From NCBI GenBank assembly GCA_902783315.1, contig CACZQK010000073.1:2498-66497 (forward strand): 64,000 nt of DNA. The letters run 5' to 3'. Origin of the DNA: an uncultured Erysipelotrichaceae bacterium. Its GTDB lineage: Bacteria > Bacillota_I > Bacilli_A > RF39 > UBA660. The position numbers and the translations under genes are program-made. Under the pieces are notes generated by a model. That model saw nothing but the letters and a program-made list of their open reading frames with translations, searched no databases and was not told where the DNA came from. Of the stretch, positions 1 through 64,000 are shown piece by piece; the stretch's first letter is position 1, and each line of letters starts with the position of its first letter.

Positions 1-236
1 ATGATTATGAAAAATTAAGATTAAGTGGAATCACTACTACAAATCTATATAGTTATGCTCTATGTGAATATATGGTTGAGGATAGAATACCTTTAGAAAA
101 AATAATCTCAATTGGTATAGACAGTGATCACTATAATGGTGATGTAATGGATACAATAGAAAAAGTAAAGAATATTAAAGAATATTACGGAATAGATATA
201 CCTTTTGAAGATATAGGACACAAAAAGTTGATATAA
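1..236 (+). CDS. Partial CDS (C-terminal end, 5' end outside window); hypothetical protein
   Basis: Open frame from window edge to TAA at 234-236 (...DYEKLRLSGITTTNLYSYALCEY...GHKKLI*); no recognisable motif. Confidence 0.35.
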   Translation, partial: DYEKLRLSGITTTNLYSYALCEYMVEDRIPLEKIISIGIDSDHYNGDVMDTIEKVKNIKEYYGIDIPFEDIGHKKLI

Positions 237-632
237 AGTTAGAGATAATTAATAGATAATACAGAAAGCAACATACTAGTTGGGATTTAGTTCTAATCCG
301 AAAACATTAGATCGTTTAATATATAGGAAATATTTTTAATGCTGAAACAAGGTTAGAGTACTTAACGCTATACTGATACAATTTATTGCAAATCATAACA
401 GTTTTAGAGAGAAAATAATTAAAATGGAAATAAGAAAAAAGTCAATCAATCAAATCTCAATCTAGAAGAATCAATAAAGTTTATTTTGATTAACCAATTA
501 AATTTAAAGTGAGAAAAGAAATTAGTTAAAAATATAAGAATTTAATGGTAGTATATAGTTTTTCGTGATACTTATGGAATGAAAAAATCTGTTTTTTATA
601 TAATATTGCATACTTATGAGGGGGATAATTGC

Positions 633-1376
633 ATGGCTATTGAAAATGAAAATAAAAGAAAATTGGAAAATATATTAAATAAGTATAAATTAAGTCTCGA
701 AGAAAAAGAAGAGCTTATTAATATGATAAGAACAATATATATTCATGATGAATTTCAAAGGAGAATGACTAGTGAGTTTAAGCATCATGGTGAAATTACT
801 TTAGGAACTCATATACTAGAGGATACAGTTGTAACTTATTTGTTATCAAAAAAACATTTAAATAAAAGTAAAACCTTTAATTATAGTATGGATTCAGCTG
901 TAAAAATTGCAATGTTACATGATTTATATACATTACCATGGCAGAATAATCCAGATGCAGGAACAAGAGATTTCTTTAATGGACATGGATTTAGACATCC
1001 AATAGAATCGGTAATTAATGCTATTGCCTGGTATCCTGAATTATTTAATGATGAGAATTCTAAAATAATAATAGATGGTATAGTTCACCATATGTTTCCA
1101 TTGCCTGTAATAGCTTTTGAAATTGATACGAATAATAAAAACGAATTAAAAAATTTTGAATTAGTTAATAGATTAAGTGAAGAAAATATACAATTATTAA
1201 TAGAAAGTTCAAATAGGAATAGAATTGGATTGATTTCATTTAGTAGAAGTTTATATCCTGAAGGAAGAATTGTGTCTTTGGCAGATAAAACAGTATCTAT
1301 AAATCAAATTAAGAATTGGGACAGTGTTGCTGCACTAGTTACAGGACACAACAAGACTCTTTTAAGAAAAAAATAA
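633..1376 (+). CDS. HD-domain phosphohydrolase (track ORF starts at 579; ATG 633 has the better RBS GAGGGGGA)
   Basis: H...HD-type metal-binding motifs (HHGEITLGTHILED, MLHDLYTLPW, IVHHMFP); RBS before ATG 633. Confidence 0.55.
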   Translation: MAIENENKRKLENILNKYKLSLEEKEELINMIRTIYIHDEFQRRMTSEFKHHGEITLGTHILEDTVVTYLLSKKHLNKSKTFNYSMDSAVKIAMLHDLYTLPWQNNPDAGTRDFFNGHGFRHPIESVINAIAWYPELFNDENSKIIIDGIVHHMFPLPVIAFEIDTNNKNELKNFELVNRLSEENIQLLIESSNRNRIGLISFSRSLYPEGRIVSLADKTVSINQIKNWDSVAALVTGHNKTLLRKK

Positions 1377-1557
1377 TAAGTGAGTTTGACTTTTTAAAGT
1401 TTTGGATTATTCTATTTATAGGAATTAGTTGTATTGATAACTTTCTTTAAAAGAGTAGGTTTTAATTCTTTTAGGTAAGAAGAATTATTACATGCTGTGA
1501 GATATCCCTTCGAGTAATGGAGAGATATCTTTTTTCATATAAAAAATCAAAAAAAGG

Positions 1558-1608
1558 TTGACTTCATACTATGTTATTAGTAAAATGTTAATAACAAGCA
1601 AACGCTTG
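1558..1608 (+). promoter_or_regulatory. Consensus sigma-A promoter (TTGACT-N17-TAAAAT) overlapped by an inverted repeat TGTTATTA-N8-TAATAACA and a second palindrome ACAAGC-AAAC-GCTTGT; putative operator
   Basis: -35 at 1558-1563, -10 at 1581-1586 with exact 17-nt spacer; A-tract upstream; motif recurs at 18667-18719. Confidence 0.55.
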
Positions 1609-1718
1609 TATTGATTAAAAGATATGTTTTTAACATGACGATAATAAGAATTTTTGAGAGGCTATAGTTTTATGATGAAGTGTATTAGAGGATACAAATT
1701 TGTAAGGAGATGGTCAAT

Positions 1719-2080
1719 TTGAAACATATTATAATTGCTGGATGTTTGAGAACTGGTAAAACAAGACTTTCCGGTTTATTTGAAGATGGTGGTTACATTT
1801 AAATAATACTATAATAGTATTTTTAGGATATCAAAATGTAGACAAACATAAAAAACTGTGTGCTATAAAGAAATATGATAAAAAGGGAGTATGGACTTTT
1901 TCTAAAAATGATAATGAATTACTTAATCACATCGAATTAGAAATTAAATATAGTATAGAAGCAAAAGAAAAATGTTGTTTATTAGGAATACCGTTTTTTG
2001 ATACTAGTTATGATTTTAATAAAGCTATAAATGATGCTTACAGTTATATAAAAAGTGAACTTGTTAAAGGAGATAATTAA
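1719..2080 (+). pseudogene. Frameshifted, truncated dNMP-kinase-like P-loop NTPase (paralog of the genes at 43384-44477)
   Basis: TTG-initiated LKHIIIAGCLRTGKTRLSGLFEDGGYI* (Walker A) stops at 1800-1802. The +2 frame continues open from 1784 to TAA 2078-2080 (…GIPFFDTSYDFNKAINDAYSYIKSELVKGDN). Its tail resembles the C-termini of the 43384 and 43932 proteins. Confidence 0.4.
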
Positions 2081-2082
2081 AA

Positions 2083-3330
2083 ATGACGCATTGGCGAGAA
2101 GAAAGAAAAATTGCAAGAAAAACGAATAAACCTTCTAAATTTCTTGAACATCAAAATTATTTGGTTCGTGAAGGCTTATTAAATAATCCAAACACAACTT
2201 TTGAAATGCTAGAAGTATTATCACAGGATGATAGTGTACAAATAAGAGAAAAATTAGCAAAGAAGTTTGTTGAAAATGCCATTAATGACAGGAATTGGCG
2301 TGTTCGATATGCGGCAATTAATGATAACCTAGAACTTTCATGTGAAATTCTTGAAAAATTATTGAGTGATAAGGATATCCGTGTCAGAAAAAAGGCAAAC
2401 CAACTTTTAAAAATACAAAAAGAGTATGTTTATCGAGAAGATTTTGATAATGCAATTACAATAAAGCTTGTTATTCCAGGCTCATGTAATGCTAATTGTA
2501 GTTTCTGCTATAACAAACATAGTAATAAAATGGAAAAATGTACTGCAGAATTAAAGCAATATTGGCTTGATAATTTTTTGTTATCACTTGAACAAATTAT
2601 TCTTAAAATTGATAAAAAACAACCTATATCTATTGATATAACAGGTAATGAGCCTACTTTAGATACCAATTTTTTTATTCAGGTTATGCATAAATTAAGG
2701 GGTTTTTCATTAAGGAATGAAGTAAGTAGAATAACTTGTACCACGAATGGTATAGGTCTTAAAAAAGTTGCTCCATTTATGAAGGGAGTTGTAAATTATG
2801 TTAATATTTCTGTTCACGACTATAATCAAGAAAGAAGAAAACAAATATTTGGTACTTATTTTCCAACAGATAAATATTATGAGAATGCTGTTCAACTATT
2901 ATTAGATAATGGTATTCATGCTTCGGCAATTGCAGTTGTTAGTGAGGAAATAAGTAATTTTTCTTCTTGGAGAGATTCTTTTATAAAGTGGGCTGATAAG
3001 ATTGGATTTGTTAGTTTAAGATTTAGGTATGATGTGTATTGCAATAATAATAGTTTTTTAAATTATATGAATAATACTATTAATGATAAAGCGTTTTATA
3101 CTATACAAAAAGAGAATACACCTGATTCAAATTGGTGCCAATTATCTACAAAAGACGGATTCATGGTTTTTTTTCTAAAAGGTGTTATTGATACATATAA
3201 GGTATCTCCTGGAATTGAATTTATTGTTCACGATGATGGAAAAGCATATGCTGATTTTAATAAAAGCGTGCTATTTGAGGAATATGATTTTCCGGTTGGA
3301 TATATTTTTGATAAAAAGTCTATTAAATAA
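2083..3330 (+). CDS. Radical SAM enzyme with an N-terminal HEAT/PBS-lyase-like repeat domain (novel fusion; function unknown)
   Basis: CNANCSFC (CxxxCxxC) at about aa 136-143, ITGNEPTL (GGEP-like SAM motif), TCTTNGIGL (ribose motif), NISVHD; N-terminal 130 aa carry repeated D..VR...A motifs (DDSVQIREKLA, DRNWRVRYAAIN, DKDIRVRKKANQLL); RBS AAAGGAG. Confidence 0.75.
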   Translation: MTHWREERKIARKTNKPSKFLEHQNYLVREGLLNNPNTTFEMLEVLSQDDSVQIREKLAKKFVENAINDRNWRVRYAAINDNLELSCEILEKLLSDKDIRVRKKANQLLKIQKEYVYREDFDNAITIKLVIPGSCNANCSFCYNKHSNKMEKCTAELKQYWLDNFLLSLEQIILKIDKKQPISIDITGNEPTLDTNFFIQVMHKLRGFSLRNEVSRITCTTNGIGLKKVAPFMKGVVNYVNISVHDYNQERRKQIFGTYFPTDKYYENAVQLLLDNGIHASAIAVVSEEISNFSSWRDSFIKWADKIGFVSLRFRYDVYCNNNSFLNYMNNTINDKAFYTIQKENTPDSNWCQLSTKDGFMVFFLKGVIDTYKVSPGIEFIVHDDGKAYADFNKSVLFEEYDFPVGYIFDKKSIK

Positions 3331-3791
3331 AGTAATTTATTTTGTTTGATGATATGGTACGCGATTGTTTTGTTGTAACTAACTATATAGCAGTAATTTA
3401 CTAGATATTGGTTAGATTCATATTATTTAAGTTTCAGTAAAATAATTCTTGACATAGAAAAAGTGAATTTGTATTTTCTACAGATTCGCTTTTTTGTCTT
3501 AAAAATAAGGTAGCAATTCTCTAGTATTTAGTATAATTTAGCTATCTAAAAAATAATAGTAAACAAAAATAAAAGTTTGTCTTATGAAAAGAAATTTATT
3601 ATATTTTTCTAATTTTATACAATATTGATTATCGATAAAAGATATTATATGATCTTGGGAAGAAGTTAAATGGGTTTGTAGATGCTTTTTATAATGACAA
3701 ACTCTATAAAAAATCTTTATTGATAATGTAAAAAAATAAAAAAATATATCTTAGATAATTGCTGATAAAATTGTAGATAGGTAGGATTATT

Positions 3792-4025
3792 GTGGATTTT
3801 GAAAATGTAAGCATAGCAAGTGAAAAAAACACAAGATATTCAGTAAATGAAAAAGAAATGCAAATACGAGTAACTTGTTTGGATGGTACTGTGCAGTTAA
3901 TTTCATATGCTGATTTTGAACAAGATAAGCGTAAAACACTACGAAGTACTAAAGCCTTGTTAGCGGCTTATGTAGGTTCAGCGGTTGTAGTAACTCTTCT
4001 TCTATACTTTTTTGGTGGTTATTAG
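3792..4025 (+). CDS. Small hypothetical protein with C-terminal TM helix (GTG start)
   Basis: RBS GTAGGA 5 nt before GTG; 77 aa; C-terminal hydrophobic segment. Confidence 0.3.
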   Translation: MDFENVSIASEKNTRYSVNEKEMQIRVTCLDGTVQLISYADFEQDKRKTLRSTKALLAAYVGSAVVVTLLLYFFGGY

Positions 4026-4391
4026 AATATAGTACTAATCATAATATACTTTTACCTTGTTTTGTCTTTGATTCTGCTATGTATTTTGAGTACCAAGGTT
4101 ATTTAGAATTTAGTAAAATAAAAGCGTCTGAAAAAGAGAAAAACTATATGAGTCATGCAACCACAGAGATATTTCTTTTAAAATAAGTAGATTAAATATC
4201 TACTTTTTATCTGTTTTAATAAAGAATGATATTTATAAAATGTTTTTTAATTATTAGTTTTTCTGTTATAATTATATTTAGGAATGGTATGACGAAAAAA
4301 ACAACAAGTGCTTCTTGTATATTGTTGTGACAAATTAGAGTGTAATATACAAATGCTACAGTTTTATGAATAAAATAAGGAGAATAGGAAA

Positions 4392-5168
4392 ATGAATAAT
4401 GAAGTAAATAATGGAAAAATTAAGAATATTATTATAATTATATTAGTTGCATTATTGATAATCGCATCAGGATTTATTTACTATGATAAAATTTTTTCTA
4501 ATAAAAAATCAGTTTGTGAAAAAAAATGCCCTGTTTGTGAAAAATGTAATAGTAAATCAGAAATTATTGGTACTTCTTGGTACATTAATCAATATGAGAA
4601 ATTAGTAGAAAAATATATGATGGGGAATCCTCCTACAAATTGTAGTACAATAGAAATATTTGCTAATGACAAAGTAGTAAAGGCAAATGACATTTCGAAT
4701 TTGTATGCTGCTAATACTGTAATACTAAATTTAGAAAACTTACCTAATACTATCAGTTTAGAAGAATTTGATAACGAAATAAAAAAACTATTTGGTAGTG
4801 ACTATGTTTTTAATCCTGAAACTCTTGTTGATAAGGCAGAATTAGCAGAATATAAATATAGTGATAAAGTGTTTATAAAGAGGTCTAATAATTGGGGAGG
4901 AACCTGTGGGCCAACATCAAGTTATAAAGTGGTCGATTTCAAAAAATATGATAATGTCTTAGAAGTATATCTACGTGTTATATTTGCTGGACTAGATGAA
5001 GAAGGTCTTTATATTAATAAATACTATTCAGATTATAATCGTACTAATTTAATTGTGAGTGATAGATATCCTGATGAAGACGAATATAAAAAAGGTGATT
5101 TATATAAATTAACATTTAATACGGATAGTGTAAATTATAAGTTTATTTCATCTGAATTGTCGAATTGA
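4392..5168 (+). CDS. Membrane-anchored extracytoplasmic protein, hypothetical
   Basis: Strong RBS AAGGAGAATAGG; N-terminal TM anchor (IIIIILVALLIIASGFIYY) followed by a Cys-rich segment CEKKCPVCEKC. Confidence 0.55.
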   Translation: MNNEVNNGKIKNIIIIILVALLIIASGFIYYDKIFSNKKSVCEKKCPVCEKCNSKSEIIGTSWYINQYEKLVEKYMMGNPPTNCSTIEIFANDKVVKANDISNLYAANTVILNLENLPNTISLEEFDNEIKKLFGSDYVFNPETLVDKAELAEYKYSDKVFIKRSNNWGGTCGPTSSYKVVDFKKYDNVLEVYLRVIFAGLDEEGLYINKYYSDYNRTNLIVSDRYPDEDEYKKGDLYKLTFNTDSVNYKFISSELSN

Positions 5169-5214
5169 TTAAATAAGGGTATGTGAGTATCATTATATTG
5201 AAAGGAAGTAATTT

Positions 5215-6102
5215 ATGACAAGTAAATTTGCAATAATAGAAATTGGTAGTTATAATACCAAAACGCATATTTATGAAAAAGGTATGTTAATTTCTGATAA
5301 TACTGCTACTATTAAATTTAAATCGGGCTATGAAAAAAACAGTAAAATATTAAAAGAAGATTTAGAATTGTTGTATAAACAAATAGAAAAGACATTAGAA
5401 TACACTAATAATGTTCACATATATGGTTGCAGTATTTTTAGAAACATTTCTAAGAAAGAACTTGCTGAGATTAACCAAACTATTTATGATAGATATAAAT
5501 TAAAGATTGAAGTTGTAACACAAGAAGATGAGGCTAAATATACAGCATTAGGTTGCTATAGTGATCTGAATTATTCGGGAAATGTTTGCGTATTTATAGG
5601 TGGTGGAGGTTCTATTGAATTAGTATTTGTTAATCAAAAAAAGATAATTGATAGGTATTTTTATAATTTTGGTGTTGTAGATGTTACAAATAAATATAAA
5701 AGTTTAAAGGATGATATACCAACATGTACTTTTGACGAAGTATATGATTATGTTGATGCTCTCATTAATAATATAAAAACAAAGGCGGATGTTTTAATTT
5801 TAGCGGGAGGAGATCATATTTATTGGTATAATAATGCAGGATATAAATTGTTGAAAAATACATTATATAAAAATGAAAAGCAAAAATATATGATAACAAA
5901 AGAAATGAGTGATCAATATGATAGAAATGCTTTTGTAGCATCTTTGAAAATGATTCGTAATAATAGTGATAATCCAAGTTGGTTTGATGGATCAAGGGCT
6001 ATGAAAGTAATTACTAATTTAATATCTACTAGAATAGATGCTAAATATATTATTCCAACAAGTATTAATATGGAGGATGGAATAAAAGATATATTGAAAT
6101 AG
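5215..6102 (+). CDS. Ppx/GppA-like (ASKHA fold) phosphatase family protein
   Basis: N-terminal FAIIEIGSYNTK and internal VFIGGGGSIELV glycine-rich motifs, typical of the Ppx/GppA actin-like fold. Confidence 0.5.
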   Translation: MTSKFAIIEIGSYNTKTHIYEKGMLISDNTATIKFKSGYEKNSKILKEDLELLYKQIEKTLEYTNNVHIYGCSIFRNISKKELAEINQTIYDRYKLKIEVVTQEDEAKYTALGCYSDLNYSGNVCVFIGGGGSIELVFVNQKKIIDRYFYNFGVVDVTNKYKSLKDDIPTCTFDEVYDYVDALINNIKTKADVLILAGGDHIYWYNNAGYKLLKNTLYKNEKQKYMITKEMSDQYDRNAFVASLKMIRNNSDNPSWFDGSRAMKVITNLISTRIDAKYIIPTSINMEDGIKDILK

Positions 6103-6725
6103 ACTAAGATATTTAATATTCAAATATATAGTTTTCTGCAACTTTAGCGAGAAAGTAAAATATGGTTAAAAAGAATTGATAAACTAAATATCATTTATAA
6201 TGGAGATTTGATTATTGGTAATTTAACAAAAAAATAAAAAAGTATGAAAAGTTTTTTAGAAATAGGAATTTGAATGTTTTCTTTGATAGTGATATATATT
6301 TCATTACTAGTATTGATGAGAATGCTTCTATAATTAAGACTTCTAAAACTAAATATTTATGTTTGATATATGCAAAAAAGACTAATAAATGGATAGTTAA
6401 ATAGTATTTTTGCTAAATACATAAGAATTGCTACTAATTATGTATGTATTATATTAAATAATAAGGATAAGCTTAATACAATAATGATTTAGAAAATAGA
6501 TAGAAAAGTGGTATGTCATGTCAGATACTTATTTAGTGGAGTTGTGTATGTAGAAAGCAAAAATACTAACAAGTAGTAAGGAATCTTCCCATAATTTTTC
6601 TCAAAAGAGTATCAACGATGGCTAGCGATGGTGAAGCTAATATTTCATGTTTTTAACTATTATTTTTAAATTAATTATATATTTGAAAATAAATATGATA
6701 AAATAAGATCGTTGAGGTGATAAAT

Positions 6726-9080
6726 ATGGATTATGCACTTGAGAGTGGGAAAACAAAACAAGCTTATGATATGGCAATTATTGATGCTTTTAGGGCACAA
6801 TATGGTCATGAATTGTCTTTTTTGGTGGGGGATGGTCAAAAATCGCCTGAGAATTATGGAAAAAATGATAGAAATACTTATGGTGCAATTTATTATCCAG
6901 AAGAGGCCACTATTAATTATGATAATGTTAAAGAATGGAACAGGACAATCTTAGGTCTCTTACTATTTCACTATTTAAAAGATGGTAAGTATGAAAACTT
7001 TATTCAATTACAAAAAGATGAAGATTTTCAAGGGGATGTTTTATCTAAAGAATCATTTGAGTATCTTAGTAAATTTATGATTGATAATTTTGATACTAAG
7101 GAAAAAGAAAGTTTGCTTTTATATTATATGGTCATCAACGATTTAGGAAAGAGTCAGAAAGTAAAAGATATTTTATCTGAATATGGAATTGTATCAGAAA
7201 ATCATGATAGGCTGTTATCTTATTTGGTAAGTTCTGGAAACAGCGAATTAATAGGTAGAATAATGCCTGGATTTTACTCATTCAATGATGAAAGTAAGCA
7301 AAAACTAATTGATGTTTTATCGTATGGCATAAATGTGGGACAATGTATTCAAGGCGAATGTCCGGGATATATGTTTAATAATCTTGAAAGTCTATCTCTT
7401 GATGCTAGATTATTGATGTTTGGGGAGGCTATATTAGATATTGGTGGTGTTAATGGTCATGGTACTAATTTTAAAGGGACGTCTATTTTAACTGAATCTA
7501 TGACTGAAAATTTTATAACTGCTGTAGATGCTATCGAAACTTGCTCGAAAGTAGAAGATATATATGATACATATTTAGCTCAAAGAGCTAATATGATGCA
7601 GATACAAACTACTGATCTATTATTAAGAAAAGCTATTACTAGAATTTGTTTAATGATGCGCTTATTTAAAAAAGAAGATTTTTATGTGGTTGAAAATGAA
7701 ATTTTTAATAATAGAGATAGATATGCGTTTTTAATTAATGAATTAAATAAGACTGGTTATGAGGGAGAACCTGCAATTTTGTTATATTATGCGCCATCTT
7801 TATTGAGTAATGCTAAAAAGTACTATAGTAATAATGAGACTAGGGTGGCATCTGAAAATCCTATAGTTTCTTCTTTAAAAATTTGTTTACCGTTTATGCA
7901 AAATATAATGATGGAAGCAAGAATGAAAAATAATAGCATTGGTAATGGTATAATGGAGATTATGCTTGAAAAACCAGTAAAGGCTTTTGAAGTGGATCCT
8001 AAATTATTATTTGACATGAAATTAAGTATTATAAATGAATATGAAGGAGTTGTTAAAAAACCTGCCAAGGTTTTAATGTTTAGTCATGTGAGTGATATTG
8101 ATGGTTTGGGAGCAGTTGTTCTTGCACAACTTGCATTTGGAACTGATGATGTTGACTATGTACTTGTGAATGATCCAAACAATTTAAGAGAAATTGTAGA
8201 AAATAAATTAAACAGTGGAGAATTGTCTATATATGACATGATTTTTATTACTGATTTAGCGTTAAAAGATCCAACACTTAATGAAGTGGCTAAAAGTGAT
8301 ATAAAAGATAAAATTCAGATTTTTGATCATCATCAAAGTGCAATCGCTGATGGTTTGGATAGATATCCTTTTACTACTATTATAGAAAAGTTTGAAGATG
8401 GAGAAAAAACATGTGGTACTTCTTTGTTTTATGATTATTTAGTAAGACATGGTCTTATACAACGGTCAGCTTCTTTAGATAAATTTGTGGAGATGACTAG
8501 GATAGAGGATAATTTAATATATGAACGGTATGGAGAGTTTGGAGAAAAGGCCCATAATCTTGCTTTACTTCATTCTAAAGAAGAAAATGGTTATATAAGC
8601 GCAATGCGTGATAAATTAAAGAATAATCCAGAAGATTTTACATTTACAAAAAAAGAATTAAATCTTATTAATTCTAGAAAAGAAGAAATCCATAAATATC
8701 TTTCAGAAATTTTAAATAATATGGTGTATATGGTTGATGAAGCTGGGAACAAATTTGGCACTTGTTTTATTGATTATGCTTTTCGTAATGATGTTTTTAA
8801 ATCTATTGTTGCAAGTAATAAAAACGGTGCTGCATATTTAGTATTAGTTTCATTAGATAAAGGCCCATATGGACGAAAATCATATAGAGCTCTTGATGAG
8901 AATGTTGATGTTGGCGAAATTGCAAGATGTCATGGTGGTGGAGGACATGTTGATGCTGCCGGGGTTGGGATAACGGCTGAACAAAGGGCAGCTATTTGTG
9001 AAATGGATGACTCTTTTGCTCTTGAATATCTAGTGAATTCTTGCTATAAGGATGGATATCCTGTATATGTTAAAAAATGA
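6726..9080 (+). CDS. DHH/DHHA1 phosphoesterase with a ~440-aa N-terminal domain of unknown function (track start GTG 6717; ATG 6726 after RBS GAGGTGA)
   Basis: C-terminal half has DHH motif I (HVSDIDGLGAVV), motif III (IFDHHQS) and the DHHA1 GGGH motif (HGGGGHVDAAG); N-terminal half has no recognisable motif. Confidence 0.7.
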   Translation: MDYALESGKTKQAYDMAIIDAFRAQYGHELSFLVGDGQKSPENYGKNDRNTYGAIYYPEEATINYDNVKEWNRTILGLLLFHYLKDGKYENFIQLQKDEDFQGDVLSKESFEYLSKFMIDNFDTKEKESLLLYYMVINDLGKSQKVKDILSEYGIVSENHDRLLSYLVSSGNSELIGRIMPGFYSFNDESKQKLIDVLSYGINVGQCIQGECPGYMFNNLESLSLDARLLMFGEAILDIGGVNGHGTNFKGTSILTESMTENFITAVDAIETCSKVEDIYDTYLAQRANMMQIQTTDLLLRKAITRICLMMRLFKKEDFYVVENEIFNNRDRYAFLINELNKTGYEGEPAILLYYAPSLLSNAKKYYSNNETRVASENPIVSSLKICLPFMQNIMMEARMKNNSIGNGIMEIMLEKPVKAFEVDPKLLFDMKLSIINEYEGVVKKPAKVLMFSHVSDIDGLGAVVLAQLAFGTDDVDYVLVNDPNNLREIVENKLNSGELSIYDMIFITDLALKDPTLNEVAKSDIKDKIQIFDHHQSAIADGLDRYPFTTIIEKFEDGEKTCGTSLFYDYLVRHGLIQRSASLDKFVEMTRIEDNLIYERYGEFGEKAHNLALLHSKEENGYISAMRDKLKNNPEDFTFTKKELNLINSRKEEIHKYLSEILNNMVYMVDEAGNKFGTCFIDYAFRNDVFKSIVASNKNGAAYLVLVSLDKGPYGRKSYRALDENVDVGEIARCHGGGGHVDAAGVGITAEQRAAICEMDDSFALEYLVNSCYKDGYPVYVKK

Positions 9081-9111
9081 TAAAACGAGATATGGAAGAT
9101 TGGGGGAAGCT

Positions 9112-9669
9112 ATGAATATAAAAATAGATAATATTACTGATAAAAAGAAATATTTGGATGAGTCAATGTATATTAGTCTGTATATTCGTAAAATAATGAA
9201 AAATAGAAATAAAAAAATAAAACTTTATACAAGAAAATTATTGGAAACAATTATTCTTTCCATTATGATTATTGCCTTTTTGATTTTTATTTATGTATCT
9301 AGTGAATATATGAGAGTGTCTTGTATATGTTTAATCGCAATATATACATATATTTTTTTGTTGTATTTGATAAAACTAATAAAAACACATAAATTCTTAA
9401 AAAGACGATGCCAAGAAAAAACAGATTCTATTATAAAAATTAGTGATAAAAAAATAGTGTTAAAAAATAGCAATATTGGAATGTCGGTAGAGCAGGATTG
9501 GAAAGATATTTGTTTTATTAAAGAATCTAAATATTGTATTATATTTATCAATAATCAAGAAAATCAATTAAAACCATATATTGGAATTCCTATTGAATAT
9601 AAAAGTGAGTTAATGAAAGCGATTGAAAAATACAATATAGAAATACCTATAATACAAACTAAAAAGTAA
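9112..9669 (+). CDS. YcxB-like membrane protein (hypothetical)
   Basis: RBS GGGGGAAG before ATG 9112; two TM helices then a C-terminal globular domain; the track ORF from 9052 lies upstream of the best RBS. Confidence 0.45.
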   Translation: MNIKIDNITDKKKYLDESMYISLYIRKIMKNRNKKIKLYTRKLLETIILSIMIIAFLIFIYVSSEYMRVSCICLIAIYTYIFLLYLIKLIKTHKFLKRRCQEKTDSIIKISDKKIVLKNSNIGMSVEQDWKDICFIKESKYCIIFINNQENQLKPYIGIPIEYKSELMKAIEKYNIEIPIIQTKK

Positions 9670-9860
9670 TATCTAAAAGTTTTTAAAAATATCAATAGAA
9701 AGAGATAGTAAGTTTTGCAAAGCTAAGGCTTCTTTTATAGCGTTTTTTTTGCTTATCAGTAAATGACTTTGGTATAGTGAAGAGTGCTATTCAATTGTTG
9801 TAATTGGGGATTTATATATTATCATTAGAGGATGCTTGTTCTTCAGAAGGGAGAAAAAAT

Positions 9861-10550
9861 ATGGTAAGAATTTGTGAGTTGTTATTTCAACTAGAAGATA
9901 AAAACTATCGGGATTTTCAAATGAAATTAATTCCCAATAGTAGTATAAATAATATGATTGGAGTACGGACGCCAGAACTAAGAAATCTAGCAAAAGTGAT
10001 GGTAAAGGAAGTTGAATATCAATCTTTTTTAGAAGAACTGCCACATCAATATTTTGAAGAGTATCAATTACATGCCTTTATTATTTCAGAAATTAAAGAT
10101 TATGATAGATGTATTTCATATGTTAACTGTTTTTTGCCATATGTTAATAATTGGGCAACGTGTGATCAAATGAATCCTAAAGTTTTTAAAAAAAATAAAG
10201 AAAAGTTATTGTATGAAATAAAAAAATGGATAAAGGCTAAGCAAACTTATACTGTAAGATTTGGTATAGAAATGTTAATGAAACATTATTTGGATGATGA
10301 ATTTAGATTGGAATATTTAGAAATGATATCAAAAATTCGTTCTAATGAGTACTATGTTAATATGATGGTTGCTTGGTTTTTTGCAACGGCTTTAGCAAAA
10401 CACTATCAAGAAACTGTTTTGTATTTTGAAAAACCAACCTTAGATGTGTGGACACATAATAAAGCAATTCAAAAAGGAATCGAGAGTAATCGATTATCAA
10501 AGGCTCAAAAAGAATATTTAAGAGGGCTAAAAATAAGTAGTAGAGTATAA
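9861..10550 (+). CDS. DNA alkylation repair enzyme (AlkC/AlkD-like HEAT-repeat glycosylase family)
   Basis: RBS AAGGGAGA before ATG 9861; sequence pattern resembles the DNA_alkylation family (…VRTPELRNLAK…, WATCDQ, helical repeats). Confidence 0.55.
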   Translation: MVRICELLFQLEDKNYRDFQMKLIPNSSINNMIGVRTPELRNLAKVMVKEVEYQSFLEELPHQYFEEYQLHAFIISEIKDYDRCISYVNCFLPYVNNWATCDQMNPKVFKKNKEKLLYEIKKWIKAKQTYTVRFGIEMLMKHYLDDEFRLEYLEMISKIRSNEYYVNMMVAWFFATALAKHYQETVLYFEKPTLDVWTHNKAIQKGIESNRLSKAQKEYLRGLKISSRV

Positions 10551-10693
10551 AAAGATAGTTGAAGTAACTTTTTTATAGTATAGAAAATCGTATTTTATAG
10601 CTAATACTAAAATGTTAGCTATTTTTTAATTTTTATTTACTTACTACTTATATGAGTATAAAATAGTATGTGTATAGAGTAAGGAGAGTGAAT

Positions 10694-12151
10694 ATGAAAA
10701 AAGGTTTTGATAATGCAAAATATGTAAAAATACAAAGTGAGAAAATAAAAGAAAGATTTAAATTGTTTGACAAATTGTATTTAGAAGTTGGGGGTAAGTT
10801 ATTTGACGATTCCCATGCTGCTAGAATATTACCGGGATTTAAAAATGATGTAAAAATCAGTATGTTTCAAGAACTTAAAAATGATTTGGAAATTATTTTT
10901 TGTATTAATGCTGGTGATATAGAAAGAAATAAGACCAGAGGGGAGTATGGGATTACTTACGATCAAGAAACATTATCTTTAATTGATAAATCTAAAAAGC
11001 TTGGATTTATCGTTAATAGTGTTGTAATTACTTTATATAAAAATCAAGTTAGTGTTGATAAGTTTATTAATAAGTTGAATAGAAATGGTATTAAAACTTA
11101 TATTCATACTGCAACAAAAGGGTATCCTACTGATGTGGAAACTATTGTGAGTGATGAAGGTTATGGGGCTAATCCTTATATTGAAACTACAAAACCTTTG
11201 ATATTAGTTAATGCCCCTGGACCTGGTTCTGGAAAACTTGCTACTTGTCTTTCACAAATTTATCATGAAAATAAAAGGGGAGTAAATGCTGGATATGCGA
11301 AGTTTGAGACTTTTCCAGTTTGGAACTTGCCTTTAAGGCATCCTGTTAACTTAGCCTATGAGGCGGCAACCGCTGATTTGAAAGATGTTAATATGATTGA
11401 CTCTTTTCATTTGGAAAAATATGGTGTTCAGGCTGTAAACTATAATCGTGATATTGAAACATTTCCTATTTTAAAGAGTATTTTAAATAAAGTTTCTAAT
11501 GAAGCTGTTTATTATTCTCCAACCGATATGGGTGTTAATATGGTTGGATTTTGTATAACAGATGATGAGGTAGTAGAAGATGCTTGCAAAAAAGAAATTG
11601 TTAGAAGATATTATAATGAGTTAAATAATTATAGAATGGGTTTATGTGATGAGGATACTTATAAAAAAGTTAAATTATTGATGAATGAATTAAATATTGA
11701 TGAATATTATTTAGATATTATTAAACCAGCTCTTGAGAAAAAGAAATTAGAGGGGGACTTACCAGTAATAGCTATGAAAATTAATCGAAAGATTATTACA
11801 GGTAAGCAAACGGATTTACTTACTCCAGCTGGTGCAGTTGTTTTAAATGCCATCAAATATTTGAGTAAAATTCCTGATGATATATATTTACTTAGTCCTA
11901 ATATTTTAGAACCTATTTTAAAATTGAAAAAAAATATGGGTACTGGAGATAGACTTAATTTAAACGAAGTTTTGGTAGCACTTAGTATTTGCTCTGTTAC
12001 AAATCCTGCAGCCAATGAAGCTTTTGTTAGTCTTCGTAAATTAAGAGGAAGTGAAGCGCATGCTACTTATATTGTTACGGGTAGTGATAAGGATGCATTA
12101 AAAGATTTGAAAATTAATCTTACTTGTGAAAGTGAATTTATTGATGAATAA
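10694..12151 (+). CDS. DUF1846 / UPF0371 family protein
   Basis: RBS AAGGAGAG; N-terminus MKKGFDNAKYVKIQSEKIKER…GGKLFDDSHAARILPGF matches my recollection of UPF0371 proteins of Firmicutes. Confidence 0.6.
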   Translation: MKKGFDNAKYVKIQSEKIKERFKLFDKLYLEVGGKLFDDSHAARILPGFKNDVKISMFQELKNDLEIIFCINAGDIERNKTRGEYGITYDQETLSLIDKSKKLGFIVNSVVITLYKNQVSVDKFINKLNRNGIKTYIHTATKGYPTDVETIVSDEGYGANPYIETTKPLILVNAPGPGSGKLATCLSQIYHENKRGVNAGYAKFETFPVWNLPLRHPVNLAYEAATADLKDVNMIDSFHLEKYGVQAVNYNRDIETFPILKSILNKVSNEAVYYSPTDMGVNMVGFCITDDEVVEDACKKEIVRRYYNELNNYRMGLCDEDTYKKVKLLMNELNIDEYYLDIIKPALEKKKLEGDLPVIAMKINRKIITGKQTDLLTPAGAVVLNAIKYLSKIPDDIYLLSPNILEPILKLKKNMGTGDRLNLNEVLVALSICSVTNPAANEAFVSLRKLRGSEAHATYIVTGSDKDALKDLKINLTCESEFIDE

Positions 12152-12172
12152 AAATTATTCTTATTTTAGGAG

Positions 12173-12484
12173 GTGAAATTTATAAAAATAATAACGATTT
12201 GCGGTAGTTTGAAATTTCAAAAAGAAATGATGGAGGAAGCTCAAAGATTAGCTTTTGAAGGTAATTGTGTTCTTACACCAATTTATCCAGTACCAATAAA
12301 CTTTGAAGTAACCAGTGAGATACTATCTTTACTAAAAGTAGCTCGTAAAGAGAGAATAAGAATGTCTGATGCCATATTTGTTATTAATAAAGATGGTTAT
12401 ATTGGTGATAGTACTATATTAGAAATAGAATATGCAAAATCTTTACATAAAGAGATTGATTATTATGTAGATGTATTGAATTAA
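12173..12484 (+). CDS. Small nucleoside 2-deoxyribosyltransferase-like (DUF4406-like) protein; start codon uncertain
   Basis: Motifs ICGS…, DAIFVINKDGYIGDSTILEIEYA (conserved Glu in the E(I/L)GYA context); RBS TAGGAGG overlaps the annotated GTG and there is no canonical start 6-9 nt downstream. Confidence 0.4.
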   Translation: MKFIKIITICGSLKFQKEMMEEAQRLAFEGNCVLTPIYPVPINFEVTSEILSLLKVARKERIRMSDAIFVINKDGYIGDSTILEIEYAKSLHKEIDYYVDVLN

Positions 12485-12789
12485 TAAGATAAACAGAAGG
12501 CTGGCGTTTACAACAAATGTTGAATTTGGATATTGGCTTCGTATAGGGAAAGTATTATACGGAAGATTAGATGATGCTAAAAAGATTCAATATCTTGACT
12601 GGTTAGATGAATTTGATTTAAAAAAGAGCCTTGTACCACTATTGAAGATTTGTTAAAATATTCTATGGAGTAGCCAATACAATTGGTGCCAATAGAAAGA
12701 ATAAACTATTACCTATAGAGGAAATAAAAATTACAAAGGAAGATACTTTATAAAATTGTTCTCTTTTGTATTTATTTAGAAAGGTTGTT

Positions 12790-13839
12790 ATGAAAGAGAA
12801 GTACAAAGTTATCATAATCGGTGCAGGGCCTGCTGGATTATCTACAGCAATCAATTTATATAATAATGGTATCAAAGACATATTAGTAATAGAAAAATAT
12901 AAGTTTCCTAGATATAAATGCTGTGCTGGATACATTACAAACAAAACAAAAGAATTTTATGAGAAATTAGGACTAAATATTATTAAATGCCATTATAGCT
13001 TAATTGAGGATTTTCAAATATATTATAAATTAAAAGCTAAGCAGAAGATAAAAAATAAGTTTTTATATACGAATCAGAAAATTGATAGAGTAGAATTAGA
13101 TAATGAATTTTATAAATTAGCTTGTAGAAAAGGAATTAATGTATTAGAAGAGACTTCTATTATACGTAATGATTTACATGAAAATGGGATTACCATTTCA
13201 AAAGGTAAGAAATTATATTATGAATATTTGGTATTTGCTGATGGTACATATGGTTATAGTAGTATTTATCAAAAAAAGAAAAGGAACAATATTGCTCTTC
13301 AAAAAGTGTTTAAGAGTAATAGAGATGATGGCATTGAAATTCATTTTGGGATAACAAGGAAGGGCTATGCTTGGGTTAGTACATATAATGGAATAACTAA
13401 TGTAGGACTAACAGATTTGTATGACAAAAATATAAATTATCAGAAAGCTTTCTCTAAATTTTTAAAAAAATTAAATTTAGAAGATGATACTAAAGGGTTA
13501 AAAGGATCTTTTACACCATATGGAATAGGAACGCCTTTGATTAATGAAAATGTATATTTTGTTGGTGATGCTGTTGGGGCTTGCGATCCACTAACACTGT
13601 CTGGTCTACGTTATGGTTTGAAATCAGGAGAAGTATGTGCTAAAGCTATTGCCTTAAATGATAGTAAAATATATAAAAGACATATAGCTGTTTTAAAGAT
13701 AAAATTTAATTTTATGAAGATATTGATGAAAATATTTTATTTGAAGGGAACCTTGTTTTTAATATTTAATATTGGATGTATTTGCTTTAGTAGTCTTATT
13801 TCATTTGTATTTAATCATTTTTTTGTTAACAAAAAATAA
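12790..13839 (+). CDS. FAD-dependent oxidoreductase (geranylgeranyl reductase-like flavoprotein)
   Basis: Dinucleotide-binding motif VIIIGAGPAGLSTA; GDAVGACDPLT near the C-terminus; ATG 12790 after GAAAGG. Confidence 0.7.
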   Translation: MKEKYKVIIIGAGPAGLSTAINLYNNGIKDILVIEKYKFPRYKCCAGYITNKTKEFYEKLGLNIIKCHYSLIEDFQIYYKLKAKQKIKNKFLYTNQKIDRVELDNEFYKLACRKGINVLEETSIIRNDLHENGITISKGKKLYYEYLVFADGTYGYSSIYQKKKRNNIALQKVFKSNRDDGIEIHFGITRKGYAWVSTYNGITNVGLTDLYDKNINYQKAFSKFLKKLNLEDDTKGLKGSFTPYGIGTPLINENVYFVGDAVGACDPLTLSGLRYGLKSGEVCAKAIALNDSKIYKRHIAVLKIKFNFMKILMKIFYLKGTLFLIFNIGCICFSSLISFVFNHFFVNKK

Positions 13840-13853
13840 TTGGAGGCTTTTTC

Positions 13854-14279
13854 GTGAAAATATGTTTTGTTTGTTATGGTAATATTTGTAGAAGCCCTAT
13901 GGCCGAGTATATTTTAAAGCAAAGATTACGGAAACTAGGAAGAGAAAAAGATTTTATAGTTGAGTCTAGAGCTATAAGTAATGAAGAAATTGGTAAGGAT
14001 ATATATCCTCCTATAAAAGATGTTATGGATAAATATAATGTTTTATATAGTAAGCATTATGCTTATCCATTAAAACGTACGGACTATGAAATTTTTGATA
14101 GATTTATCTGTATGGACGATGGTAATATAAGAGAAATAGGCTATATTTTTGATAAGATGGATAAAGTATCAAAATTATTAGATAATGATATATTAGATCC
14201 TTGGTATACTAGAGATTTTGATAAGGCTTATTGTGATATTTCTAGGGGAATTGATATATTGCTGGAAGATATAATTTAA
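13854..14279 (+). CDS. Low-molecular-weight protein tyrosine phosphatase
   Basis: P-loop CYGNICRSPMAE (C-x5-R-S) at the N-terminus plus a downstream DP motif (LDNDILDPWY); 141 aa. Confidence 0.85.
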   Translation: MKICFVCYGNICRSPMAEYILKQRLRKLGREKDFIVESRAISNEEIGKDIYPPIKDVMDKYNVLYSKHYAYPLKRTDYEIFDRFICMDDGNIREIGYIFDKMDKVSKLLDNDILDPWYTRDFDKAYCDISRGIDILLEDII

Positions 14280-14647
14280 TTTGATTGATTTTTGGATTTT
14301 ATTGGAAATAGTTGGGTGGTTGTTGCTTTATATTGTAATAATTTATAACTTAAGGAAAGACAATTACATGACTAAAGTAACCACTAATTTACTAAAAAAA
14401 ATAAGATTAAAATAGTTTTAAAATGTTTAAAAGAAAAATAGTTATATAAAAACAGAAGGAATAAGGTATATTAGGATAGACTTTTTTAGTAGGATTTTTT
14501 TGGTAGCAGTACTTTTCATTTGAAAGCTAATGGTAATTAGTGTTTTAATATATAGACTTAGTTAAATAAGAAATGCATCATATATTTTTAATTTACAAAG
14601 ATTTTTTTATAAATTTGGTACAATGTTGATGTGATAGGAGACTGTTT

Positions 14648-15658
14648 ATGAAATCATATTTAGATATATTTATTGATGAAGAATATCCAAATTTTTTGGA
14701 CAAATATTTAAAAACAAAGACGATGAAAAGAATAATGGGGGTTTCTCAGTTTTGTGGTTGTGATTATACAAAATTATATAATCCGTTATTTTTCTTGACT
14801 AGATTTGATCATAGTTTGGTTGTTGCTCATATGGTGTGGCACTTTACTCATGATAAGAAAGCAACTATTGCGGCTTTGCTTCATGATGTTGGAACTCCTT
14901 GTTTTGCTCATACAATAGACATTTTGATGGATGATGCAATTAGTCAAGAATCATCTGAAAAGGATATATTAGAAATAATTAAAAAAGATGCTGAACTTAT
15001 GGAATATCTTATGAATGATAAAATTTTGTTGGCTGACTTAGCTAATTTAGATAAATATTCTATTTTGGAAAACAAATCACCAAAGTTGTGTGCAGATCGT
15101 TTAGATGGAGTTTTGCATACTTGTTATGTTTGGCTTCATACTCATACTTTGGAAGAAATTCAGGATGTTTATTCTGATTTAATTGTTTTAAAGAATGAAG
15201 AAGGAAATTTGGAAATTGGTTTTTCTCATAAAAAAGTAGCCTTAAAATTTGTAAAAATGGTATATGTGTATGCTAAAGAATTACAAGGAAATAGAGATAA
15301 GTATGTTATGAAGTATATTTCAGAAACTATAAAAAAAGCTATTCAAAGTAAGTTTTTAAAAATTGATGATTTATATGTAAGAAAAGAAAAAGATATTATT
15401 AAAGTATTATCAGAATCTTTTTGTTCTTGGAATGATTTTTCTAGTGCTACGGATATTGTTGGTACTAATCAAAAACCTACTAATTTTTCTGTATCTTTTG
15501 AGATTAAAAAGAGAAATGTTATTCCATTAATAAAAGAAAAAAATGATATCAAAAGAATTGATGATGTTTCTAAAAGTGCTTCTATAATTTATAAAAGGTT
15601 GCAAGATTATCATGACTTTAAATATGGCTATATTACAAAGATTAAAAATATTGTTTAG
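14648..15658 (+). CDS. HD-domain phosphohydrolase
   Basis: H…HD motif (HSLVVAHMV…ALLHDVGTPCFAH); RBS AGGAGA. Confidence 0.6.
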   Translation: MKSYLDIFIDEEYPNFLDKYLKTKTMKRIMGVSQFCGCDYTKLYNPLFFLTRFDHSLVVAHMVWHFTHDKKATIAALLHDVGTPCFAHTIDILMDDAISQESSEKDILEIIKKDAELMEYLMNDKILLADLANLDKYSILENKSPKLCADRLDGVLHTCYVWLHTHTLEEIQDVYSDLIVLKNEEGNLEIGFSHKKVALKFVKMVYVYAKELQGNRDKYVMKYISETIKKAIQSKFLKIDDLYVRKEKDIIKVLSESFCSWNDFSSATDIVGTNQKPTNFSVSFEIKKRNVIPLIKEKNDIKRIDDVSKSASIIYKRLQDYHDFKYGYITKIKNIV

Positions 15659-15722
15659 ATTTTTAGAATGTGGTGTTTTGAAAAACGATAATGCTAAATC
15701 TGTATGAAAAAGGAGGGTAATT

Positions 15723-17933
15723 GTGAAAAATGGCATAACATATTATTTTAAATTGGATATTATTAGAGTTTTATCTTGCTTAATTGTAATTTTGTATCAT
15801 TTAAATATTGCTCCAGCAGGCTTTTTAATTGTATGTACTTTCTTTGTTTTAAGTGGGTATTTAGAAGGTCTTTCTGCTTTTAAAAATAATGATTTCTCTA
15901 TCAAAAAATATTATCAGAAACGCTTTGTTAGGCTTTATTTACCTCTTTTGTTTGTGGTTTTTCTTACTTTAATTGTGGCATTTTTTACAGATAATATTTG
16001 GATTGATTTTAAACAAGAAATGATATCTAGTCTTCTAGGATACAATAACTTTTGGCAATTACAAGCTAAAAATAATTATTTTGCAAAACATATTCATTCT
16101 CCGATTGTTCATTTATGGTATATATCTATTTTAATGCAATATGATTTGGTTTTTCCCATTGTTCTTAAATTAGTGAAAAAATTAAGTGAAATAATTCATA
16201 AAAATGTTTCTGTTTTGATTTTTGCAATTTTAAGTATTATTACTACGATATTATTTTATTTTGTTGGGAAAAACGTGGATACTATGACAATGTATTATAG
16301 TTCTTCTCTAAGAAGTTTTTCTTTTGTGTTAGGCGTTTTATTAGCTGTTTATCAGTATCATTCGAGATATAGATTGTCCAGTTTCTTTCATAAATTTGTT
16401 GATGGGGTATTTATAATTTATTTAACTGTTCTTGCATCTATATGTTTCTTTGTTCTTAAGGATCCAACGTATTATGTATTAAATATGATAATTGTTACTC
16501 TTTTAAGTTGTCGGTTAATTGAATATGCAACTTTAAAAGAAAATAAAAGAAATATAATGACTAATATTATTTCTTATTTGTCTAACATTTCATATGAAAT
16601 ATATTTAGTCCATTTTCCTATTATTTTCTTTATGCAAAAGATAAAAGTAAATACTTTTTTTAGAAGTTTATTGATATTTACTTTTAGTATTATAATTTCT
16701 TCTTTTCTTCATTATCTTTTAACCTTCAGAAAGGAAGAAAAAAATAGAAGTATTATTAAGAAGATTTTTATAGGGGTTATTGTTTTTTTAGGAGGAGCTT
16801 TATTTATCATACAAAATGATCCTAAAAAGGATTTGGTGGAATTAGAAAAGTCTTTGATAGATAAAACTAAAATGATGGAACAAAAGAACCAAGAGTATAT
16901 GGATAATACCTTAAAGGAAAATGAAGAATTTGAAAAAATGTTAGAAAATATGGCTCTTGAAGAACAAGATGCTGTTCTTAAGCAATTAGTTGAAATACCA
17001 ATTGTAGGAATTGGTGATTCTGTTTTTTTAGATGCTATTGATAAATTGTATAGAAAATTTCCAAATGGTTACTTTGATGGAAAAGTTTCCCGTTCTTTGA
17101 TTGCTGGTCTTGATATTTTAGCTGATTTAAAAGCAAATAACAGATTACCTAATCATGTGATTTTAGCGTTGTCTACTAATGGCTATTATTCGGAAAGACA
17201 AAATAAAAAGTTAATGGAGATTGTTGAAAATAGGGATATTTATTGGGTTAATTCTGTGGGAGCAGATGATCCAAAATTTAATGATAGATTTGAGGAATTT
17301 GCCAAAAATTATCCTAATATACATATAGTCGATTGGGAAGGAGCTGCTATGGGTCATTCAGAATATTTTTATGCAGATGGAATTCATCCAAAAGGGCTTG
17401 GAATTGATGTATATGTAAACACAATTTATGATACAATTTATAATAATAGTATGAAAAAATATAAAGATAAAAAGAATGAATTGTTGCTGCAAAAAGAGGC
17501 AGATGAAAAGAAGAAAATAACTTTTTATGGAAACGATATTTTAGTAAATTCTTATGATTTATTATATAATAAGTTTGACAAGTCGGCGTTTGTTGCTAAT
17601 ACCAATAATGATTTTGAAAAGGTTTACTATGATGTATCTGAAAAAGTGAATCGAAAAGTTCTAGAATATAAAATTGTTTTTCTGTTTGATAAAGAAATCT
17701 CTATTTCAAAAAAAGAATATCAAAAATTGATTGATTTGTGTGCTGGACATGAAATATATATTTGTAATTTCACTTTAAAAGATCTTTCTTTTTCCTCTGA
17801 TAATGTGCAGGTTATTGACTTTTATGATGAATTAAAGAAACATGATGAGTATTTGTTGCCGGATAAAGTTCATTTGTCTAAAAAAGGAATTGATGCTTTA
17901 GTGGAAAAGTTATTTGTTGAATTAAATAAATAG
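15723..17933 (+). CDS. OatA-like O-acyltransferase (acyltransferase_3 membrane domain plus SGNH hydrolase domain) with an extra ~200-aa C-terminal extension
   Basis: N-terminal multi-TM acyltransferase-3 region; SGNH GDS motif (IVGIGDSVFLDA); GTG start after AAAGGAGGG. Confidence 0.75.
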   Translation: MKNGITYYFKLDIIRVLSCLIVILYHLNIAPAGFLIVCTFFVLSGYLEGLSAFKNNDFSIKKYYQKRFVRLYLPLLFVVFLTLIVAFFTDNIWIDFKQEMISSLLGYNNFWQLQAKNNYFAKHIHSPIVHLWYISILMQYDLVFPIVLKLVKKLSEIIHKNVSVLIFAILSIITTILFYFVGKNVDTMTMYYSSSLRSFSFVLGVLLAVYQYHSRYRLSSFFHKFVDGVFIIYLTVLASICFFVLKDPTYYVLNMIIVTLLSCRLIEYATLKENKRNIMTNIISYLSNISYEIYLVHFPIIFFMQKIKVNTFFRSLLIFTFSIIISSFLHYLLTFRKEEKNRSIIKKIFIGVIVFLGGALFIIQNDPKKDLVELEKSLIDKTKMMEQKNQEYMDNTLKENEEFEKMLENMALEEQDAVLKQLVEIPIVGIGDSVFLDAIDKLYRKFPNGYFDGKVSRSLIAGLDILADLKANNRLPNHVILALSTNGYYSERQNKKLMEIVENRDIYWVNSVGADDPKFNDRFEEFAKNYPNIHIVDWEGAAMGHSEYFYADGIHPKGLGIDVYVNTIYDTIYNNSMKKYKDKKNELLLQKEADEKKKITFYGNDILVNSYDLLYNKFDKSAFVANTNNDFEKVYYDVSEKVNRKVLEYKIVFLFDKEISISKKEYQKLIDLCAGHEIYICNFTLKDLSFSSDNVQVIDFYDELKKHDEYLLPDKVHLSKKGIDALVEKLFVELNK

Positions 17934-17978
17934 AAAAATGTTAAATTGGTGCTATAATGGACAATGTGAGGTGTTAAA

Positions 17979-18365
17979 ATGGTAGAAAAGTTATTAAATC
18001 TGCAAAAAAATGCTTATTGTGAATACTCAAAATTTCCTGTTTCGGCTATTGTTGTTACTAAAGATGGCAGTGAATTTGCTGGAGTAAATGTTGAAGATGC
18101 TTCTTATAGAGCTGGAGCTTGTGCTGAACGTGTTGCCTTATTTTCAATGCTTGCTGCAGGATATAAAAAGGGGGATGTTTCTGAAATTAATGTTATGATT
18201 TCTAATGGTAGAGTTGGTACCCCTTGTTTTGTGTGCCGACAAATGATTCTTGAATTATGTGATCATGATACGCGTATTCACTGCTATTCTACAAGTGGTG
18301 AAAGAAAAACATTTACTATTGATGAATTGTGTCCATTTCCTTTTTCTGAAGATGATTTGAATTAA
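17979..18365 (+). CDS. cdd: Cytidine deaminase
   Basis: Zinc-binding motifs CAERVAL and PCFVCRQ; 128 aa; RBS GTGAGGTG. Confidence 0.9.
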   Translation: MVEKLLNLQKNAYCEYSKFPVSAIVVTKDGSEFAGVNVEDASYRAGACAERVALFSMLAAGYKKGDVSEINVMISNGRVGTPCFVCRQMILELCDHDTRIHCYSTSGERKTFTIDELCPFPFSEDDLN

Positions 18366-18666
18366 TATGTGTTATAAAATGCAAAGAAAATTATGATTGA
18401 TTTAGAGATAGTGGGTAAAGATATGAAAAATCCTTAAACAAAGAAGTCTTGTAACACAAATTATTATAAGTAACATAAGATTGATGTCTAATATCAGTAA
18501 GGTTATTAGGTTTATTAAATGATTCTAGTAAATATTTATCTTTTCTTAATTCTCTTCTTTTTTTTTGCGATTCATTATTATATACCCCTTTCCTATTATG
18601 TAATAATTATATCAAATTTTATTGCGAAGAAAATTTACTCTTTTTCACTGAAAATTGAAAAAAAAC

Positions 18667-18719
18667 TTGACAAACTTGTTTGTTATTAATATAATGTTAA
18701 TAACAAACAAAAAAGTTTG
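18667..18719 (+). promoter_or_regulatory. Perfect consensus sigma-A promoter (TTGACA-N17-TATAAT) embedded in a ~49-bp palindrome (CAAACTTGTTTGTTATTAA / TTAATAACAAACAAAAAAGTTTG); putative operator. A related half-site TGTTATTAACA lies at 18737
   Basis: -35 at 18667-18672, -10 at 18690-18695 with exact 17-nt spacer; inverted-repeat arms centred on the -10; same core as 1558-1608. Confidence 0.6.
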
Positions 18720-18774
18720 CTGTTATTTATATCCTCTGTTATTAACATATGGATATTAAGAAAGGGTGATTAGT

Positions 18775-19380
18775 ATGAATCTTGGTTATAAAATCATAGA
18801 TCAGTATAGTTATATTACAAAAGAAGGGAAAGCTAAAAATAATTATTATCTTAAGAGAAATTTTAGTAAAAAAGAGATAGAAAAAACAAAGTTATTGCAA
18901 AAAGGTTTTTTAGACTTTGAACAAAAAGTAAGGGGAAGTGATGAACTGTTATGTAATTGTATTCAAGGAATAAAATATTATAGTGATAAAGGGTATATTT
19001 GGTGGGTTAATGCGGATAGATCTTTGGTTGATATTTACTATTTTGGAAACGAATATGATGAAGCATTAGTAAATGGTCTTATAGAATATGAATTTCGTAT
19101 CAATTTGCATAGAGAATTAATGCGTCGAGAAAAGTTAAATCGACAATTTGCAAAAAGATTTCCAGAAATAGATGGAGATTATCATGGACCATTCTTTTTT
19201 GCAGAATTTGCATTACAAGACTTTCGAAAATATTATGGAAATAATATACCTTATTATCTTGTTCGATATTATGAAGATTATTTGGAGGCTGTCGAAGGAG
19301 AAAATTATCCTAATCGATATGATTTCTTCGAGAATAAATTGGTATTACAAAAAAAATTAACCAGACATTATAAATTGTAA
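18775..19380 (+). CDS. Hypothetical protein (no recognisable domain)
   Basis: RBS GGGTGA before ATG 18775 (track ORF from 18766); 201 aa, aromatic-rich; its 3' end abuts the IS remnant. Confidence 0.5.
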   Translation: MNLGYKIIDQYSYITKEGKAKNNYYLKRNFSKKEIEKTKLLQKGFLDFEQKVRGSDELLCNCIQGIKYYSDKGYIWWVNADRSLVDIYYFGNEYDEALVNGLIEYEFRINLHRELMRREKLNRQFAKRFPEIDGDYHGPFFFAEFALQDFRKYYGNNIPYYLVRYYEDYLEAVEGENYPNRYDFFENKLVLQKKLTRHYKL

Positions 19381-19980
19381 TCAATGGAAGGATAAAAAAT
19401 AGTTTTTTGTATAATTGTAAATGATGTGATACCAATAAATTAGGAAAAGTATTAATTAGAAGCAATGCGTTAACGTTCTTTTTAAGTTGTTCTCTCTTTT
19501 GAATAGGTGATAACCAATTAAGTACTTGCATTGGTATATTATTAGAACGTTTAAGATATTCTTTCATTTGAACTAGTAAATCATCATAAGAATAGAATCA
19601 GAGATATGAATAAAATTTTTGTTGATTCTTTCTTTTACGTCTTTCAACTTTTCCATTATGTTTTAGAGTTCATTGCTTTATTGATTTATGATGAATGTTA
19701 ATTTGTTACATAAAGAGTCCAGAAGATGGATTCTTTTAGTGTTAGAAATATGATATTTTCTATAAATCATCTTCAAAGGATATCCTTTCAATTATAATTG
19801 AACAGCATAAAATTTAGTATTTAAATCATGTGGATAATAACGCATATTTTGTGCTATATTATTCATAGCAAAAAGGCCTTTCGATAAATAGATTTTGTTT
19901 CAATTAATATTTTATCGGATTTTTTGCTTTTTTTGTACTTAATTGGTGTCACATCAATTATAACTCTACAACTATGTATT
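19381..19980 (-). mobile_element. Degenerate IS3-family transposase (OrfB/rve C-terminus) remnant, multiple stops
   Basis: Minus-strand translation FYSYDDLLVQMKEYLKRSNNIPMQVLNWLSPIQKREQ matches the conserved IS3 integrase C-terminus (…F.S.eL…eYI..fYNnRRHSALGYLSPVEFEkQ); upstream frames are broken by many stop codons. Confidence 0.5.
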
Positions 19981-20056
19981 GTACAAAATTATTTTTTTAT
20001 TGCTTTTTTATTGCTTTTTTGATAGAGTAATGTTCGGCGGAGGGAGGAGTATTACG

Positions 20057-21007
20057 ATGTATTTTAATAATGGAGTGAACCGTAATGTATCGGTTCGTAA
20101 GACCGTTTTTCCTAATCCTAAAGATATACAATTAAGGGTTGCTGCAATTGGTGATATTCATCTTTCTCGTTTGGTTGGAATGAATGATGTAATACAAATT
20201 CTTGAATTATTAAAGGAAGTTAAATCTGATTATATATGTTTGTTGGGGGATTTAATAGATTCCCCTACAGTGTTATATGATTCAAGAAAAGTTGATGAAC
20301 TATTGTATTTAGTGGAAGAATGTAGCAAAATTGCGCCAACTATGATAGTTTTGGGGAATCATGATTTTATTAATCAAGAGATTTTGGGATTTCCTAGTGT
20401 ATTAAAGGATATGAGTATTTGGAATGAATTAGATAGCATTAAAGATGTACATTTTTTAAACAACACAACATATACTGATGGCAATGTTTTTTTTGGAGGC
20501 TATTTACAACCAAGAGAATCTTATTTTGTGGAAGGTGAAAAGTACCAAAGAGATGCAGGACCTTTATATGATGATTTAAAAAAACAAAGGGTTTTGTTGA
20601 ATGATTTACCAAGTGACATGGTGAAGATTTTATTAACTCATTCTTTAGAATATTTAGGGGATACAAGGATTAAAGAATTGCTTGTTCCAGCTTATAATTT
20701 GGTACTTGGTGGACATGATCATAATGGGTGTGTTCCTACACTAATTGATGGCTTTTGGCCAGGAAATGGTGGGATAATATCTCCTAAAAAACAATTATTT
20801 CCTAAACAAGTTAGGGGAATTGTAAAAGCTGATTCGTGTTTATATTATGTATATAGTGGTGGTTGGTCGAAAATAACAGCTTGTGCACCATCTGCTCTTC
20901 AATTTCTCAATTTTTTTTGTGATCCTCAAATTGATATTATAGATTTTATTCCTGGAGGACAATACCAAACTGAAAATAAAAGGTATGTTTTACGAAAACA
21001 TTGGTAA
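20057..21007 (+). CDS. Calcineurin-like metallophosphoesterase
   Basis: Motifs GDIH, GDLID, GNHD, GGHDH; strong RBS GGAGGGAGGAG before ATG 20057. Confidence 0.7.
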   Translation: MYFNNGVNRNVSVRKTVFPNPKDIQLRVAAIGDIHLSRLVGMNDVIQILELLKEVKSDYICLLGDLIDSPTVLYDSRKVDELLYLVEECSKIAPTMIVLGNHDFINQEILGFPSVLKDMSIWNELDSIKDVHFLNNTTYTDGNVFFGGYLQPRESYFVEGEKYQRDAGPLYDDLKKQRVLLNDLPSDMVKILLTHSLEYLGDTRIKELLVPAYNLVLGGHDHNGCVPTLIDGFWPGNGGIISPKKQLFPKQVRGIVKADSCLYYVYSGGWSKITACAPSALQFLNFFCDPQIDIIDFIPGGQYQTENKRYVLRKHW

Positions 21008-21049
21008 AAATACAGAAAATGTGATATCTTATATTAAGATGGTGATTTT

Positions 21050-21697
21050 ATGAAGAAAAGAAAGAATATGAAAGTAGTACTTATTTTATTATTTATAATT
21101 GTAACTATGTACATCATTTTGGTTAAAACAGTTGACGTTCAAGCAATTGGTCCGAATGGATCTGCTGTTGGTTTTGCAACTATTAATGGTTGGTTTCATC
21201 AGATGATTGGTTTGAATGATACTTGGTATAAAATAACGAAATATTTAGGTGTTTTACCATTCCTTTATGTGCTGTTTTATGGGATTATTGGTATGAGACA
21301 GTTACTTAATACAAAGAGTATCAAAAAAATGGATAAAAAAATAATTGCTTTAGGATGCTTTTATGTTGCGGTTGGACTTGTATATATATTATTTGAAAAA
21401 GTAATTATTAATTATAGACCAGTTATATTGGATGGTAGTTTAGAAGCTTCATTTCCATCATCTCATACGATGCTAGCTATTTGTGTGTGTTTATCTGCTA
21501 TGTTTATGAACTCTTATTATATTAAAAATGATAGTCTGAGAAAAAAAGTAAATATTGCAACGTGGATTTTAATGATATTACTGGTCCTTGGAAGATTGTT
21601 GTCGGGGGTGCATTGGTTTACTGATATTTTAGGTGGTGTTATTATTTCACTGTTTTTAGTTTTTGGTTTTTATATGGTCTGTCAAAAATCGAAATAA
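21050..21697 (+). CDS. PAP2-family (type 2 phosphatidic acid phosphatase) membrane phosphatase
   Basis: PAP2 motifs PSSH and SGVHWFTDILGG; several TM helices. Confidence 0.75.
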   Translation: MKKRKNMKVVLILLFIIVTMYIILVKTVDVQAIGPNGSAVGFATINGWFHQMIGLNDTWYKITKYLGVLPFLYVLFYGIIGMRQLLNTKSIKKMDKKIIALGCFYVAVGLVYILFEKVIINYRPVILDGSLEASFPSSHTMLAICVCLSAMFMNSYYIKNDSLRKKVNIATWILMILLVLGRLLSGVHWFTDILGGVIISLFLVFGFYMVCQKSK

Positions 21698-21704
21698 TTG
21701 TCAT

Positions 21705-21733
21705 AAAAAAAGATATAGTGATATATCTTTTTT
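21705..21733. terminator. Rho-independent terminator (bidirectional-looking hairpin)
   Basis: AAAGATATA-GTGA-TATATCTTT followed by a T-run. Confidence 0.55.
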
Positions 21734-21796
21734 AGTTGATATTTTTAATCTATAAGAGTAGAATGTAATAGAATGTTTTAATAGAGAGGAATAAAT

Positions 21797-23527
21797 ATGA
21801 GATTATTAAAAAATTTGTTTACTCATTTGTTTAAAGCTAAAAGTAGAAATGAGCCTTGGTTAGATTATTATTCTAGAGAAGAGCGTAGTATTAAATTTAC
21901 TACTAAGTCTATTTATAGTTATATGGTAGACCGAGTAGGAGTGGATACAGACTTTGTTGCATTAAACTATTTTGGTACTAAAATTAGTTATAATGAATTA
22001 TTTGATAATATTAATATTTGTGCTAGAGCTCTTAGATGCTTTGGAGTGAAAGAGAAAGATGTGGTTACTATTTGTTTGCCTAATATGCCTGAGGCTATTT
22101 ATGCTTTTTATGCTTGCAACAAAATTGGGGCTATTGCGGATATGATTCATCCTTTAAGTAGTAAGGAGCAAATTAAATTTTATTTAAAAGAAAATAAAAG
22201 TAGATTTTTATTTTTAGTTGATTTTGATTATGAAAAAGTAAGGGATATTCTTGATGAAACTGTTGTTTATAAGACAATTTTGGTATCGCCTAAATTGAGT
22301 ATGCCTTTTGGAATAAGTATTGGTTATACATTAACAAGAAGTATTAAAATGAGACGACCTAGTTTTCGTGATAGCGATTATATGTCATGGAGAGAATTTA
22401 TGTTAAAAGGTACTACCTATAGTAAAACCTATCAAGCAAATGTGAAAAAAAATGATATTGCAGTTATTCTTCATAGTGGAGGAACCACAGGGACTCCTAA
22501 AGGAATCATGATTTCTAATTTTAGTTTTAATGCTTTAGCTCAGCAATCATCCGTTAATGTTATTGATGTTCGTCCAAAAGATAAGATTGTAACAATCTTG
22601 CCCATTTTTCACGGTTTTGGTTTAGGAATTTGTGTACATACTCCATTATGTCTTAAAGTAGAAACAATTTTAGTTCCAGAATATAATGCTAAACAATTTT
22701 ATAAAATATGGAAGAATGATAAACCACATGTCATTTTAGGTGTTCCCACTCTTTGGGAGGGAATGATGAGCAATAAATACTTTGATAAAATTGATATGAG
22801 TCAATTAAAATATATTATAAGTGGTGGTGATTATTTATCTGTTTCTACTGAGATGAAAATTAATGACTATTTACATAAGCATGGTGCCCATGTTAATATC
22901 TCTAAAGGCTATGGAATGACAGAGTCTGTTGCAGCTACAGCTTATACTTTTCCAGGAACAAATGAACCTGGAAGTATTGGAATTCCAATGGTTGGAAATT
23001 CTTATAAAATATGTGACCCCAAAACGGGAAAAGAACTAAAATTGGGTGAAGAAGGTGAAATTTGTGTTAATGGACCTACTTTAATGAAGGGGTATTTAAA
23101 TAATATAAAAGAGACAAGAAAAGTGTTAAGAAAGCACAATGATGGGAAAATTTGGCTTCATACAGGTGATGTTGGTTATATTTCTTCAAATGGGGTGGTT
23201 TACTATACTCAAAGAATTAAACGAATGATTATCGTATCAGGATTTAATGTTTATCCAAGTATGATTGAACAAGTTTTAGAATCTCACCCGGCTATTAAAA
23301 AGGCTTGTGTAGTTGGAGTTCCACATCCTTATAAAATGCATGTTCCTAAAGCATTTTTGATATTAAATGATGGATATAAAGAGACTGGAAAATTAAAAAA
23401 AGAGCTACAAAGTTTGTGTAAGGAAAAATTAGCAGTCTTTTCTGTTCCAAAGATGTTCGAATTTCGATCTGAATTTCCTAAAACGCTTTACAGTAAAACG
23501 GATTATAACAAATTAGAAAAAGAATAA
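21797..23527 (+). CDS. AMP-binding enzyme, long-chain fatty-acid--CoA ligase-like
   Basis: AMP-binding signature ILHSGGTTGTPKG, GYGMTE, and a C-terminal conserved Lys context. Confidence 0.85.
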   Translation: MRLLKNLFTHLFKAKSRNEPWLDYYSREERSIKFTTKSIYSYMVDRVGVDTDFVALNYFGTKISYNELFDNINICARALRCFGVKEKDVVTICLPNMPEAIYAFYACNKIGAIADMIHPLSSKEQIKFYLKENKSRFLFLVDFDYEKVRDILDETVVYKTILVSPKLSMPFGISIGYTLTRSIKMRRPSFRDSDYMSWREFMLKGTTYSKTYQANVKKNDIAVILHSGGTTGTPKGIMISNFSFNALAQQSSVNVIDVRPKDKIVTILPIFHGFGLGICVHTPLCLKVETILVPEYNAKQFYKIWKNDKPHVILGVPTLWEGMMSNKYFDKIDMSQLKYIISGGDYLSVSTEMKINDYLHKHGAHVNISKGYGMTESVAATAYTFPGTNEPGSIGIPMVGNSYKICDPKTGKELKLGEEGEICVNGPTLMKGYLNNIKETRKVLRKHNDGKIWLHTGDVGYISSNGVVYYTQRIKRMIIVSGFNVYPSMIEQVLESHPAIKKACVVGVPHPYKMHVPKAFLILNDGYKETGKLKKELQSLCKEKLAVFSVPKMFEFRSEFPKTLYSKTDYNKLEKE

Positions 23528-23531
23528 AAAT

Positions 23532-24299
23532 TTAATGTAAAATAGAAAGACACAGTATCATAATTAGGCTTCCTAGAGCAAATCCCAATAATGAAGTTTT
23601 TTTCTTTTTGTATTGAAATGAATTTGGCAAAAGATCAATGAAAGATAAATGAAGCATAATTCCTGCTGTTGTAGAAAAAAGATAGAAAAGTAATAGCTTA
23701 TTTATATAGTTTTTAAAAAATAGATATGCAAAAATGGCTCCTAAAAATTCTGAAAAGCCTGAAATGAATGTGTAGTTGAACGCTTTTTTCTTATCTTTTG
23801 TAGAATAATAAATAGGAATAGCAATAGCAATACCTTCTGGAATATTATGTAGGGCAATAGCAAATGCTAAAGATATTCCTAGTGAATAGTTTGCTTCTGT
23901 TGTAAGATAAGTTGTTATTCCTTCTGGTATGTTATGAAGTATTAATACAATAATTGATAATATCCCTAGCTTATAAAGTGAGTTTGTTTTTATTTTTGTT
24001 TCTATTTTCATATCGATATAGGAGGATAGAAAAAAACCGATTAGAATCGAAATTATTGTTAATAAAATTTGATGCAAAAAGTCTCCTGTTTTTAAACATA
24101 AAAATGCTTCTGGTATTAATGAAAAACAAGATAAGAAAATCATTACACCGGCAGAAAATGATAACGAAAACGGAATTAAAATATTTTGGTATTTCTTTGA
24201 AATAAATATTGGAAGAAAACCTATCGTTGTTGATATTCCAGAAAAAAATGGAATCAAAAGGGAATAAAATTTTGTATTCATATTAGATTTTATTCTCAA
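23532..24299 (-). CDS. zupT: ZIP family metal (zinc) transporter
   Basis: Repeated HNIPEGI motifs (LHNIPEGITT, LHNIPEGIAIA) and multiple TM helices. Confidence 0.8.
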   Translation of the reverse strand: MRIKSNMNTKFYSLLIPFFSGISTTIGFLPIFISKKYQNILIPFSLSFSAGVMIFLSCFSLIPEAFLCLKTGDFLHQILLTIISILIGFFLSSYIDMKIETKIKTNSLYKLGILSIIVLILHNIPEGITTYLTTEANYSLGISLAFAIALHNIPEGIAIAIPIYYSTKDKKKAFNYTFISGFSEFLGAIFAYLFFKNYINKLLLFYLFSTTAGIMLHLSFIDLLPNSFQYKKKKTSLLGFALGSLIMILCLSILH

Positions 24300-24343
24300 A
24301 TTGGTATAAATATGTTATAATTAGGACGTTTAGGAGAAACAAT

Positions 24344-24946
24344 ATGAATTATGATTTGGAAATGGAAAAACAGATAAAGAACATAAAAAAAGGTACTAAG
24401 CTTTTTTTACACGTTTGTTGTGCTCCTTGTTCATCGGCTGTACTTGAAAGGTTAGGAAATTTTTTTGAGATTACTCTTTTTTATTATAATCCAAACATTA
24501 CGGAAAAGGATGAATATTTAAAGAGAATCGATGAAGTTAAAAATCTAGTATCTTATCTTGAATGTGAACATAAAATTTCTGTAATAGAAGGAGACTATGA
24601 CCCAAATATCTTTTTTGAAATGGCTCGTGGGTTGGAAAATGAGCCGGAGAAAGGGCGAAGATGCTTTAAATGTTATGAACTTCGTTTGAGGGAAACAGCT
24701 AGAATGGCTAAGGCCTTGGGTTTTGATTATTTTTGCACTACTTTGACATTATCTCCTCATAAAAACTCTAACTGGATAAATGAAATTGGAATGAATTTAA
24801 GTGAAGAGTATTATGTTAATTATTTGTATTCTGATTTTAAAAAGAAAGGTGGATACAAAAGAAGTATTGAGCTTTCTCATCAATATCATCTATATAGGCA
24901 GGACTATTGTGGTTGTATTTATTCTAGAAAGAAAAAAAATTCGTGA
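24344..24946 (+). CDS. queH: Epoxyqueuosine reductase QueH (DUF208)
   Basis: Hallmark LHVCCAPCSSA motif and conserved Cys pairs (CFKCYELR…, YCGCIY); ~200 aa. Confidence 0.8.
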   Translation: MNYDLEMEKQIKNIKKGTKLFLHVCCAPCSSAVLERLGNFFEITLFYYNPNITEKDEYLKRIDEVKNLVSYLECEHKISVIEGDYDPNIFFEMARGLENEPEKGRRCFKCYELRLRETARMAKALGFDYFCTTLTLSPHKNSNWINEIGMNLSEEYYVNYLYSDFKKKGGYKRSIELSHQYHLYRQDYCGCIYSRKKKNS

Positions 24947-25020
24947 TTTTTAGAAATAGAAAACCCATTCTTTACTTGATACATAAATTATAATATAATC
25001 TTAATAAAGAGGGTGTTACA

Positions 25021-26343
25021 ATGAAATATTATTGTATAGGAATTAAAGGGACTGGAATGTCTGCGTTAGCACAAATTTTACATGATTTGGGTCATGAAGT
25101 ATCTGGATATGATGATGCTAAAGGTTATAAGTTTACACAGGTTGGATTGGAAGAGAGGCATATACCAATTTATACTGATCAATCTCATGAAATTGATTCT
25201 GATACTATTGTAACTTATAGTGTGGCTTTTTGTGATAGTCATCCAGAGTTGCAAAGGGTAAGAAATTTGGGATTAAAGATTGTCAAATATAGTGCGTTGA
25301 TGGGTGAAGTAATTGATATGTTTTGTTCTATTGGTGTAAGCGGAACTCATGGTAAAACAACAACTTCCTCACTTGTTCGACATATTTTAGAAGAGAATGG
25401 TGGTTGCAATTATTTTATTGGTGCTGGAGATGGCTATGCTGCTGCAGATAGTGATTATTTTGTAGTTGAATCAGATGAATTTAATCGTCATTTTACTGCT
25501 TATCATCCTATGTATTCCATTATTACAAATATTGAAAGAGAACATATGGAATGTTATCAAGATATTGATGATATTCGAAATGCTTTTGAAATTTTTGCTA
25601 ACCAAACAAAGAAATTAGTAATAGCCAACGGTGATAATGATGAAGTAAGAAAAATAAACTATAAAACTAAAGTTCAATTTTATGGTTTTGGATTTACTAA
25701 TGACGTTGTTATCAAAAATTTGAAACCTTTGGAAAATGGCTCTAGATTTGATGTATATATAAAAGAAACGCTATATGGTTCTTTTGAGGTTCCTTTATAT
25801 GGTAAACATATGGCCTTAGATACTTGTGCAGCTATTTTGATTTGTAAAGATTTGGGAATTCCAAAAGAGAAAATTTACGAAGCTTTGAAAACATTTAAAA
25901 ATGCTAAAAGAAGGTTTGCGGTTGAGAAGATTCGAAATACAATTATTATTGATGACTATGCCCATCATCCTACAGAAATAAGGGCTACTTTGGAAGCAGC
26001 AAGACAAAAATATCCTACAAAAAGATTGGTGGCTATTTTTAAACCAAATACATATTCTAGAACAAGAGATTTTCAAGATGAATTTATAGAAGCGTTAAAA
26101 GTTGCGGATAGAGTTTTTTTGACTGAGATTGATTGTAATAGGGAGAATCCAATGGATTATCCTGGTGTTAGTTCTAAAAATATAGTTAATCAAATTGACG
26201 GTGCGGATATCATTAGCGAAGATACCATCTATAAATTAGGGGATGAGATGGATTCTGTGATTTGTTTTATGAGTTGTGCTTATGTTGATCAGTTGATTGA
26301 AAGTTTAAAGGTATATATATCTAATTTCGCTAAAGAAGAATAA
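25021..26343 (+). CDS. murC: UDP-N-acetylmuramate--L-alanine ligase
   Basis: GIKGTGMSALAQIL N-terminus, GTHGKTTTSS ATP-binding loop, Mur ligase central and C-terminal domains. Confidence 0.9.
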   Translation: MKYYCIGIKGTGMSALAQILHDLGHEVSGYDDAKGYKFTQVGLEERHIPIYTDQSHEIDSDTIVTYSVAFCDSHPELQRVRNLGLKIVKYSALMGEVIDMFCSIGVSGTHGKTTTSSLVRHILEENGGCNYFIGAGDGYAAADSDYFVVESDEFNRHFTAYHPMYSIITNIEREHMECYQDIDDIRNAFEIFANQTKKLVIANGDNDEVRKINYKTKVQFYGFGFTNDVVIKNLKPLENGSRFDVYIKETLYGSFEVPLYGKHMALDTCAAILICKDLGIPKEKIYEALKTFKNAKRRFAVEKIRNTIIIDDYAHHPTEIRATLEAARQKYPTKRLVAIFKPNTYSRTRDFQDEFIEALKVADRVFLTEIDCNRENPMDYPGVSSKNIVNQIDGADIISEDTIYKLGDEMDSVICFMSCAYVDQLIESLKVYISNFAKEE

Positions 26344-26407
26344 TTCTTCTTTTTTTCTTGATTTATTAAAAGGAAATCGATAAAATAATTTGTAGGGAGA
26401 GTTTGGT

Positions 26408-27163
26408 ATGAAAAAATGGTTTAGAAGAGAAAAAAAAGAAGAAGTTTTTAATTATGAAGAAGAATTGAAAGAGGAGTTAAAAAATAATAGTATTGTCTTG
26501 TCTTTTGCTATATCTATTATTATTATTGGTTTTATTTCTATATTTTATAAAAATAATCATACTTTATTGATAGGAATTGCAATCAGTTCATTATTGTTAA
26601 CTATTATTCAGTGCTTTAGCAATGGAAATACTATATTGAATATATTTCCAATATTTACATTGTTAATTTTTGGCTTTTTTGAAAAATCTATAAAGAATAT
26701 TCCAGTTATTAATGTTTTGCTACAAGAACAATATGCTGATTTTATTATCTTTTTAGCGTTTAGTTTAACTTTTTTGACTCAAGCGTATAAAAATATCTTA
26801 TTTAAACATAGCTTAAAAGAGGAAAGTGTTAATTATAACGATGAGAAAAATAAGATGATTTATTCTGAATTACAGGTTATTAAGAATATAAAAGAAAAAT
26901 CTTTAAATATAAAGAAAACTTTAGATGATGAAAAAGTCAGTAATGCCACTATAAATGAGGCTATTGAAGATTTGTTAAAGTATATAGAAGATGAGGGCTT
27001 TATTAGTAATGTAAAAGCAACTCTAATTACTCGTGGTAGTGAAAATAAAAAAGTAACATTTAATATTGAAGAGGTTGAAGAGTCTATTATGCTAAATAGT
27101 TCTTTAATTAGAAATCGTGAAATTAATGCTAATGAAAATATGGAAGAAGATTTTTCATTATAG
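26408..27163 (+). CDS. Membrane protein with a C-terminal coiled/acidic region, hypothetical
   Basis: RBS GGGAGAG; three or four TM helices then a K/E-rich region. Confidence 0.45.
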   Translation: MKKWFRREKKEEVFNYEEELKEELKNNSIVLSFAISIIIIGFISIFYKNNHTLLIGIAISSLLLTIIQCFSNGNTILNIFPIFTLLIFGFFEKSIKNIPVINVLLQEQYADFIIFLAFSLTFLTQAYKNILFKHSLKEESVNYNDEKNKMIYSELQVIKNIKEKSLNIKKTLDDEKVSNATINEAIEDLLKYIEDEGFISNVKATLITRGSENKKVTFNIEEVEESIMLNSSLIRNREINANENMEEDFSL

Positions 27164-27278
27164 TGAAGGAGAAAACTAGAGTAGTCTAGTTTTTTATATT
27201 AATGGTCTAGCTGTTAATTGATTTACATCTGAATCTATATATGATACAATATATTTGCTTTTGTCATGAGGTGATAAA

Positions 27279-28721
27279 ATGAGGAAAAAGAAAGAACTAA
27301 AAGGTGTTTCTTTTTGGAAAAAGAATATTTTAAGTTTAGTATGTTTAATCTTAACAGCTTGGTTTATAGTATCTTTAATGGCTGTAAATATTTTACCTTT
27401 TAGATATATTTTAATAATTTCGTTTTTATTATTATTTTTAGATATTATTGGTATTGTTTTAATTAATATATCTAAGAAAAAAGTTTTAAAAGTAATAGGA
27501 ATTATGGTGGTGTTATTCTCTATTGTTGGAAATTTGGTAGCACTATATTATTTATCTAGTACACAAAAATTTGTAAGTAAATCTTTTATGGTATCTTCTA
27601 AGAAAATATATCAGAAGAATACTTATTACATTTTGGCTTTAGCAAGTAAAAATAGAAAGAAAGCAGATATATCTTCTGAAATTTCAACTTACACTGAAAC
27701 AGTGTATTTGGATAAAGCTATGAAAAAATTAAAGGAAAAATATGAAGTTTCAGAAAAAAGATATGAAGATATAGATTCTATGTTTGACAATTTAAACAAC
27801 GAGATTGATGAGTTTTTATTGATAGAAAAGTCGGCGTATGAAATAATTTTGAGTATTTCAGAAAAGGTGAATAAAAATAATTATGATATAATATACAAAT
27901 TCGATGTAATTACGGAAAGAGAAAATGCTAGTAGTAACGATACAGAAAAGTTCAATATCTATGTTGGCGGAACAGATTTTGCTGGATTAATGGATTTTAA
28001 TATGATTGCTACAGTAAATACTGCTACTCATAAAGTACTTTTAACAAGCGTCCCAAGAGATTATTATATTGAAGTTGCTAATAAAGGCGGAAGACGCGAT
28101 AAGCTTAGTTTTATGAAAACTTATGGGGAAGATGTTAATAGAAATTCGTTAGCAAACTTTTTTAATACTAATATAGATTATAGTGTAATTGTTAATACTG
28201 ATAGTTTAGTTGAAGTAGTAGATTATGTTGGAGGAATTGATTTCTGTAGTAATTATACTTTTACTACGACCCATGCTTTGGTAAAAGATACTTATATTGA
28301 TACAGGAAAAAAACTAACAATACATAAAGGATGTCAACATCTAAATGGGATTGAGGCGTTGACTGTTGCTAGGGAAAGAATAGCTTTTCCTGGAAGTGAT
28401 GTAGCAAGGCAAGAAAATTGTCAAAAAATATTGTTAGATATTCTTAAAAAATTAATAAGTGCTGATACATTACTACATTATAATAGAACTCTAAATACTT
28501 TAAGTTCTTTGTACAATACTAATATTCCTAAAGAGATTGTTACTAATATTACCAAAGACTTATTAGATAATAGAAATGTTTGGCAAATTGAGACACAGGC
28601 TGTATATGGGGAGGATACCAAGGATAAAGTTTACCTATCTAATCTTATTGATTGGGTAATGTATCCTGATATGGATAGCGTTGAGAAAGCAAAACTAAAA
28701 ATAGGGGAGACACTAAAATAG
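27279..28721 (+). CDS. LytR-CpsA-Psr (LCP) family cell-envelope phosphotransferase
   Basis: N-terminal TM segments; LCP core (…NIYVGGTDFAG…LTSVPRDYYIEV…GGRRDKL…VDYVGGIDF). Confidence 0.75.
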   Translation: MRKKKELKGVSFWKKNILSLVCLILTAWFIVSLMAVNILPFRYILIISFLLLFLDIIGIVLINISKKKVLKVIGIMVVLFSIVGNLVALYYLSSTQKFVSKSFMVSSKKIYQKNTYYILALASKNRKKADISSEISTYTETVYLDKAMKKLKEKYEVSEKRYEDIDSMFDNLNNEIDEFLLIEKSAYEIILSISEKVNKNNYDIIYKFDVITERENASSNDTEKFNIYVGGTDFAGLMDFNMIATVNTATHKVLLTSVPRDYYIEVANKGGRRDKLSFMKTYGEDVNRNSLANFFNTNIDYSVIVNTDSLVEVVDYVGGIDFCSNYTFTTTHALVKDTYIDTGKKLTIHKGCQHLNGIEALTVARERIAFPGSDVARQENCQKILLDILKKLISADTLLHYNRTLNTLSSLYNTNIPKEIVTNITKDLLDNRNVWQIETQAVYGEDTKDKVYLSNLIDWVMYPDMDSVEKAKLKIGETLK

Positions 28722-28867
28722 ACTTTTACGTAGTATTAGATGATGAAGCATTGCATATATATTATGTTTGAGATATAGTGAAAGGGTATTATTGTGTTTA
28801 ACTAAATACAAGGACAAAAAATATAGTTATCTACTTTAGAAAAACATATTGACTATTTAGTAATAAG

Positions 28868-28889
28868 ACGGATAAAAGATCCGTTTTTT
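28868..28889 (+). terminator. Rho-independent terminator
   Basis: ACGGAT-AAAAG-ATCCGT followed by TTTTT. Confidence 0.5.
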
Positions 28890-29144
28890 GTTTGGTATAA
28901 TAAATAGTAAGAAAATCATTATATTACGATATTTTAATAATTTGGATATTGCTATTTGTTTTTATAGATCGTGTCAGCTACTATTAGTGTCTTTTTATCT
29001 GATCTCTTTGATTCATTTGCAAGATATTATTTTTGATATTCTAGAGAACTCCACTTTTTTCTTAAACGCTTGTTTATGATGCTAAAGTGTTTTTTTTCTT
29101 GATTATTTTAGTATAATGTGATAAATTATTAATGTAATTTGTAT

Positions 29145-29221
29145 GGCCTGTTGGTGAAGTGGCTTAACACATTACCCTCTCAAGGTAACATTCACGGATT
29201 CGAATTCCGTACAGGCTACCA
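29145..29221 (+). tRNA. tRNA-Glu, anticodon CUC (77 nt including encoded CCA)
   Basis: Manual cloverleaf: acceptor GGCCTGT/ACAGGCT, D-arm GTG…CAC, anticodon stem TTACC/GGTAA with loop C-T-CTC-A-A, T-arm ACGGA-TTCGAAT-TCCGT, discriminator A, CCA. Overall close to Firmicute tRNA-Glu, but the anticodon is CUC rather than UUC. Confidence 0.75.
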
Positions 29222-29232
29222 ATTAAATATTA

Positions 29233-29257
29233 CTAGATTTTGTATCTAGTTTTTTTT
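29233..29257 (+). terminator. Rho-independent terminator of the tRNA gene
   Basis: CTAGAT-TTTGT-ATCTAG followed by T8. Confidence 0.7.
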
Positions 29258-29259
29258 GT

Positions 29260-30090
29260 GTGCGTGCATGGCATATATCTAGGCAGTCAGAATAAATAAG
29301 TAGGAAAGATTAGCGTATCTAAAGAAAAGTCCTATAAAAGATATTAGTCTATGAGCGAAATTAGAAAGGATGAAATAAATCAAGATAAACTAATAGGAAT
29401 AATAAGAAGAACAATAAAAGAGGTAATCTTGTATCTCTAATTAGGAAATCCTTACAAAGTAGAGTAATGGAAAATGGCGTATTACAACCAACTAAGAAAG
29501 AAACTCCACAAGGAGGAAACTTAAGCCCCTTATTATCTAATATAATGCTTAATGAATTAGATAAAGAACTTGAGGCAAGAGGACTTAACTTTGTTAGATA
29601 CGCCGATGATTGTTTAATAATGGTTAAATCAGAAAAAGCAGCAAATAGTGTTATGGAAAGTATAACTAAGAAATTAGGATTAAAAGTGAATGTAGAAAAG
29701 AGTAAAGTAGCAAGACCAGATGATATAAAATACCTAGGATTTTGATTTTACAAGAAAATGAATCAGAATATATGGAGACCAAAACTACATATTAAGTCAG
29801 TACATATGAAAAGTATATTAACAAACATAGACAAAAATATTCTTAGAAAACTGGAATATTACATAGAGATGCATATGTGATAGTAAACTCTAGAAGAGGT
29901 TATTATCACATTGCTCATACAAGAGTACTAGAAACTGCAATAACCAAAGAAAGATTAAATAAAAGAGACCTAGTAAATTCGATAGACCACTACTTAAAAG
30001 TTCATATTATTACAAATTAAAACGCTGTATATCGAACAGTACGTATGATGGTGTGAAAGGGTATCATATCAATAAATGTCGAAAACTTTT
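29260..30090 (+). mobile_element. Internally deleted, decayed group II intron (probably bacterial class C type), inserted immediately after the terminator T-run; 3' boundary approximate
   Basis: GTGCG at 29260-29264 (group II 5' consensus GUGYG) directly after T8. Truncated RT ORF (RT domains 5-7) and frameshifted X/maturase remnants (…FYKKMNQNIWRPKLHIKSVHMKSI…, …YYHIAHTRVLETAI…). A GAAA-tetraloop hairpin near 30030-30060 is a possible domain V remnant. Confidence 0.55.
29428..29745 (+). pseudogene. Group II intron reverse transcriptase fragment (RT domains 4-7 only)
   Basis: LIRKSLQSRVMENGVLQPTKKETPQGGNLSPLLSNIMLNELDKELEARGLNFVRYADDCLIMV…KVNVEKSKVARP..YLGF; YADD active-site motif. No RT domains 0-3 upstream (an open low-complexity frame runs back to the TAA at 29386-29388, then junk). 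Confidence 0.7.
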
Positions 30091-30171
30091 ATTGAAAATT
30101 TACTCTATTTGATTGTAAAATTATGTTTAAAATTTTTAATACTGACCATATTAATTATGGGAGGAATATAA

Positions 30172-30363
30172 ATGACACAAAAAGAATTATTATATGTTGA
30201 AGATGCTATTTGTCATGAACAAATTATTATTAAAGTATTAGTAGATGCTTTAGAGCAATTAGAGGATGAAAAATTAAAAGTTTATATGGAAAATCAAAAG
30301 AAAACTCATGAGAAGATGGAAAAGAAATTGAAGAAGCTTTTGGAGGGAATAAAAAATGAATGA
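30172..30363 (+). CDS. Small CotF-like / ferritin-like spore coat associated protein (first of an overlapping pair)
   Basis: RBS GGGAGGAATATAA; 63 aa, helical; stop overlaps the next start (ATGAATGA), suggesting coupling. Confidence 0.4.
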   Translation: MTQKELLYVEDAICHEQIIIKVLVDALEQLEDEKLKVYMENQKKTHEKMEKKLKKLLEGIKNE

Positions 30364-30604
30364 TCAAACTTTATTAAATAATTATTTGTTAATATTAAAA
30401 AGTACTGTAGAAGTGTATGTTCATGGTACTTTAGAAAGTGTTAATCAGAAGGTAAGGGATTTGTTAAAAGAACATTTAAATGAAACTATCCAGATGCAAT
30501 CAGATACTTATGATATAATGACTGATTATGGTTGGTATCAAATCAAAAATGTTGATTCTAAAGTAATTGGGGATACCCTTACTAAGTTAGATAAAGGAAA
30601 TTAG
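30356..30604 (+). CDS. Spore coat protein F (Coat_F domain) family protein
   Basis: LLNNYLLILKSTVEVYVHGTLESVNQKVRDLLKEHLNETIQMQSDTYDIMTDYGWYQ matches the CotF pattern (…L.E.H.LQ…gWY). Confidence 0.55.
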   Translation: MNDQTLLNNYLLILKSTVEVYVHGTLESVNQKVRDLLKEHLNETIQMQSDTYDIMTDYGWYQIKNVDSKVIGDTLTKLDKGN

Positions 30605-30682
30605 TGATTTTTTCCTTTTTTTTTGGCTTGAAAAAAAGGAGAAAATAGTATAGAATCATTAATAGTAGGATAGGTGAAAAGA

Positions 30683-31789
30683 ATGAATAATAATGGGGTT
30701 ACAAATTCAAATAAGAATGAACAAGTTGGCTTATCACCGATGGAAGGTGTTCGAATAGCACCAGTTGTAGAAACTCCTAATAATACTGGACAAAGTCAGC
30801 CGGTATTAGTCAATACGAGTAATCAGATGATGCAAAATACAAATGCATCTCAAGGGAGTTATCAGAGTGTGAATGCTAACACTATTCAACAAAATGTATT
30901 AACAACTTCTAATACACCAGGACAGCAGATTAATACGATGCAAAATGTAGCTACTCCTGTGCAGAATGAACAAGTTCACCCTTCTCAATCGGCTTTAACG
31001 CCACCACCTCTAAGTAGTGATGGGGTAGGAAAGAATGCTACTCAAAAAAAGAAGAGGGGAGGGAAATTAACTTTTATTTTCATCTTAATTATAATTGGTT
31101 TGGTTGCTTATATTTATTATTCTTCTAAAAACTATATGATTGTTTTAAGACAATTGCAGTATGAATGTAGCCCTATTCAGGGGGATAAGAAAGAAATAGA
31201 TTTAGACTTAAATTCTACTTTAGTAAAAGATTTATATAGTAAAGTTTCAACAAATATAAGAGAAGATCTAGCACAGCCACAGTTTAATGATCAAATGAAA
31301 TTGTATTTAGCATATAGACAAATACTTGATAAAGATAAATATGATTCTAACTGTAACTTATTTAGTCCAGTTAGTATGGAGCCTTATCGCTGTGAAGAGT
31401 CTACTGCTTTTGTACCGAAAGCTTTTAAAGAAGAAACTTTACGGCATGAGTTTAGGAAACTGTTTGGGGAAAACACGGATATCTCTTTACAAAATATCCA
31501 GCTAGGAAATTCTTGCTTGGTTGGATATCAATATATATCTGATAGAGGTGAGTTTGTTCAGGGTTTTTGTAATCAACAAACTGCTACATCTTATAAGGCT
31601 ACCAAAACATTAGTAGAAGCAAAAAGTATGGGGGCTACTATTGTTTTGATAGAAGAAGTAAAATATCATGAAAATGAGAGAATGCCATTGCCAGAATATT
31701 TAAAAAGTGGAACGTATAAATATACTTTTCGATTAGATATGAACTATAATTATATATTTCTTGATAAAAGATATGAGGAAAAGTATTAA
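30683..31789 (+). CDS. Membrane protein with a Q/N/T-rich disordered cytoplasmic N-terminus and an extracytoplasmic C-terminal domain, hypothetical
   Basis: RBS AGGTGAAAAGA before ATG 30683; low-complexity N-terminus, one TM (LTFIFILIIIGLVAYIYY), ~230-aa C-terminal domain. Confidence 0.5.
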   Translation: MNNNGVTNSNKNEQVGLSPMEGVRIAPVVETPNNTGQSQPVLVNTSNQMMQNTNASQGSYQSVNANTIQQNVLTTSNTPGQQINTMQNVATPVQNEQVHPSQSALTPPPLSSDGVGKNATQKKKRGGKLTFIFILIIIGLVAYIYYSSKNYMIVLRQLQYECSPIQGDKKEIDLDLNSTLVKDLYSKVSTNIREDLAQPQFNDQMKLYLAYRQILDKDKYDSNCNLFSPVSMEPYRCEESTAFVPKAFKEETLRHEFRKLFGENTDISLQNIQLGNSCLVGYQYISDRGEFVQGFCNQQTATSYKATKTLVEAKSMGATIVLIEEVKYHENERMPLPEYLKSGTYKYTFRLDMNYNYIFLDKRYEEKY

Positions 31790-31801
31790 GGAGGGGCTTT
31801 A

Positions 31802-32329
31802 ATGGAAATTAAAAAGATAGTTACTGGATATTTAGATGAGAATTGCTATTTATTAATAGATAATAAAACATGTTTGGTTGTTGATCCTGGAGATGATTAC
31901 AACAAAATAAAAGAAGAAATTGCAGATAATAAGGTTCTTGGAATATTAATAACGCATTCTCATGCAGATCATATAGGTGCATTAAGAAATTTTTTAACAA
32001 AGAGGAGTATTAAAATCTATAAAAAAAGCAATCTAGAAGATTGGAAAAAGTATGAAATTGGTTCCTTTCAATTTCAATGCCTTTTTACTCCAGGACATTC
32101 AAAAGATTCTGTTACTTTTTATTTTGAAAATGAAAATGCAATGTTTGTGGGTGATTGTATTTTTAAAGAAAGTATTGGACGAACAGATCTTCCTGGTGGA
32201 AATGAAGCTGAAATGGAGCAAAGCTTAAAAAGAATTTTAGAATTTAGTGCTGATATTACTTTATATACAGGGCATTATGATATTACGACGTTAGCTTATG
32301 AAAAAGAAAATAATCCTTATTTAAAGTGA
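31802..32329 (+). CDS. MBL-fold metallo-hydrolase
   Basis: THSHADHIG (HxHxDH) motif; strong RBS TAAGGAGGGG. Confidence 0.8.
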   Translation: MEIKKIVTGYLDENCYLLIDNKTCLVVDPGDDYNKIKEEIADNKVLGILITHSHADHIGALRNFLTKRSIKIYKKSNLEDWKKYEIGSFQFQCLFTPGHSKDSVTFYFENENAMFVGDCIFKESIGRTDLPGGNEAEMEQSLKRILEFSADITLYTGHYDITTLAYEKENNPYLK

Positions 32330-32390
32330 TTATTTTTTCTTTAAAAAAAAGTTGTTTTATGATATTATAAAGAACCGTAAGAGGTGTTTT

Positions 32391-32693
32391 ATGAAAGTTT
32401 GGACAAAAGTATTAATAACGGATAAGAATAAAGATGTTGACCAAATTGCAAGGTCTTTAACGAATTACTTGTATGGATATGGACCAATATTAGATATTTG
32501 TAGAAAATATAAAATTACTAGAAAAGATAGACGAACACTTGATCAATATACAGCTAATAGAATAGCAGGATTATTGATGTTGTACTTGTCAAAGGATACA
32601 AAAAGAATTAATGATATTATTAATAAATATGATTTGCCTGTTATAAATTGTTCTGATATCATCCCACAAATAGAGGGGTATATAAATAAATAA
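32391..32693 (+). CDS. Hypothetical small protein
   Basis: RBS GAGGTG before ATG 32391 (track ORF from 32352); 100 aa, no motif recognised. Confidence 0.4.
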   Translation: MKVWTKVLITDKNKDVDQIARSLTNYLYGYGPILDICRKYKITRKDRRTLDQYTANRIAGLLMLYLSKDTKRINDIINKYDLPVINCSDIIPQIEGYINK

Positions 32694-32730
32694 ACGAATA
32701 ATAGAAACATACATATTACTCGTTTATTTA

Positions 32731-32817
32731 TTAAAAGTTCAGCAAGACACTGAAGAATCCCATAATCATGGCAATTAGCATGATTATAGCAACAACTTTA
32801 ATTATTTTATTGTTCAT
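32731..32817 (-). CDS. Putative 28-aa hydrophobic peptide (MNNKIIKVVAIIMLIAMIMGFFSVLLNF)
   Basis: Minus-strand ATG preceded by GAGGTGAAG at good spacing; single predicted TM helix; not in the ORF track (too short). Confidence 0.3.
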   Translation of the reverse strand: MNNKIIKVVAIIMLIAMIMGFFSVLLNF

Positions 32818-32920
32818 CTGTTCTTCACCTCAGCTTTAATTATATATTATTTGTCTAAAAAAGTAAATTTATTTCTAGCATACATATTGGAACTATGAAT
32901 AAAGTTTATTGGGTGATGTT

Positions 32921-33511
32921 ATGCTATCTTTTTTTAAAAGAAATAAAATACTATCTATCCTATTCATAATAACAGTTTTAACAATTATACTAGGAGTTTT
33001 TTTAACTGCTTTTTTTGATAAGACATTAAATGAGGAAATTACTTTTCATATAACACAGATTGTTCAATATATCAAAAGTGGTAACTACAATTCTCAAATA
33101 TTATTTAAAAATGAAATAAAGAATAATACTATTTATTTACTGTTTATGTGGCTTATAGGTATGTCAATAATAGGTATACCTATACTTTTATTTTTGTATT
33201 TGGTGAAACTTTTAACTCTATCATTTGAAATAGTATTTCTTATTAAAAATATTAAAATAACGGGTATACTATTTTCATTTTTATATGTTATTCCAAAACT
33301 TGCACATATTATTTTATATTTTTTCTTATTAAATCATGCTATACGATTTTCGATTGTTCTTATAAAAATGATATTTTTTAAAAAAAGTTATAATCTACAT
33401 TTAATAATAAAGAGATATAGTTTTATTTTTTTGATAATTGAATTTAGTTCTTTACTAGTAACTTTTATTGAAACTTGTCTAATGCCTAAAATTTTTACTT
33501 TTATTATTTGA
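32921..33511 (+). CDS. spoIIM: Stage II sporulation protein M-like (SpoIIM / DUF95) membrane protein
   Basis: Architecture and segments parallel B. subtilis SpoIIM (…LLFMWLIGMSIIGIPILLFLYLVK…, C-terminal …ETCLMPKIF); multiple TM helices. Confidence 0.6.
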   Translation: MLSFFKRNKILSILFIITVLTIILGVFLTAFFDKTLNEEITFHITQIVQYIKSGNYNSQILFKNEIKNNTIYLLFMWLIGMSIIGIPILLFLYLVKLLTLSFEIVFLIKNIKITGILFSFLYVIPKLAHIILYFFLLNHAIRFSIVLIKMIFFKKSYNLHLIIKRYSFIFLIIEFSSLLVTFIETCLMPKIFTFII

Positions 33512-33591
33512 TAGTTTTGCCTAAAAAAGTGTCAATTTACACTTGAAAATTTACAGCTAAAGCCCTATAATTATATAAGGAGGGTAGAAGC

Positions 33592-34359
33592 ATGAAAGAA
33601 TTGAACACAGTATTAACTGAATTGGGAATTAGTAAAGTAAGATTAGCAAAATATTTGGGTGTATCTAGGCAGATGCTATATAATTATTTAGGAATTGAAG
33701 ATCTTAATAATTGGCCAAAAGAAAAAGCTGCTAAATTATTAAGTTTATTAAATGTTAATAGTATAAAAGAGTTGAAAAACTTAAAAATAAATGGCGATTA
33801 TATTATAGAAGTTGAAAAGCGCTTAAATGAGGGTGTAAAAGATGTTTCTAATAAAGATATAATTGCTGATTTGAAAGGCTTTAGTAAAAAGGAACAAGAA
33901 TTATTATCTGATATTATCAATTTATTGAAAGAAAAGTTGGCTAATGATAAAACAAAAAATACTTTTAATACATATAACTATCTTTATCACTTTTTGCAGT
34001 CAATGGAAACTAATGAAGAATTGAAATATATTTTGGCATATATATCAAAGTCTTTAGGTTTTGTTGATCCAATGGAATTTTCTTTTAGTAAGGAGAAACA
34101 GTTTGTGTTTGAAAGTATTATGTTTAGTGCGATGACCTTATATAATAATGGGGGAGCCTCAAAAAATAAATTAGGGGAGTCTCATAAGCGCTTTGTTCAG
34201 AATATTGAACAAAAAAAGGAAGAAAAAATGTCTCGTACTCAAGAATTGAACACTGTAAAAATACAAGCTTTAAAAGAATTAGGTTATACGGAAATTAATG
34301 AGGATAATGCTAAAGAAGTATTTGAAAAAATTGCGGAGATTCAATCAAGAAAAGTATAA
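33592..34359 (+). CDS. XRE-family helix-turn-helix domain protein
   Basis: N-terminal HTH LTELGISKVRLAKYLGVSRQMLYNYL; RBS AGGAGGG. Confidence 0.6.
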   Translation: MKELNTVLTELGISKVRLAKYLGVSRQMLYNYLGIEDLNNWPKEKAAKLLSLLNVNSIKELKNLKINGDYIIEVEKRLNEGVKDVSNKDIIADLKGFSKKEQELLSDIINLLKEKLANDKTKNTFNTYNYLYHFLQSMETNEELKYILAYISKSLGFVDPMEFSFSKEKQFVFESIMFSAMTLYNNGGASKNKLGESHKRFVQNIEQKKEEKMSRTQELNTVKIQALKELGYTEINEDNAKEVFEKIAEIQSRKV

Positions 34360-34365
34360 AATAGG

Positions 34366-34406
34366 AAGAGGGTATTATATAAATATCAATATAACATCCT
34401 CTTTTT
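34366..34406 (+). terminator. Rho-independent terminator
   Basis: GGAAGAGGGTATTATAT…ATATAACATCCTCTT stem followed by TTTTT. Confidence 0.5.
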
Positions 34407-34827
34407 AGTCGTTTATATAAACTTCCTATAATTGATATTATGTTAACTTCTATGTTTTGCTGATACCTATATTTATATTATAATGTGTGTAATTATAATA
34501 TTTTATTTTTTCTTCTTCTCTTTTTATATTATTATAATCTAATTAACTAATATATAAATGTATTTCTAAGAATATTATCAGACTGATTAGAATAAATTAA
34601 AGTTATACTTTAATTATTGGTAATTTATATTTATGGATTGTCTTTATTGAAATAAAACACATGTCATTCTTTCTTTTATTATAATTAAAGGAAATTCATT
34701 TTAAGCCATTTATAGTGTTTTAAATGGACTGTTTTATACAGCTAAATCTTTTAAAATTAACATATTAATATTAAAGTGTATAAAATTCATTTTATTACTC
34801 ATAATAATTAAAAAGGAGGAATTTAAT

Positions 34828-35046
34828 ATGAGTAATAAAAAGTCTTGTAATCAAGCAAATTGTTGTAGTGGCAAAGAGAGAGCCGAGGAAAATACTATTA
34901 AAAACTGTTCTGGTAGTAGTATGAAAAAACGTGCTAATTCCCCTACTTCTTTTTGCCAAAGTTTTGAAAAAAATAGGGGAATAATAACTGATAATGAATA
35001 TGAGGTAAAATCTGAGATGGATGATAACATAAAGGAAGTTAACTAA
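34828..35046 (+). CDS. Small Cys-rich hypothetical protein (72 aa)
   Basis: Very strong RBS AAAAGGAGGAATTTAAT; Cys clusters CNQANCCSGK…NCSGSS…FCQSF; followed by a terminator. Confidence 0.45.
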   Translation: MSNKKSCNQANCCSGKERAEENTIKNCSGSSMKKRANSPTSFCQSFEKNRGIITDNEYEVKSEMDDNIKEVN

Positions 35047-35074
35047 AAAATAGGGTGTATGCCCTATTTTTTTA
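35046..35074. terminator. Bidirectional rho-independent terminator shared by the 34828 ORF and deoB
   Basis: TAGGG-TGTAT-GCCCTA flanked by an A-run and a T-run. Confidence 0.7.
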
Positions 35075-36241
35075 TTATTCTAGTTCTTCTAAAATACTTT
35101 CCCCTATTTCTGTTTCTTCTACATCAAAATTATTGGCAATTAAAGCCCCTATATTGGCTAGTGTATCAAATTTTTCTAATCTTCGTGGGTGCTTAAAGTT
35201 TCTGCTATATAAGATGACAGGAAGGTTTTCTCTGGTATGATCATTTCCAGGAAACGATGGATCATTTCCGTGATCAGCTGTAATGATAAGTAAATCATCT
35301 AATTCTAACTTGTTAATAATAATTGGAATATTTACGTCTAGCTCTTCAATTGCCTTGGCATATCCTTCTATATCTCTCATATGTCCATATAATGAATCAA
35401 AGTCTGGTAAATTGACCATGCAAATTCCGATAAAGTTTTTATCTATGATGTCTGTAAACTTATTGATAGCTTCAGCATTGGTATTTGCTTTAATCATTTT
35501 ATTAATACCTTGACCATCAAAAATATCATTTATTTTTCCTATTCCGATAACACTATAATCTCTACTATTTAAACTATCTAAAACAGTCTTTTTTGGGGGT
35601 TTTATTGCATAGTCTCTTCTGGCTGTATTTATTAGTTTATATTTTCCTGGAGTGCCAGTAAACGGTCTAGCAATGATTCTAGCGATTCTCCAATCTTCTT
35701 TCAAGGTTAATGCTCGAATTCTTTCGCAATATTCATATAAACTAGCAATTGGAATACAGTCTTCATGGGCTGCAACTTGCAAATCTGAATCTGCTGATGT
35801 ATAAATAATTAGAGAACCATAATTATATTGTCTTTCTCCTAATTCTTGAATAATGGAATTGTCATGAGAACATTTATTTCCAATTACTGTTCTTCCAGTA
35901 ATTTCCTCAATTCCTGCTAATACATCATAGGTAAATCCCTGATTAAAAGCTCTAAATGGAATATCATTTTTTATTCCTACCATTTCATAATGACCATTTA
36001 AAGTATCTTTACCGGCGTTTATTGGTTTAGCAATTGTATAGTAAGCATCTACATTTTTGTTTTCATTCATATTTAATGTATCTAGAAACCCAATTTTTTT
36101 CAAGTTTGGAATAAATAAATTATATTTTTCTACTATATGTCCTAATGTGTTAGCCCCTACATCACCAAAATCTACTGCATCATTGGTTTCCCCTACTCCC
36201 AGTGAGTCTAAAACCATTAAAAATATTCTTTTGAATTTCAT
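35075..36241 (-). CDS. deoB: Phosphopentomutase
   Basis: MKFKRIFLMVLDSLGVGE… N-terminus and alkaline-phosphatase-like metal site motifs (TADHGNDP); 388 aa. Confidence 0.9.
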   Translation of the reverse strand: MKFKRIFLMVLDSLGVGETNDAVDFGDVGANTLGHIVEKYNLFIPNLKKIGFLDTLNMNENKNVDAYYTIAKPINAGKDTLNGHYEMVGIKNDIPFRAFNQGFTYDVLAGIEEITGRTVIGNKCSHDNSIIQELGERQYNYGSLIIYTSADSDLQVAAHEDCIPIASLYEYCERIRALTLKEDWRIARIIARPFTGTPGKYKLINTARRDYAIKPPKKTVLDSLNSRDYSVIGIGKINDIFDGQGINKMIKANTNAEAINKFTDIIDKNFIGICMVNLPDFDSLYGHMRDIEGYAKAIEELDVNIPIIINKLELDDLLIITADHGNDPSFPGNDHTRENLPVILYSRNFKHPRRLEKFDTLANIGALIANNFDVEETEIGESILEELE

Positions 36242-36246
36242 AAGTA

Positions 36247-37140
36247 TTACTCCTTCTTACTTCGCAAATGGTATTGAATATAGTCATCGACTACTTTTTG
36301 ATTACTAACTTGAGTGTAGATTTTCGTAGTTGAAATGTCTGAATGTCCTAGCATCTCTTGAATACTTCGAAGATCAGCTCCCCTATTAATTAAATGAGTT
36401 GCAAAACTATGTCTTAATGTATGTGGGGAAATATTTGGATTTAGTTTTTTTTCTAGAAGTAGAGCTTTTAAAATTTTAAAGAAGCCTTGTCGACTTATAC
36501 CTGTTCCGTGATTATTTAAAAACAGCTTTGTACAATTCTTTTTCTTTAACAAATGTTCTCTTTGATTTAAATAAAGTTTTAAATAGTGAATTGCATATTC
36601 ACCTATGGGAACTTGTCTTTCTTTTCCACCTTTTCCAAAATATATATGGATTAAACAATTATGTATATCAATATCATTTGTTTCTAAATTTATTAATTCG
36701 CTTATTCTTAAACCACATCCATACATTAATTCTAACATAGCTTTATTACGATAGTCAAATGGCGTGTTTAAAGGAATATCTAATAGTAAATTAATATCAT
36801 CTAGGCTAATTGCTTTGGGGATACTTTTTTTTAGTTTTGGTCTTTCAATAAATTCAGCTATATTTTCTTTTACTATATTTTCTCTGAATAGATAGACATG
36901 GAAATTTTTGATTACGGTTAGATTGTGAGCAATTGTTGTTATTTGTTCTTCGTTCCGTACTTTTAAAAATTCTTGGATATGATGATTTTTAATATCTTCT
37001 ACTAATTTTATATTTTTCTTTTTTAAAAAGATATTATAGATTTTTAAATCGTTTGAGTAAGAGGCTATTGTTTTATCAGATAATCCTTTTTCAAATACAC
37101 AATAACTTAAAAAGTCTTTAATGGCATCTTCTATTTTCAT
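36247..37140 (-). CDS. xerD: Tyrosine recombinase XerD/XerC-like
   Basis: C-terminal catalytic motifs HTLRHSFATHL…GADLRSIQEMLGHSDISTTKIYTQV; start ATG at 37140 after AGGTGA (track ORF from 37185). Confidence 0.85.
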   Translation of the reverse strand: MKIEDAIKDFLSYCVFEKGLSDKTIASYSNDLKIYNIFLKKKNIKLVEDIKNHHIQEFLKVRNEEQITTIAHNLTVIKNFHVYLFRENIVKENIAEFIERPKLKKSIPKAISLDDINLLLDIPLNTPFDYRNKAMLELMYGCGLRISELINLETNDIDIHNCLIHIYFGKGGKERQVPIGEYAIHYLKLYLNQREHLLKKKNCTKLFLNNHGTGISRQGFFKILKALLLEKKLNPNISPHTLRHSFATHLINRGADLRSIQEMLGHSDISTTKIYTQVSNQKVVDDYIQYHLRSKKE

Positions 37141-37353
37141 GTAATCACCTATTTTAAGTATACATAAAATAATATAATTTATCAAATATATTGATAGCAG
37201 AATAACTTAGAACTATTTGTGAAAAACAAAAAGTAAAGATTAATGTATTCCAAATAATGAAGGTTTAATAGACTTTGTTTATTTATAATGAAAAATAAAA
37301 GCCACTCATAAATTTGAGTCGCTATATTAAATTTTCATTCATTATTAAATTTC

Positions 37354-37962
37354 TTACTTTCTTTTTTTGACATAAGGAGAATTATAGTATTCTTTTTGAA
37401 TCTCGCTAGCAGTGGATAAATAATCATTAATTGTTGCAGAAGAAAATGGTCTATTTACCCTAGAACATTTACTTTCTTTATCAGGTCTGAACGTATTTAA
37501 TTCTAAATTTTTTTCCCTCATATCATTAACAATATCCATATAAAATGATAAGATATAATCAGCTTGGTTAGCAGAATCCAATGTTTCATATCTACCTTCA
37601 ATAGTTATTTTAATAATATCTTCTTTATCTTCAAACAGAAGATTAAGCTTTCCTGGACTATGATCATATTTGAAAAATTCATAAGAGAAATACGCATTTG
37701 AATGATTTGTATGCAATTTAAACTCATGTCCATCTTTATCAAGTTCAAGCTCTAATGTGTTACCATATCTATTTTTAAGAGGTAATATTATATTATTTTT
37801 TGAATCATATCTTGCATGATTACTCATAAATTTTAATCCATCAATATGCCATAAATTTATACCATTAATTATTTCTATACTTTGATAAAATGCATCTCCT
37901 AATTTAATTTTTTCATTTTTTGCTATTGCTATAATCATGTCTTCTAAAGAAGCATATCTCAT
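37354..37962 (-). CDS. Hypothetical protein
   Basis: 202-aa ORF, no recognisable motif. Confidence 0.45.
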   Translation of the reverse strand: MRYASLEDMIIAIAKNEKIKLGDAFYQSIEIINGINLWHIDGLKFMSNHARYDSKNNIILPLKNRYGNTLELELDKDGHEFKLHTNHSNAYFSYEFFKYDHSPGKLNLLFEDKEDIIKITIEGRYETLDSANQADYILSFYMDIVNDMREKNLELNTFRPDKESKCSRVNRPFSSATINDYLSTASEIQKEYYNSPYVKKRK

Positions 37963-38165
37963 TCAAACCACCTCAGGTAGTTATTATATATATAAATATT
38001 TTTACTAAATTGTTGAAGAATAAAGGATTTGAATATCATTATTTATATTCTGAACAAGATTTTTTGCTTGATTAGGTAAAGTGCAATTTTAATAATTAAA
38101 GATGTTATTTTATTTTAATGTGGATTTTTAAAGGAAATTTTTATAAAATAATATTGGTGAAGTAA

Positions 38166-39389
38166 ATGAGTGAACCTTTAGCTTTGAAATTAGCTCCTAA
38201 TTCTTTGGATGAAATAATAGGACAAAATCATTTAATTGGGAAAAATAAGATTTTTACCAATCTGGTTAAAAATAAGAAATTATTTTCTATGATATTATAT
38301 GGGAAACCCGGTATTGGCAAAACTTCTATAGCAAATGCTTTAGTAAAAGAATTGGGGGTTCGTTATCGCTTTTTGAATGCAACGATGAATACTAAAAAAG
38401 ATTTGGATGTTGTTATTGAAGAGGCAAAGATGTATGGAGATATTGTTTTAATAATGGATGAGATTCATCGTCTAAACAAGGATAAACAGGATGTTTTATT
38501 ACCACAATTGGAAAGTGGTCGAATCATATTGATTGGAATGACGACCTCTAATCCTTATCATTCTATTAATCCTGCTATTCGTAGTCGCTGTCAGTTATTT
38601 GAATTACATGAGCTAGATGTTAAAGATATTGTAAAAGGCCTTAAAAGGGCTATAATGCATCCTAGTTTAGAAGGAATAAGTATTGATAAGGAAACAATCG
38701 AATTTATTGCTAAAATGTCTGGGAATGACTTAAGATATGCTTATAATCTATTAGAAATAGCTTTTTATTCAACTGATGATAAAAACATTACGATTGAAAA
38801 AATAAAAAATATTCATAATCGGCCAGTATTTTTCTCTGATAAGAATGGTGAAGGGCATTATGATGTTTTAAGTGGATTACAAAAATCGATTCGTGGTAGT
38901 GATGTTGATGCAGCTCTTCATTATTTGGGAAGATTAATCATAGAGGGAGATTTGGATTCTATTTGCCGAAGACTCAGTGTTATTGCTTATGAAGATATAG
39001 GTCTTGCTAATCCTGCTATTGGCCCTAGAGTTGATGCGGCAATTAATGCAGCTAATCGTGTTGGATTTCCTGAGGCTAGAATCCCTCTTGGAACAGTTGT
39101 TGTTGAAATGGCTTTATCACCTAAGAGTAATACAGCTCATATTGCTCTTGATCAAGCTTTAAAAGATATAGAAGAAGGCAATGTTGGCACCATTCCTAAA
39201 CATATAAAGACAGACTCGCCTGATTATTTATATCCACATGATTATCCTGGTTCTTATGTTGCTCAACAATATTTGCCAGATAAAATAAAAAATAGAAAAT
39301 ATTATATTCCTAAAGATTTAGGATATGAACGAAATCTAAAAGCTATTTATGAACGATTAAATAGTTTAAAAAATATTAATAAGTCTTAA
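38166..39389 (+). CDS. rarA: Replication-associated recombination protein A (AAA+ ATPase RarA/MgsA)
   Basis: Walker A GKPGIGKTSIANAL, Walker B IVLIMDEIHR, C-terminal MgsA domains. Confidence 0.9.
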   Translation: MSEPLALKLAPNSLDEIIGQNHLIGKNKIFTNLVKNKKLFSMILYGKPGIGKTSIANALVKELGVRYRFLNATMNTKKDLDVVIEEAKMYGDIVLIMDEIHRLNKDKQDVLLPQLESGRIILIGMTTSNPYHSINPAIRSRCQLFELHELDVKDIVKGLKRAIMHPSLEGISIDKETIEFIAKMSGNDLRYAYNLLEIAFYSTDDKNITIEKIKNIHNRPVFFSDKNGEGHYDVLSGLQKSIRGSDVDAALHYLGRLIIEGDLDSICRRLSVIAYEDIGLANPAIGPRVDAAINAANRVGFPEARIPLGTVVVEMALSPKSNTAHIALDQALKDIEEGNVGTIPKHIKTDSPDYLYPHDYPGSYVAQQYLPDKIKNRKYYIPKDLGYERNLKAIYERLNSLKNINKS

Positions 39390-39630
39390 TATTTTTTGGG
39401 ATAGTGTGTAGAAATATTTTGTTAGTCAATTGAGCGGGATTGACTAGCTTGGGTCGATATATAGTAGATAATGAAACTTTTATTAAATATATATAATAGA
39501 GTATGTAGAAAAACACAATAAAGAAGTATATAAGAGAACGGGAAACCGAGAATATGTTCAAGACAAAAGAAGTGTAAAAGAATACGAGGCCCCTTTTAAG
39601 GATTGTTAGAGAGAAAAAGGCGATTGGCAA

Positions 39631-39655
39631 ATCAAAAAGCTCTCATGTGAGAGCT
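39631..39655 (-). terminator. Rho-independent terminator downstream of holA (minus strand)
   Basis: AGCTCTCA-CA-TGAGAGCT followed by TTTTTGATTT on the minus strand. Confidence 0.6.
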
Positions 39656-39758
39656 GCCAGTAAATAGAAAAATCACTAGTTAAACTAATGATTTTTATTC
39701 TTTATAAGATTATCTTGTTTGTCTAAATTTTTATACAATTTCTCTTGCTTATTGATAG

Positions 39759-40694
39759 CTAAATATTTAAGATGAACATCTCAATTAAGTGATTGGCATT
39801 TATATCACTTGTTTTTAATTCTAAATCTATTTTACTTAATTCTTGCATAAGAAGTAGCAATTCTTCTTCGGAATAGAGATGTGTTAGTTCTTTTGTCTTT
39901 TTTATTCTAAACTCTTTTTCTTCCAGGGTATTTGCTATTTCTTTATTATTCATTCTTTTGTTCTCTAATAATTTTACTTGGTAAATAATTCTTATTTGAC
40001 TGGCAAGCAGTCCAATAATACCAAAAGGTTCTATATTGTATGATAGAAGCTCTCGATACTTTCTTAAAGCATCTTCTTTGTCTTTACTTGCTAAACTTTT
40101 AGAAAAAGCAAATACTAAATCTTTGGAATCTCCTAATTTTTTCACTACTATTTCTTTGATATCTTCTTTTGTTATTTCTCTGGTATCTAGCTTATAATTT
40201 TTTAGTTTTTCACATTCTTGAGATATTTTTGTAATATCATCTAGACAATATTCTTTTAAAAAAGAAATGGTATTAGCATCTATTTTATAGCCTTTTAGGG
40301 CTGCTTTTATGTAATCGGTTGAGTCTAATGATATTTGTTTATATTGACAAAGTTTTTTTAGTGTTTTTGTTATTTTACTTGTATTATTTAATTTTTTTGC
40401 TTCTATAATTAATAGATTATCGGGATTTGGATTTTCTATGTATTTGAATAAATGGTCACACTCTTTTTTTAAGTCATCATATTTTATATTTTCAATATTT
40501 TGAATAACGACTATTTTTTTCTTACTTATAAATCCATAGGTATCTAAATCTTCTAGAACTTGGTCTAAGGTGTTTTCTTCTAAATCATAATGACTAGTTG
40601 TTGCTTCTTGAAATTTGTTTTCTTTGATAAGATATTTTCTTTCTTTTTGGAGGGAAAGGGAGTCTGTACATTCTAATAAATAATTATTATTCAT
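39759..40694 (-). CDS. holA: DNA polymerase III delta subunit
   Basis: C-terminal region (…EPFGIIGLLASQIRIIYQVKLL…EEELLLLMQELSKIDLELKTS) fits the HolA pattern; start overlaps the alaS stop by 8 nt. Confidence 0.7.
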   Translation of the reverse strand: MNNNYLLECTDSLSLQKERKYLIKENKFQEATTSHYDLEENTLDQVLEDLDTYGFISKKKIVVIQNIENIKYDDLKKECDHLFKYIENPNPDNLLIIEAKKLNNTSKITKTLKKLCQYKQISLDSTDYIKAALKGYKIDANTISFLKEYCLDDITKISQECEKLKNYKLDTREITKEDIKEIVVKKLGDSKDLVFAFSKSLASKDKEDALRKYRELLSYNIEPFGIIGLLASQIRIIYQVKLLENKRMNNKEIANTLEEKEFRIKKTKELTHLYSEEELLLLMQELSKIDLELKTSDINANHLIEMFILNI

Positions 40695-43380
40695 GAGTTT
40701 TTATTGTTTTCTTGATGTGAGAGATAATTTCATCTATATTCTCTGTTGTCTTTCCTCCACCTTGTGCAAATGTTTTAGAACCTCCTCCATTTCCTTCTGA
40801 AGAGATGGCTGCTTCTTTTACAACTAATCCAGCATGAACAAATGAATTACTTTTAGCAATAAAATTAACACTATTATCCTCTTTAATATTAATAAAGAAA
40901 ATAAATCCATTTTTCATTTCATTTAGAATTGTATCAGCGATACTTTTTAGCAGATTATTATCTTTATCATGGACTTCCATAATAAGCGTTTCTACATTAT
41001 TAATGGTTTCCATATTTTCTCTGTAAATATCTAAGTTTTGCAAAACAGCTTTTTCTTTTAATTCATAGTATTTTTTTTCTAATACCTTTACTTCATGATG
41101 AACATATTGAAGTTCATTTCTATTTAAAATAATGTCTTTGTAAGATGTTGGTTTATCATTGTTAATATCAACATCAAATTCTAAAATTATGCCACTGTTT
41201 TTAGCCTTATCTAGAATTTCTCTTGCCTTTAGGAGTAGTTTAACTTTTTCGTCAGTATATGTTTTTATTGTTTCATACATAGTGGACTCAATTCTATCTT
41301 TTGTTACTGCTTCAATTCTGTAAACATTACTTCCTTTTGATTCACAATTATAAATTGCTAAGGAACCTATTTCTTTGGTGTTTGTTGCATGAGTACCACC
41401 ACATAATTCAATAGATTTTCCTATTTTTACAACTCGTACCTTTTCTCCATATTTTTCATTAAATAAGGCCATTGCACCTAATTTTTTTGCTTTATCTAAT
41501 GGTAATACTTCAGTCGATACAATTAAATTTTCCTTTATCATATCATTGGCAAATTTTTCTACTTCTAAAATATTTTCTTCTGTCATTTTTCCTGAATATG
41601 TAAAGTCAAAGCGTAATCTTTCATTGTCAACATAGCTTCCTGCTTGACGAATGTTTTTTGATACTACTTGTTGTAAGGCATATTGAATAATATGAACACT
41701 TGAGTGATTTGCTTCTATTTGTTTTCTTCTTTCTTTATCAATAACTAATTCGCAAGTATCTCCTACTTTTATTTTTCCATCTAATAAGCGAACTTTATGA
41801 ATATGTTGACCATTTGGTGCTTTGAAGACATCCACTACTCTAGCTTTAAAATTATCTCCTATAATCATGCCTGTGTCACTAACTTGTCCACCACTTTCAG
41901 CATAGAAACAAGTACGCTTAATAGCAATATAAGTATCATGATCAATGGATTCTACTTGTTTATCTTGTGAGAAAATAGCTAAAACACTACTGCGTAAGCG
42001 ATAAATTCCATAGACAAATTCACTATCATCTTTGAAATCTAATAATACTTTTTTTTGGCTTGCCATTGAGGCATTATTTTTTGCATTTTTCTTTGCTAAT
42101 TCTTTTTGAACATTCATGTAATAATCAAATTCTTCTTTTGATACCTTGTATCCTAAGTCCATTAAGTATTCTTCTGTTAGTTCAAATGGGAATCCATATG
42201 TATCATATAGTTTAAATGCCTCTTCTCCACTAATATATCCATCATTAGATTGCGAAACTAACTCTTTTAATCTTCTTTCGCCTGCTTCTAATGTTTTTAA
42301 GAATAATTTTTCTTCTTCCATTACTTTTACTTCTACTTCAGCTCTTTTTTCTGAAAGGTATGGATAAGCATCTTTCATGACATCAACAACATCAGAAACA
42401 ATTTTGTACATGAATGGGCATTCTAGGCCGATTGCTTTTCCGAAGCGGACACTACGTCTTAAAAGTCTTCTTAAAACATAGCCTCTGCCAACATTTTCAA
42501 AACATGCACCATCAGATAAAGCAAATGTTATTGCTCGAATGTGGTCAGCTATTATTTTAAATTCTTTTTGACCTTCATAGTTGTATGGTGAAAGCTCTTC
42601 AATGTGCTTTATGATAGGTTTAAATAAATCTGTCTCAAAGTTACTATCTACATTTTGAAAGATGCAACACCATCTTTCAAGACCAGCTCCGGTATCGATA
42701 TTCTTGCTTGGCAATTCTTTATAGTCTTTACGATTGACACCTTCTTTTGAATTAAATTGTGAGAAAACATTATTCCAAATTTCAACATATCTTTCTTGTT
42801 CTTCATCTTTTTTTAATTTTTCTAATGCATCCCCATTTGGATCATATTTTTCTCCACGGTCAAAGAAAATTTCAGAATCTGGACCACAAGGTCCTTCCCC
42901 TATTTCCCAAAAGTTTCCTGGTAGTGGGACAATATGATCTTCGGCCAAACCAACTTCAAGCCATCTTTCTCTGGCTCTTTTGTCATCAGAATAGACCGTT
43001 ACATATAATAGGTCTTTAGGAACGTCAAAATAGTCTTTCGATGTTAGTAATTCAAAAGCAAATTCAATTGCTTCATCTTTAAAATAATCTCCTATACTAA
43101 AGTTTCCCATCATTTCGAAGAATGTTTGATGTCTTTTGGTAATTCCTACATTATCAATATCATTAGTACGAATGCATTTTTGAATATTAACAATTCTCCT
43201 ACTATCCGGTATTTCTCTTCCGTCAAAGTATTTTTTTAAAGGTGCTACCCCAGCATTAATCCATAATAAACTGTTATCGTTTATTGGTACCAATGGAGCA
43301 CTTTCATAAATTTTGTGATTATGCTTGGTAAAAAAGCGAAACCACATATTTCTAATTTCGTTATGATTCATATATTTCAT
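40687..43380 (-). CDS. alaS: Alanine--tRNA ligase
   Basis: Class II aaRS motifs; editing-domain HxxxH/CxxxH (HSSVHIIQYAL…CGGTHATNTKEIG); DHHA1-like C-terminus; 897 aa. Confidence 0.95.
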   Translation of the reverse strand: MKYMNHNEIRNMWFRFFTKHNHKIYESAPLVPINDNSLLWINAGVAPLKKYFDGREIPDSRRIVNIQKCIRTNDIDNVGITKRHQTFFEMMGNFSIGDYFKDEAIEFAFELLTSKDYFDVPKDLLYVTVYSDDKRARERWLEVGLAEDHIVPLPGNFWEIGEGPCGPDSEIFFDRGEKYDPNGDALEKLKKDEEQERYVEIWNNVFSQFNSKEGVNRKDYKELPSKNIDTGAGLERWCCIFQNVDSNFETDLFKPIIKHIEELSPYNYEGQKEFKIIADHIRAITFALSDGACFENVGRGYVLRRLLRRSVRFGKAIGLECPFMYKIVSDVVDVMKDAYPYLSEKRAEVEVKVMEEEKLFLKTLEAGERRLKELVSQSNDGYISGEEAFKLYDTYGFPFELTEEYLMDLGYKVSKEEFDYYMNVQKELAKKNAKNNASMASQKKVLLDFKDDSEFVYGIYRLRSSVLAIFSQDKQVESIDHDTYIAIKRTCFYAESGGQVSDTGMIIGDNFKARVVDVFKAPNGQHIHKVRLLDGKIKVGDTCELVIDKERRKQIEANHSSVHIIQYALQQVVSKNIRQAGSYVDNERLRFDFTYSGKMTEENILEVEKFANDMIKENLIVSTEVLPLDKAKKLGAMALFNEKYGEKVRVVKIGKSIELCGGTHATNTKEIGSLAIYNCESKGSNVYRIEAVTKDRIESTMYETIKTYTDEKVKLLLKAREILDKAKNSGIILEFDVDINNDKPTSYKDIILNRNELQYVHHEVKVLEKKYYELKEKAVLQNLDIYRENMETINNVETLIMEVHDKDNNLLKSIADTILNEMKNGFIFFINIKEDNSVNFIAKSNSFVHAGLVVKEAAISSEGNGGGSKTFAQGGGKTTENIDEIISHIKKTIKTHE

Positions 43381-43383
43381 AAT

Positions 43384-43935
43384 TTACACCTCTTCTAAAA
43401 TATGTTTTAATTGATTGATTGTATTTTCGATAGTTCCATTATTCAAAATGTAGTAATCTGCATAGGCTATTGGGCCACCTTTATATAAGTTCTCAATTTC
43501 AGATAAATCTCGATAGCAAATGGCTTCTAAGTTGAACGGTCTCTCATGACGTTTTTCCACTCTTGTGTAGCGGATCTTTTTATCGGTAACAATACATATT
43601 AATTTTAACGTTGGGAATTTTTTAATTAAATATTTGTATTCGTACCAGGAATATAAACCATCAACTATTACGTTGTTTTCCTTTATTTCTTTTGCGATAT
43701 CTTTTTCTATAAATTTGGCATAACATTCAGGACCATGTTCTTTCCGAAGGTTTTCACGAAAGTTTTTTTCACTAACTCCATCTTCTGTTCTTTCTATTCC
43801 AGCCTCTTGCATTAGTTTATAGGTAATTCCTCCCATATATAATTTTTTCCAATTGTTTTTTTCTAAATATTCGGTGATAATGCTTTTACCAGCTCCACTC
43901 ATGCCAACAACTGCAATTAGTTTATTCATAATCAA
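43384..43935 (-). CDS. P-loop NTPase, dNMP-kinase-like (paralog A)
   Basis: Walker A VGMSGAGKS; C-terminus …YADYYILNNGTIENTINQLKHIL resembles the phage-T4-type dNMP kinase tail. Confidence 0.55.
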   Translation of the reverse strand: MIMNKLIAVVGMSGAGKSIITEYLEKNNWKKLYMGGITYKLMQEAGIERTEDGVSEKNFRENLRKEHGPECYAKFIEKDIAKEIKENNVIVDGLYSWYEYKYLIKKFPTLKLICIVTDKKIRYTRVEKRHERPFNLEAICYRDLSEIENLYKGGPIAYADYYILNNGTIENTINQLKHILEEV

Positions 43936-44477
43936 TCCTCATAATTTTCTTCACTTCTTACTATCTCTAATGCGGCATTTTTTAGATCTGCAAGAGATCT
44001 ATTTTCAATAACATAGTCAAATTGGTTATAGTCTAATATTTCTTTTTCGGTTATATGATTAGCCTCTTCTTCTGATAATTTGGCATCATAATTTTTTCTT
44101 TCTAATTTAATGGTAACGACATCATCATATTTATTTTTTATTCCTTCAAATTCACGGATTAGTCTAGCATCAACAATAATAAATGTATCAAAGAAATTCA
44201 AAAGGATCTCAATATCTTCATATAATCGTCTTAAAAGAAAATCTTTTTTACCCATTTTTTCAGAAATAATTTCAATTCCCATTTTTTGTAAAAATTCGCG
44301 GGGCTTATCTTCTTCTCGCCCGTCCCAGTCAAAATAGTTTTTGGCAAAAGTATAAAGTGGTTCCGTAATATGCATTACACAAGGCTTATAACCATAGTCT
44401 TTTAATTCCTCTCTTAAATATTCACCAAAAGTGTTTTTCCCTGTTTTTGCCAAACCACCTATTACAAATATTTTCAT
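43932..44477 (-). CDS. P-loop NTPase, deoxynucleoside-monophosphate-kinase-like (paralog B)
   Basis: Walker A IGGLAKTGKNT; overall resemblance to T4 gp1 dNMP kinase (N-terminus MKIFVIGG…GK.T, C-terminus FDYVIENRSLADLKNAALEI); RBS AAGGAGGA; 4-nt overlap with paralog A. Confidence 0.55.
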   Translation of the reverse strand: MKIFVIGGLAKTGKNTFGEYLREELKDYGYKPCVMHITEPLYTFAKNYFDWDGREEDKPREFLQKMGIEIISEKMGKKDFLLRRLYEDIEILLNFFDTFIIVDARLIREFEGIKNKYDDVVTIKLERKNYDAKLSEEEANHITEKEILDYNQFDYVIENRSLADLKNAALEIVRSEENYED

Positions 44478-44491
44478 AAATCCTCCTTAAT

Positions 44492-44722
44492 AAAAAAAGA
44501 ATGATACCTAAGGAGTGCATCATGCACGGTACCATCCTTTTATAACTTTATTTTGAATAACGGTCTCCCGATTAAACTCCTTGAGTAGCTTCTTGAAAGT
44601 ATTATCGCTTTTTGCACCAACCAAAGCGTCTCTAAAATAATTTCTTTCAATACTCATCTCAAATCATCGTTTATTGATTTATTACGTCTTTTATTTTAAC
44701 AAATATTAAGTAATTATTCAAT
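44492..44722 (-). ncRNA. T-box riboswitch leader with alanine specifier (GCU), including promoter TTGAAT-N17-TAAAAT (plus 44722..44694) and terminator (plus ~44492..44548)
   Basis: Minus strand: specifier-loop context AAGAA-GCU-A (…CAAGAAGCTACTCAAGG…). T-box sequence AAAAGGATGGTACCGTG (consensus AATTAGGGTGGTACCGCG). An 11-bp terminator stem AGGATGGTACC/GGTATCATTCT followed by U7 lies just before the RBS of paralog B. Confidence 0.7.
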
Positions 44723-44755
44723 CCTAAATTTTAAAATTTTATTACTTATCTCTGA

Positions 44756-45979
44756 CTATTCTGCTTTTATGTTGTCCTTTTTCTCTTTTAAAAAATCTAT
44801 AACCCCTGTTTCCTCTGAAATAAACACTAGGATTACTTTAATACAAGCAATACAAGGAGTTGCAATGACCATACCAAATATCCCTAAGAAATGTTGGAAA
44901 ATTAATAGTCCTAAAATGATTGTAACTGGGTGTAATTTTAAAGTATGTCCCATTATTAGTGGCTGATAGAAATTGTTTTCTAATAGTTGAACTACAAGTA
45001 TTGATATAATTACACAAATCCCTGTTATAGGGGAAATAGTAAAGCCAACAATGACAGCTGGAATTCCTCCTATATATGGACCAAAATATGGAATTATATC
45101 AGTTACGGCACAAAACATGGCAAATAATATTGGTGCTTCCATACCAGCTAGGGTAAGACCAATACTTTGAGTTACAAAGACTAATAACATTACTGTTAAA
45201 ACTCCTTGAACATAATTTCTTAGTGATGTATTAATTCTATGTATTAATTCTTCATATCCTTCACGCCATGAAATTGGTATAAGATCATAGATTGTATTAT
45301 TGACTTTTTCAAAATCAAATAATAAATAGAACCCAATCATTAAACCTAATGTAAAATTAAGACCCTTATTAATAATACTTTTTCCAAATGTAAATAAATA
45401 CTTTGGCATATCAGAACCGATATGTATGCCATAATCTGTGATGATTGATGTTAATTCTTTCTTTATATTGTTGATATCAATCATATGATTGGTATCGACT
45501 TTCTGAATTAAGTTTAGTAAAAAATTACTAATACTTTCAAATATATCTGGTGCTACATTTAAAAAATCTTTTAATTGGGAAACTAAAGCTGGTATTAATA
45601 GGTATGAGACTAAAAATATACCTCCTATTATAACTAAATAAACGAGAATACAACTAATAAGTCTTGGTATTTTTCTATTTTGCATTTTTAATACTAGAGG
45701 TTCAAAAAACCAGGCTATTAGAAAACCAATAAAGACGGGGGAAATAACCATAAATAAATCTTTTACATATTTTAGTATATTCCATTCTTTTATTAAGTAT
45801 GTTCCTAATAAAATTAAACATATAATAGCCATAAAATAGCCAATATTCATTAGTTTTTTTCCTATTTTTAGAATGTGATTTAAGCTTCCTATATCTATGT
45901 TTACTTCTTTTTCTTTTTGTTTACGAAACATCTTTCTCATCTCCAATTTAATTGTATCAAAAATTTTTTTATTTTTCAA
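44756..45979 (-). CDS. AI-2E family (UPF0118, PerM/YhhT-like) transporter
   Basis: 8 TM helices with the family-typical …PYFGPYIGGIPAVIVGF… segment. Confidence 0.7.
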   Translation of the reverse strand: MKNKKIFDTIKLEMRKMFRKQKEKEVNIDIGSLNHILKIGKKLMNIGYFMAIICLILLGTYLIKEWNILKYVKDLFMVISPVFIGFLIAWFFEPLVLKMQNRKIPRLISCILVYLVIIGGIFLVSYLLIPALVSQLKDFLNVAPDIFESISNFLLNLIQKVDTNHMIDINNIKKELTSIITDYGIHIGSDMPKYLFTFGKSIINKGLNFTLGLMIGFYLLFDFEKVNNTIYDLIPISWREGYEELIHRINTSLRNYVQGVLTVMLLVFVTQSIGLTLAGMEAPILFAMFCAVTDIIPYFGPYIGGIPAVIVGFTISPITGICVIISILVVQLLENNFYQPLIMGHTLKLHPVTIILGLLIFQHFLGIFGMVIATPCIACIKVILVFISEETGVIDFLKEKKDNIKAE

Positions 45980-46041
45980 AAAAATAATTTGATTTATTTT
46001 TTTTAATTTGAAGATACGTTATAATAGTTTTAGGTGGGAAA

Positions 46042-46623
46042 ATGAAAACAGTAAAAAATGATGTTTCTGATGAAATGGTAATAAAAAATTCAAGATTTAT
46101 TACTGTCATTAAAAATATAAATAGTGCTAACAAAGAAGATATAGAGATTATATTAGAAAATGTAAAAAGACAGTATCCTAAAGCTACACATTATTGTTAT
46201 GCTTACATTTGTAATGACGAAAAAAAATGTAGTGATGATAACGAACCTAGTGGGACTGCTGGATTTCCTATGCTAAATGTTTTAGAAAAGGAATGTCTTA
46301 GTAATGTAATTGTTATTGTTGTTCGATATTTTGGTGGTATTAAGCTTGGCGCTGGAGGCTTGGTTAGAGCTTATACAAAAGCGGTAACAGAAACTTTAAA
46401 AAAAGCTTTTTTTATCGAACTTGTTTTAGGTTATAAAATAAAACTTCAATTTTCATATAATAATCAAAAACAAGTGGATTATCTACTAGGTGGAAAAATC
46501 TTGGAAAAAGATTACTCCCAAGATATTACCTATATTGTTTTAATAAAAAAAGAAGATTTAGAAAAATTTTATGATTATTCTTATGAAATATTAGAAGAAT
46601 TATACATAGAAGATTATTCATGA
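46042..46623 (+). CDS. yigZ: IMPACT/YigZ family protein (UPF0029)
   Basis: KNSRFITVI…ATHYCYAY…DDNEPSGTAGFPML…VVRYFGGIKLGAGGLVRAY. Confidence 0.8.
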   Translation: MKTVKNDVSDEMVIKNSRFITVIKNINSANKEDIEIILENVKRQYPKATHYCYAYICNDEKKCSDDNEPSGTAGFPMLNVLEKECLSNVIVIVVRYFGGIKLGAGGLVRAYTKAVTETLKKAFFIELVLGYKIKLQFSYNNQKQVDYLLGGKILEKDYSQDITYIVLIKKEDLEKFYDYSYEILEELYIEDYS

Positions 46624-47313
46624 CTAAGTGTTAATGAGGTTTTTTAATTTTTTGATGACCTTCTTTTCAATTCTTGAAATATAAGATTGCGAAATTCCTA
46701 ATTTTTTAGCTACTTCTTTTTGTGTATATTCTTCATTTCCTAATAAACCATATCGCAAAATCATAATTTCCCTATCTCTATTTTTTAGACCTAATATTTC
46801 TTGAATCATTAAATTGCGATTATCTTTTTCTTCAATATTTTTTGGAACTTCATCTTTATCTGTTCCAATTACATCTTCTAAATGTAATTCATTACCATCA
46901 CAATCATATGAAAGTGCTTGATCAATACTTACTTCACATTTTACTTTTTTATTTTTTCTTAAATACATTAATATTTCGTTATCAATACAACGGGAAGCAT
47001 AAGTTGCTAATTTTATATTTTTGTTGCTGCTAAACGTATTTATTCCTTTGATGAGTCCGATACTTCCAATACTTACTAAATCCTCTAAATCTACTCCTGT
47101 GTTTTCATATTTTTTGGCTAAAAATACTACTAGACGTAGGTTGTGTTCTATTAATTTGTCTTTGGCAAACAAATTCCCGGTTTCTTTCAAATGAATGTAT
47201 TTTTCTTCTTCTTCCTTAGTTAACGGTTCTGGCAATATGTCTGTTGCTCCTACGTAAAAGCAACTACCTACTTTTAAAAATATTTTTTTTATGAATTGTA
47301 TTAGTTTTAACAT
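46624..47313 (-). CDS. sigE: RNA polymerase sporulation sigma factor SigE (pro-sigma-E)
   Basis: Near-collinear with B. subtilis SigE: …YVGATDILPEPLTKEEEEKY…NLRLVVFLAKKYENTGVDLEDLVSIGSIGLIKGINTF…KLATYASRCIDNEILMYLR…SQSYISRIEKKVIKKL. Confidence 0.9.
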   Translation of the reverse strand: MLKLIQFIKKIFLKVGSCFYVGATDILPEPLTKEEEEKYIHLKETGNLFAKDKLIEHNLRLVVFLAKKYENTGVDLEDLVSIGSIGLIKGINTFSSNKNIKLATYASRCIDNEILMYLRKNKKVKCEVSIDQALSYDCDGNELHLEDVIGTDKDEVPKNIEEKDNRNLMIQEILGLKNRDREIMILRYGLLGNEEYTQKEVAKKLGISQSYISRIEKKVIKKLKNLINT

Positions 47314-48038
47314 AATTCCTCCTTTAATTTATTGGGTAAAATACAATTGGCATCTGAAAAGGCAAATTTTTCAGTGGCTATGCCAATTAAACAGTGTGAT
47401 ATTTTTTTGTTGTTTATTATTATTTTGTCTGGTCTAATACATGGGATAATTCCCGAAGTATTTAAGGCTTTATATGGTACATAAATAACTTTCTTTAGTG
47501 GTATTTTTAAATTTACTAGAATGACACTTTCTTTCTTGATTGGAGATACTAGTCTATTTCCTGTATCAATAAAGCCTTCTAATAAATATTCTTTTTTTTG
47601 ATATACTATTTTTACCAAATATTTGTTTACTATTTTTTCTTTATAACTTAAAAACTCTTTGCAAAAAATAAAAATAATAAAAGCACTACCAATAATCAAA
47701 AGTAAGTAGTAGCAATAAATGTTTTTGGAAAAATCTAATAAATAGAAACTACCTCCTAATATGATGCTTATCAAATAAAAATAACCGGTATTTTTTATTA
47801 TATTCTTTTTTCCAAAACTTGCATAATTTATAAAAAAGCTAAGCACTATTTTTAGAATAATTAGTGTAAAATTAGATATTTTGATAAATAAAAATAAAGT
47901 TGTACTAGTTCCTATAAGGGATCCAAATATTAATCTAAAATTCTTTTTATTTATTTTTAGTATTCTTTTAGTTCCGTAAAGAATCATAAAATCAAGTAAA
48001 AAGTTTAAAAGAAAAATAAACTCATAATATATTTTCAT
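47307..48038 (-). CDS. spoIIGA: Sigma-E processing peptidase SpoIIGA
   Basis: Five N-terminal TM helices and a C-terminal aspartic protease motif GFIDTGNRL; located immediately upstream of sigE. Confidence 0.85.
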   Translation of the reverse strand: MKIYYEFIFLLNFLLDFMILYGTKRILKINKKNFRLIFGSLIGTSTTLFLFIKISNFTLIILKIVLSFFINYASFGKKNIIKNTGYFYLISIILGGSFYLLDFSKNIYCYYLLLIIGSAFIIFIFCKEFLSYKEKIVNKYLVKIVYQKKEYLLEGFIDTGNRLVSPIKKESVILVNLKIPLKKVIYVPYKALNTSGIIPCIRPDKIIINNKKISHCLIGIATEKFAFSDANCILPNKLKEELC

Positions 48039-48093
48039 CTTATCACCAAAAATAGTATAAAAAGAAAAAAGCGATTTTATTGTCGCTTTATCG

Positions 48094-48423
48094 TTAAATT
48101 TTCTTTTTTTTCATGAAAATTTTTATACAATATGATAAGAATATAGCCATGATGCCTACAAATGTCCATTTTAAAATAGTATTTAATAATGGTATTTTGA
48201 TGGTATACTTATTAATAATATCAAACATATTCTCGGGGAAATATTTACCTATGATGAATGCTACATCTTTTAGACCTATATTATACTTTATAAAAGTAAG
48301 AATTCTTAAAAATATTTCTATGATTGCCATAAGAAAGACAAAGGAGGAAAAGTGTTTGAAAAACATCAATACAACTACAATTAATATAATTAATACAATT
48401 AAATCTATATACATACCACACAC
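48094..48423 (-). CDS. Small membrane protein, hypothetical
   Basis: 109 aa, three hydrophobic segments. Confidence 0.4.
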   Translation of the reverse strand: MCGMYIDLIVLIILIVVVLMFFKHFSSFVFLMAIIEIFLRILTFIKYNIGLKDVAFIIGKYFPENMFDIINKYTIKIPLLNTILKWTFVGIMAIFLSYCIKIFMKKKKI

Positions 48424-48481
48424 TCCTACTCTATTAATACTTTATCATAAATTCAAACAAAAAACAATTAAAGAAATATCT

Positions 48482-49129
48482 TTAATTGCTTCCTCGAGTT
48501 TTATAAAACGTTTTTGCAAGTACATCACCAGTTTTTACTTTCTCAAGAGCTTTGCCATAGGCCGCTTTGGCAAAGTTTACAGCTTGAGCATTTAACAAAA
48601 TTAGAAACTCCTTTAGATATTTAAGATTATTTAAAACTTGTTCCATTTCTTCAGGGCTAACGCTATAGAATTTTGTTGCAGATTCAAAACAACGTATTGC
48701 TATAGGATAATGGGAAAAATGCGATACAGCCATCACCGCTTCTAGTGACATACTGTCTAATGGTCGTTCTTTTGTTAATATAGAATTTTCAACATCTTCT
48801 CTATATCCCCATCCACCCCAATTTCCAAGAGATAAATATACTCCTGATTGTGGTTCTTGGACAATAATACCCCCAACTTTTTTTAATGGCAAAATCATTT
48901 TAGACACATCAAAATCGACATCTTCTACCTCATTCATCGCCCTATAACCTGGTACTAACTTTCTAAAATGTTCAAAACTAATCTGGTCTTCAGATATAAA
49001 TGGTCTTATAATACGAAAGTCCATTTTACTAGGTTCTAAAAGAAAATTCTCACCATCCCCAATATTGCCATAATCCACTTCTTCAGCAGTAGATGGTATA
49101 ATTATATTATTCATAAAATAAATCTCCAT
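48482..49129 (-). CDS. Hypothetical protein (no motif recognised)
   Basis: 215-aa ORF downstream of spoIVB. Confidence 0.45.
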   Translation of the reverse strand: MEIYFMNNIIIPSTAEEVDYGNIGDGENFLLEPSKMDFRIIRPFISEDQISFEHFRKLVPGYRAMNEVEDVDFDVSKMILPLKKVGGIIVQEPQSGVYLSLGNWGGWGYREDVENSILTKERPLDSMSLEAVMAVSHFSHYPIAIRCFESATKFYSVSPEEMEQVLNNLKYLKEFLILLNAQAVNFAKAAYGKALEKVKTGDVLAKTFYKTRGSN

Positions 49130-49181
49130 TTCTAGTGCGTATTATAACATATTATATCGATAAATTCAAGAAAGAACTATA

Positions 49182-50162
49182 TTAATTGTCTTTTATTAAA
49201 ATTTTATCTCCTTCTTCTAACATAGTAGTAATAAATATTCCATATCCTTTTTTCACATCTTCTACAATAACATAATTTACAACCCCTATTAGTTTATTAT
49301 CTTGAATTATTGGTGATCCACTCATTCCTTGAATTATGCCACCAGCTTTTTCGAGCAAGCGTTTATCTGTAATTTCGAATAATATATTTTTACTTGTAGA
49401 ATCTTCATCTAATGAAAGAATTTGAATGGAGTAGTCTTCAATTTTATCTTTTTTTATCGACGTTCTTATAAAGGCCTCTCCTTTTTTTATGGCTTCTTTC
49501 GGAGCAACTTCTAAGGTTGCGGCTTCTGGTATTTTTTGATAAACTCCAAAAATACCTTCAGATTCATTTAGCTCAATTGTTCCAAGAATAATATTTTGAC
49601 TTATAGTAGCGTTTTTTTCTCCAGTAATACCATTTTGACTTTTCTTTATTGTTGAAACTTCCGCCTTATAAATGTTTCCGTTTTCTATTTCAAACTTTGA
49701 GAAGCTTGAGGTTTCTAGTATTTCGTGTCCTAAAGAGCCGTAGATACCGGTACTAGGATCTATATACGATAAAGTTCCAATACCTTGTATTTGATCTTTT
49801 ACATAAAGCCCAGTTTTTAGAATGTTGTCTTCCTTTTTTAAAGTTAAAGGAATAGAAATTAATTTGTGACTTCTTTCTACTGTAAAATTGTAAGACATTT
49901 CTTCACTCAATGAATTATTTAATGAATTAATATCTTTTATTGGTTGATTATTTACACTTTTTATTATGTCTCCAACTTTAAATCCGGCGTTTTCTCCTAT
50001 GTTTTTACCAGATACAGGATAGAATCCTACTATATAGACACCGTTTGAATGGACCTCAATTCCAATTGTTTCTCCACCTACAATTACTTGGTTTGAATAT
50101 GCAAAAACATTGAATGGAAATAGTAATAAAAGTAAGATTGTAATAATTTGTCTTTTTTTCAT
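49182..50162 (-). CDS. spoIVB: SpoIVB peptidase (S55 serine protease with PDZ domain)
   Basis: Signal/TM N-terminus, PDZ region (GFKVGDIIKSVNNQPI), catalytic region GGIIQGMSGSPIIQDNKLIGVV; collinear with B. subtilis SpoIVB. Confidence 0.85.
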   Translation of the reverse strand: MKKRQIITILLLLLFPFNVFAYSNQVIVGGETIGIEVHSNGVYIVGFYPVSGKNIGENAGFKVGDIIKSVNNQPIKDINSLNNSLSEEMSYNFTVERSHKLISIPLTLKKEDNILKTGLYVKDQIQGIGTLSYIDPSTGIYGSLGHEILETSSFSKFEIENGNIYKAEVSTIKKSQNGITGEKNATISQNIILGTIELNESEGIFGVYQKIPEAATLEVAPKEAIKKGEAFIRTSIKKDKIEDYSIQILSLDEDSTSKNILFEITDKRLLEKAGGIIQGMSGSPIIQDNKLIGVVNYVIVEDVKKGYGIFITTMLEEGDKILIKDN

Positions 50163-50214
50163 AATGCCACCTCAATAATAGGATGCTCATATTTCGACAA
50201 ATTATTCGAAAAGT

Positions 50215-51555
50215 TTAATTTGCTTTATACTTTTGTTTTGCTGGTAAAAAGAGTCCTTCTATATTATTCTGATATTTCTCAGCTAAAATATATAGCTTAT
50301 TTTTTATATTTTCGTCTGAAATAAAACGATTTAGTGTTTCTAAATCACTTATTGTGGTTTCTGATTCTTCAACTAATTTCATAGCAATATTATAAATACT
50401 TTCTTTATGCTCATAGTATATATCTTCTTTGGTAAGAGTTCGTTGAATGTAGTATAGCAAACACATTTTGATTTCGTTAAAAAGAGTCTTTTCAATCCAA
50501 TATATAAATTTAACATTTGGATATTTTCGTTCCTGCAGTAAACATTTTAAGTATGGAATTATCATATCTTCTGTACCATACCAAGTATCAAGGTAAATGT
50601 AATTATATTGACTTAAATTTTTGCTTTGAAGAAAATCATAGGCATCACATTTTTCTATGCTAACACTAGTATTTTTTGGAAAATATGGTTTAACTTGTTT
50701 TTCAAATAATTTAATTATATCATTATCTTTTTCTAAAATTGTTATATTATTTACACTATCTTTTAAAGCTGCTCTATATGCTGCATATCCAAGACCACAT
50801 CCAGCAATTAATACATTTCCTTCTACACTATTCAAAAAAACTTTTAGTGTATTTATTTCATATGGTTCTGTACTCATATATGCTTGAATTTGTCTACTAT
50901 CAAAAAGTGTTGGAAAGCAAATTCCTACTACGTTTTCTTCTTTTGGACAATATTTGTAGTAATGTAATTGCGGTAAATAAGGATTTGATAACAATCCTAT
51001 TACTTCTTCATCATAAAGTGCTGTTTTCCCAACAAGAATACCTTTTTTCATAGTTACTGGTGCATCAATCGATGGGTGCGGTTTTTTTTCAGTATTACTA
51101 TATATTATTTCAAATTCGGAATAATTCATAAAATTTTCTGTAGAGTTCTTGAGCTTGACATTTTTGTTATAAGGATCATTTTCTAATTGTCTTGTATCTA
51201 AATTTTCCATTTTTATAGAATCGTTAATTTTTTGAAAAATATTATTTTCTTTTGTGGCAATCAACAAGCGGAGTAGAATGTCATTGTTTCCCGTAACAGC
51301 ACCCGTATTTGAATTATTGTTTAATGGATTGAGTAGATATTTAATGCTACCATATTGGCAGTTCTCTATAGATATATTACAGTATTTTTGATATTCTTCC
51401 CATATGGTTTTTATCCAAGACTGAGTATTCATGGATTGTTCTTCTGATTTTTTCACAATATTTGTAGCAAGTTGATGTACAATCAATGCTTCACTGATAT
51501 TTTCTATAACTTCAGTGATTTCTGGACTTTTAGAATCTAGTTCAATTTTTAACAT
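50215..51555 (-). CDS. Protein with a C-terminal spermidine-synthase-like (class I SAM-dependent) fold and an N-terminal domain of unknown function
   Basis: GNVLIAGCGLGYAAYRAALKDSVNNITILEKDNDIIKLF…YNYIYLDTWYG parallels the PABS motifs VLIIGGGDGG…EID and D(V/I)IIxD. Confidence 0.45.
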   Translation of the reverse strand: MLKIELDSKSPEITEVIENISEALIVHQLATNIVKKSEEQSMNTQSWIKTIWEEYQKYCNISIENCQYGSIKYLLNPLNNNSNTGAVTGNNDILLRLLIATKENNIFQKINDSIKMENLDTRQLENDPYNKNVKLKNSTENFMNYSEFEIIYSNTEKKPHPSIDAPVTMKKGILVGKTALYDEEVIGLLSNPYLPQLHYYKYCPKEENVVGICFPTLFDSRQIQAYMSTEPYEINTLKVFLNSVEGNVLIAGCGLGYAAYRAALKDSVNNITILEKDNDIIKLFEKQVKPYFPKNTSVSIEKCDAYDFLQSKNLSQYNYIYLDTWYGTEDMIIPYLKCLLQERKYPNVKFIYWIEKTLFNEIKMCLLYYIQRTLTKEDIYYEHKESIYNIAMKLVEESETTISDLETLNRFISDENIKNKLYILAEKYQNNIEGLFLPAKQKYKAN

Positions 51556-51789
51556 ATATTTTCTCCTTTACTTTGATTGTTAATTTATGAAACAAAAGAA
51601 AAGTATCTCGAATAATATTTTATCTTTGATTATTATGATTGAGCATACTTTATGTCTTATGCAGACTGTTAATCATTTTAAATATTATTTAAGTCTTTTA
51701 ATTCTTTTGTTTAGTCCTTTAGGACTTTCATGTTAACTGTTTTACTAAATGCTATGTATCATATCATGTATTAGGGAAAAATACAACAA

Positions 51790-51822
51790 AAAAATGAAGT
51801 AGATTGTTTTACTTCATTAGGG
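51790..51822 (-). terminator. Rho-independent terminator after xseB
   Basis: Minus strand AATGAAGTA-AAACAATC-TACTTCATT followed by a T-run. Confidence 0.55.
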
Positions 51823-51847
51823 AAATTATGAAATGTTGAGGTGATTA

Positions 51848-52081
51848 TTATTCTTCTACCTGGAAATCTACAACTTCGCCATTTTCTTTGACAACTTTTG
51901 TAATTGCTTCTTCGGCTTTTTTTAACTTATCATCACATATTTTTGATATTTTTATAGCTTCATTAAATTCATTAATTGCATCATCTAATGGTACATCGCC
52001 AGTTTCTAGTTTCTTTACTATTTCTTCTAATTTTTCTAAACTTTCTTCAAAATTTAATTCTTTTTTTGCTTCTTTTGACAT
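51848..52081 (-). CDS. xseB: Exodeoxyribonuclease VII small subunit
   Basis: FEESLEKLEEIVKKLETGDVPLDDAINEFNEAIKISKICDDKLKKAEEAI; 77 aa. Confidence 0.9.
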   Translation of the reverse strand: MSKEAKKELNFEESLEKLEEIVKKLETGDVPLDDAINEFNEAIKISKICDDKLKKAEEAITKVVKENGEVVDFQVEE

Positions 52082-52096
52082 ATAAAATTCTCCTTT

Positions 52097-53350
52097 TTAA
52101 ATTACTTTTGCTTTTATTTCACCATCATAAAATTGAATCTCAAGAATCTGACCTTTTTTAGCTTTTTTACAACTATTAATTACTTTATTATCTGTTTTTG
52201 TTATTGCATAGCCTCTTTTTAATGTTAATAGTGGATTTAGTGGTTCTAATTTAGATATTACTTGGAGATATTTAGTGCTTTTTTTATCTAATAATTGATA
52301 TGGTTTTTGTAATACATATGAACCTTTTAATCGAAGAAGTTCTTTTTCTTTTATATGCTTTAAATTGATAAGACCATATCTTAATCTTTCAAACAAATTA
52401 TCAAAAATCATTTCTTTTGTTTGATAGATAGTTGCTGGATTTTTGAAAATATTTCTGTTTTGAAAATTTTCTAGTTTGGTGCGATTTCTTTTTATCTGAT
52501 TTTTAATTGTTTGATATAAACGAATATCAATATTTTTTAAGTAAGCTAGAACATCGTTTAATTGTGGAACTGACATTTCTGCAGCCCCGGTTGGGGTTGG
52601 AGCTCTTAAATCGGCAACAAAATCAGAAATTGTAAAATCAATTTCATGTCCTACAGCACTAATAACCGGTGTTTGGCAGTTGTAAATTGCTCTAGCCACT
52701 ATTTCTTCGTTAAAGGCCCATAAATCTTCAATCGAACCGCCACCACGGCCTACGATCAAGGTGTCCAACCCAAAATTATCTGCTCTTTTTATCTGTTTTA
52801 CAATATCTTCCTTGGCGTTTTCTCCTTGTACTAATGCTGGAAATAGATAGATTTCGGTTAAAGGCCAACGCCTTTTTATTGTAGAAACAATATCTTTAAT
52901 TGCTGCTCCAGTTGGAGCTGTTACAACACCTATTTTAGAGGGGATTTTTTTTATTGCTTTCTTTTTTTCTTTAACAAATAATCCTTCATCTTCTAACTTC
53001 TTTTTTAATTGTTCATAAGCAATATACAGATTTCCTACGCCATCTTCTATCATATCATTGATGTAAATTTGATAACCACCATTAGCTTCAAAAACACTTA
53101 TTTTCCCAGTCACTAGCACTTTCATACCATCTTGAGGTAAAAATTTTATCTTCTTTGTATTTGAAGAAAACATAATTGCATTAATTCTGCTGCCTTCATC
53201 TTTTAAAGTAAAATAATAGTGACCTCTACTATGAGCTTTAAAATTTGATATTTCTCCCTTTAAAAATACTTCGTTTAAATGGATGTCATTATCAATTTTA
53301 TACTTAATATAGCGCGTTAGTTGGGTAACTGTTATGTATTTATCATTCAA
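52097..53350 (-). CDS. xseA: Exodeoxyribonuclease VII large subunit
   Basis: N-terminal OB-fold (VTQLTRYIKYKIDND…LKGEISNF), catalytic core GVVTAPTGAAIKDI…IVGRGGGSIEDLWAFNEE. Confidence 0.9.
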   Translation of the reverse strand: MNDKYITVTQLTRYIKYKIDNDIHLNEVFLKGEISNFKAHSRGHYYFTLKDEGSRINAIMFSSNTKKIKFLPQDGMKVLVTGKISVFEANGGYQIYINDMIEDGVGNLYIAYEQLKKKLEDEGLFVKEKKKAIKKIPSKIGVVTAPTGAAIKDIVSTIKRRWPLTEIYLFPALVQGENAKEDIVKQIKRADNFGLDTLIVGRGGGSIEDLWAFNEEIVARAIYNCQTPVISAVGHEIDFTISDFVADLRAPTPTGAAEMSVPQLNDVLAYLKNIDIRLYQTIKNQIKRNRTKLENFQNRNIFKNPATIYQTKEMIFDNLFERLRYGLINLKHIKEKELLRLKGSYVLQKPYQLLDKKSTKYLQVISKLEPLNPLLTLKRGYAITKTDNKVINSCKKAKKGQILEIQFYDGEIKAKVI

Positions 53351-53371
53351 TTATATCACTCCTATAGCAAT

Positions 53372-53782
53372 TTATTTGTCTTCATCATGATATATTTTAT
53401 CCAATACACCATTAATCATCTTAGTAACTGATTCATCACTATATTTTTTTGATAATTCAATAGCTTCATTGATTGCTACTACAGAAGGGGTATCTGTATA
53501 TAATAATTCATAGATTCCTAATGAAAGAATTGCTTGATCGACTTTATTTAAACGATTCATTGTCCAATCTTTTAAGTACTTATTGGCATATTTTACAATA
53601 TCTTCTTGATGTTTTATAACACCGTCAATACTTTCCTTAACAAATTTATTTTCTACTTCTATTTGTTCTTTTATAAGGTCTTCAATATTATATTCTAATT
53701 TGGCATCATTTAAAATATTTACTTGATATAGTATATGCATTATAATTTCTCTTAATTCGCTTCTTGTTTTCACACTTATCAC
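53372..53782 (-). CDS. nusB: Transcription antitermination factor NusB
   Basis: 136 aa, MISVKTRSELREIIMHILYQV… all-helical NusB pattern; conserved nusB-xseA-xseB arrangement. Confidence 0.8.
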   Translation of the reverse strand: MISVKTRSELREIIMHILYQVNILNDAKLEYNIEDLIKEQIEVENKFVKESIDGVIKHQEDIVKYANKYLKDWTMNRLNKVDQAILSLGIYELLYTDTPSVVAINEAIELSKKYSDESVTKMINGVLDKIYHDEDK

Positions 53783-53888
53783 CTACCTTATTTTAATATA
53801 TATTTTATATTTATATTCTTATTTTAAAAAGTATATAACATTTTTGTATTTTAATCAATTAGCATTATCAAATAGTTTTACTGATATT

Positions 53889-54431
53889 TCAATATTTAAC
53901 CTTTTTTAGAACGGCTTTTACCTCTCTCATAGAAATATCATCCCCATTATTTAAGCCAATACCAAGTGATTTAAGGGTTTGTTCTTGGCTCAAAATTAAT
54001 TCACTTTTTTCCATATCATTTGCTATTTTTAGAGTATTCAAAAAATTTGTAAAGCCCTTACATGTTATTACAAAAGGTGGAATAGCAGGAATAATCATTT
54101 CTAGTTGAGCAGAGGGAACCATTAACTTAATTATAAATGGTGTTCCTATTGTTGCTCCAGTAAAGAAAATTGTTGCACATAGATATCCAAGATATGTTGC
54201 TTTCCAAAATCGTTTATAATCACTGTTAGAGATTCCTTTAACTTGGTTTATCATTATCTTATTTAGTTTTTCTATATCTTCTTCACTATATGGTATCCTT
54301 TTTGTAGAATTATCAGCCTGTTTTATTATGATTTCTTTTCCGTTTCTTGTAATATCATATCTTGATACAAAGTCTTGTTTACGATGACCTGATTTATAAT
54401 AGTATTCCATAAATTTCTCCTTCCGATTCAT
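53889..54431 (-). CDS. Membrane protein, hypothetical
   Basis: 180-aa ORF with two central TM helices. Confidence 0.45.
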   Translation of the reverse strand: MNRKEKFMEYYYKSGHRKQDFVSRYDITRNGKEIIIKQADNSTKRIPYSEEDIEKLNKIMINQVKGISNSDYKRFWKATYLGYLCATIFFTGATIGTPFIIKLMVPSAQLEMIIPAIPPFVITCKGFTNFLNTLKIANDMEKSELILSQEQTLKSLGIGLNNGDDISMREVKAVLKKVKY

Positions 54432-54481
54432 TATTACATATTTGATATTATATCATTTGCGTTTTTGTTTTCAAACAATTA

Positions 54482-57061
54482 TTAATTATTTTTATCTTGA
54501 TTAATACTTTTTAATTCTTTTTTTAAATCATATAAATAATTTAGTGCTTCCATTGGTGTCATTTCTAGTGGGTTTATTTCTTTTATCTTTTCTTCGATTG
54601 GATTTACTTTAGGTGTAGAGTCATTCTCATTCCATTCAAAAAGACTGGTTTGAGTAAATGTTTCTTTTTTGATATTTTTCTTTTCATAAACGTCCAGGAT
54701 ATCCCTTGCTCTTTCAATTAGACTATTTGGTAGATGAGCTAGAGATGCTACATGGATACCATAACTTTTGTCTACTGCTCCATTTTTTACTTTATGAAGA
54801 AATGTTACTTTACCATTTTCTTCTAAAGCCGATACATGAACATTTTTCAGTTTTTTTAAATCTTTTTCTAAAGCAGTTAACTCATGATAATGTGTTGAAA
54901 ACATTGTTTTAGCATGTATTGTATCATGAATATATTCTAAAATAGCTTGAGCAAGACTCATACCATCATAGGTAGCAGTACCCCTCCCTAATTCATCAAA
55001 AAGAATTAGGCTTTTTTCTGTAGCACTGCTAATAGCACGATTTGCTTCTTTCATTTCAATCATAAAAGTTGATTCTCCACTTACTAAATCATCGCTAGCG
55101 CCAATTCGGGTAAAGATTTTATCGAAGATTGGCAATGTAGCACTTTTACAAGGTACAAAGCATCCCATTTGAGCCATAATAATTGTAATAGCACATTGTC
55201 TCATATAAGTTGATTTTCCAGCCATGTTTGGACCTGTAATGAGTAAAATATTGGTTGTTTTATCCATTATGATATCATTGGGAATATATTTTTCTTTCAT
55301 TACTTGCTCTACAACCGGATGTCGACATTCTACTAATTTTAAAACGGATTCAGTTGTGATTTCTGGTCTTGTAAATTTATAAAGATCTGATGTGATTGAG
55401 AATGATTGTAGCATGTCTATCTCGCTAATTATTTTAGCTACTTTTTGTAAATCAGAAACATATCGTTTTATAACTTCACGAATATCCATAAAAATTTTAT
55501 ATTCTAAGGATATTATTTTTTCTTCGGCACCTAAAATAATATTTTCTTTTTCTTTTAATAGAGGTGTAATAAATCGCTCACAATTTGCTAATGTTTGCTT
55601 TCTTTCATATTTATATTCTTCTTTTACTAATCCAACTTGTCCTTTTGAAACTTCAATATAATATCCAAATACTTTATTAAAACCTACTTTTAAATTTTTT
55701 ATTCCTGTCTTTTCTTTTTCTTCTTTCTCTAGTGATAAAATAAAGTCTTTAGAACCACTTCTAATTTTTTTTAGTTCATCTAATTCTTGGTTATATCCTT
55801 CTTTAATTAAATGTCCTTCGTGTAAAGTAAATGGTGCATCTTCTAAGATTGTACGGTCTAGCAAGGAATATAGTTCTTCAAATGTCTCTATTTTTTTATC
55901 ATAATGAAGCTCTTCTAAGATATTTTTTATTGTTGGCAATTCTTTTAAAGAGCTTTTTAGTTGTAATAAATCTTTGGCATTTAAATTCCCATAAGTAATT
56001 CTTCCAACTAATCTTTCTAAATCATATACGTTTTCTAGACACTTAATTAAGTCATCTCTTAGAATAAACTCTGTACTAAGAAGTGATACCATATCATAAC
56101 GTCTTTCGATTTCTTTTTTGTTTGTTAATGGGTTTAGAATACTATTTTTTAGATAACGGCTCCCCATGGCTGTCTTACATTTGTCTAAAAGCCATAATAA
56201 GGAATATTGTCTTTCTCGATTACGGAGTGTTTCTACCAATTCTAAGTTCTTTTTTGTATTAATATCAAATTCTAGATACATGGAACTTTTGATAATTTTG
56301 CAAGACTGAAGATGATGAAGATTCCCTTTTTTAGTTTCTATTATATAGTACAATAAATGTTGAAGAGTTTTCACTATTCTTGTATCTTCAATATCTTTAT
56401 AAATGTATGAGTATTCCGTGCTTTCTAATAGATCTTTTTCAATAGAGACTAAAATATCATATTTTTTTCTGAGAGTATCTACTATTTCTCTATCAATCGT
56501 TTCATTAACCAGAACTTCTTTGAATCCATTTCTTGTTATTTCTTGAATAACATTGTCTTGTTCTCCTTCTACTAAAATTGCATATACTTCTCCTGTTGAA
56601 ACATCTGCATAGCTAATTCCGTAGCAATAGGAAAAATCATAAATATTGGCAATGTAATTATTGCTTTTTGAATCTAAGTTAGAATCTAATCTAGTCCCTT
56701 TTGTAATTACTTGAACGACATCTCTTTTAACCATGCCCTTTGTTTCTTTAGGGTCTTCTAATTGCTCACAAATGGCTACTTTATATCCTTTATCTATCAA
56801 TTCATCAACGTAAGAGGCATAAGCATGATGTGGAATGCCACACATCGGTACTTTTTCTTCTAAGCCAGCTTGTTTTCCAGTTAGAGTAAGTTCTAATATT
56901 CTAGAAGTTAAAATTGCATCATCAAAAAACATCTCGTAAAAGTCTCCAAGTCTAAAAAATATGATGCAGTCTTCATATTTATCTTTTATGTCCATATATT
57001 GTTGCATCATAGGACTAAGTTTGTTACGGTCTACTTCACTTCTTTTCACGTTTATCACCAA
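54482..57061 (-). CDS. mutS: DNA mismatch repair protein MutS
   Basis: Mismatch-binding N-terminus (…YEDCIIFFRLGDFYEMFFDDA…), Walker A ITGPNMAGKSTYMRQ, STFMIEM, dimerisation HTH region. Confidence 0.95.
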   Translation of the reverse strand: MVINVKRSEVDRNKLSPMMQQYMDIKDKYEDCIIFFRLGDFYEMFFDDAILTSRILELTLTGKQAGLEEKVPMCGIPHHAYASYVDELIDKGYKVAICEQLEDPKETKGMVKRDVVQVITKGTRLDSNLDSKSNNYIANIYDFSYCYGISYADVSTGEVYAILVEGEQDNVIQEITRNGFKEVLVNETIDREIVDTLRKKYDILVSIEKDLLESTEYSYIYKDIEDTRIVKTLQHLLYYIIETKKGNLHHLQSCKIIKSSMYLEFDINTKKNLELVETLRNRERQYSLLWLLDKCKTAMGSRYLKNSILNPLTNKKEIERRYDMVSLLSTEFILRDDLIKCLENVYDLERLVGRITYGNLNAKDLLQLKSSLKELPTIKNILEELHYDKKIETFEELYSLLDRTILEDAPFTLHEGHLIKEGYNQELDELKKIRSGSKDFILSLEKEEKEKTGIKNLKVGFNKVFGYYIEVSKGQVGLVKEEYKYERKQTLANCERFITPLLKEKENIILGAEEKIISLEYKIFMDIREVIKRYVSDLQKVAKIISEIDMLQSFSITSDLYKFTRPEITTESVLKLVECRHPVVEQVMKEKYIPNDIIMDKTTNILLITGPNMAGKSTYMRQCAITIIMAQMGCFVPCKSATLPIFDKIFTRIGASDDLVSGESTFMIEMKEANRAISSATEKSLILFDELGRGTATYDGMSLAQAILEYIHDTIHAKTMFSTHYHELTALEKDLKKLKNVHVSALEENGKVTFLHKVKNGAVDKSYGIHVASLAHLPNSLIERARDILDVYEKKNIKKETFTQTSLFEWNENDSTPKVNPIEEKIKEINPLEMTPMEALNYLYDLKKELKSINQDKNN

Positions 57062-57102
57062 GATATATTATACAGAATTTTCTTTATAAAAAAAAGATAG
57101 AA

Positions 57103-57234
57103 TCATTTTTTTGTTGATTCTATTTTATTTTCTTCATCATAACTATCATATTCATCACATTCATGGGCTACTCTTAGAGAACAATAAATAAATAAGATGA
57201 AAAAGCAAAGTGCAGATATTAAAAATAGTTTCAT
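57103..57234 (-). CDS. Putative 43-aa small membrane protein (MKLFLISALCFFILFIYCSLRVAHECDEYDSYDEENKIESTKK)
   Basis: Minus-strand ATG after GAAAGGGAGAG; N-terminal TM plus acidic tail; immediately upstream of mutS; below the track size cutoff. Confidence 0.3.
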   Translation of the reverse strand: MKLFLISALCFFILFIYCSLRVAHECDEYDSYDEENKIESTKK

Positions 57235-58132
57235 AAACTCTCCCTTTCTCCCAATGAATGTTGTTTTATCATATTTTTTATTATATGTAAAACTTAGAAT
57301 TTTATTAATTTAGTCACTATTTTTTATGAATTTTTGTTTTTCATTTAAAGGAAAAATTGCTATTGCAAAGAAAATGTTTGTTAAAATACTATTTTTACTA
57401 TATTTTGTGTATATAGAAAAAGGAAATACACTTAATCTTAACTTATTAAAGTATTTCCTTCATGTTTTAATTATAACACATTTTCTTATCGTTGTCAAAA
57501 AGTAGTAACGTGAATAGCATGTAATTGGTTAGAAAACTTACTATCAATGGTATATTAAATTAGTTTTCTCTTTTACAAATGTATAACAATTTATATACTT
57601 TAATTATAAAGTCTTGTTAATTGATTAATTAAAATGCCATTTTAATGGTAATAGTAGTAAAATATTTTACCAATTCAATATTCATGTTTTATTACTTTAT
57701 ATTCGTCAATTTCTATCAATATAAAAGATATTATATTAATAATAATTAAGTTTTATATTATTAAATAATTGTTGTCCCACTGTTTATAGATCTTACTTGT
57801 CCTGTGGTACTAGTATCTTCTGCAAGCTATAATACACATTTTGCAATGTCGTTTGGTTCCGTAATTTTGTGTGGGGGTTTTTCTTTTTTTATGCTTTCTT
57901 ATTCATTATCAGTTAAGTCTTTATTTAGGTCTGTGTTCATTCCCCCCGGGAGCAATAGAATTAGTTCTAATGTTTTCTTTTCTAAGGGCTTTGTAGTTGC
58001 TTATCTTAATAATAATACTTGCTTTTTTATTATATTTGATACTTTTTAATTCTAATATTCAATGAATTGTTCTATATAAAAAACTACTACTTTGTATTAA
58101 TGTTATGAATACTTTAATTCATTATGCTTTTT

Positions 58133-59128
58133 TTACCAACCTGTCCATGAAAAATGCATGTAATCTTTTGCAGAATTCCAATCACCACCCCAATAAAATC
58201 CCTGTTTGGCAAAGGCTTTAACTACATCTTCATTAACAACGTAAGGGTTGTTTCCGTCATCTTTTGGGTTTGGTCCTGAATCTACCATAGGATTATCATC
58301 ATAGTTTATATCAATTGTTCCACCATAAGCGTGATCAGATAATCTACTGCCACTTACTGTACTTCTATATTCGTATGCATCTGTATTATTTGGTTTTATT
58401 GGATATTTCATATCAGTAAGTTCTCTAAACACATTTTGATAGTTTTGTTCTAAGTTTATATTTACTTTTATTTTCATTTTATCTTCTTTTTCTCCATCCC
58501 AGTATGGAACCTCAATGTAATCCATATTACTGCTATCTTCTCCACCAATTGCATTAATTCTTCGGCTGCGTTCATCTTTATCTACTCGGGAATGTGCCTC
58601 AATTGCTGAAGAGGAGGCCAATACAGATGCTGTTCCTCCTGTGCTTTGGAAACTTCCAACTGCAGATACAGAACTGCTACTAGATGAGGCAGTTAACTTA
58701 ACAGACGAAGCACTTTGCAAGTTTGCTTCAATTTGAACTTTTTTTTCTTCCATTATTCTGGTATATTTATCGATTTCAGTTTTAGCTTGATTCATATCAC
58801 TTTTAGCTCTACTCATACCAGCAGAGTCATTACAGTTGGCAGCACGATTATAATAGTCAGTAGCTTTTCCATAATTATCTTGGGCAATTTTCAAATTATC
58901 TTTTGCATTCTTATATTCCAAATATAAATCACAAGCGGTAGCAAATGCGTTCATACAACTTTCTAATGCACTTTTATATTCTGAAACAAATTCTTCTGCT
59001 TTTGGAGAAAAAGAATCATAAGAAGGGCCTTGCCAAGATCCAGCTAAACTCCCTGTTTCTGAACTATAATTTGACAAACTAGAACTAATAGAACTTAAAT
59101 CACTATGAACTGTACCACTACTTACCAT
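58133..59128 (-). CDS. Two-domain protein: N-terminal WXG100/LXG-like helical region, Ser-rich linker, C-terminal peptidase M15 (VanY-like zinc D,D-/L,D-peptidase) domain
   Basis: N-terminus …SLAGSWQGPSYDSFSPKAEEFVSEYK… (W-x-G between two predicted helices, no signal peptide). C-terminal M15 motifs SDHAYGGTIDIN (SxHxxGxAxD) and GFYWGGDWNSAKDYMHFSW (D/ExxH). Confidence 0.7.
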   Translation of the reverse strand: MVSSGTVHSDLSSISSSLSNYSSETGSLAGSWQGPSYDSFSPKAEEFVSEYKSALESCMNAFATACDLYLEYKNAKDNLKIAQDNYGKATDYYNRAANCNDSAGMSRAKSDMNQAKTEIDKYTRIMEEKKVQIEANLQSASSVKLTASSSSSSVSAVGSFQSTGGTASVLASSSAIEAHSRVDKDERSRRINAIGGEDSSNMDYIEVPYWDGEKEDKMKIKVNINLEQNYQNVFRELTDMKYPIKPNNTDAYEYRSTVSGSRLSDHAYGGTIDINYDDNPMVDSGPNPKDDGNNPYVVNEDVVKAFAKQGFYWGGDWNSAKDYMHFSWTGW

Positions 59129-59456
59129 TAAATCACCACTTTCTTAACAATTTTCGATTTTTCTAACATAATAGCCATAGTAAATGAGGTTTATCTGTAC
59201 CTCTTTGTTTCTTTTAATCTCTATTATGATTATAAATAAATCCTACCACACAAAACAACAAATGTCCATCCTATTTCCGCAAGTGTTAATTTTTTTGACT
59301 GTAACTTATGGGTAAAAAATACTAGATAGTTTGATATTTTTTGTTCACTTGTTTTTTATTATCTATTTTATAATGAAATTGTATTTTGTAAATAAGTTAA
59401 ATTTAAAGCTATCATAAGTAAAGAATTCTATTTTGTTTTAAACAATTTTAAAAATG

Positions 59457-59476
59457 ATAGAATACTCTATCATTTT
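59457..59476 (-). terminator. Hairpin immediately after the giant surface-protein gene (weak terminator)
   Basis: ATGATAGA-ATAC-TCTATCAT perfect 8-bp inverted repeat followed by TTTTAAAATT on the minus strand. Confidence 0.35.
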
Positions 59477-59490
59477 TATATGATGAAATC

Positions 59491-62400
59491 CTACTCTATT
59501 ATGTAAGGAGTCTCATAACTTCCGTTTCCATCTTTGTAATAGGTATTAGGTTTCATTGAAACAACTGGGCGAAGTCCCTTTTCATAATTCGTATGATACA
59601 TTGAAATATTTCCATTTGCTAAAATAAATGCCACTTGGACAGTCCCTTTGCCATAACTACCACTAACAGTTAAATAGTATGGTGACATGGTCCAATAATC
59701 AAATCCTGACTTTCTGGCGTTCAAACCTAATAAATAGGCTTCTTGGTAAGATAATAATCCTACTGGATAAGTAAGTTTTCCATTCCCGTTATCAGGGCTC
59801 ACAGTAAATCTGTCAGCCACATTTTCACATGATAATCCTGCGGTATTAAAATAGGCTGGATAAAACAGAGAACTCTCTTTATTCCACCCTCCTAATGATC
59901 TGATACTTCGATTGTTGCAGTATTCTGTGTCTTCTAAATAAGCCGTTTTGGAAAACATTTTTTCTTTATACCATAAATCCATTGCACTTTTTATACTTGA
60001 ACTTTCTTTATTAACATCTTCTGCTGAAAACATATTTTTTAAGGCATCTTCTACTTTTTCACCATTGTTAAGGCTGATGTAATTGGCTTGATACATAGAA
60101 TTACTGTTATTTAAATAGTTTATATAATAAACTTGGTCACATTTTCCACTTTTATTAAAACAGGTGTAATGAGTTTTGTTACTATTAATGGTATTATATG
60201 AATGTACCCAATCATAAATGGGGGCACTCTTATTTGTTAAGACATACTTTTCACCGTCTGGATTATTTGGATGATACTCAACATCATTTCCATAGACAAA
60301 TCCTACTTCAACATATTTAAGATTATTGTTGTTCACACCCACTATTTGATATAGATTTGAACAAGTATTATCACTACCTAAACATAAATAATTACTAAAT
60401 GCCATTTTTGATCTATTTTTATCCCATTCTGTTCTTTTGATCGTCGTAGCTGGAGAAGATTCATTACTAACTGTGTAGGTTCCATTTCCATTATCAACAA
60501 ATTTTTCGCCAAATGTATAATAACTTTCAAATTTTGATAGTTCTTCTCCGTTCGCAATTCTAATTGTATATGCAGTACTTCCATCTACTGCTACGATATA
60601 AAATGCATACTTTCCATATGTTGCATCAATAGATGAGCCGTTAGAGGAATTGGAAACGAGATACTTTCCAACTAATGATGTATAATTATCTGGAGAAGAT
60701 ATTTTAAATGCATCATTTAGGTTATATGTTTTTGTATTTGGAGTATTCCAATCCACACTATTGGCATAATATCTCGTTGTGTTTAAAGTTACATTTTGAG
60801 TACTCATGTTATATGTAATTGTTCCTTTTCCGTTGTATGTATAAATTCGATTATACATAAATCCCGCATAGGCAGGAGAACTATTCGAAGTATTATAGGT
60901 TGTGCTTCCAGCCGAAGCATAAGGGACTTCACTATTTAATGAAATTTGCGTAAAATTATTCCCGCTATTGTGACTTTCAATATAATACAAGGTTTTACAA
61001 GAGGTGGTTTTATTTCTGCAAGTATATTTTCCTATTAATTCAGACGGTTTGTTTTCGTCATACGTATATAAATCTTCTAAAATAAATGCTCCATTGCTCA
61101 GTGTATAACTGGATGCGTATTTATATGATGTTGCTAAGGTAGAAGAACTCTTTGAACCATATCCTTGGTGAGCTTGGCGGTTTTTTCCACATTCATTGTT
61201 TTCATCAACTTCACCATTGTATAGAAGTTTGACGCCTCCCGTAGCTGTAGTTCTTACCATCTGCCAACAGATTCCATTAAATAAAACGTTGCTTTTTGAG
61301 GCATCACTCATGGAATTATAATAATATATTTTATTATCATCTGTTAAACCATTTTCAGAATATATTGAAGCAATATAGTCTATAGTTGCATCTCTTTTTA
61401 TTATATCATATAAAGTTCTTGCTATATTAACTGTATATGCAGAGCTTACTGTACTTTTTTCATCCGACTTTTTTGCTCTAATTATGCCATCACTTTCAAA
61501 TAAAACTGTTGTTTCTTTACTATCCACGATAACTTCTTCGTTATTATCTTTTATATAAGAACATTTATATTCTTTGCAATCACCGAAGTCAATGACGACA
61601 GTACTTTTTTTACCATTTGCTTTTTCTGTAAAGGTGGGCTTGTCTATATCTAGGGTGGATGCTGTAATTATTTTGTTTGCACTACCCTCCTTGGAAGATA
61701 CTTTAACCATAATATTATAATTAGTTATTAACTCTAAATCTTTAAATGTATATGTACTTCTTTCTGCAGTTTGATTAGATTGTTCAAACCAGGTATTTCC
61801 ACCATCTATTGAAAATTCATACTTGTCAATTTTTGTAGAATCTCCTGCAATTCCAGCATCGACTTTAACAGTAATACTATATTTAGAACTTGTCGTTGAA
61901 ATGTTTTTGATAAATGGATGTATACCGTCTGTAAAATATCCTACTATAGATTCTTCACTTCCATCTATTTTTGCGTAACTTTTATCTATAAATGAGTTAT
62001 CGTATTGTGTACCATTTCCTCCAACAAGGTTTGTAGCGTTTAGAAACATTTCTGCAAAAGCAGTCACATTATCTGTCACAAATGTAGGAGATGCATAGAT
62101 TGTTTTTAAAAGATTGCAATTGGAAAACATGTTTGACATATCTGTTACTTTATTGGTGTTAAAGTCTTTTAGATCAAGTTCAGTTAGACTTCTGTCATTA
62201 TGAAATAAATGCGACATGTTGGTAACCATACTTGTATTAAACAAATTGTTAAAAGTTATTTTTTTTACTTTTGGAAAATCAGCGAACAAATAAGAAGAAT
62301 CGTTATTTCCTAATACTCCTCCTTGACCCGCGATATAGAGTTTTTTTTCTTCTCCATTTTCTAAAATCCAGGCAATAATACTTTCATTTTGTTTTTCAGA

Positions 62401-63519
62401 CAAATCCCATACTGTGATATTGTCTACTTTTTTGGGGACCGAAAGTGAAGTGTCTGCTAAATCTATGAATTCAATAGATGTTATTGTATTTCTTATTGAA
62501 GCATTGTGAAAGTCTGGTGCATTATCATTCCATGAAAAGCCTGATATATAATCACTATAACTTCTTAAGATAGGAATTGTTTTTTTCCATTTCGCTATAA
62601 TTTTAATATCTTTATAAATTGGATTGTTCGGATTAAAAGAAGTTCCATCTTCATATTCCCATCCAATAAATGTATATCCATCTTTTGTTGGGATTTCTAA
62701 TCCTTTTATAGGAGATCCAAACTCACTGTTAATTTTTTTTTCATCCTCATCAATTACATAGGTAATGATTATTTTATCATATAATCCTATTGTGGTCTTT
62801 AACGTCATATTAAATAATATTGTAGAGGCATTAACAAGCATTGTGTTTAAAATGATTCCGATGACTATCAATGTTGCTATTTTAAATGTGCTTTGTATTT
62901 TTCTTTTCTTTTCTACTATGATAGCAAGTATTAAACCAATTGAAGATATAATTAAAAAAATATAACTCTTATTTCTTTTGTCTCCGGTAGTTGGATTAAT
63001 AAGAATTTCCCCTTCTTTTTTTTGATTGTCTTCTAGATATTTAATCGTAAATTTGACATTATTTGTTTGATTTCTTTTTGAAGTGTCTATCAGTTCATTC
63101 TTGTATATTACCTTCACTATAAAGTCTAATGAAGATTTGGCATTTATTCTTTTATTCTCATGAGGATTGTATTGATATTCTATATAGGGGTTTGAATTGT
63201 CATCTATTATTTTTAATATTGTTATGTTTTTATTTAAAGTACTATTTATATCTAGTTTATAAATTACATAATCATTTAGTTTATGAAATGTAATCGTACT
63301 CATAATTTCATCTGCACTAAAGTTGGTAATATCCCCTGTCGTACTTTCCGATTTTTCAGTAATTGTTACTCCTTTTATAGTAAACGGTAAATCTGAGGCT
63401 AATACTACTATATTTAAAAGCAAAGCTACTACAAATATAAAAATAAGTATTAATGTTATATAACTGATTTTTCCTTCTTTAAATATATGATTCTTTTTCA
63501 TCTTTATAAATCGCCTCAT
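59491..63519 (-). CDS. Giant (1342 aa) multidomain cell-surface protein. N-terminal TM/signal, an internal sortase-B-like sorting signal, a Listeria-Bacteroides (Flg_new) repeat, DUF285/BspA-like LRR repeats, an FN3-like domain, and three C-terminal Cys-pair repeat modules
   Basis: Signal/TM (ITLILIFIFVVALLLNIVVLA). Internal NPTTGD plus hydrophobic helix plus KKRK at aa ~178-215. DGYTFIGWEYEDGTSF…IIAKWKK. FNTSMVTNMSHLF…NKVTDMSNMFSNC (DUF285 pattern). YEFSIDGGNTWFEQS. Repeated KYTCRNKTTSCKTLYYI / NYLCLGSDNTCSNLYQIV / HYTCFNKSGKCDQVYYINY. Confidence 0.8.
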   Translation of the reverse strand: MRRFIKMKKNHIFKEGKISYITLILIFIFVVALLLNIVVLASDLPFTIKGVTITEKSESTTGDITNFSADEIMSTITFHKLNDYVIYKLDINSTLNKNITILKIIDDNSNPYIEYQYNPHENKRINAKSSLDFIVKVIYKNELIDTSKRNQTNNVKFTIKYLEDNQKKEGEILINPTTGDKRNKSYIFLIISSIGLILAIIVEKKRKIQSTFKIATLIVIGIILNTMLVNASTILFNMTLKTTIGLYDKIIITYVIDEDEKKINSEFGSPIKGLEIPTKDGYTFIGWEYEDGTSFNPNNPIYKDIKIIAKWKKTIPILRSYSDYISGFSWNDNAPDFHNASIRNTITSIEFIDLADTSLSVPKKVDNITVWDLSEKQNESIIAWILENGEEKKLYIAGQGGVLGNNDSSYLFADFPKVKKITFNNLFNTSMVTNMSHLFHNDRSLTELDLKDFNTNKVTDMSNMFSNCNLLKTIYASPTFVTDNVTAFAEMFLNATNLVGGNGTQYDNSFIDKSYAKIDGSEESIVGYFTDGIHPFIKNISTTSSKYSITVKVDAGIAGDSTKIDKYEFSIDGGNTWFEQSNQTAERSTYTFKDLELITNYNIMVKVSSKEGSANKIITASTLDIDKPTFTEKANGKKSTVVIDFGDCKEYKCSYIKDNNEEVIVDSKETTVLFESDGIIRAKKSDEKSTVSSAYTVNIARTLYDIIKRDATIDYIASIYSENGLTDDNKIYYYNSMSDASKSNVLFNGICWQMVRTTATGGVKLLYNGEVDENNECGKNRQAHQGYGSKSSSTLATSYKYASSYTLSNGAFILEDLYTYDENKPSELIGKYTCRNKTTSCKTLYYIESHNSGNNFTQISLNSEVPYASAGSTTYNTSNSSPAYAGFMYNRIYTYNGKGTITYNMSTQNVTLNTTRYYANSVDWNTPNTKTYNLNDAFKISSPDNYTSLVGKYLVSNSSNGSSIDATYGKYAFYIVAVDGSTAYTIRIANGEELSKFESYYTFGEKFVDNGNGTYTVSNESSPATTIKRTEWDKNRSKMAFSNYLCLGSDNTCSNLYQIVGVNNNNLKYVEVGFVYGNDVEYHPNNPDGEKYVLTNKSAPIYDWVHSYNTINSNKTHYTCFNKSGKCDQVYYINYLNNSNSMYQANYISLNNGEKVEDALKNMFSAEDVNKESSSIKSAMDLWYKEKMFSKTAYLEDTEYCNNRSIRSLGGWNKESSLFYPAYFNTAGLSCENVADRFTVSPDNGNGKLTYPVGLLSYQEAYLLGLNARKSGFDYWTMSPYYLTVSGSYGKGTVQVAFILANGNISMYHTNYEKGLRPVVSMKPNTYYKDGNGSYETPYIIE

Positions 63520-63827
63520 ATCTTAATCATATTCTATATATATTATAGAAATAATGCCCAAATCTGGCAAGATGTTTTTTAGAGCTTTGCATTTTGTGAT
63601 GGCGTTGTAGCACTTTTTTTGAAGTAAAAATGATACTGTTTTTAAGGCGCTCCTGTTAAAAATAAAATCAAATACTAATTACTATAAGTATTATGAAACA
63701 GCCAAATAGTCAGCTAATAACATGTTAAATAACAAAATAAAAAGAGGATACTAAATCCTTGAGACTATCATCTACACAGATTGTAGCACTGTATATTTCT
63801 CAGTGTTATTTAACAATATCTTACTAT

Positions 63828-64000
63828 TTAATGCAATTTATCAAGTAATGATAGTTTTTTTATTTTAATGTTGTTGTCTTTACCAGTTCCTAACTCAATA
63901 TCTGGTTTAATAGTTTTTCCATGAAAATCACTACCGCCACTCATTAATAAACCATATTTATTTGCTGTTTTTATATAATAATCAGTTTCTTCTTTTGAAT
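63828..64000 (-). CDS. Partial CDS (C-terminal end; 5' end outside window): PHP-domain phosphoesterase
   Basis: Minus-strand translation …YGLLMSGGSDFHGKTIKPDIELGTG…LLDKLH*; the GGSDFHG motif is typical of the PHP family. Confidence 0.55.
   Translation of the reverse strand, partial: SKEETDYYIKTANKYGLLMSGGSDFHGKTIKPDIELGTGKDNNIKIKKLSLLDKLH

What the first reader, a model, noticed from the sequence alone, without database searches (positions are those of the whole stretch)
58133..59128. Candidate secreted cell-wall hydrolase effector: WXG100/LXG-like N-terminus fused to a peptidase M15 (VanY-like) domain, with no Sec signal
The C-terminal 140 aa carry the M15 zinc D,D-/L,D-peptidase signature (SDHAYGGTIDIN; WGGDWN…DYMHFSW), which indicates a peptidoglycan-cleaving enzyme. 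The protein has no signal peptide or TM segment. It begins instead with a Ser-rich helix-WQG-helix segment resembling WXG100/LXG secretion domains used by type VIIb secretion substrates. A long Ser/Ala-rich linker follows.

T7SS LXG toxins described so far are mostly nucleases, NADases, lipid II phosphatases or membrane-depolarising proteins. A PG-peptidase cargo would be a new effector class.

The gene sits directly downstream of, and in the same orientation as, a 1342-aa surface protein. No immunity-like small gene or EssC is visible in the window.

Alternative explanations are a spore-cortex or autolysin-type enzyme exported by a holin-like route, or a phage-derived lysin remnant.
Basis: partly seen in the sequence, partly recalled or inferred. 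Interest (0 to 1): 0.7.

Follow-up and report, generated by a model that had tools for sequence, protein, structure and literature searches.

The report
Type VII-tagged cell-wall peptidase gene
This gene fuses a type VII secretion "address tag" (a WXG100-like helical domain) to a zinc enzyme that cuts bacterial cell wall. It belongs to a small, undescribed family from uncultured gut bacteria in which this tag carries almost only wall-cutting enzymes.

Summary
The ORF is real: window 58133-59128, minus strand, 331 aa.

**C-terminal half.** It is a bona fide LAS/M15_4 zinc peptidase. Its metal and catalytic motifs align to the L-Ala-D-Glu endopeptidases Ply500 and LysB4.

**N-terminal 142 aa.** This is a three-helix domain with an invariant W-x-G. 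It is homologous, at profile level, to genuine WXG100 proteins, but it is not an LXG domain. No family member has a signal peptide or TM segment.

**The family.**
- It is rare: about 285 clusters among 1.84 billion representatives.
- It is confined to low-GC uncultured gut Bacilli.
- The tag always sits at residue 1.
- Its identified cargo is almost entirely cell-wall hydrolases (NlpC/P60, C39-like, CHAP, M23, M15, lysozymes) plus some alpha/beta-hydrolases. No nucleases or NADases were found.

**Genomic context in related genomes.** Members sit in arrays beside three WXG100 genes. In two loci they lie directly beside an EssC that passes the curated T7SSb model.

**The window copy.** It is a dispersed "orphan" among housekeeping genes, with no partner or immunity gene nearby.

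**Verdict.** Two points remain open: whether it attacks rivals or remodels the producer's own wall, and whether this genome carries essC.

The parts
58133..59128 (-). Complete ORF, 331 aa plus stop codon
   Evidence: ORF list and translation. An identical protein is called on a 74.7-kb ENA scaffold. A 97%-identical cluster has 9 members.
59133..59137 (-). Shine-Dalgarno-like GGTGA, 4 nt upstream of the ATG
   Evidence: Read directly from the sequence.
58703..59128 (-). N-terminal WXG100-superfamily three-helix domain (aa 1-142): H12-30, WxG turn, H35-98, H102-142. Proposed T7SS targeting module ('A-type' tag).
   Evidence: AF2 model, with pLDDT 76-96 over aa 11-140. 19 of 20 relatives hit PF06013. 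Best PDB profile hit is EsxA 2vs0, E=0.002. hhalign against neighbouring WXG100 genes gives 81.5% probability. An HMM built from those WXG100 genes hits this ORF at E=6e-5.
59027..59035 (-). W32-Q33-G34, the WxG turn motif
   Evidence: W32 and G34 are invariant in alignments A1 and A4. In the 102-representative alignment W32 is invariant and G34 is conserved in at least 90%. The motif aligns to the WEG of EsxA.
58616..58702 (-). Ser/Ala-rich disordered linker (aa 143-171)
   Evidence: pLDDT is below 50 for aa 148-167. Composition is given. Length and sequence vary among relatives.
58136..58615 (-). C-terminal LAS / Peptidase_M15_4 catalytic module (aa 172-331)
   Evidence: Pfam PF13539, E=3.5e-19. 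The profile of this module hits Ply500 L-Ala-D-Glu peptidase 2vo9 at E=7.9e-11 and LysB4 6akv at 2.4e-7. The same module occurs behind LysM domains or a TM plus lysozyme-like domain in other proteins.
58304..58339 (-). SDHAYGGTIDIN (aa 264-275): the SxHxxGxAxD zinc-ligand motif (H266, D273)
   Evidence: Invariant in A3 and A6. Aligned to SNHNYGVAVDL of Ply500.
58151..58165 (-). DYMHF (aa 322-326): DxxH motif (D322 probably catalytic, H325 the third zinc ligand)
   Evidence: Invariant D322 and H325. Aligned to DYPHF of Ply500 and LysB4.

Best explanation
The gene encodes a peptidoglycan stem-peptide endopeptidase that leaves the cell through a type VII(b) secretion system rather than Sec.

**Shown**
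- The protein is modular. It has a ~142-aa three-helix domain with an invariant WxG that is homologous to WXG100 proteins, then a disordered Ser/Ala linker, then a LAS/M15_4 zinc peptidase.
- The peptidase's H-D-H ligands and DxxH motif align to L-Ala-D-Glu endopeptidases.
- The N-domain defines a small family. It is always at residue 1, never accompanied by a signal peptide or TM segment, and fused to interchangeable cell-envelope hydrolase domains.
- In related genomes, family members sit in arrays next to three WXG100 genes. In two loci they sit next to a curated-threshold EssC.
- N-domains within one genome are homogenised (up to 89-97% identical on unrelated cargo).

**Inferred**
- The N-domain pairs with one of the small WXG100 proteins to form the helical bundle that EssC recognises.
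- The folded enzyme is exported and cuts the L-Ala-D-iGlu bond (or a neighbouring bond) of peptidoglycan outside the membrane.
- The window copy is a dispersed 'orphan' that relies on partners and essC encoded elsewhere in the genome. The analogy is MAG bin.67, which has an orphan (L019) plus an EssC-linked cluster (L022).

**Not resolved: whose wall is cut**
- The absence of immunity genes, the hydrolase-only cargo and the housekeeping neighbourhoods favour self-directed autolysis or wall remodelling (about 0.35).
- Cassette swapping and known T7SS/T6SS precedents favour a lytic weapon (about 0.3).
For: **Domains and motifs**
- ORF and domain assignments.
- Zinc and catalytic residues invariant and aligned to Ply500 and LysB4.

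**N-domain homology to WXG100**
- Invariant WxG.
- 19 of 20 members hit PF06013, best E 2.2e-6.
- EsxA is the top PDB profile hit.
- The family HMM hits the adjacent genuine WXG100 genes at E 1e-5 to 3e-6.
- hhalign gives 81.5% probability.
- Reciprocal hit of the WXGa HMM on the window ORF, E 6e-5.
- AF2 gives helix, WxG turn, long helix, helix.

**No Sec route**
- No signal peptide or TM segment in 45 members.

**Cargo**
- 45 members. 102 representatives.

**Context**
- WXG100 triplets beside family genes in L002/3, L009, L011-13, L016, L018, L020-22, L024-26; one WXGa gene only in L015, L017 and L028.
- EssC is TIGR03928, 957.6 bits against a cut-off of 778.4.
- A YukD-like gene and about six WXG100-like small genes follow EssC.
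- More than 170 EssC homologues exist at E<=1e-100 (39-90% identical among the 120 listed); four are named EssC by NCBI, all from 'Bacilli bacterium' MAGs.

**Orphans**
- Orphan copies among housekeeping genes occur in the same assemblies as a main cluster.
- They also occur in the same MAG as the EssC-linked cluster, with 89% N-domain identity.
Against: - No essC, WXG100 partner, or B/C-type gene lies in this 64-kb window. The rest of the genome could not be searched.
- This protein's own WXG100 scores are sub-threshold: 13-15 bits against 27.3, and 18 against 44.85.
- Fold searches returned only generic coiled-coil matches, none significant.
- EssC is directly adjacent in only 2 of about 20 loci. 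Elsewhere the EssC operon is separate.
- No EsaA, EssA or EssB was recognised next to EssC in this lineage, so the apparatus is atypical.
- Nothing here is experimental. All relatives come from metagenome assemblies.
Confidence: 0.7

Rival explanations
1. Sub-reading A: a classical antibacterial T7SS effector. It would be a polymorphic toxin delivered to neighbouring Gram-positive cells, lysing them by cutting their peptidoglycan.
For: - One N-domain carries interchangeable C-termini. The window and L001 N-domains are 95.5% identical at the DNA level but carry unrelated cargo at different loci.
- Copy number and cargo vary between genomes.
- M15-only fragment ORFs flank the family gene in L007/L008, resembling displaced cassettes.
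- C39_2-type members in L018, L019, L021 and L026 are each followed by a homologous ~180-210-aa protein that could be an immunity factor.
- Two FemAB-family genes flank the cluster in L002/3, L011, L020, L024 and L028, and a single ~440-aa divergent ORF of similar size (not Pfam-checked) sits there in L013 and L025. This recalls Lif/Zif immunity (my own knowledge).
- Precedent: the mycobacterial T7SS arabinanase toxin EatA (PMC13444075).
Against: - No immunity-like gene lies next to the window gene. The 898 nt downstream hold no ORF of 90 aa or more, only short low-complexity frames.
- None lies next to the other orphans either.
- Array genes are back-to-back, 15-40 nt apart, leaving no room for immunity genes.
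- Cargo lacks the nucleases, NADases and pore-formers typical of polymorphic toxins.
- The L-Ala-D-Glu bond is universal, so self-protection through wall chemistry is hard (established peptidoglycan chemistry).
- The C39_2 partner has no TM segment or signal peptide, unlike immunity proteins to extracellular toxins (PMC13444075).
Confidence: 0.3
2. Sub-reading B: a self-directed enzyme exported by T7SS. It would be a housekeeping autolysin (growth, cell separation, turnover) or a wall-opening helper for the secretion apparatus itself, like EssH or FlgJ.
For: - Recognised cargo is mostly the usual autolysin repertoire: glucosaminidase, lysozyme, NlpC/P60, CHAP, M23, M15.
- No immunity genes are present.
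- Orphans sit inside housekeeping neighbourhoods: mutS here, metG-tatD in L032, gpmI in L030.
- The main cluster lies between a MurJ-like flippase and FemAB genes in L002/3, L011, L020, L024 and L028; L013 and L025 keep the flippase side with a single divergent ORF of similar size.
- No EsaA-like wall-spanning component was recognised beside EssC.
- Reviews call passage of T7SSb substrates through the wall an open question (PMC13492133).
Against: - No precedent exists for T7SS export of housekeeping autolysins.
- Rapid cargo shuffling and copy-number variation are unusual for core enzymes.
- The alpha/beta-hydrolase and C39-like cargo is not obviously wall-directed.
- The position of the M15 member is not conserved between species. 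It is next to mutS here and next to a GH94 gene in L034.
Confidence: 0.35
3. Not a T7SS substrate. The protein would be a cytoplasmic or lysis-released hydrolase, for example a mother-cell lytic enzyme of a spore-former (CwlC-like), whose coiled-coil N-domain serves regulation or oligomerisation, as in CwlO, PcsB and RipC.
For: - The organism has sporulation genes in the window: sigE-like, spoIIGA-like and a SpoIVB Peptidase_S55.
- No T7SS gene lies in the window.
- Foldseek ranked the coiled-coil hydrolase Cg1735 (8aud) 26th.
- This protein's own WXG100 scores are sub-threshold.
Against: - The invariant WxG and profile-level homology to WXG100.
- Repeated physical linkage of the family to WXG100 genes and EssC.
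- CwlO, PcsB and RipC carry signal peptides (my own knowledge), and none is present here.
- All structural matches were non-significant.
Confidence: 0.1
4. A phage endolysin or tail-lysin remnant, or the wall hydrolase of a conjugative element.
For: - PHROGs endolysin families hit the C-domain, E 1e-8 to 1e-4.
- The closest solved relatives are phage endolysins.
- The same M15 module occurs with a TM segment plus a lysozyme-like domain in P0020, P0024, P0025 and P0027, an architecture typical of conjugative-element hydrolases.
Against: - The N-domain has no match in 50,697 phage genomes or in IMG/VR.
- No phage or conjugation genes lie near the window gene or any family locus.
- There is no cell-wall-binding domain and no TM segment.
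Confidence: 0.03

Closest known systems
LXG polymorphic toxins of T7SSb (TelA-E, EsaD, TspA, B. subtilis YxiD/YobL, etc.)
   Same: - An N-terminal elongated helical targeting domain with a (W/L)xG turn, no Sec signal, and interchangeable C-terminal enzymatic cargo.
- Small WXG100-like helical proteins encoded alongside in related loci.
- An EssC-type ATPase in the lineage.
   Different: - PF04740 is absent from the Pfam family tables returned for the members.
- The domain is shorter, about 140 aa against about 200 aa.
- Cargo is wall hydrolases rather than nucleases, NADases or membrane toxins (PMC10765036).
- No adjacent immunity gene.
- Partner genes are absent next to this copy.
WXG100 proteins (EsxA/ESAT-6; PF06013, TIGR03930)
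   Same: - A helix, WxG, helix core in register with EsxA.
- Profile-level homology to the WXG100 genes encoded beside family members.
   Different: - 331 aa with a third helix, a linker and an enzyme domain, rather than a stand-alone ~100-aa hairpin.
- Scores are below the curated cut-offs for this protein.
EatA, the ESX-4-secreted endo-D-arabinanase toxin of mycobacteria (PMC13444075)
   Same: - A T7SS substrate made of an N-terminal helical domain plus a cell-envelope glycan/peptide hydrolase.
- Small helical partner genes.
- That paper also predicts NlpC/P60 cargo in M. abscessus.
   Different: - EatA is from Actinomycetota T7SSa, has Tap partners immediately upstream, and has a lipoprotein immunity gene (EatI) downstream.
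- Here the organism is a Bacillota member with a T7SSb-type EssC, the tag family is different, the target is peptidoglycan, and no immunity gene is present.
Ply500 / LysB4 / phage T5-type L-alanoyl-D-glutamate endopeptidases (LAS, M15 family)
   Same: The catalytic module: SxHxxGxAxD and DxxH motifs aligned, E=7.9e-11 to 2vo9.
   Different: - No phage context and no cell-wall-binding domain.
- An extra ~90-aa N-terminal extension of the module is shared with LysM- and TM-linked relatives.
- Bond specificity is untested.
EssH, the S. aureus T7SSb-associated peptidoglycan hydrolase
   Same: A wall hydrolase functionally tied to a T7SSb (PMC13059805, PMC13492133).
   Different: - EssH is a CHAP enzyme. 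It is not described as a T7SS substrate in the reviews read here; that it carries a Sec signal peptide is from my own knowledge.
- The present family has no signal peptide and carries a WXG tag.
Coiled-coil-regulated hydrolases CwlO / PcsB / RipC (FtsEX-controlled)
   Same: A long N-terminal helical domain, a linker and a peptidoglycan hydrolase domain. Cg1735 appeared among the weak fold matches.
   Different: - Those proteins have signal peptides and no WxG (my own knowledge).
- No sequence similarity was detected.
- No ftsEX-like ORF was recognised when the window's translations were read by eye; this was not checked with a profile search.

Membership tests
Peptidase M15 / LAS zinc peptidases (Pfam PF13539 Peptidase_M15_4) | Score above the curated Pfam gathering threshold | tested here: met
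   69.6 bits against a cut-off of 25, E=3.5e-19, aa 261-328.
Peptidase M15 / LAS zinc peptidases (Pfam PF13539 Peptidase_M15_4) | His-Asp-His zinc ligands (SxHxxGxAxD ... H) and an acidic residue three positions before the last His | tested here: met
   H266, D273, D322 and H325 are invariant. They align to the corresponding Ply500 and LysB4 motifs.
Peptidase M15 / LAS zinc peptidases (Pfam PF13539 Peptidase_M15_4) | Zinc-dependent cleavage of a peptidoglycan peptide bond, and which bond | not testable with these tools
   Needs recombinant enzyme and muropeptide analysis. The nearest solved relatives cut L-Ala-D-Glu.
WXG100 family (PF06013 / TIGR03930) | Score above the curated cut-off | tested here: not met
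   PF06013 scores 13.2-15.3 bits against 27.3. TIGR03930 scores 18 bits against 44.85. Relatives reach E=2.2e-6 to 5e-7.
WXG100 family (PF06013 / TIGR03930) | Helix-turn-helix with a central conserved W-x-G | tested here: met
   W32 and G34 are invariant in A1 and A4; across the 102 representatives W32 is invariant and G34 is conserved in at least 90%. The AF2 turn lies at aa 31-34 between helices. The motif is in register with EsxA.
WXG100 family (PF06013 / TIGR03930) | Stand-alone protein of about 100 residues | tested here: not met
   The protein is 331 aa with a third helix, a linker and an enzyme domain.
WXG100 family (PF06013 / TIGR03930) | Encoded with an EssC/EccC FtsK-like ATPase | tested here: inconclusive
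   Not in this window. Met for relatives in L009 and L022. The rest of this genome is unavailable.
LXG polymorphic toxins (PF04740) | LXG domain recognised at the N-terminus | tested here: not met
   PF04740 does not appear in the tables returned for this protein at E<=1, for ten relatives at E<=0.01, or among the 25 most-matched families of the 20 N-domains (the other 136 families were not shown).
LXG polymorphic toxins (PF04740) | Conserved N-domain with polymorphic C-terminal toxin domains | tested here: met
   At least 8 cargo types occur on one N-domain. The window and L001 have 95.5% identical N-domain DNA but unrelated cargo.
LXG polymorphic toxins (PF04740) | Cognate immunity gene immediately downstream | tested here: not met
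   The 898 nt downstream hold no ORF of 90 aa or more, only short low-complexity frames. Arrays are back-to-back. Only the C39_2 subgroup has a conserved downstream gene.
LXG polymorphic toxins (PF04740) | Small helical Lap-like partner genes next to the toxin gene | tested here: not met
   None in the window. Related loci have three WXG100 genes.
T7SS substrate (functional class) | EssC-dependent export | not testable with these tools
   Needs a secretion assay in an essC mutant or a reconstituted system.
Phage endolysin | Phage genomic context, or occurrence of the whole architecture in phages | tested here: not met
   The N-domain has no hit in INPHARED or IMG/VR. The neighbours are housekeeping genes.
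Sec-dependent autolysins, including EssH and CwlO/PcsB types | N-terminal signal peptide or membrane anchor | tested here: not met
   No hydrophobic segment is present. There is no K or R in the first 10 residues in 38 of 45 members.

The most novel reading that the evidence does not exclude
In this uncultured low-GC gut Bacilli lineage, a pared-down T7SS is the dedicated export route for the cell's own wall hydrolases.

- The system consists of EssC, a YukD-like protein and about six WXG100-like small proteins. No recognisable EsaA, EssA or EssB lies beside it.
- Three families of WXG-like N-terminal tags exist: A as in this gene, plus B and C. They may be matched to three small WXG100 partners.
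- In this reading, type VII secretion serves as an autolysin and wall-remodelling exporter rather than only a toxin gun. That would also explain the absence of immunity genes.
Probability: 0.3. Interest if true: 0.8.

Novelty: new variant of a known kind. Interest (0 to 1): 0.62.

Why it matters
T7SSb substrates characterised so far are WXG100 proteins and LXG-type toxins: nucleases, NADases, a lipid II phosphatase, membrane-depolarising proteins and lipases. Reviews up to July 2026 list no peptidoglycan-hydrolase substrate. They call passage of substrates through the thick wall an open question (PMC10765036, PMC13492133).

This gene points to a distinct, compact WXG-type tag family whose recognised cargo is essentially all wall hydrolases.

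- If these proteins are weapons, they are a Gram-positive counterpart of the T6SS amidase and muramidase effectors, and apparently work without cognate immunity.
- If they are self-directed, T7SS would have a housekeeping role in wall remodelling.

Either outcome is directly testable. The tag is short and modular, so it could also be useful for exporting folded enzymes from Bacillota.

Tried and rejected
**Searches that gave nothing usable**
- The first genome scan, with the 20-sequence N-domain alignment, failed because it had no conserved stretch. It was repeated with 7 closer sequences.
- Rfam found nothing in the window, including the 898-nt gap downstream of the gene that lacks any ORF of 90 aa or more.
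- No intrinsic terminator was found downstream of the gene.
- Cluster look-up gave no informative names, only 'hypothetical protein'.
- A literature search for the Pfam 'ELLD' domain returned nothing relevant.

**Ideas rejected**
- Phage origin of the tag: no hits in phage genomes or IMG/VR.
- Functional linkage to the upstream 1342-aa DUF285 protein: contig L010, 98% identical, lacks window 59888-63773.
- The TM-anchored 261-263-aa protein immediately upstream of the M15 arrays in L005 and L007 as an immunity candidate: it has no homologue in the window or in other loci.
- The cluster at the syntenic sigE-alaS position seen in L018 and L021: it is absent there in the window.
- A YxxxD/E-type export motif after helix 2: checked by eye and not evident.
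Full report
**1. The observation**

Window 58133-59128 holds one uninterrupted ORF of 331 aa on the minus strand. The plus-strand reading is full of stops. It has a GGTGA ribosome-binding site 4 nt before the ATG. A 362-nt spacer separates it from the upstream 1342-aa gene, and the spacer contains a weak stem-loop and several promoter-like sites. An identical protein is called on a 74.7-kb public scaffold. A 97%-identical cluster has nine members, annotated at best as 'hypothetical protein'.

**2. The C-terminal half**

- Pfam Peptidase_M15_4 matches aa 261-328 at E=3.5e-19, which is 69.6 bits against a cut-off of 25.
- In 14 full-length relatives, H266, D273, D322 and H325 are invariant.
- I built a profile of the ~160-aa module from the family plus relatives that carry LysM or a TM segment with a lysozyme-like domain. 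It hits the Listeria phage L-alanoyl-D-glutamate peptidase Ply500 (2vo9) at E=7.9e-11 and LysB4 (6akv) at 2.4e-7.
- In those alignments SxHxxGxAxD and DxxH are aligned.
- The enzyme is therefore a LAS-fold zinc peptidase. The cleaved bond is probably L-Ala-D-iGlu but is untested.

**3. The N-terminal 142 residues**

AF2 gives mean pLDDT 76.6 overall, and 76-96 across aa 11-140. It predicts helix 12-30, a turn at W32-Q33-G34, a 64-residue helix 35-98 and a helix 102-142. The model's low-confidence stretch is aa 148-167, inside the linker that runs from the end of helix 3 (aa 142) to about aa 171, and an alpha/beta domain follows.

On its own the protein scores only sub-threshold on WXG100 models: Pfam 13-15 bits, TIGR03930 E=0.0025. 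The family evidence is stronger:

- W32 and G34 are invariant in the 20- and 45-sequence alignments; among the 102 cluster representatives W32 stays invariant and G34 is conserved in at least 90%.
- 19 of 20 N-domains hit PF06013, best E 2.2e-6.
- The family profile's best PDB hit is S. aureus EsxA, with WKG on WEG, and seven or more other ESAT-6-like chains follow.
- The family HMM picks up the genuine WXG100 genes that lie next to family members.
- hhalign gives 81.5% probability (E 1e-5) in register against those genes.
- An HMM built from those genes hits the window ORF at E=6e-5.
- The LXG model PF04740 is absent from the family tables that the Pfam searches returned.
- Structure searches were uninformative, as expected for long helical rods.
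- No member has a hydrophobic segment.

**4. A modular, rare family**

The first homology search showed the same N-domain on different C-termini: M15_4, DUF7017, Peptidase_C39_2/C70, glucosaminidase, NlpC/P60 and M23.

An exhaustive profile search of 1.84 billion representatives found only 285 proteins at E<=1e-3. In all but a few of the 150 listed the domain starts within the first six residues.

Among 102 full-length representatives the recognised cargo is:

| Cargo domain | Count |
|---|---|
| NlpC/P60 | 19 |
| C39_2 | 14 |
| CHAP | 11 |
| M23 | 9 |
| M15_4 | 6 |
| S9/esterase-type alpha/beta-hydrolase | 6 |
| Phage_lysozyme2 | 3 |
| Glucosaminidase | 2 |
| NAGPA | 1 |

There are no nucleases, NADases, deaminases or pore-formers.

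N-domains are homogenised within genomes. Mean identity is 53% within a genome against 42% between genomes, and some pairs reach 89% on different cargo. The window N-domain is 95.5% identical in DNA to that of a DUF7017-bearing paralogue at another locus.

**5. Genomic context elsewhere**

All 19 loci found in GTDB representative genomes come from MAGs with only coarse labels. Most are called Bacilli or Bacillales, one each Mollicutes, Erysipelotrichaceae and Clostridia, and three just 'bacterium'. Where the isolate name gives a source it is sheep gut, yak rumen, Hadza human gut or rabbit. GC measured on the window and nine loci is 27-31%.

A recurring cluster emerges, in this order:

1. One to three A-tagged hydrolases, back-to-back.
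2. A 'C-type' protein, with another helical N-domain and either an unknown domain or NlpC/P60.
3. Three WXG100 genes.
4. One or two 'B-type' proteins, with a WXG100-like N-domain plus Phage_lysozyme2, glucosaminidase or C39_2.

In L009 and L022 this cluster is followed directly by a 1542-aa protein that passes the curated T7SSb EssC equivalog (957.6 bits against 778.4). After that come a YukD-like 84-aa protein and about six ~100-aa helical proteins, some with WxG.

More than 170 close EssC homologues exist. Four of the 120 listed carry an NCBI name, in each case EssC from a 'Bacilli bacterium' MAG. In the two other contexts inspected, the EssC operon stands apart from the hydrolase cluster, and no EsaA, EssA or EssB is recognisable beside it.

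Single 'orphan' family genes among housekeeping genes are common. P0033 occurs in the same two assemblies as the P0016 cluster. L019 is in the same MAG as the EssC-linked L022. Other examples are P0030 and P0003.

The window gene is such an orphan. Its neighbours are a DUF285/PARCEL surface protein, mutS, nusB, xseAB and a SpoIVB-type peptidase (Peptidase_S55). The surface-protein gene is missing from a 98%-identical contig, so it is not functionally tied to this gene.

**6. Mechanism**

The best-supported reading is a T7SS-targeted peptidoglycan peptidase.

- *Shown:* domain identities, catalytic residues, absence of a Sec signal, homology of the tag to WXG100, modularity, and linkage of the family to WXG100 genes and EssC.
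- *Inferred:* pairing of the tag with a small WXG100 partner, EssC-dependent export, and cleavage of the stem peptide outside the membrane.
- *Unresolved:* whose wall is cut.

Evidence against a classical toxin:

- No immunity gene is present here or in the arrays.
- Recognised cargo is mostly the standard autolysin repertoire.
- The target bond is universal.

Evidence for a toxin:

- Cassette swapping and copy-number variation.
- Orphan M15 fragments in L007.
- A conserved ~190-aa partner after some C39_2 members.
- Flanking FemAB genes.
- Precedent.

I put T7SS export at about 0.7. Within that, self-directed use is about 0.35 and antagonism about 0.3.

**7. Comparison with the literature**

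- Reviews of T7SSb from 2023 and July 2026 list no peptidoglycan-hydrolase substrate. They cite EssH as an accessory hydrolase and note CHAP genes in some T7SS loci without a functional link.
- The 2012 polymorphic-toxin survey assigns NlpC/P60 and glucosaminidase toxins to T6SS/PVC systems, not T7SS.
- The nearest conceptual precedent is EatA, a mycobacterial ESX-4-secreted arabinanase. It has helical Tap partners and a lipoprotein immunity protein, and NlpC/P60 cargo is predicted in M. abscessus.
- The present family is therefore a new variant of a known kind: a different tag, Bacillota hosts, peptidoglycan as target, and no immunity gene.

**8. Limits**

- The remainder of this genome could not be searched.
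- All relatives come from metagenome assemblies.
- ORF maps of the fetched loci are mechanical.
- No experiment backs activity or secretion.

Noticed in passing
L009:4523-11472, L022:13882-20393, L037:10001-16999, L039:10001-17032: The lineage's T7SS operon looks pared down. It has EssC, an 84-aa YukD-like protein and about six ~100-150-aa helical proteins, some with WxG or FxG. No EsaA, EssA or EssB was recognised by Pfam, and no TM protein lies adjacent. The operon is often far from the hydrolase cluster.
   Followed up: partly
L009:1497-3415; L011:10972-14004; L025:10870-15884; L015:6254-7965: Two further N-terminal helical tag families sit in the same clusters. 'B' is WXG100-like, ~105 aa, fused to Phage_lysozyme2, glucosaminidase or C39_2. 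'C' is ~90 aa plus a Ser-rich linker, fused to an unknown ~130-aa domain with or without NlpC/P60. Three tag types beside three WXG100 genes suggests cognate pairs.
   Followed up: partly
L018:10791-11423, L021:10785-11414, L019:10945-11484, L026:7119-7691: A homologous ~180-210-aa protein directly follows C39_2-type family members in four genomes; pairs from different genera share 29-37% identity. It has no convincing TM segment or signal peptide: the only hydrophobic stretch lies in the N-terminal ~40 residues of the two mechanically called ORFs that overlap the upstream gene, outside the homologous region. It could be an immunity protein or a cargo chaperone. It is absent next to other C39_2 members (L002, L027, L030).
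   Followed up: partly
L007:9542-9919, 11293-11736, 11756-12457 (same in L008); L005:12057-12758: M15-only ORFs of 125, 147 and 233 aa, lacking the WXG tag, flank the tagged M15 gene. They may be displaced cassettes, pseudogene fragments or assembly frameshifts.
   Followed up: no
window 59888-63773 versus L010: The 98%-identical sheep-jejunum MAG contig (RGIG5904) lacks about 3.9 kb covering most of the 1342-aa DUF285/PARCEL-repeat surface-protein gene. This is either a strain-level indel or a MAG assembly artefact.
   Followed up: partly
window 57103-58132: The gene is followed by 898 nt of AT-rich DNA with no ORF of 90 aa or more (only short, low-complexity frames such as an 81-aa GTG ORF at 57804-58049) and no Rfam hit. 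A perfect sigma-70 consensus (TTGACA-17-TATAAT with TG, 57498-57470, minus strand) follows. Then comes a 43-aa hydrophobic-plus-acidic ORF (57103-57234, minus strand) with a strong RBS, just upstream of mutS.
   Followed up: partly
window 46623/46624 versus L018:9269-14496 and L021:9273-14333: L018 and L021 are syntenic with the window's alaS-to-sigE region (74% nt identity over alaS). They carry the whole hydrolase/WXG100 cluster between the sigE-like gene and a ~193-aa gene. In the window these two genes abut with nothing between them.
   Followed up: partly
window 29467-29745 and surroundings (about 28800-30600): A 92-aa ORF has a reverse-transcriptase YADD motif typical of group II intron or retron RTs. 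It lies in a stretch without long ORFs, which suggests a degraded retroelement. There is no Rfam intron hit at gathering threshold.
   Followed up: no
L002:14267-16844, L011:14028-16614, L020:10521-13101, L024:11926-14233, L028:13271-15842: Two FemAB-family genes lie divergently next to the hydrolase cluster in several genomes, and a MurJ-like flippase lies on the other side. FemABX-like proteins confer immunity to lysostaphin and zoocin A (my own knowledge), so this may be meaningful or may be mere synteny.
   Followed up: no
window 46624-50162: Sporulation genes are present in a lineage whose MAGs are variously labelled Mollicutes, Bacilli, Erysipelotrichaceae or Clostridia. They include a sigE-like sigma factor, a SpoIIGA-like protease and a SpoIVB Peptidase_S55. 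Taxonomic labels for this group are unreliable.
   Followed up: no
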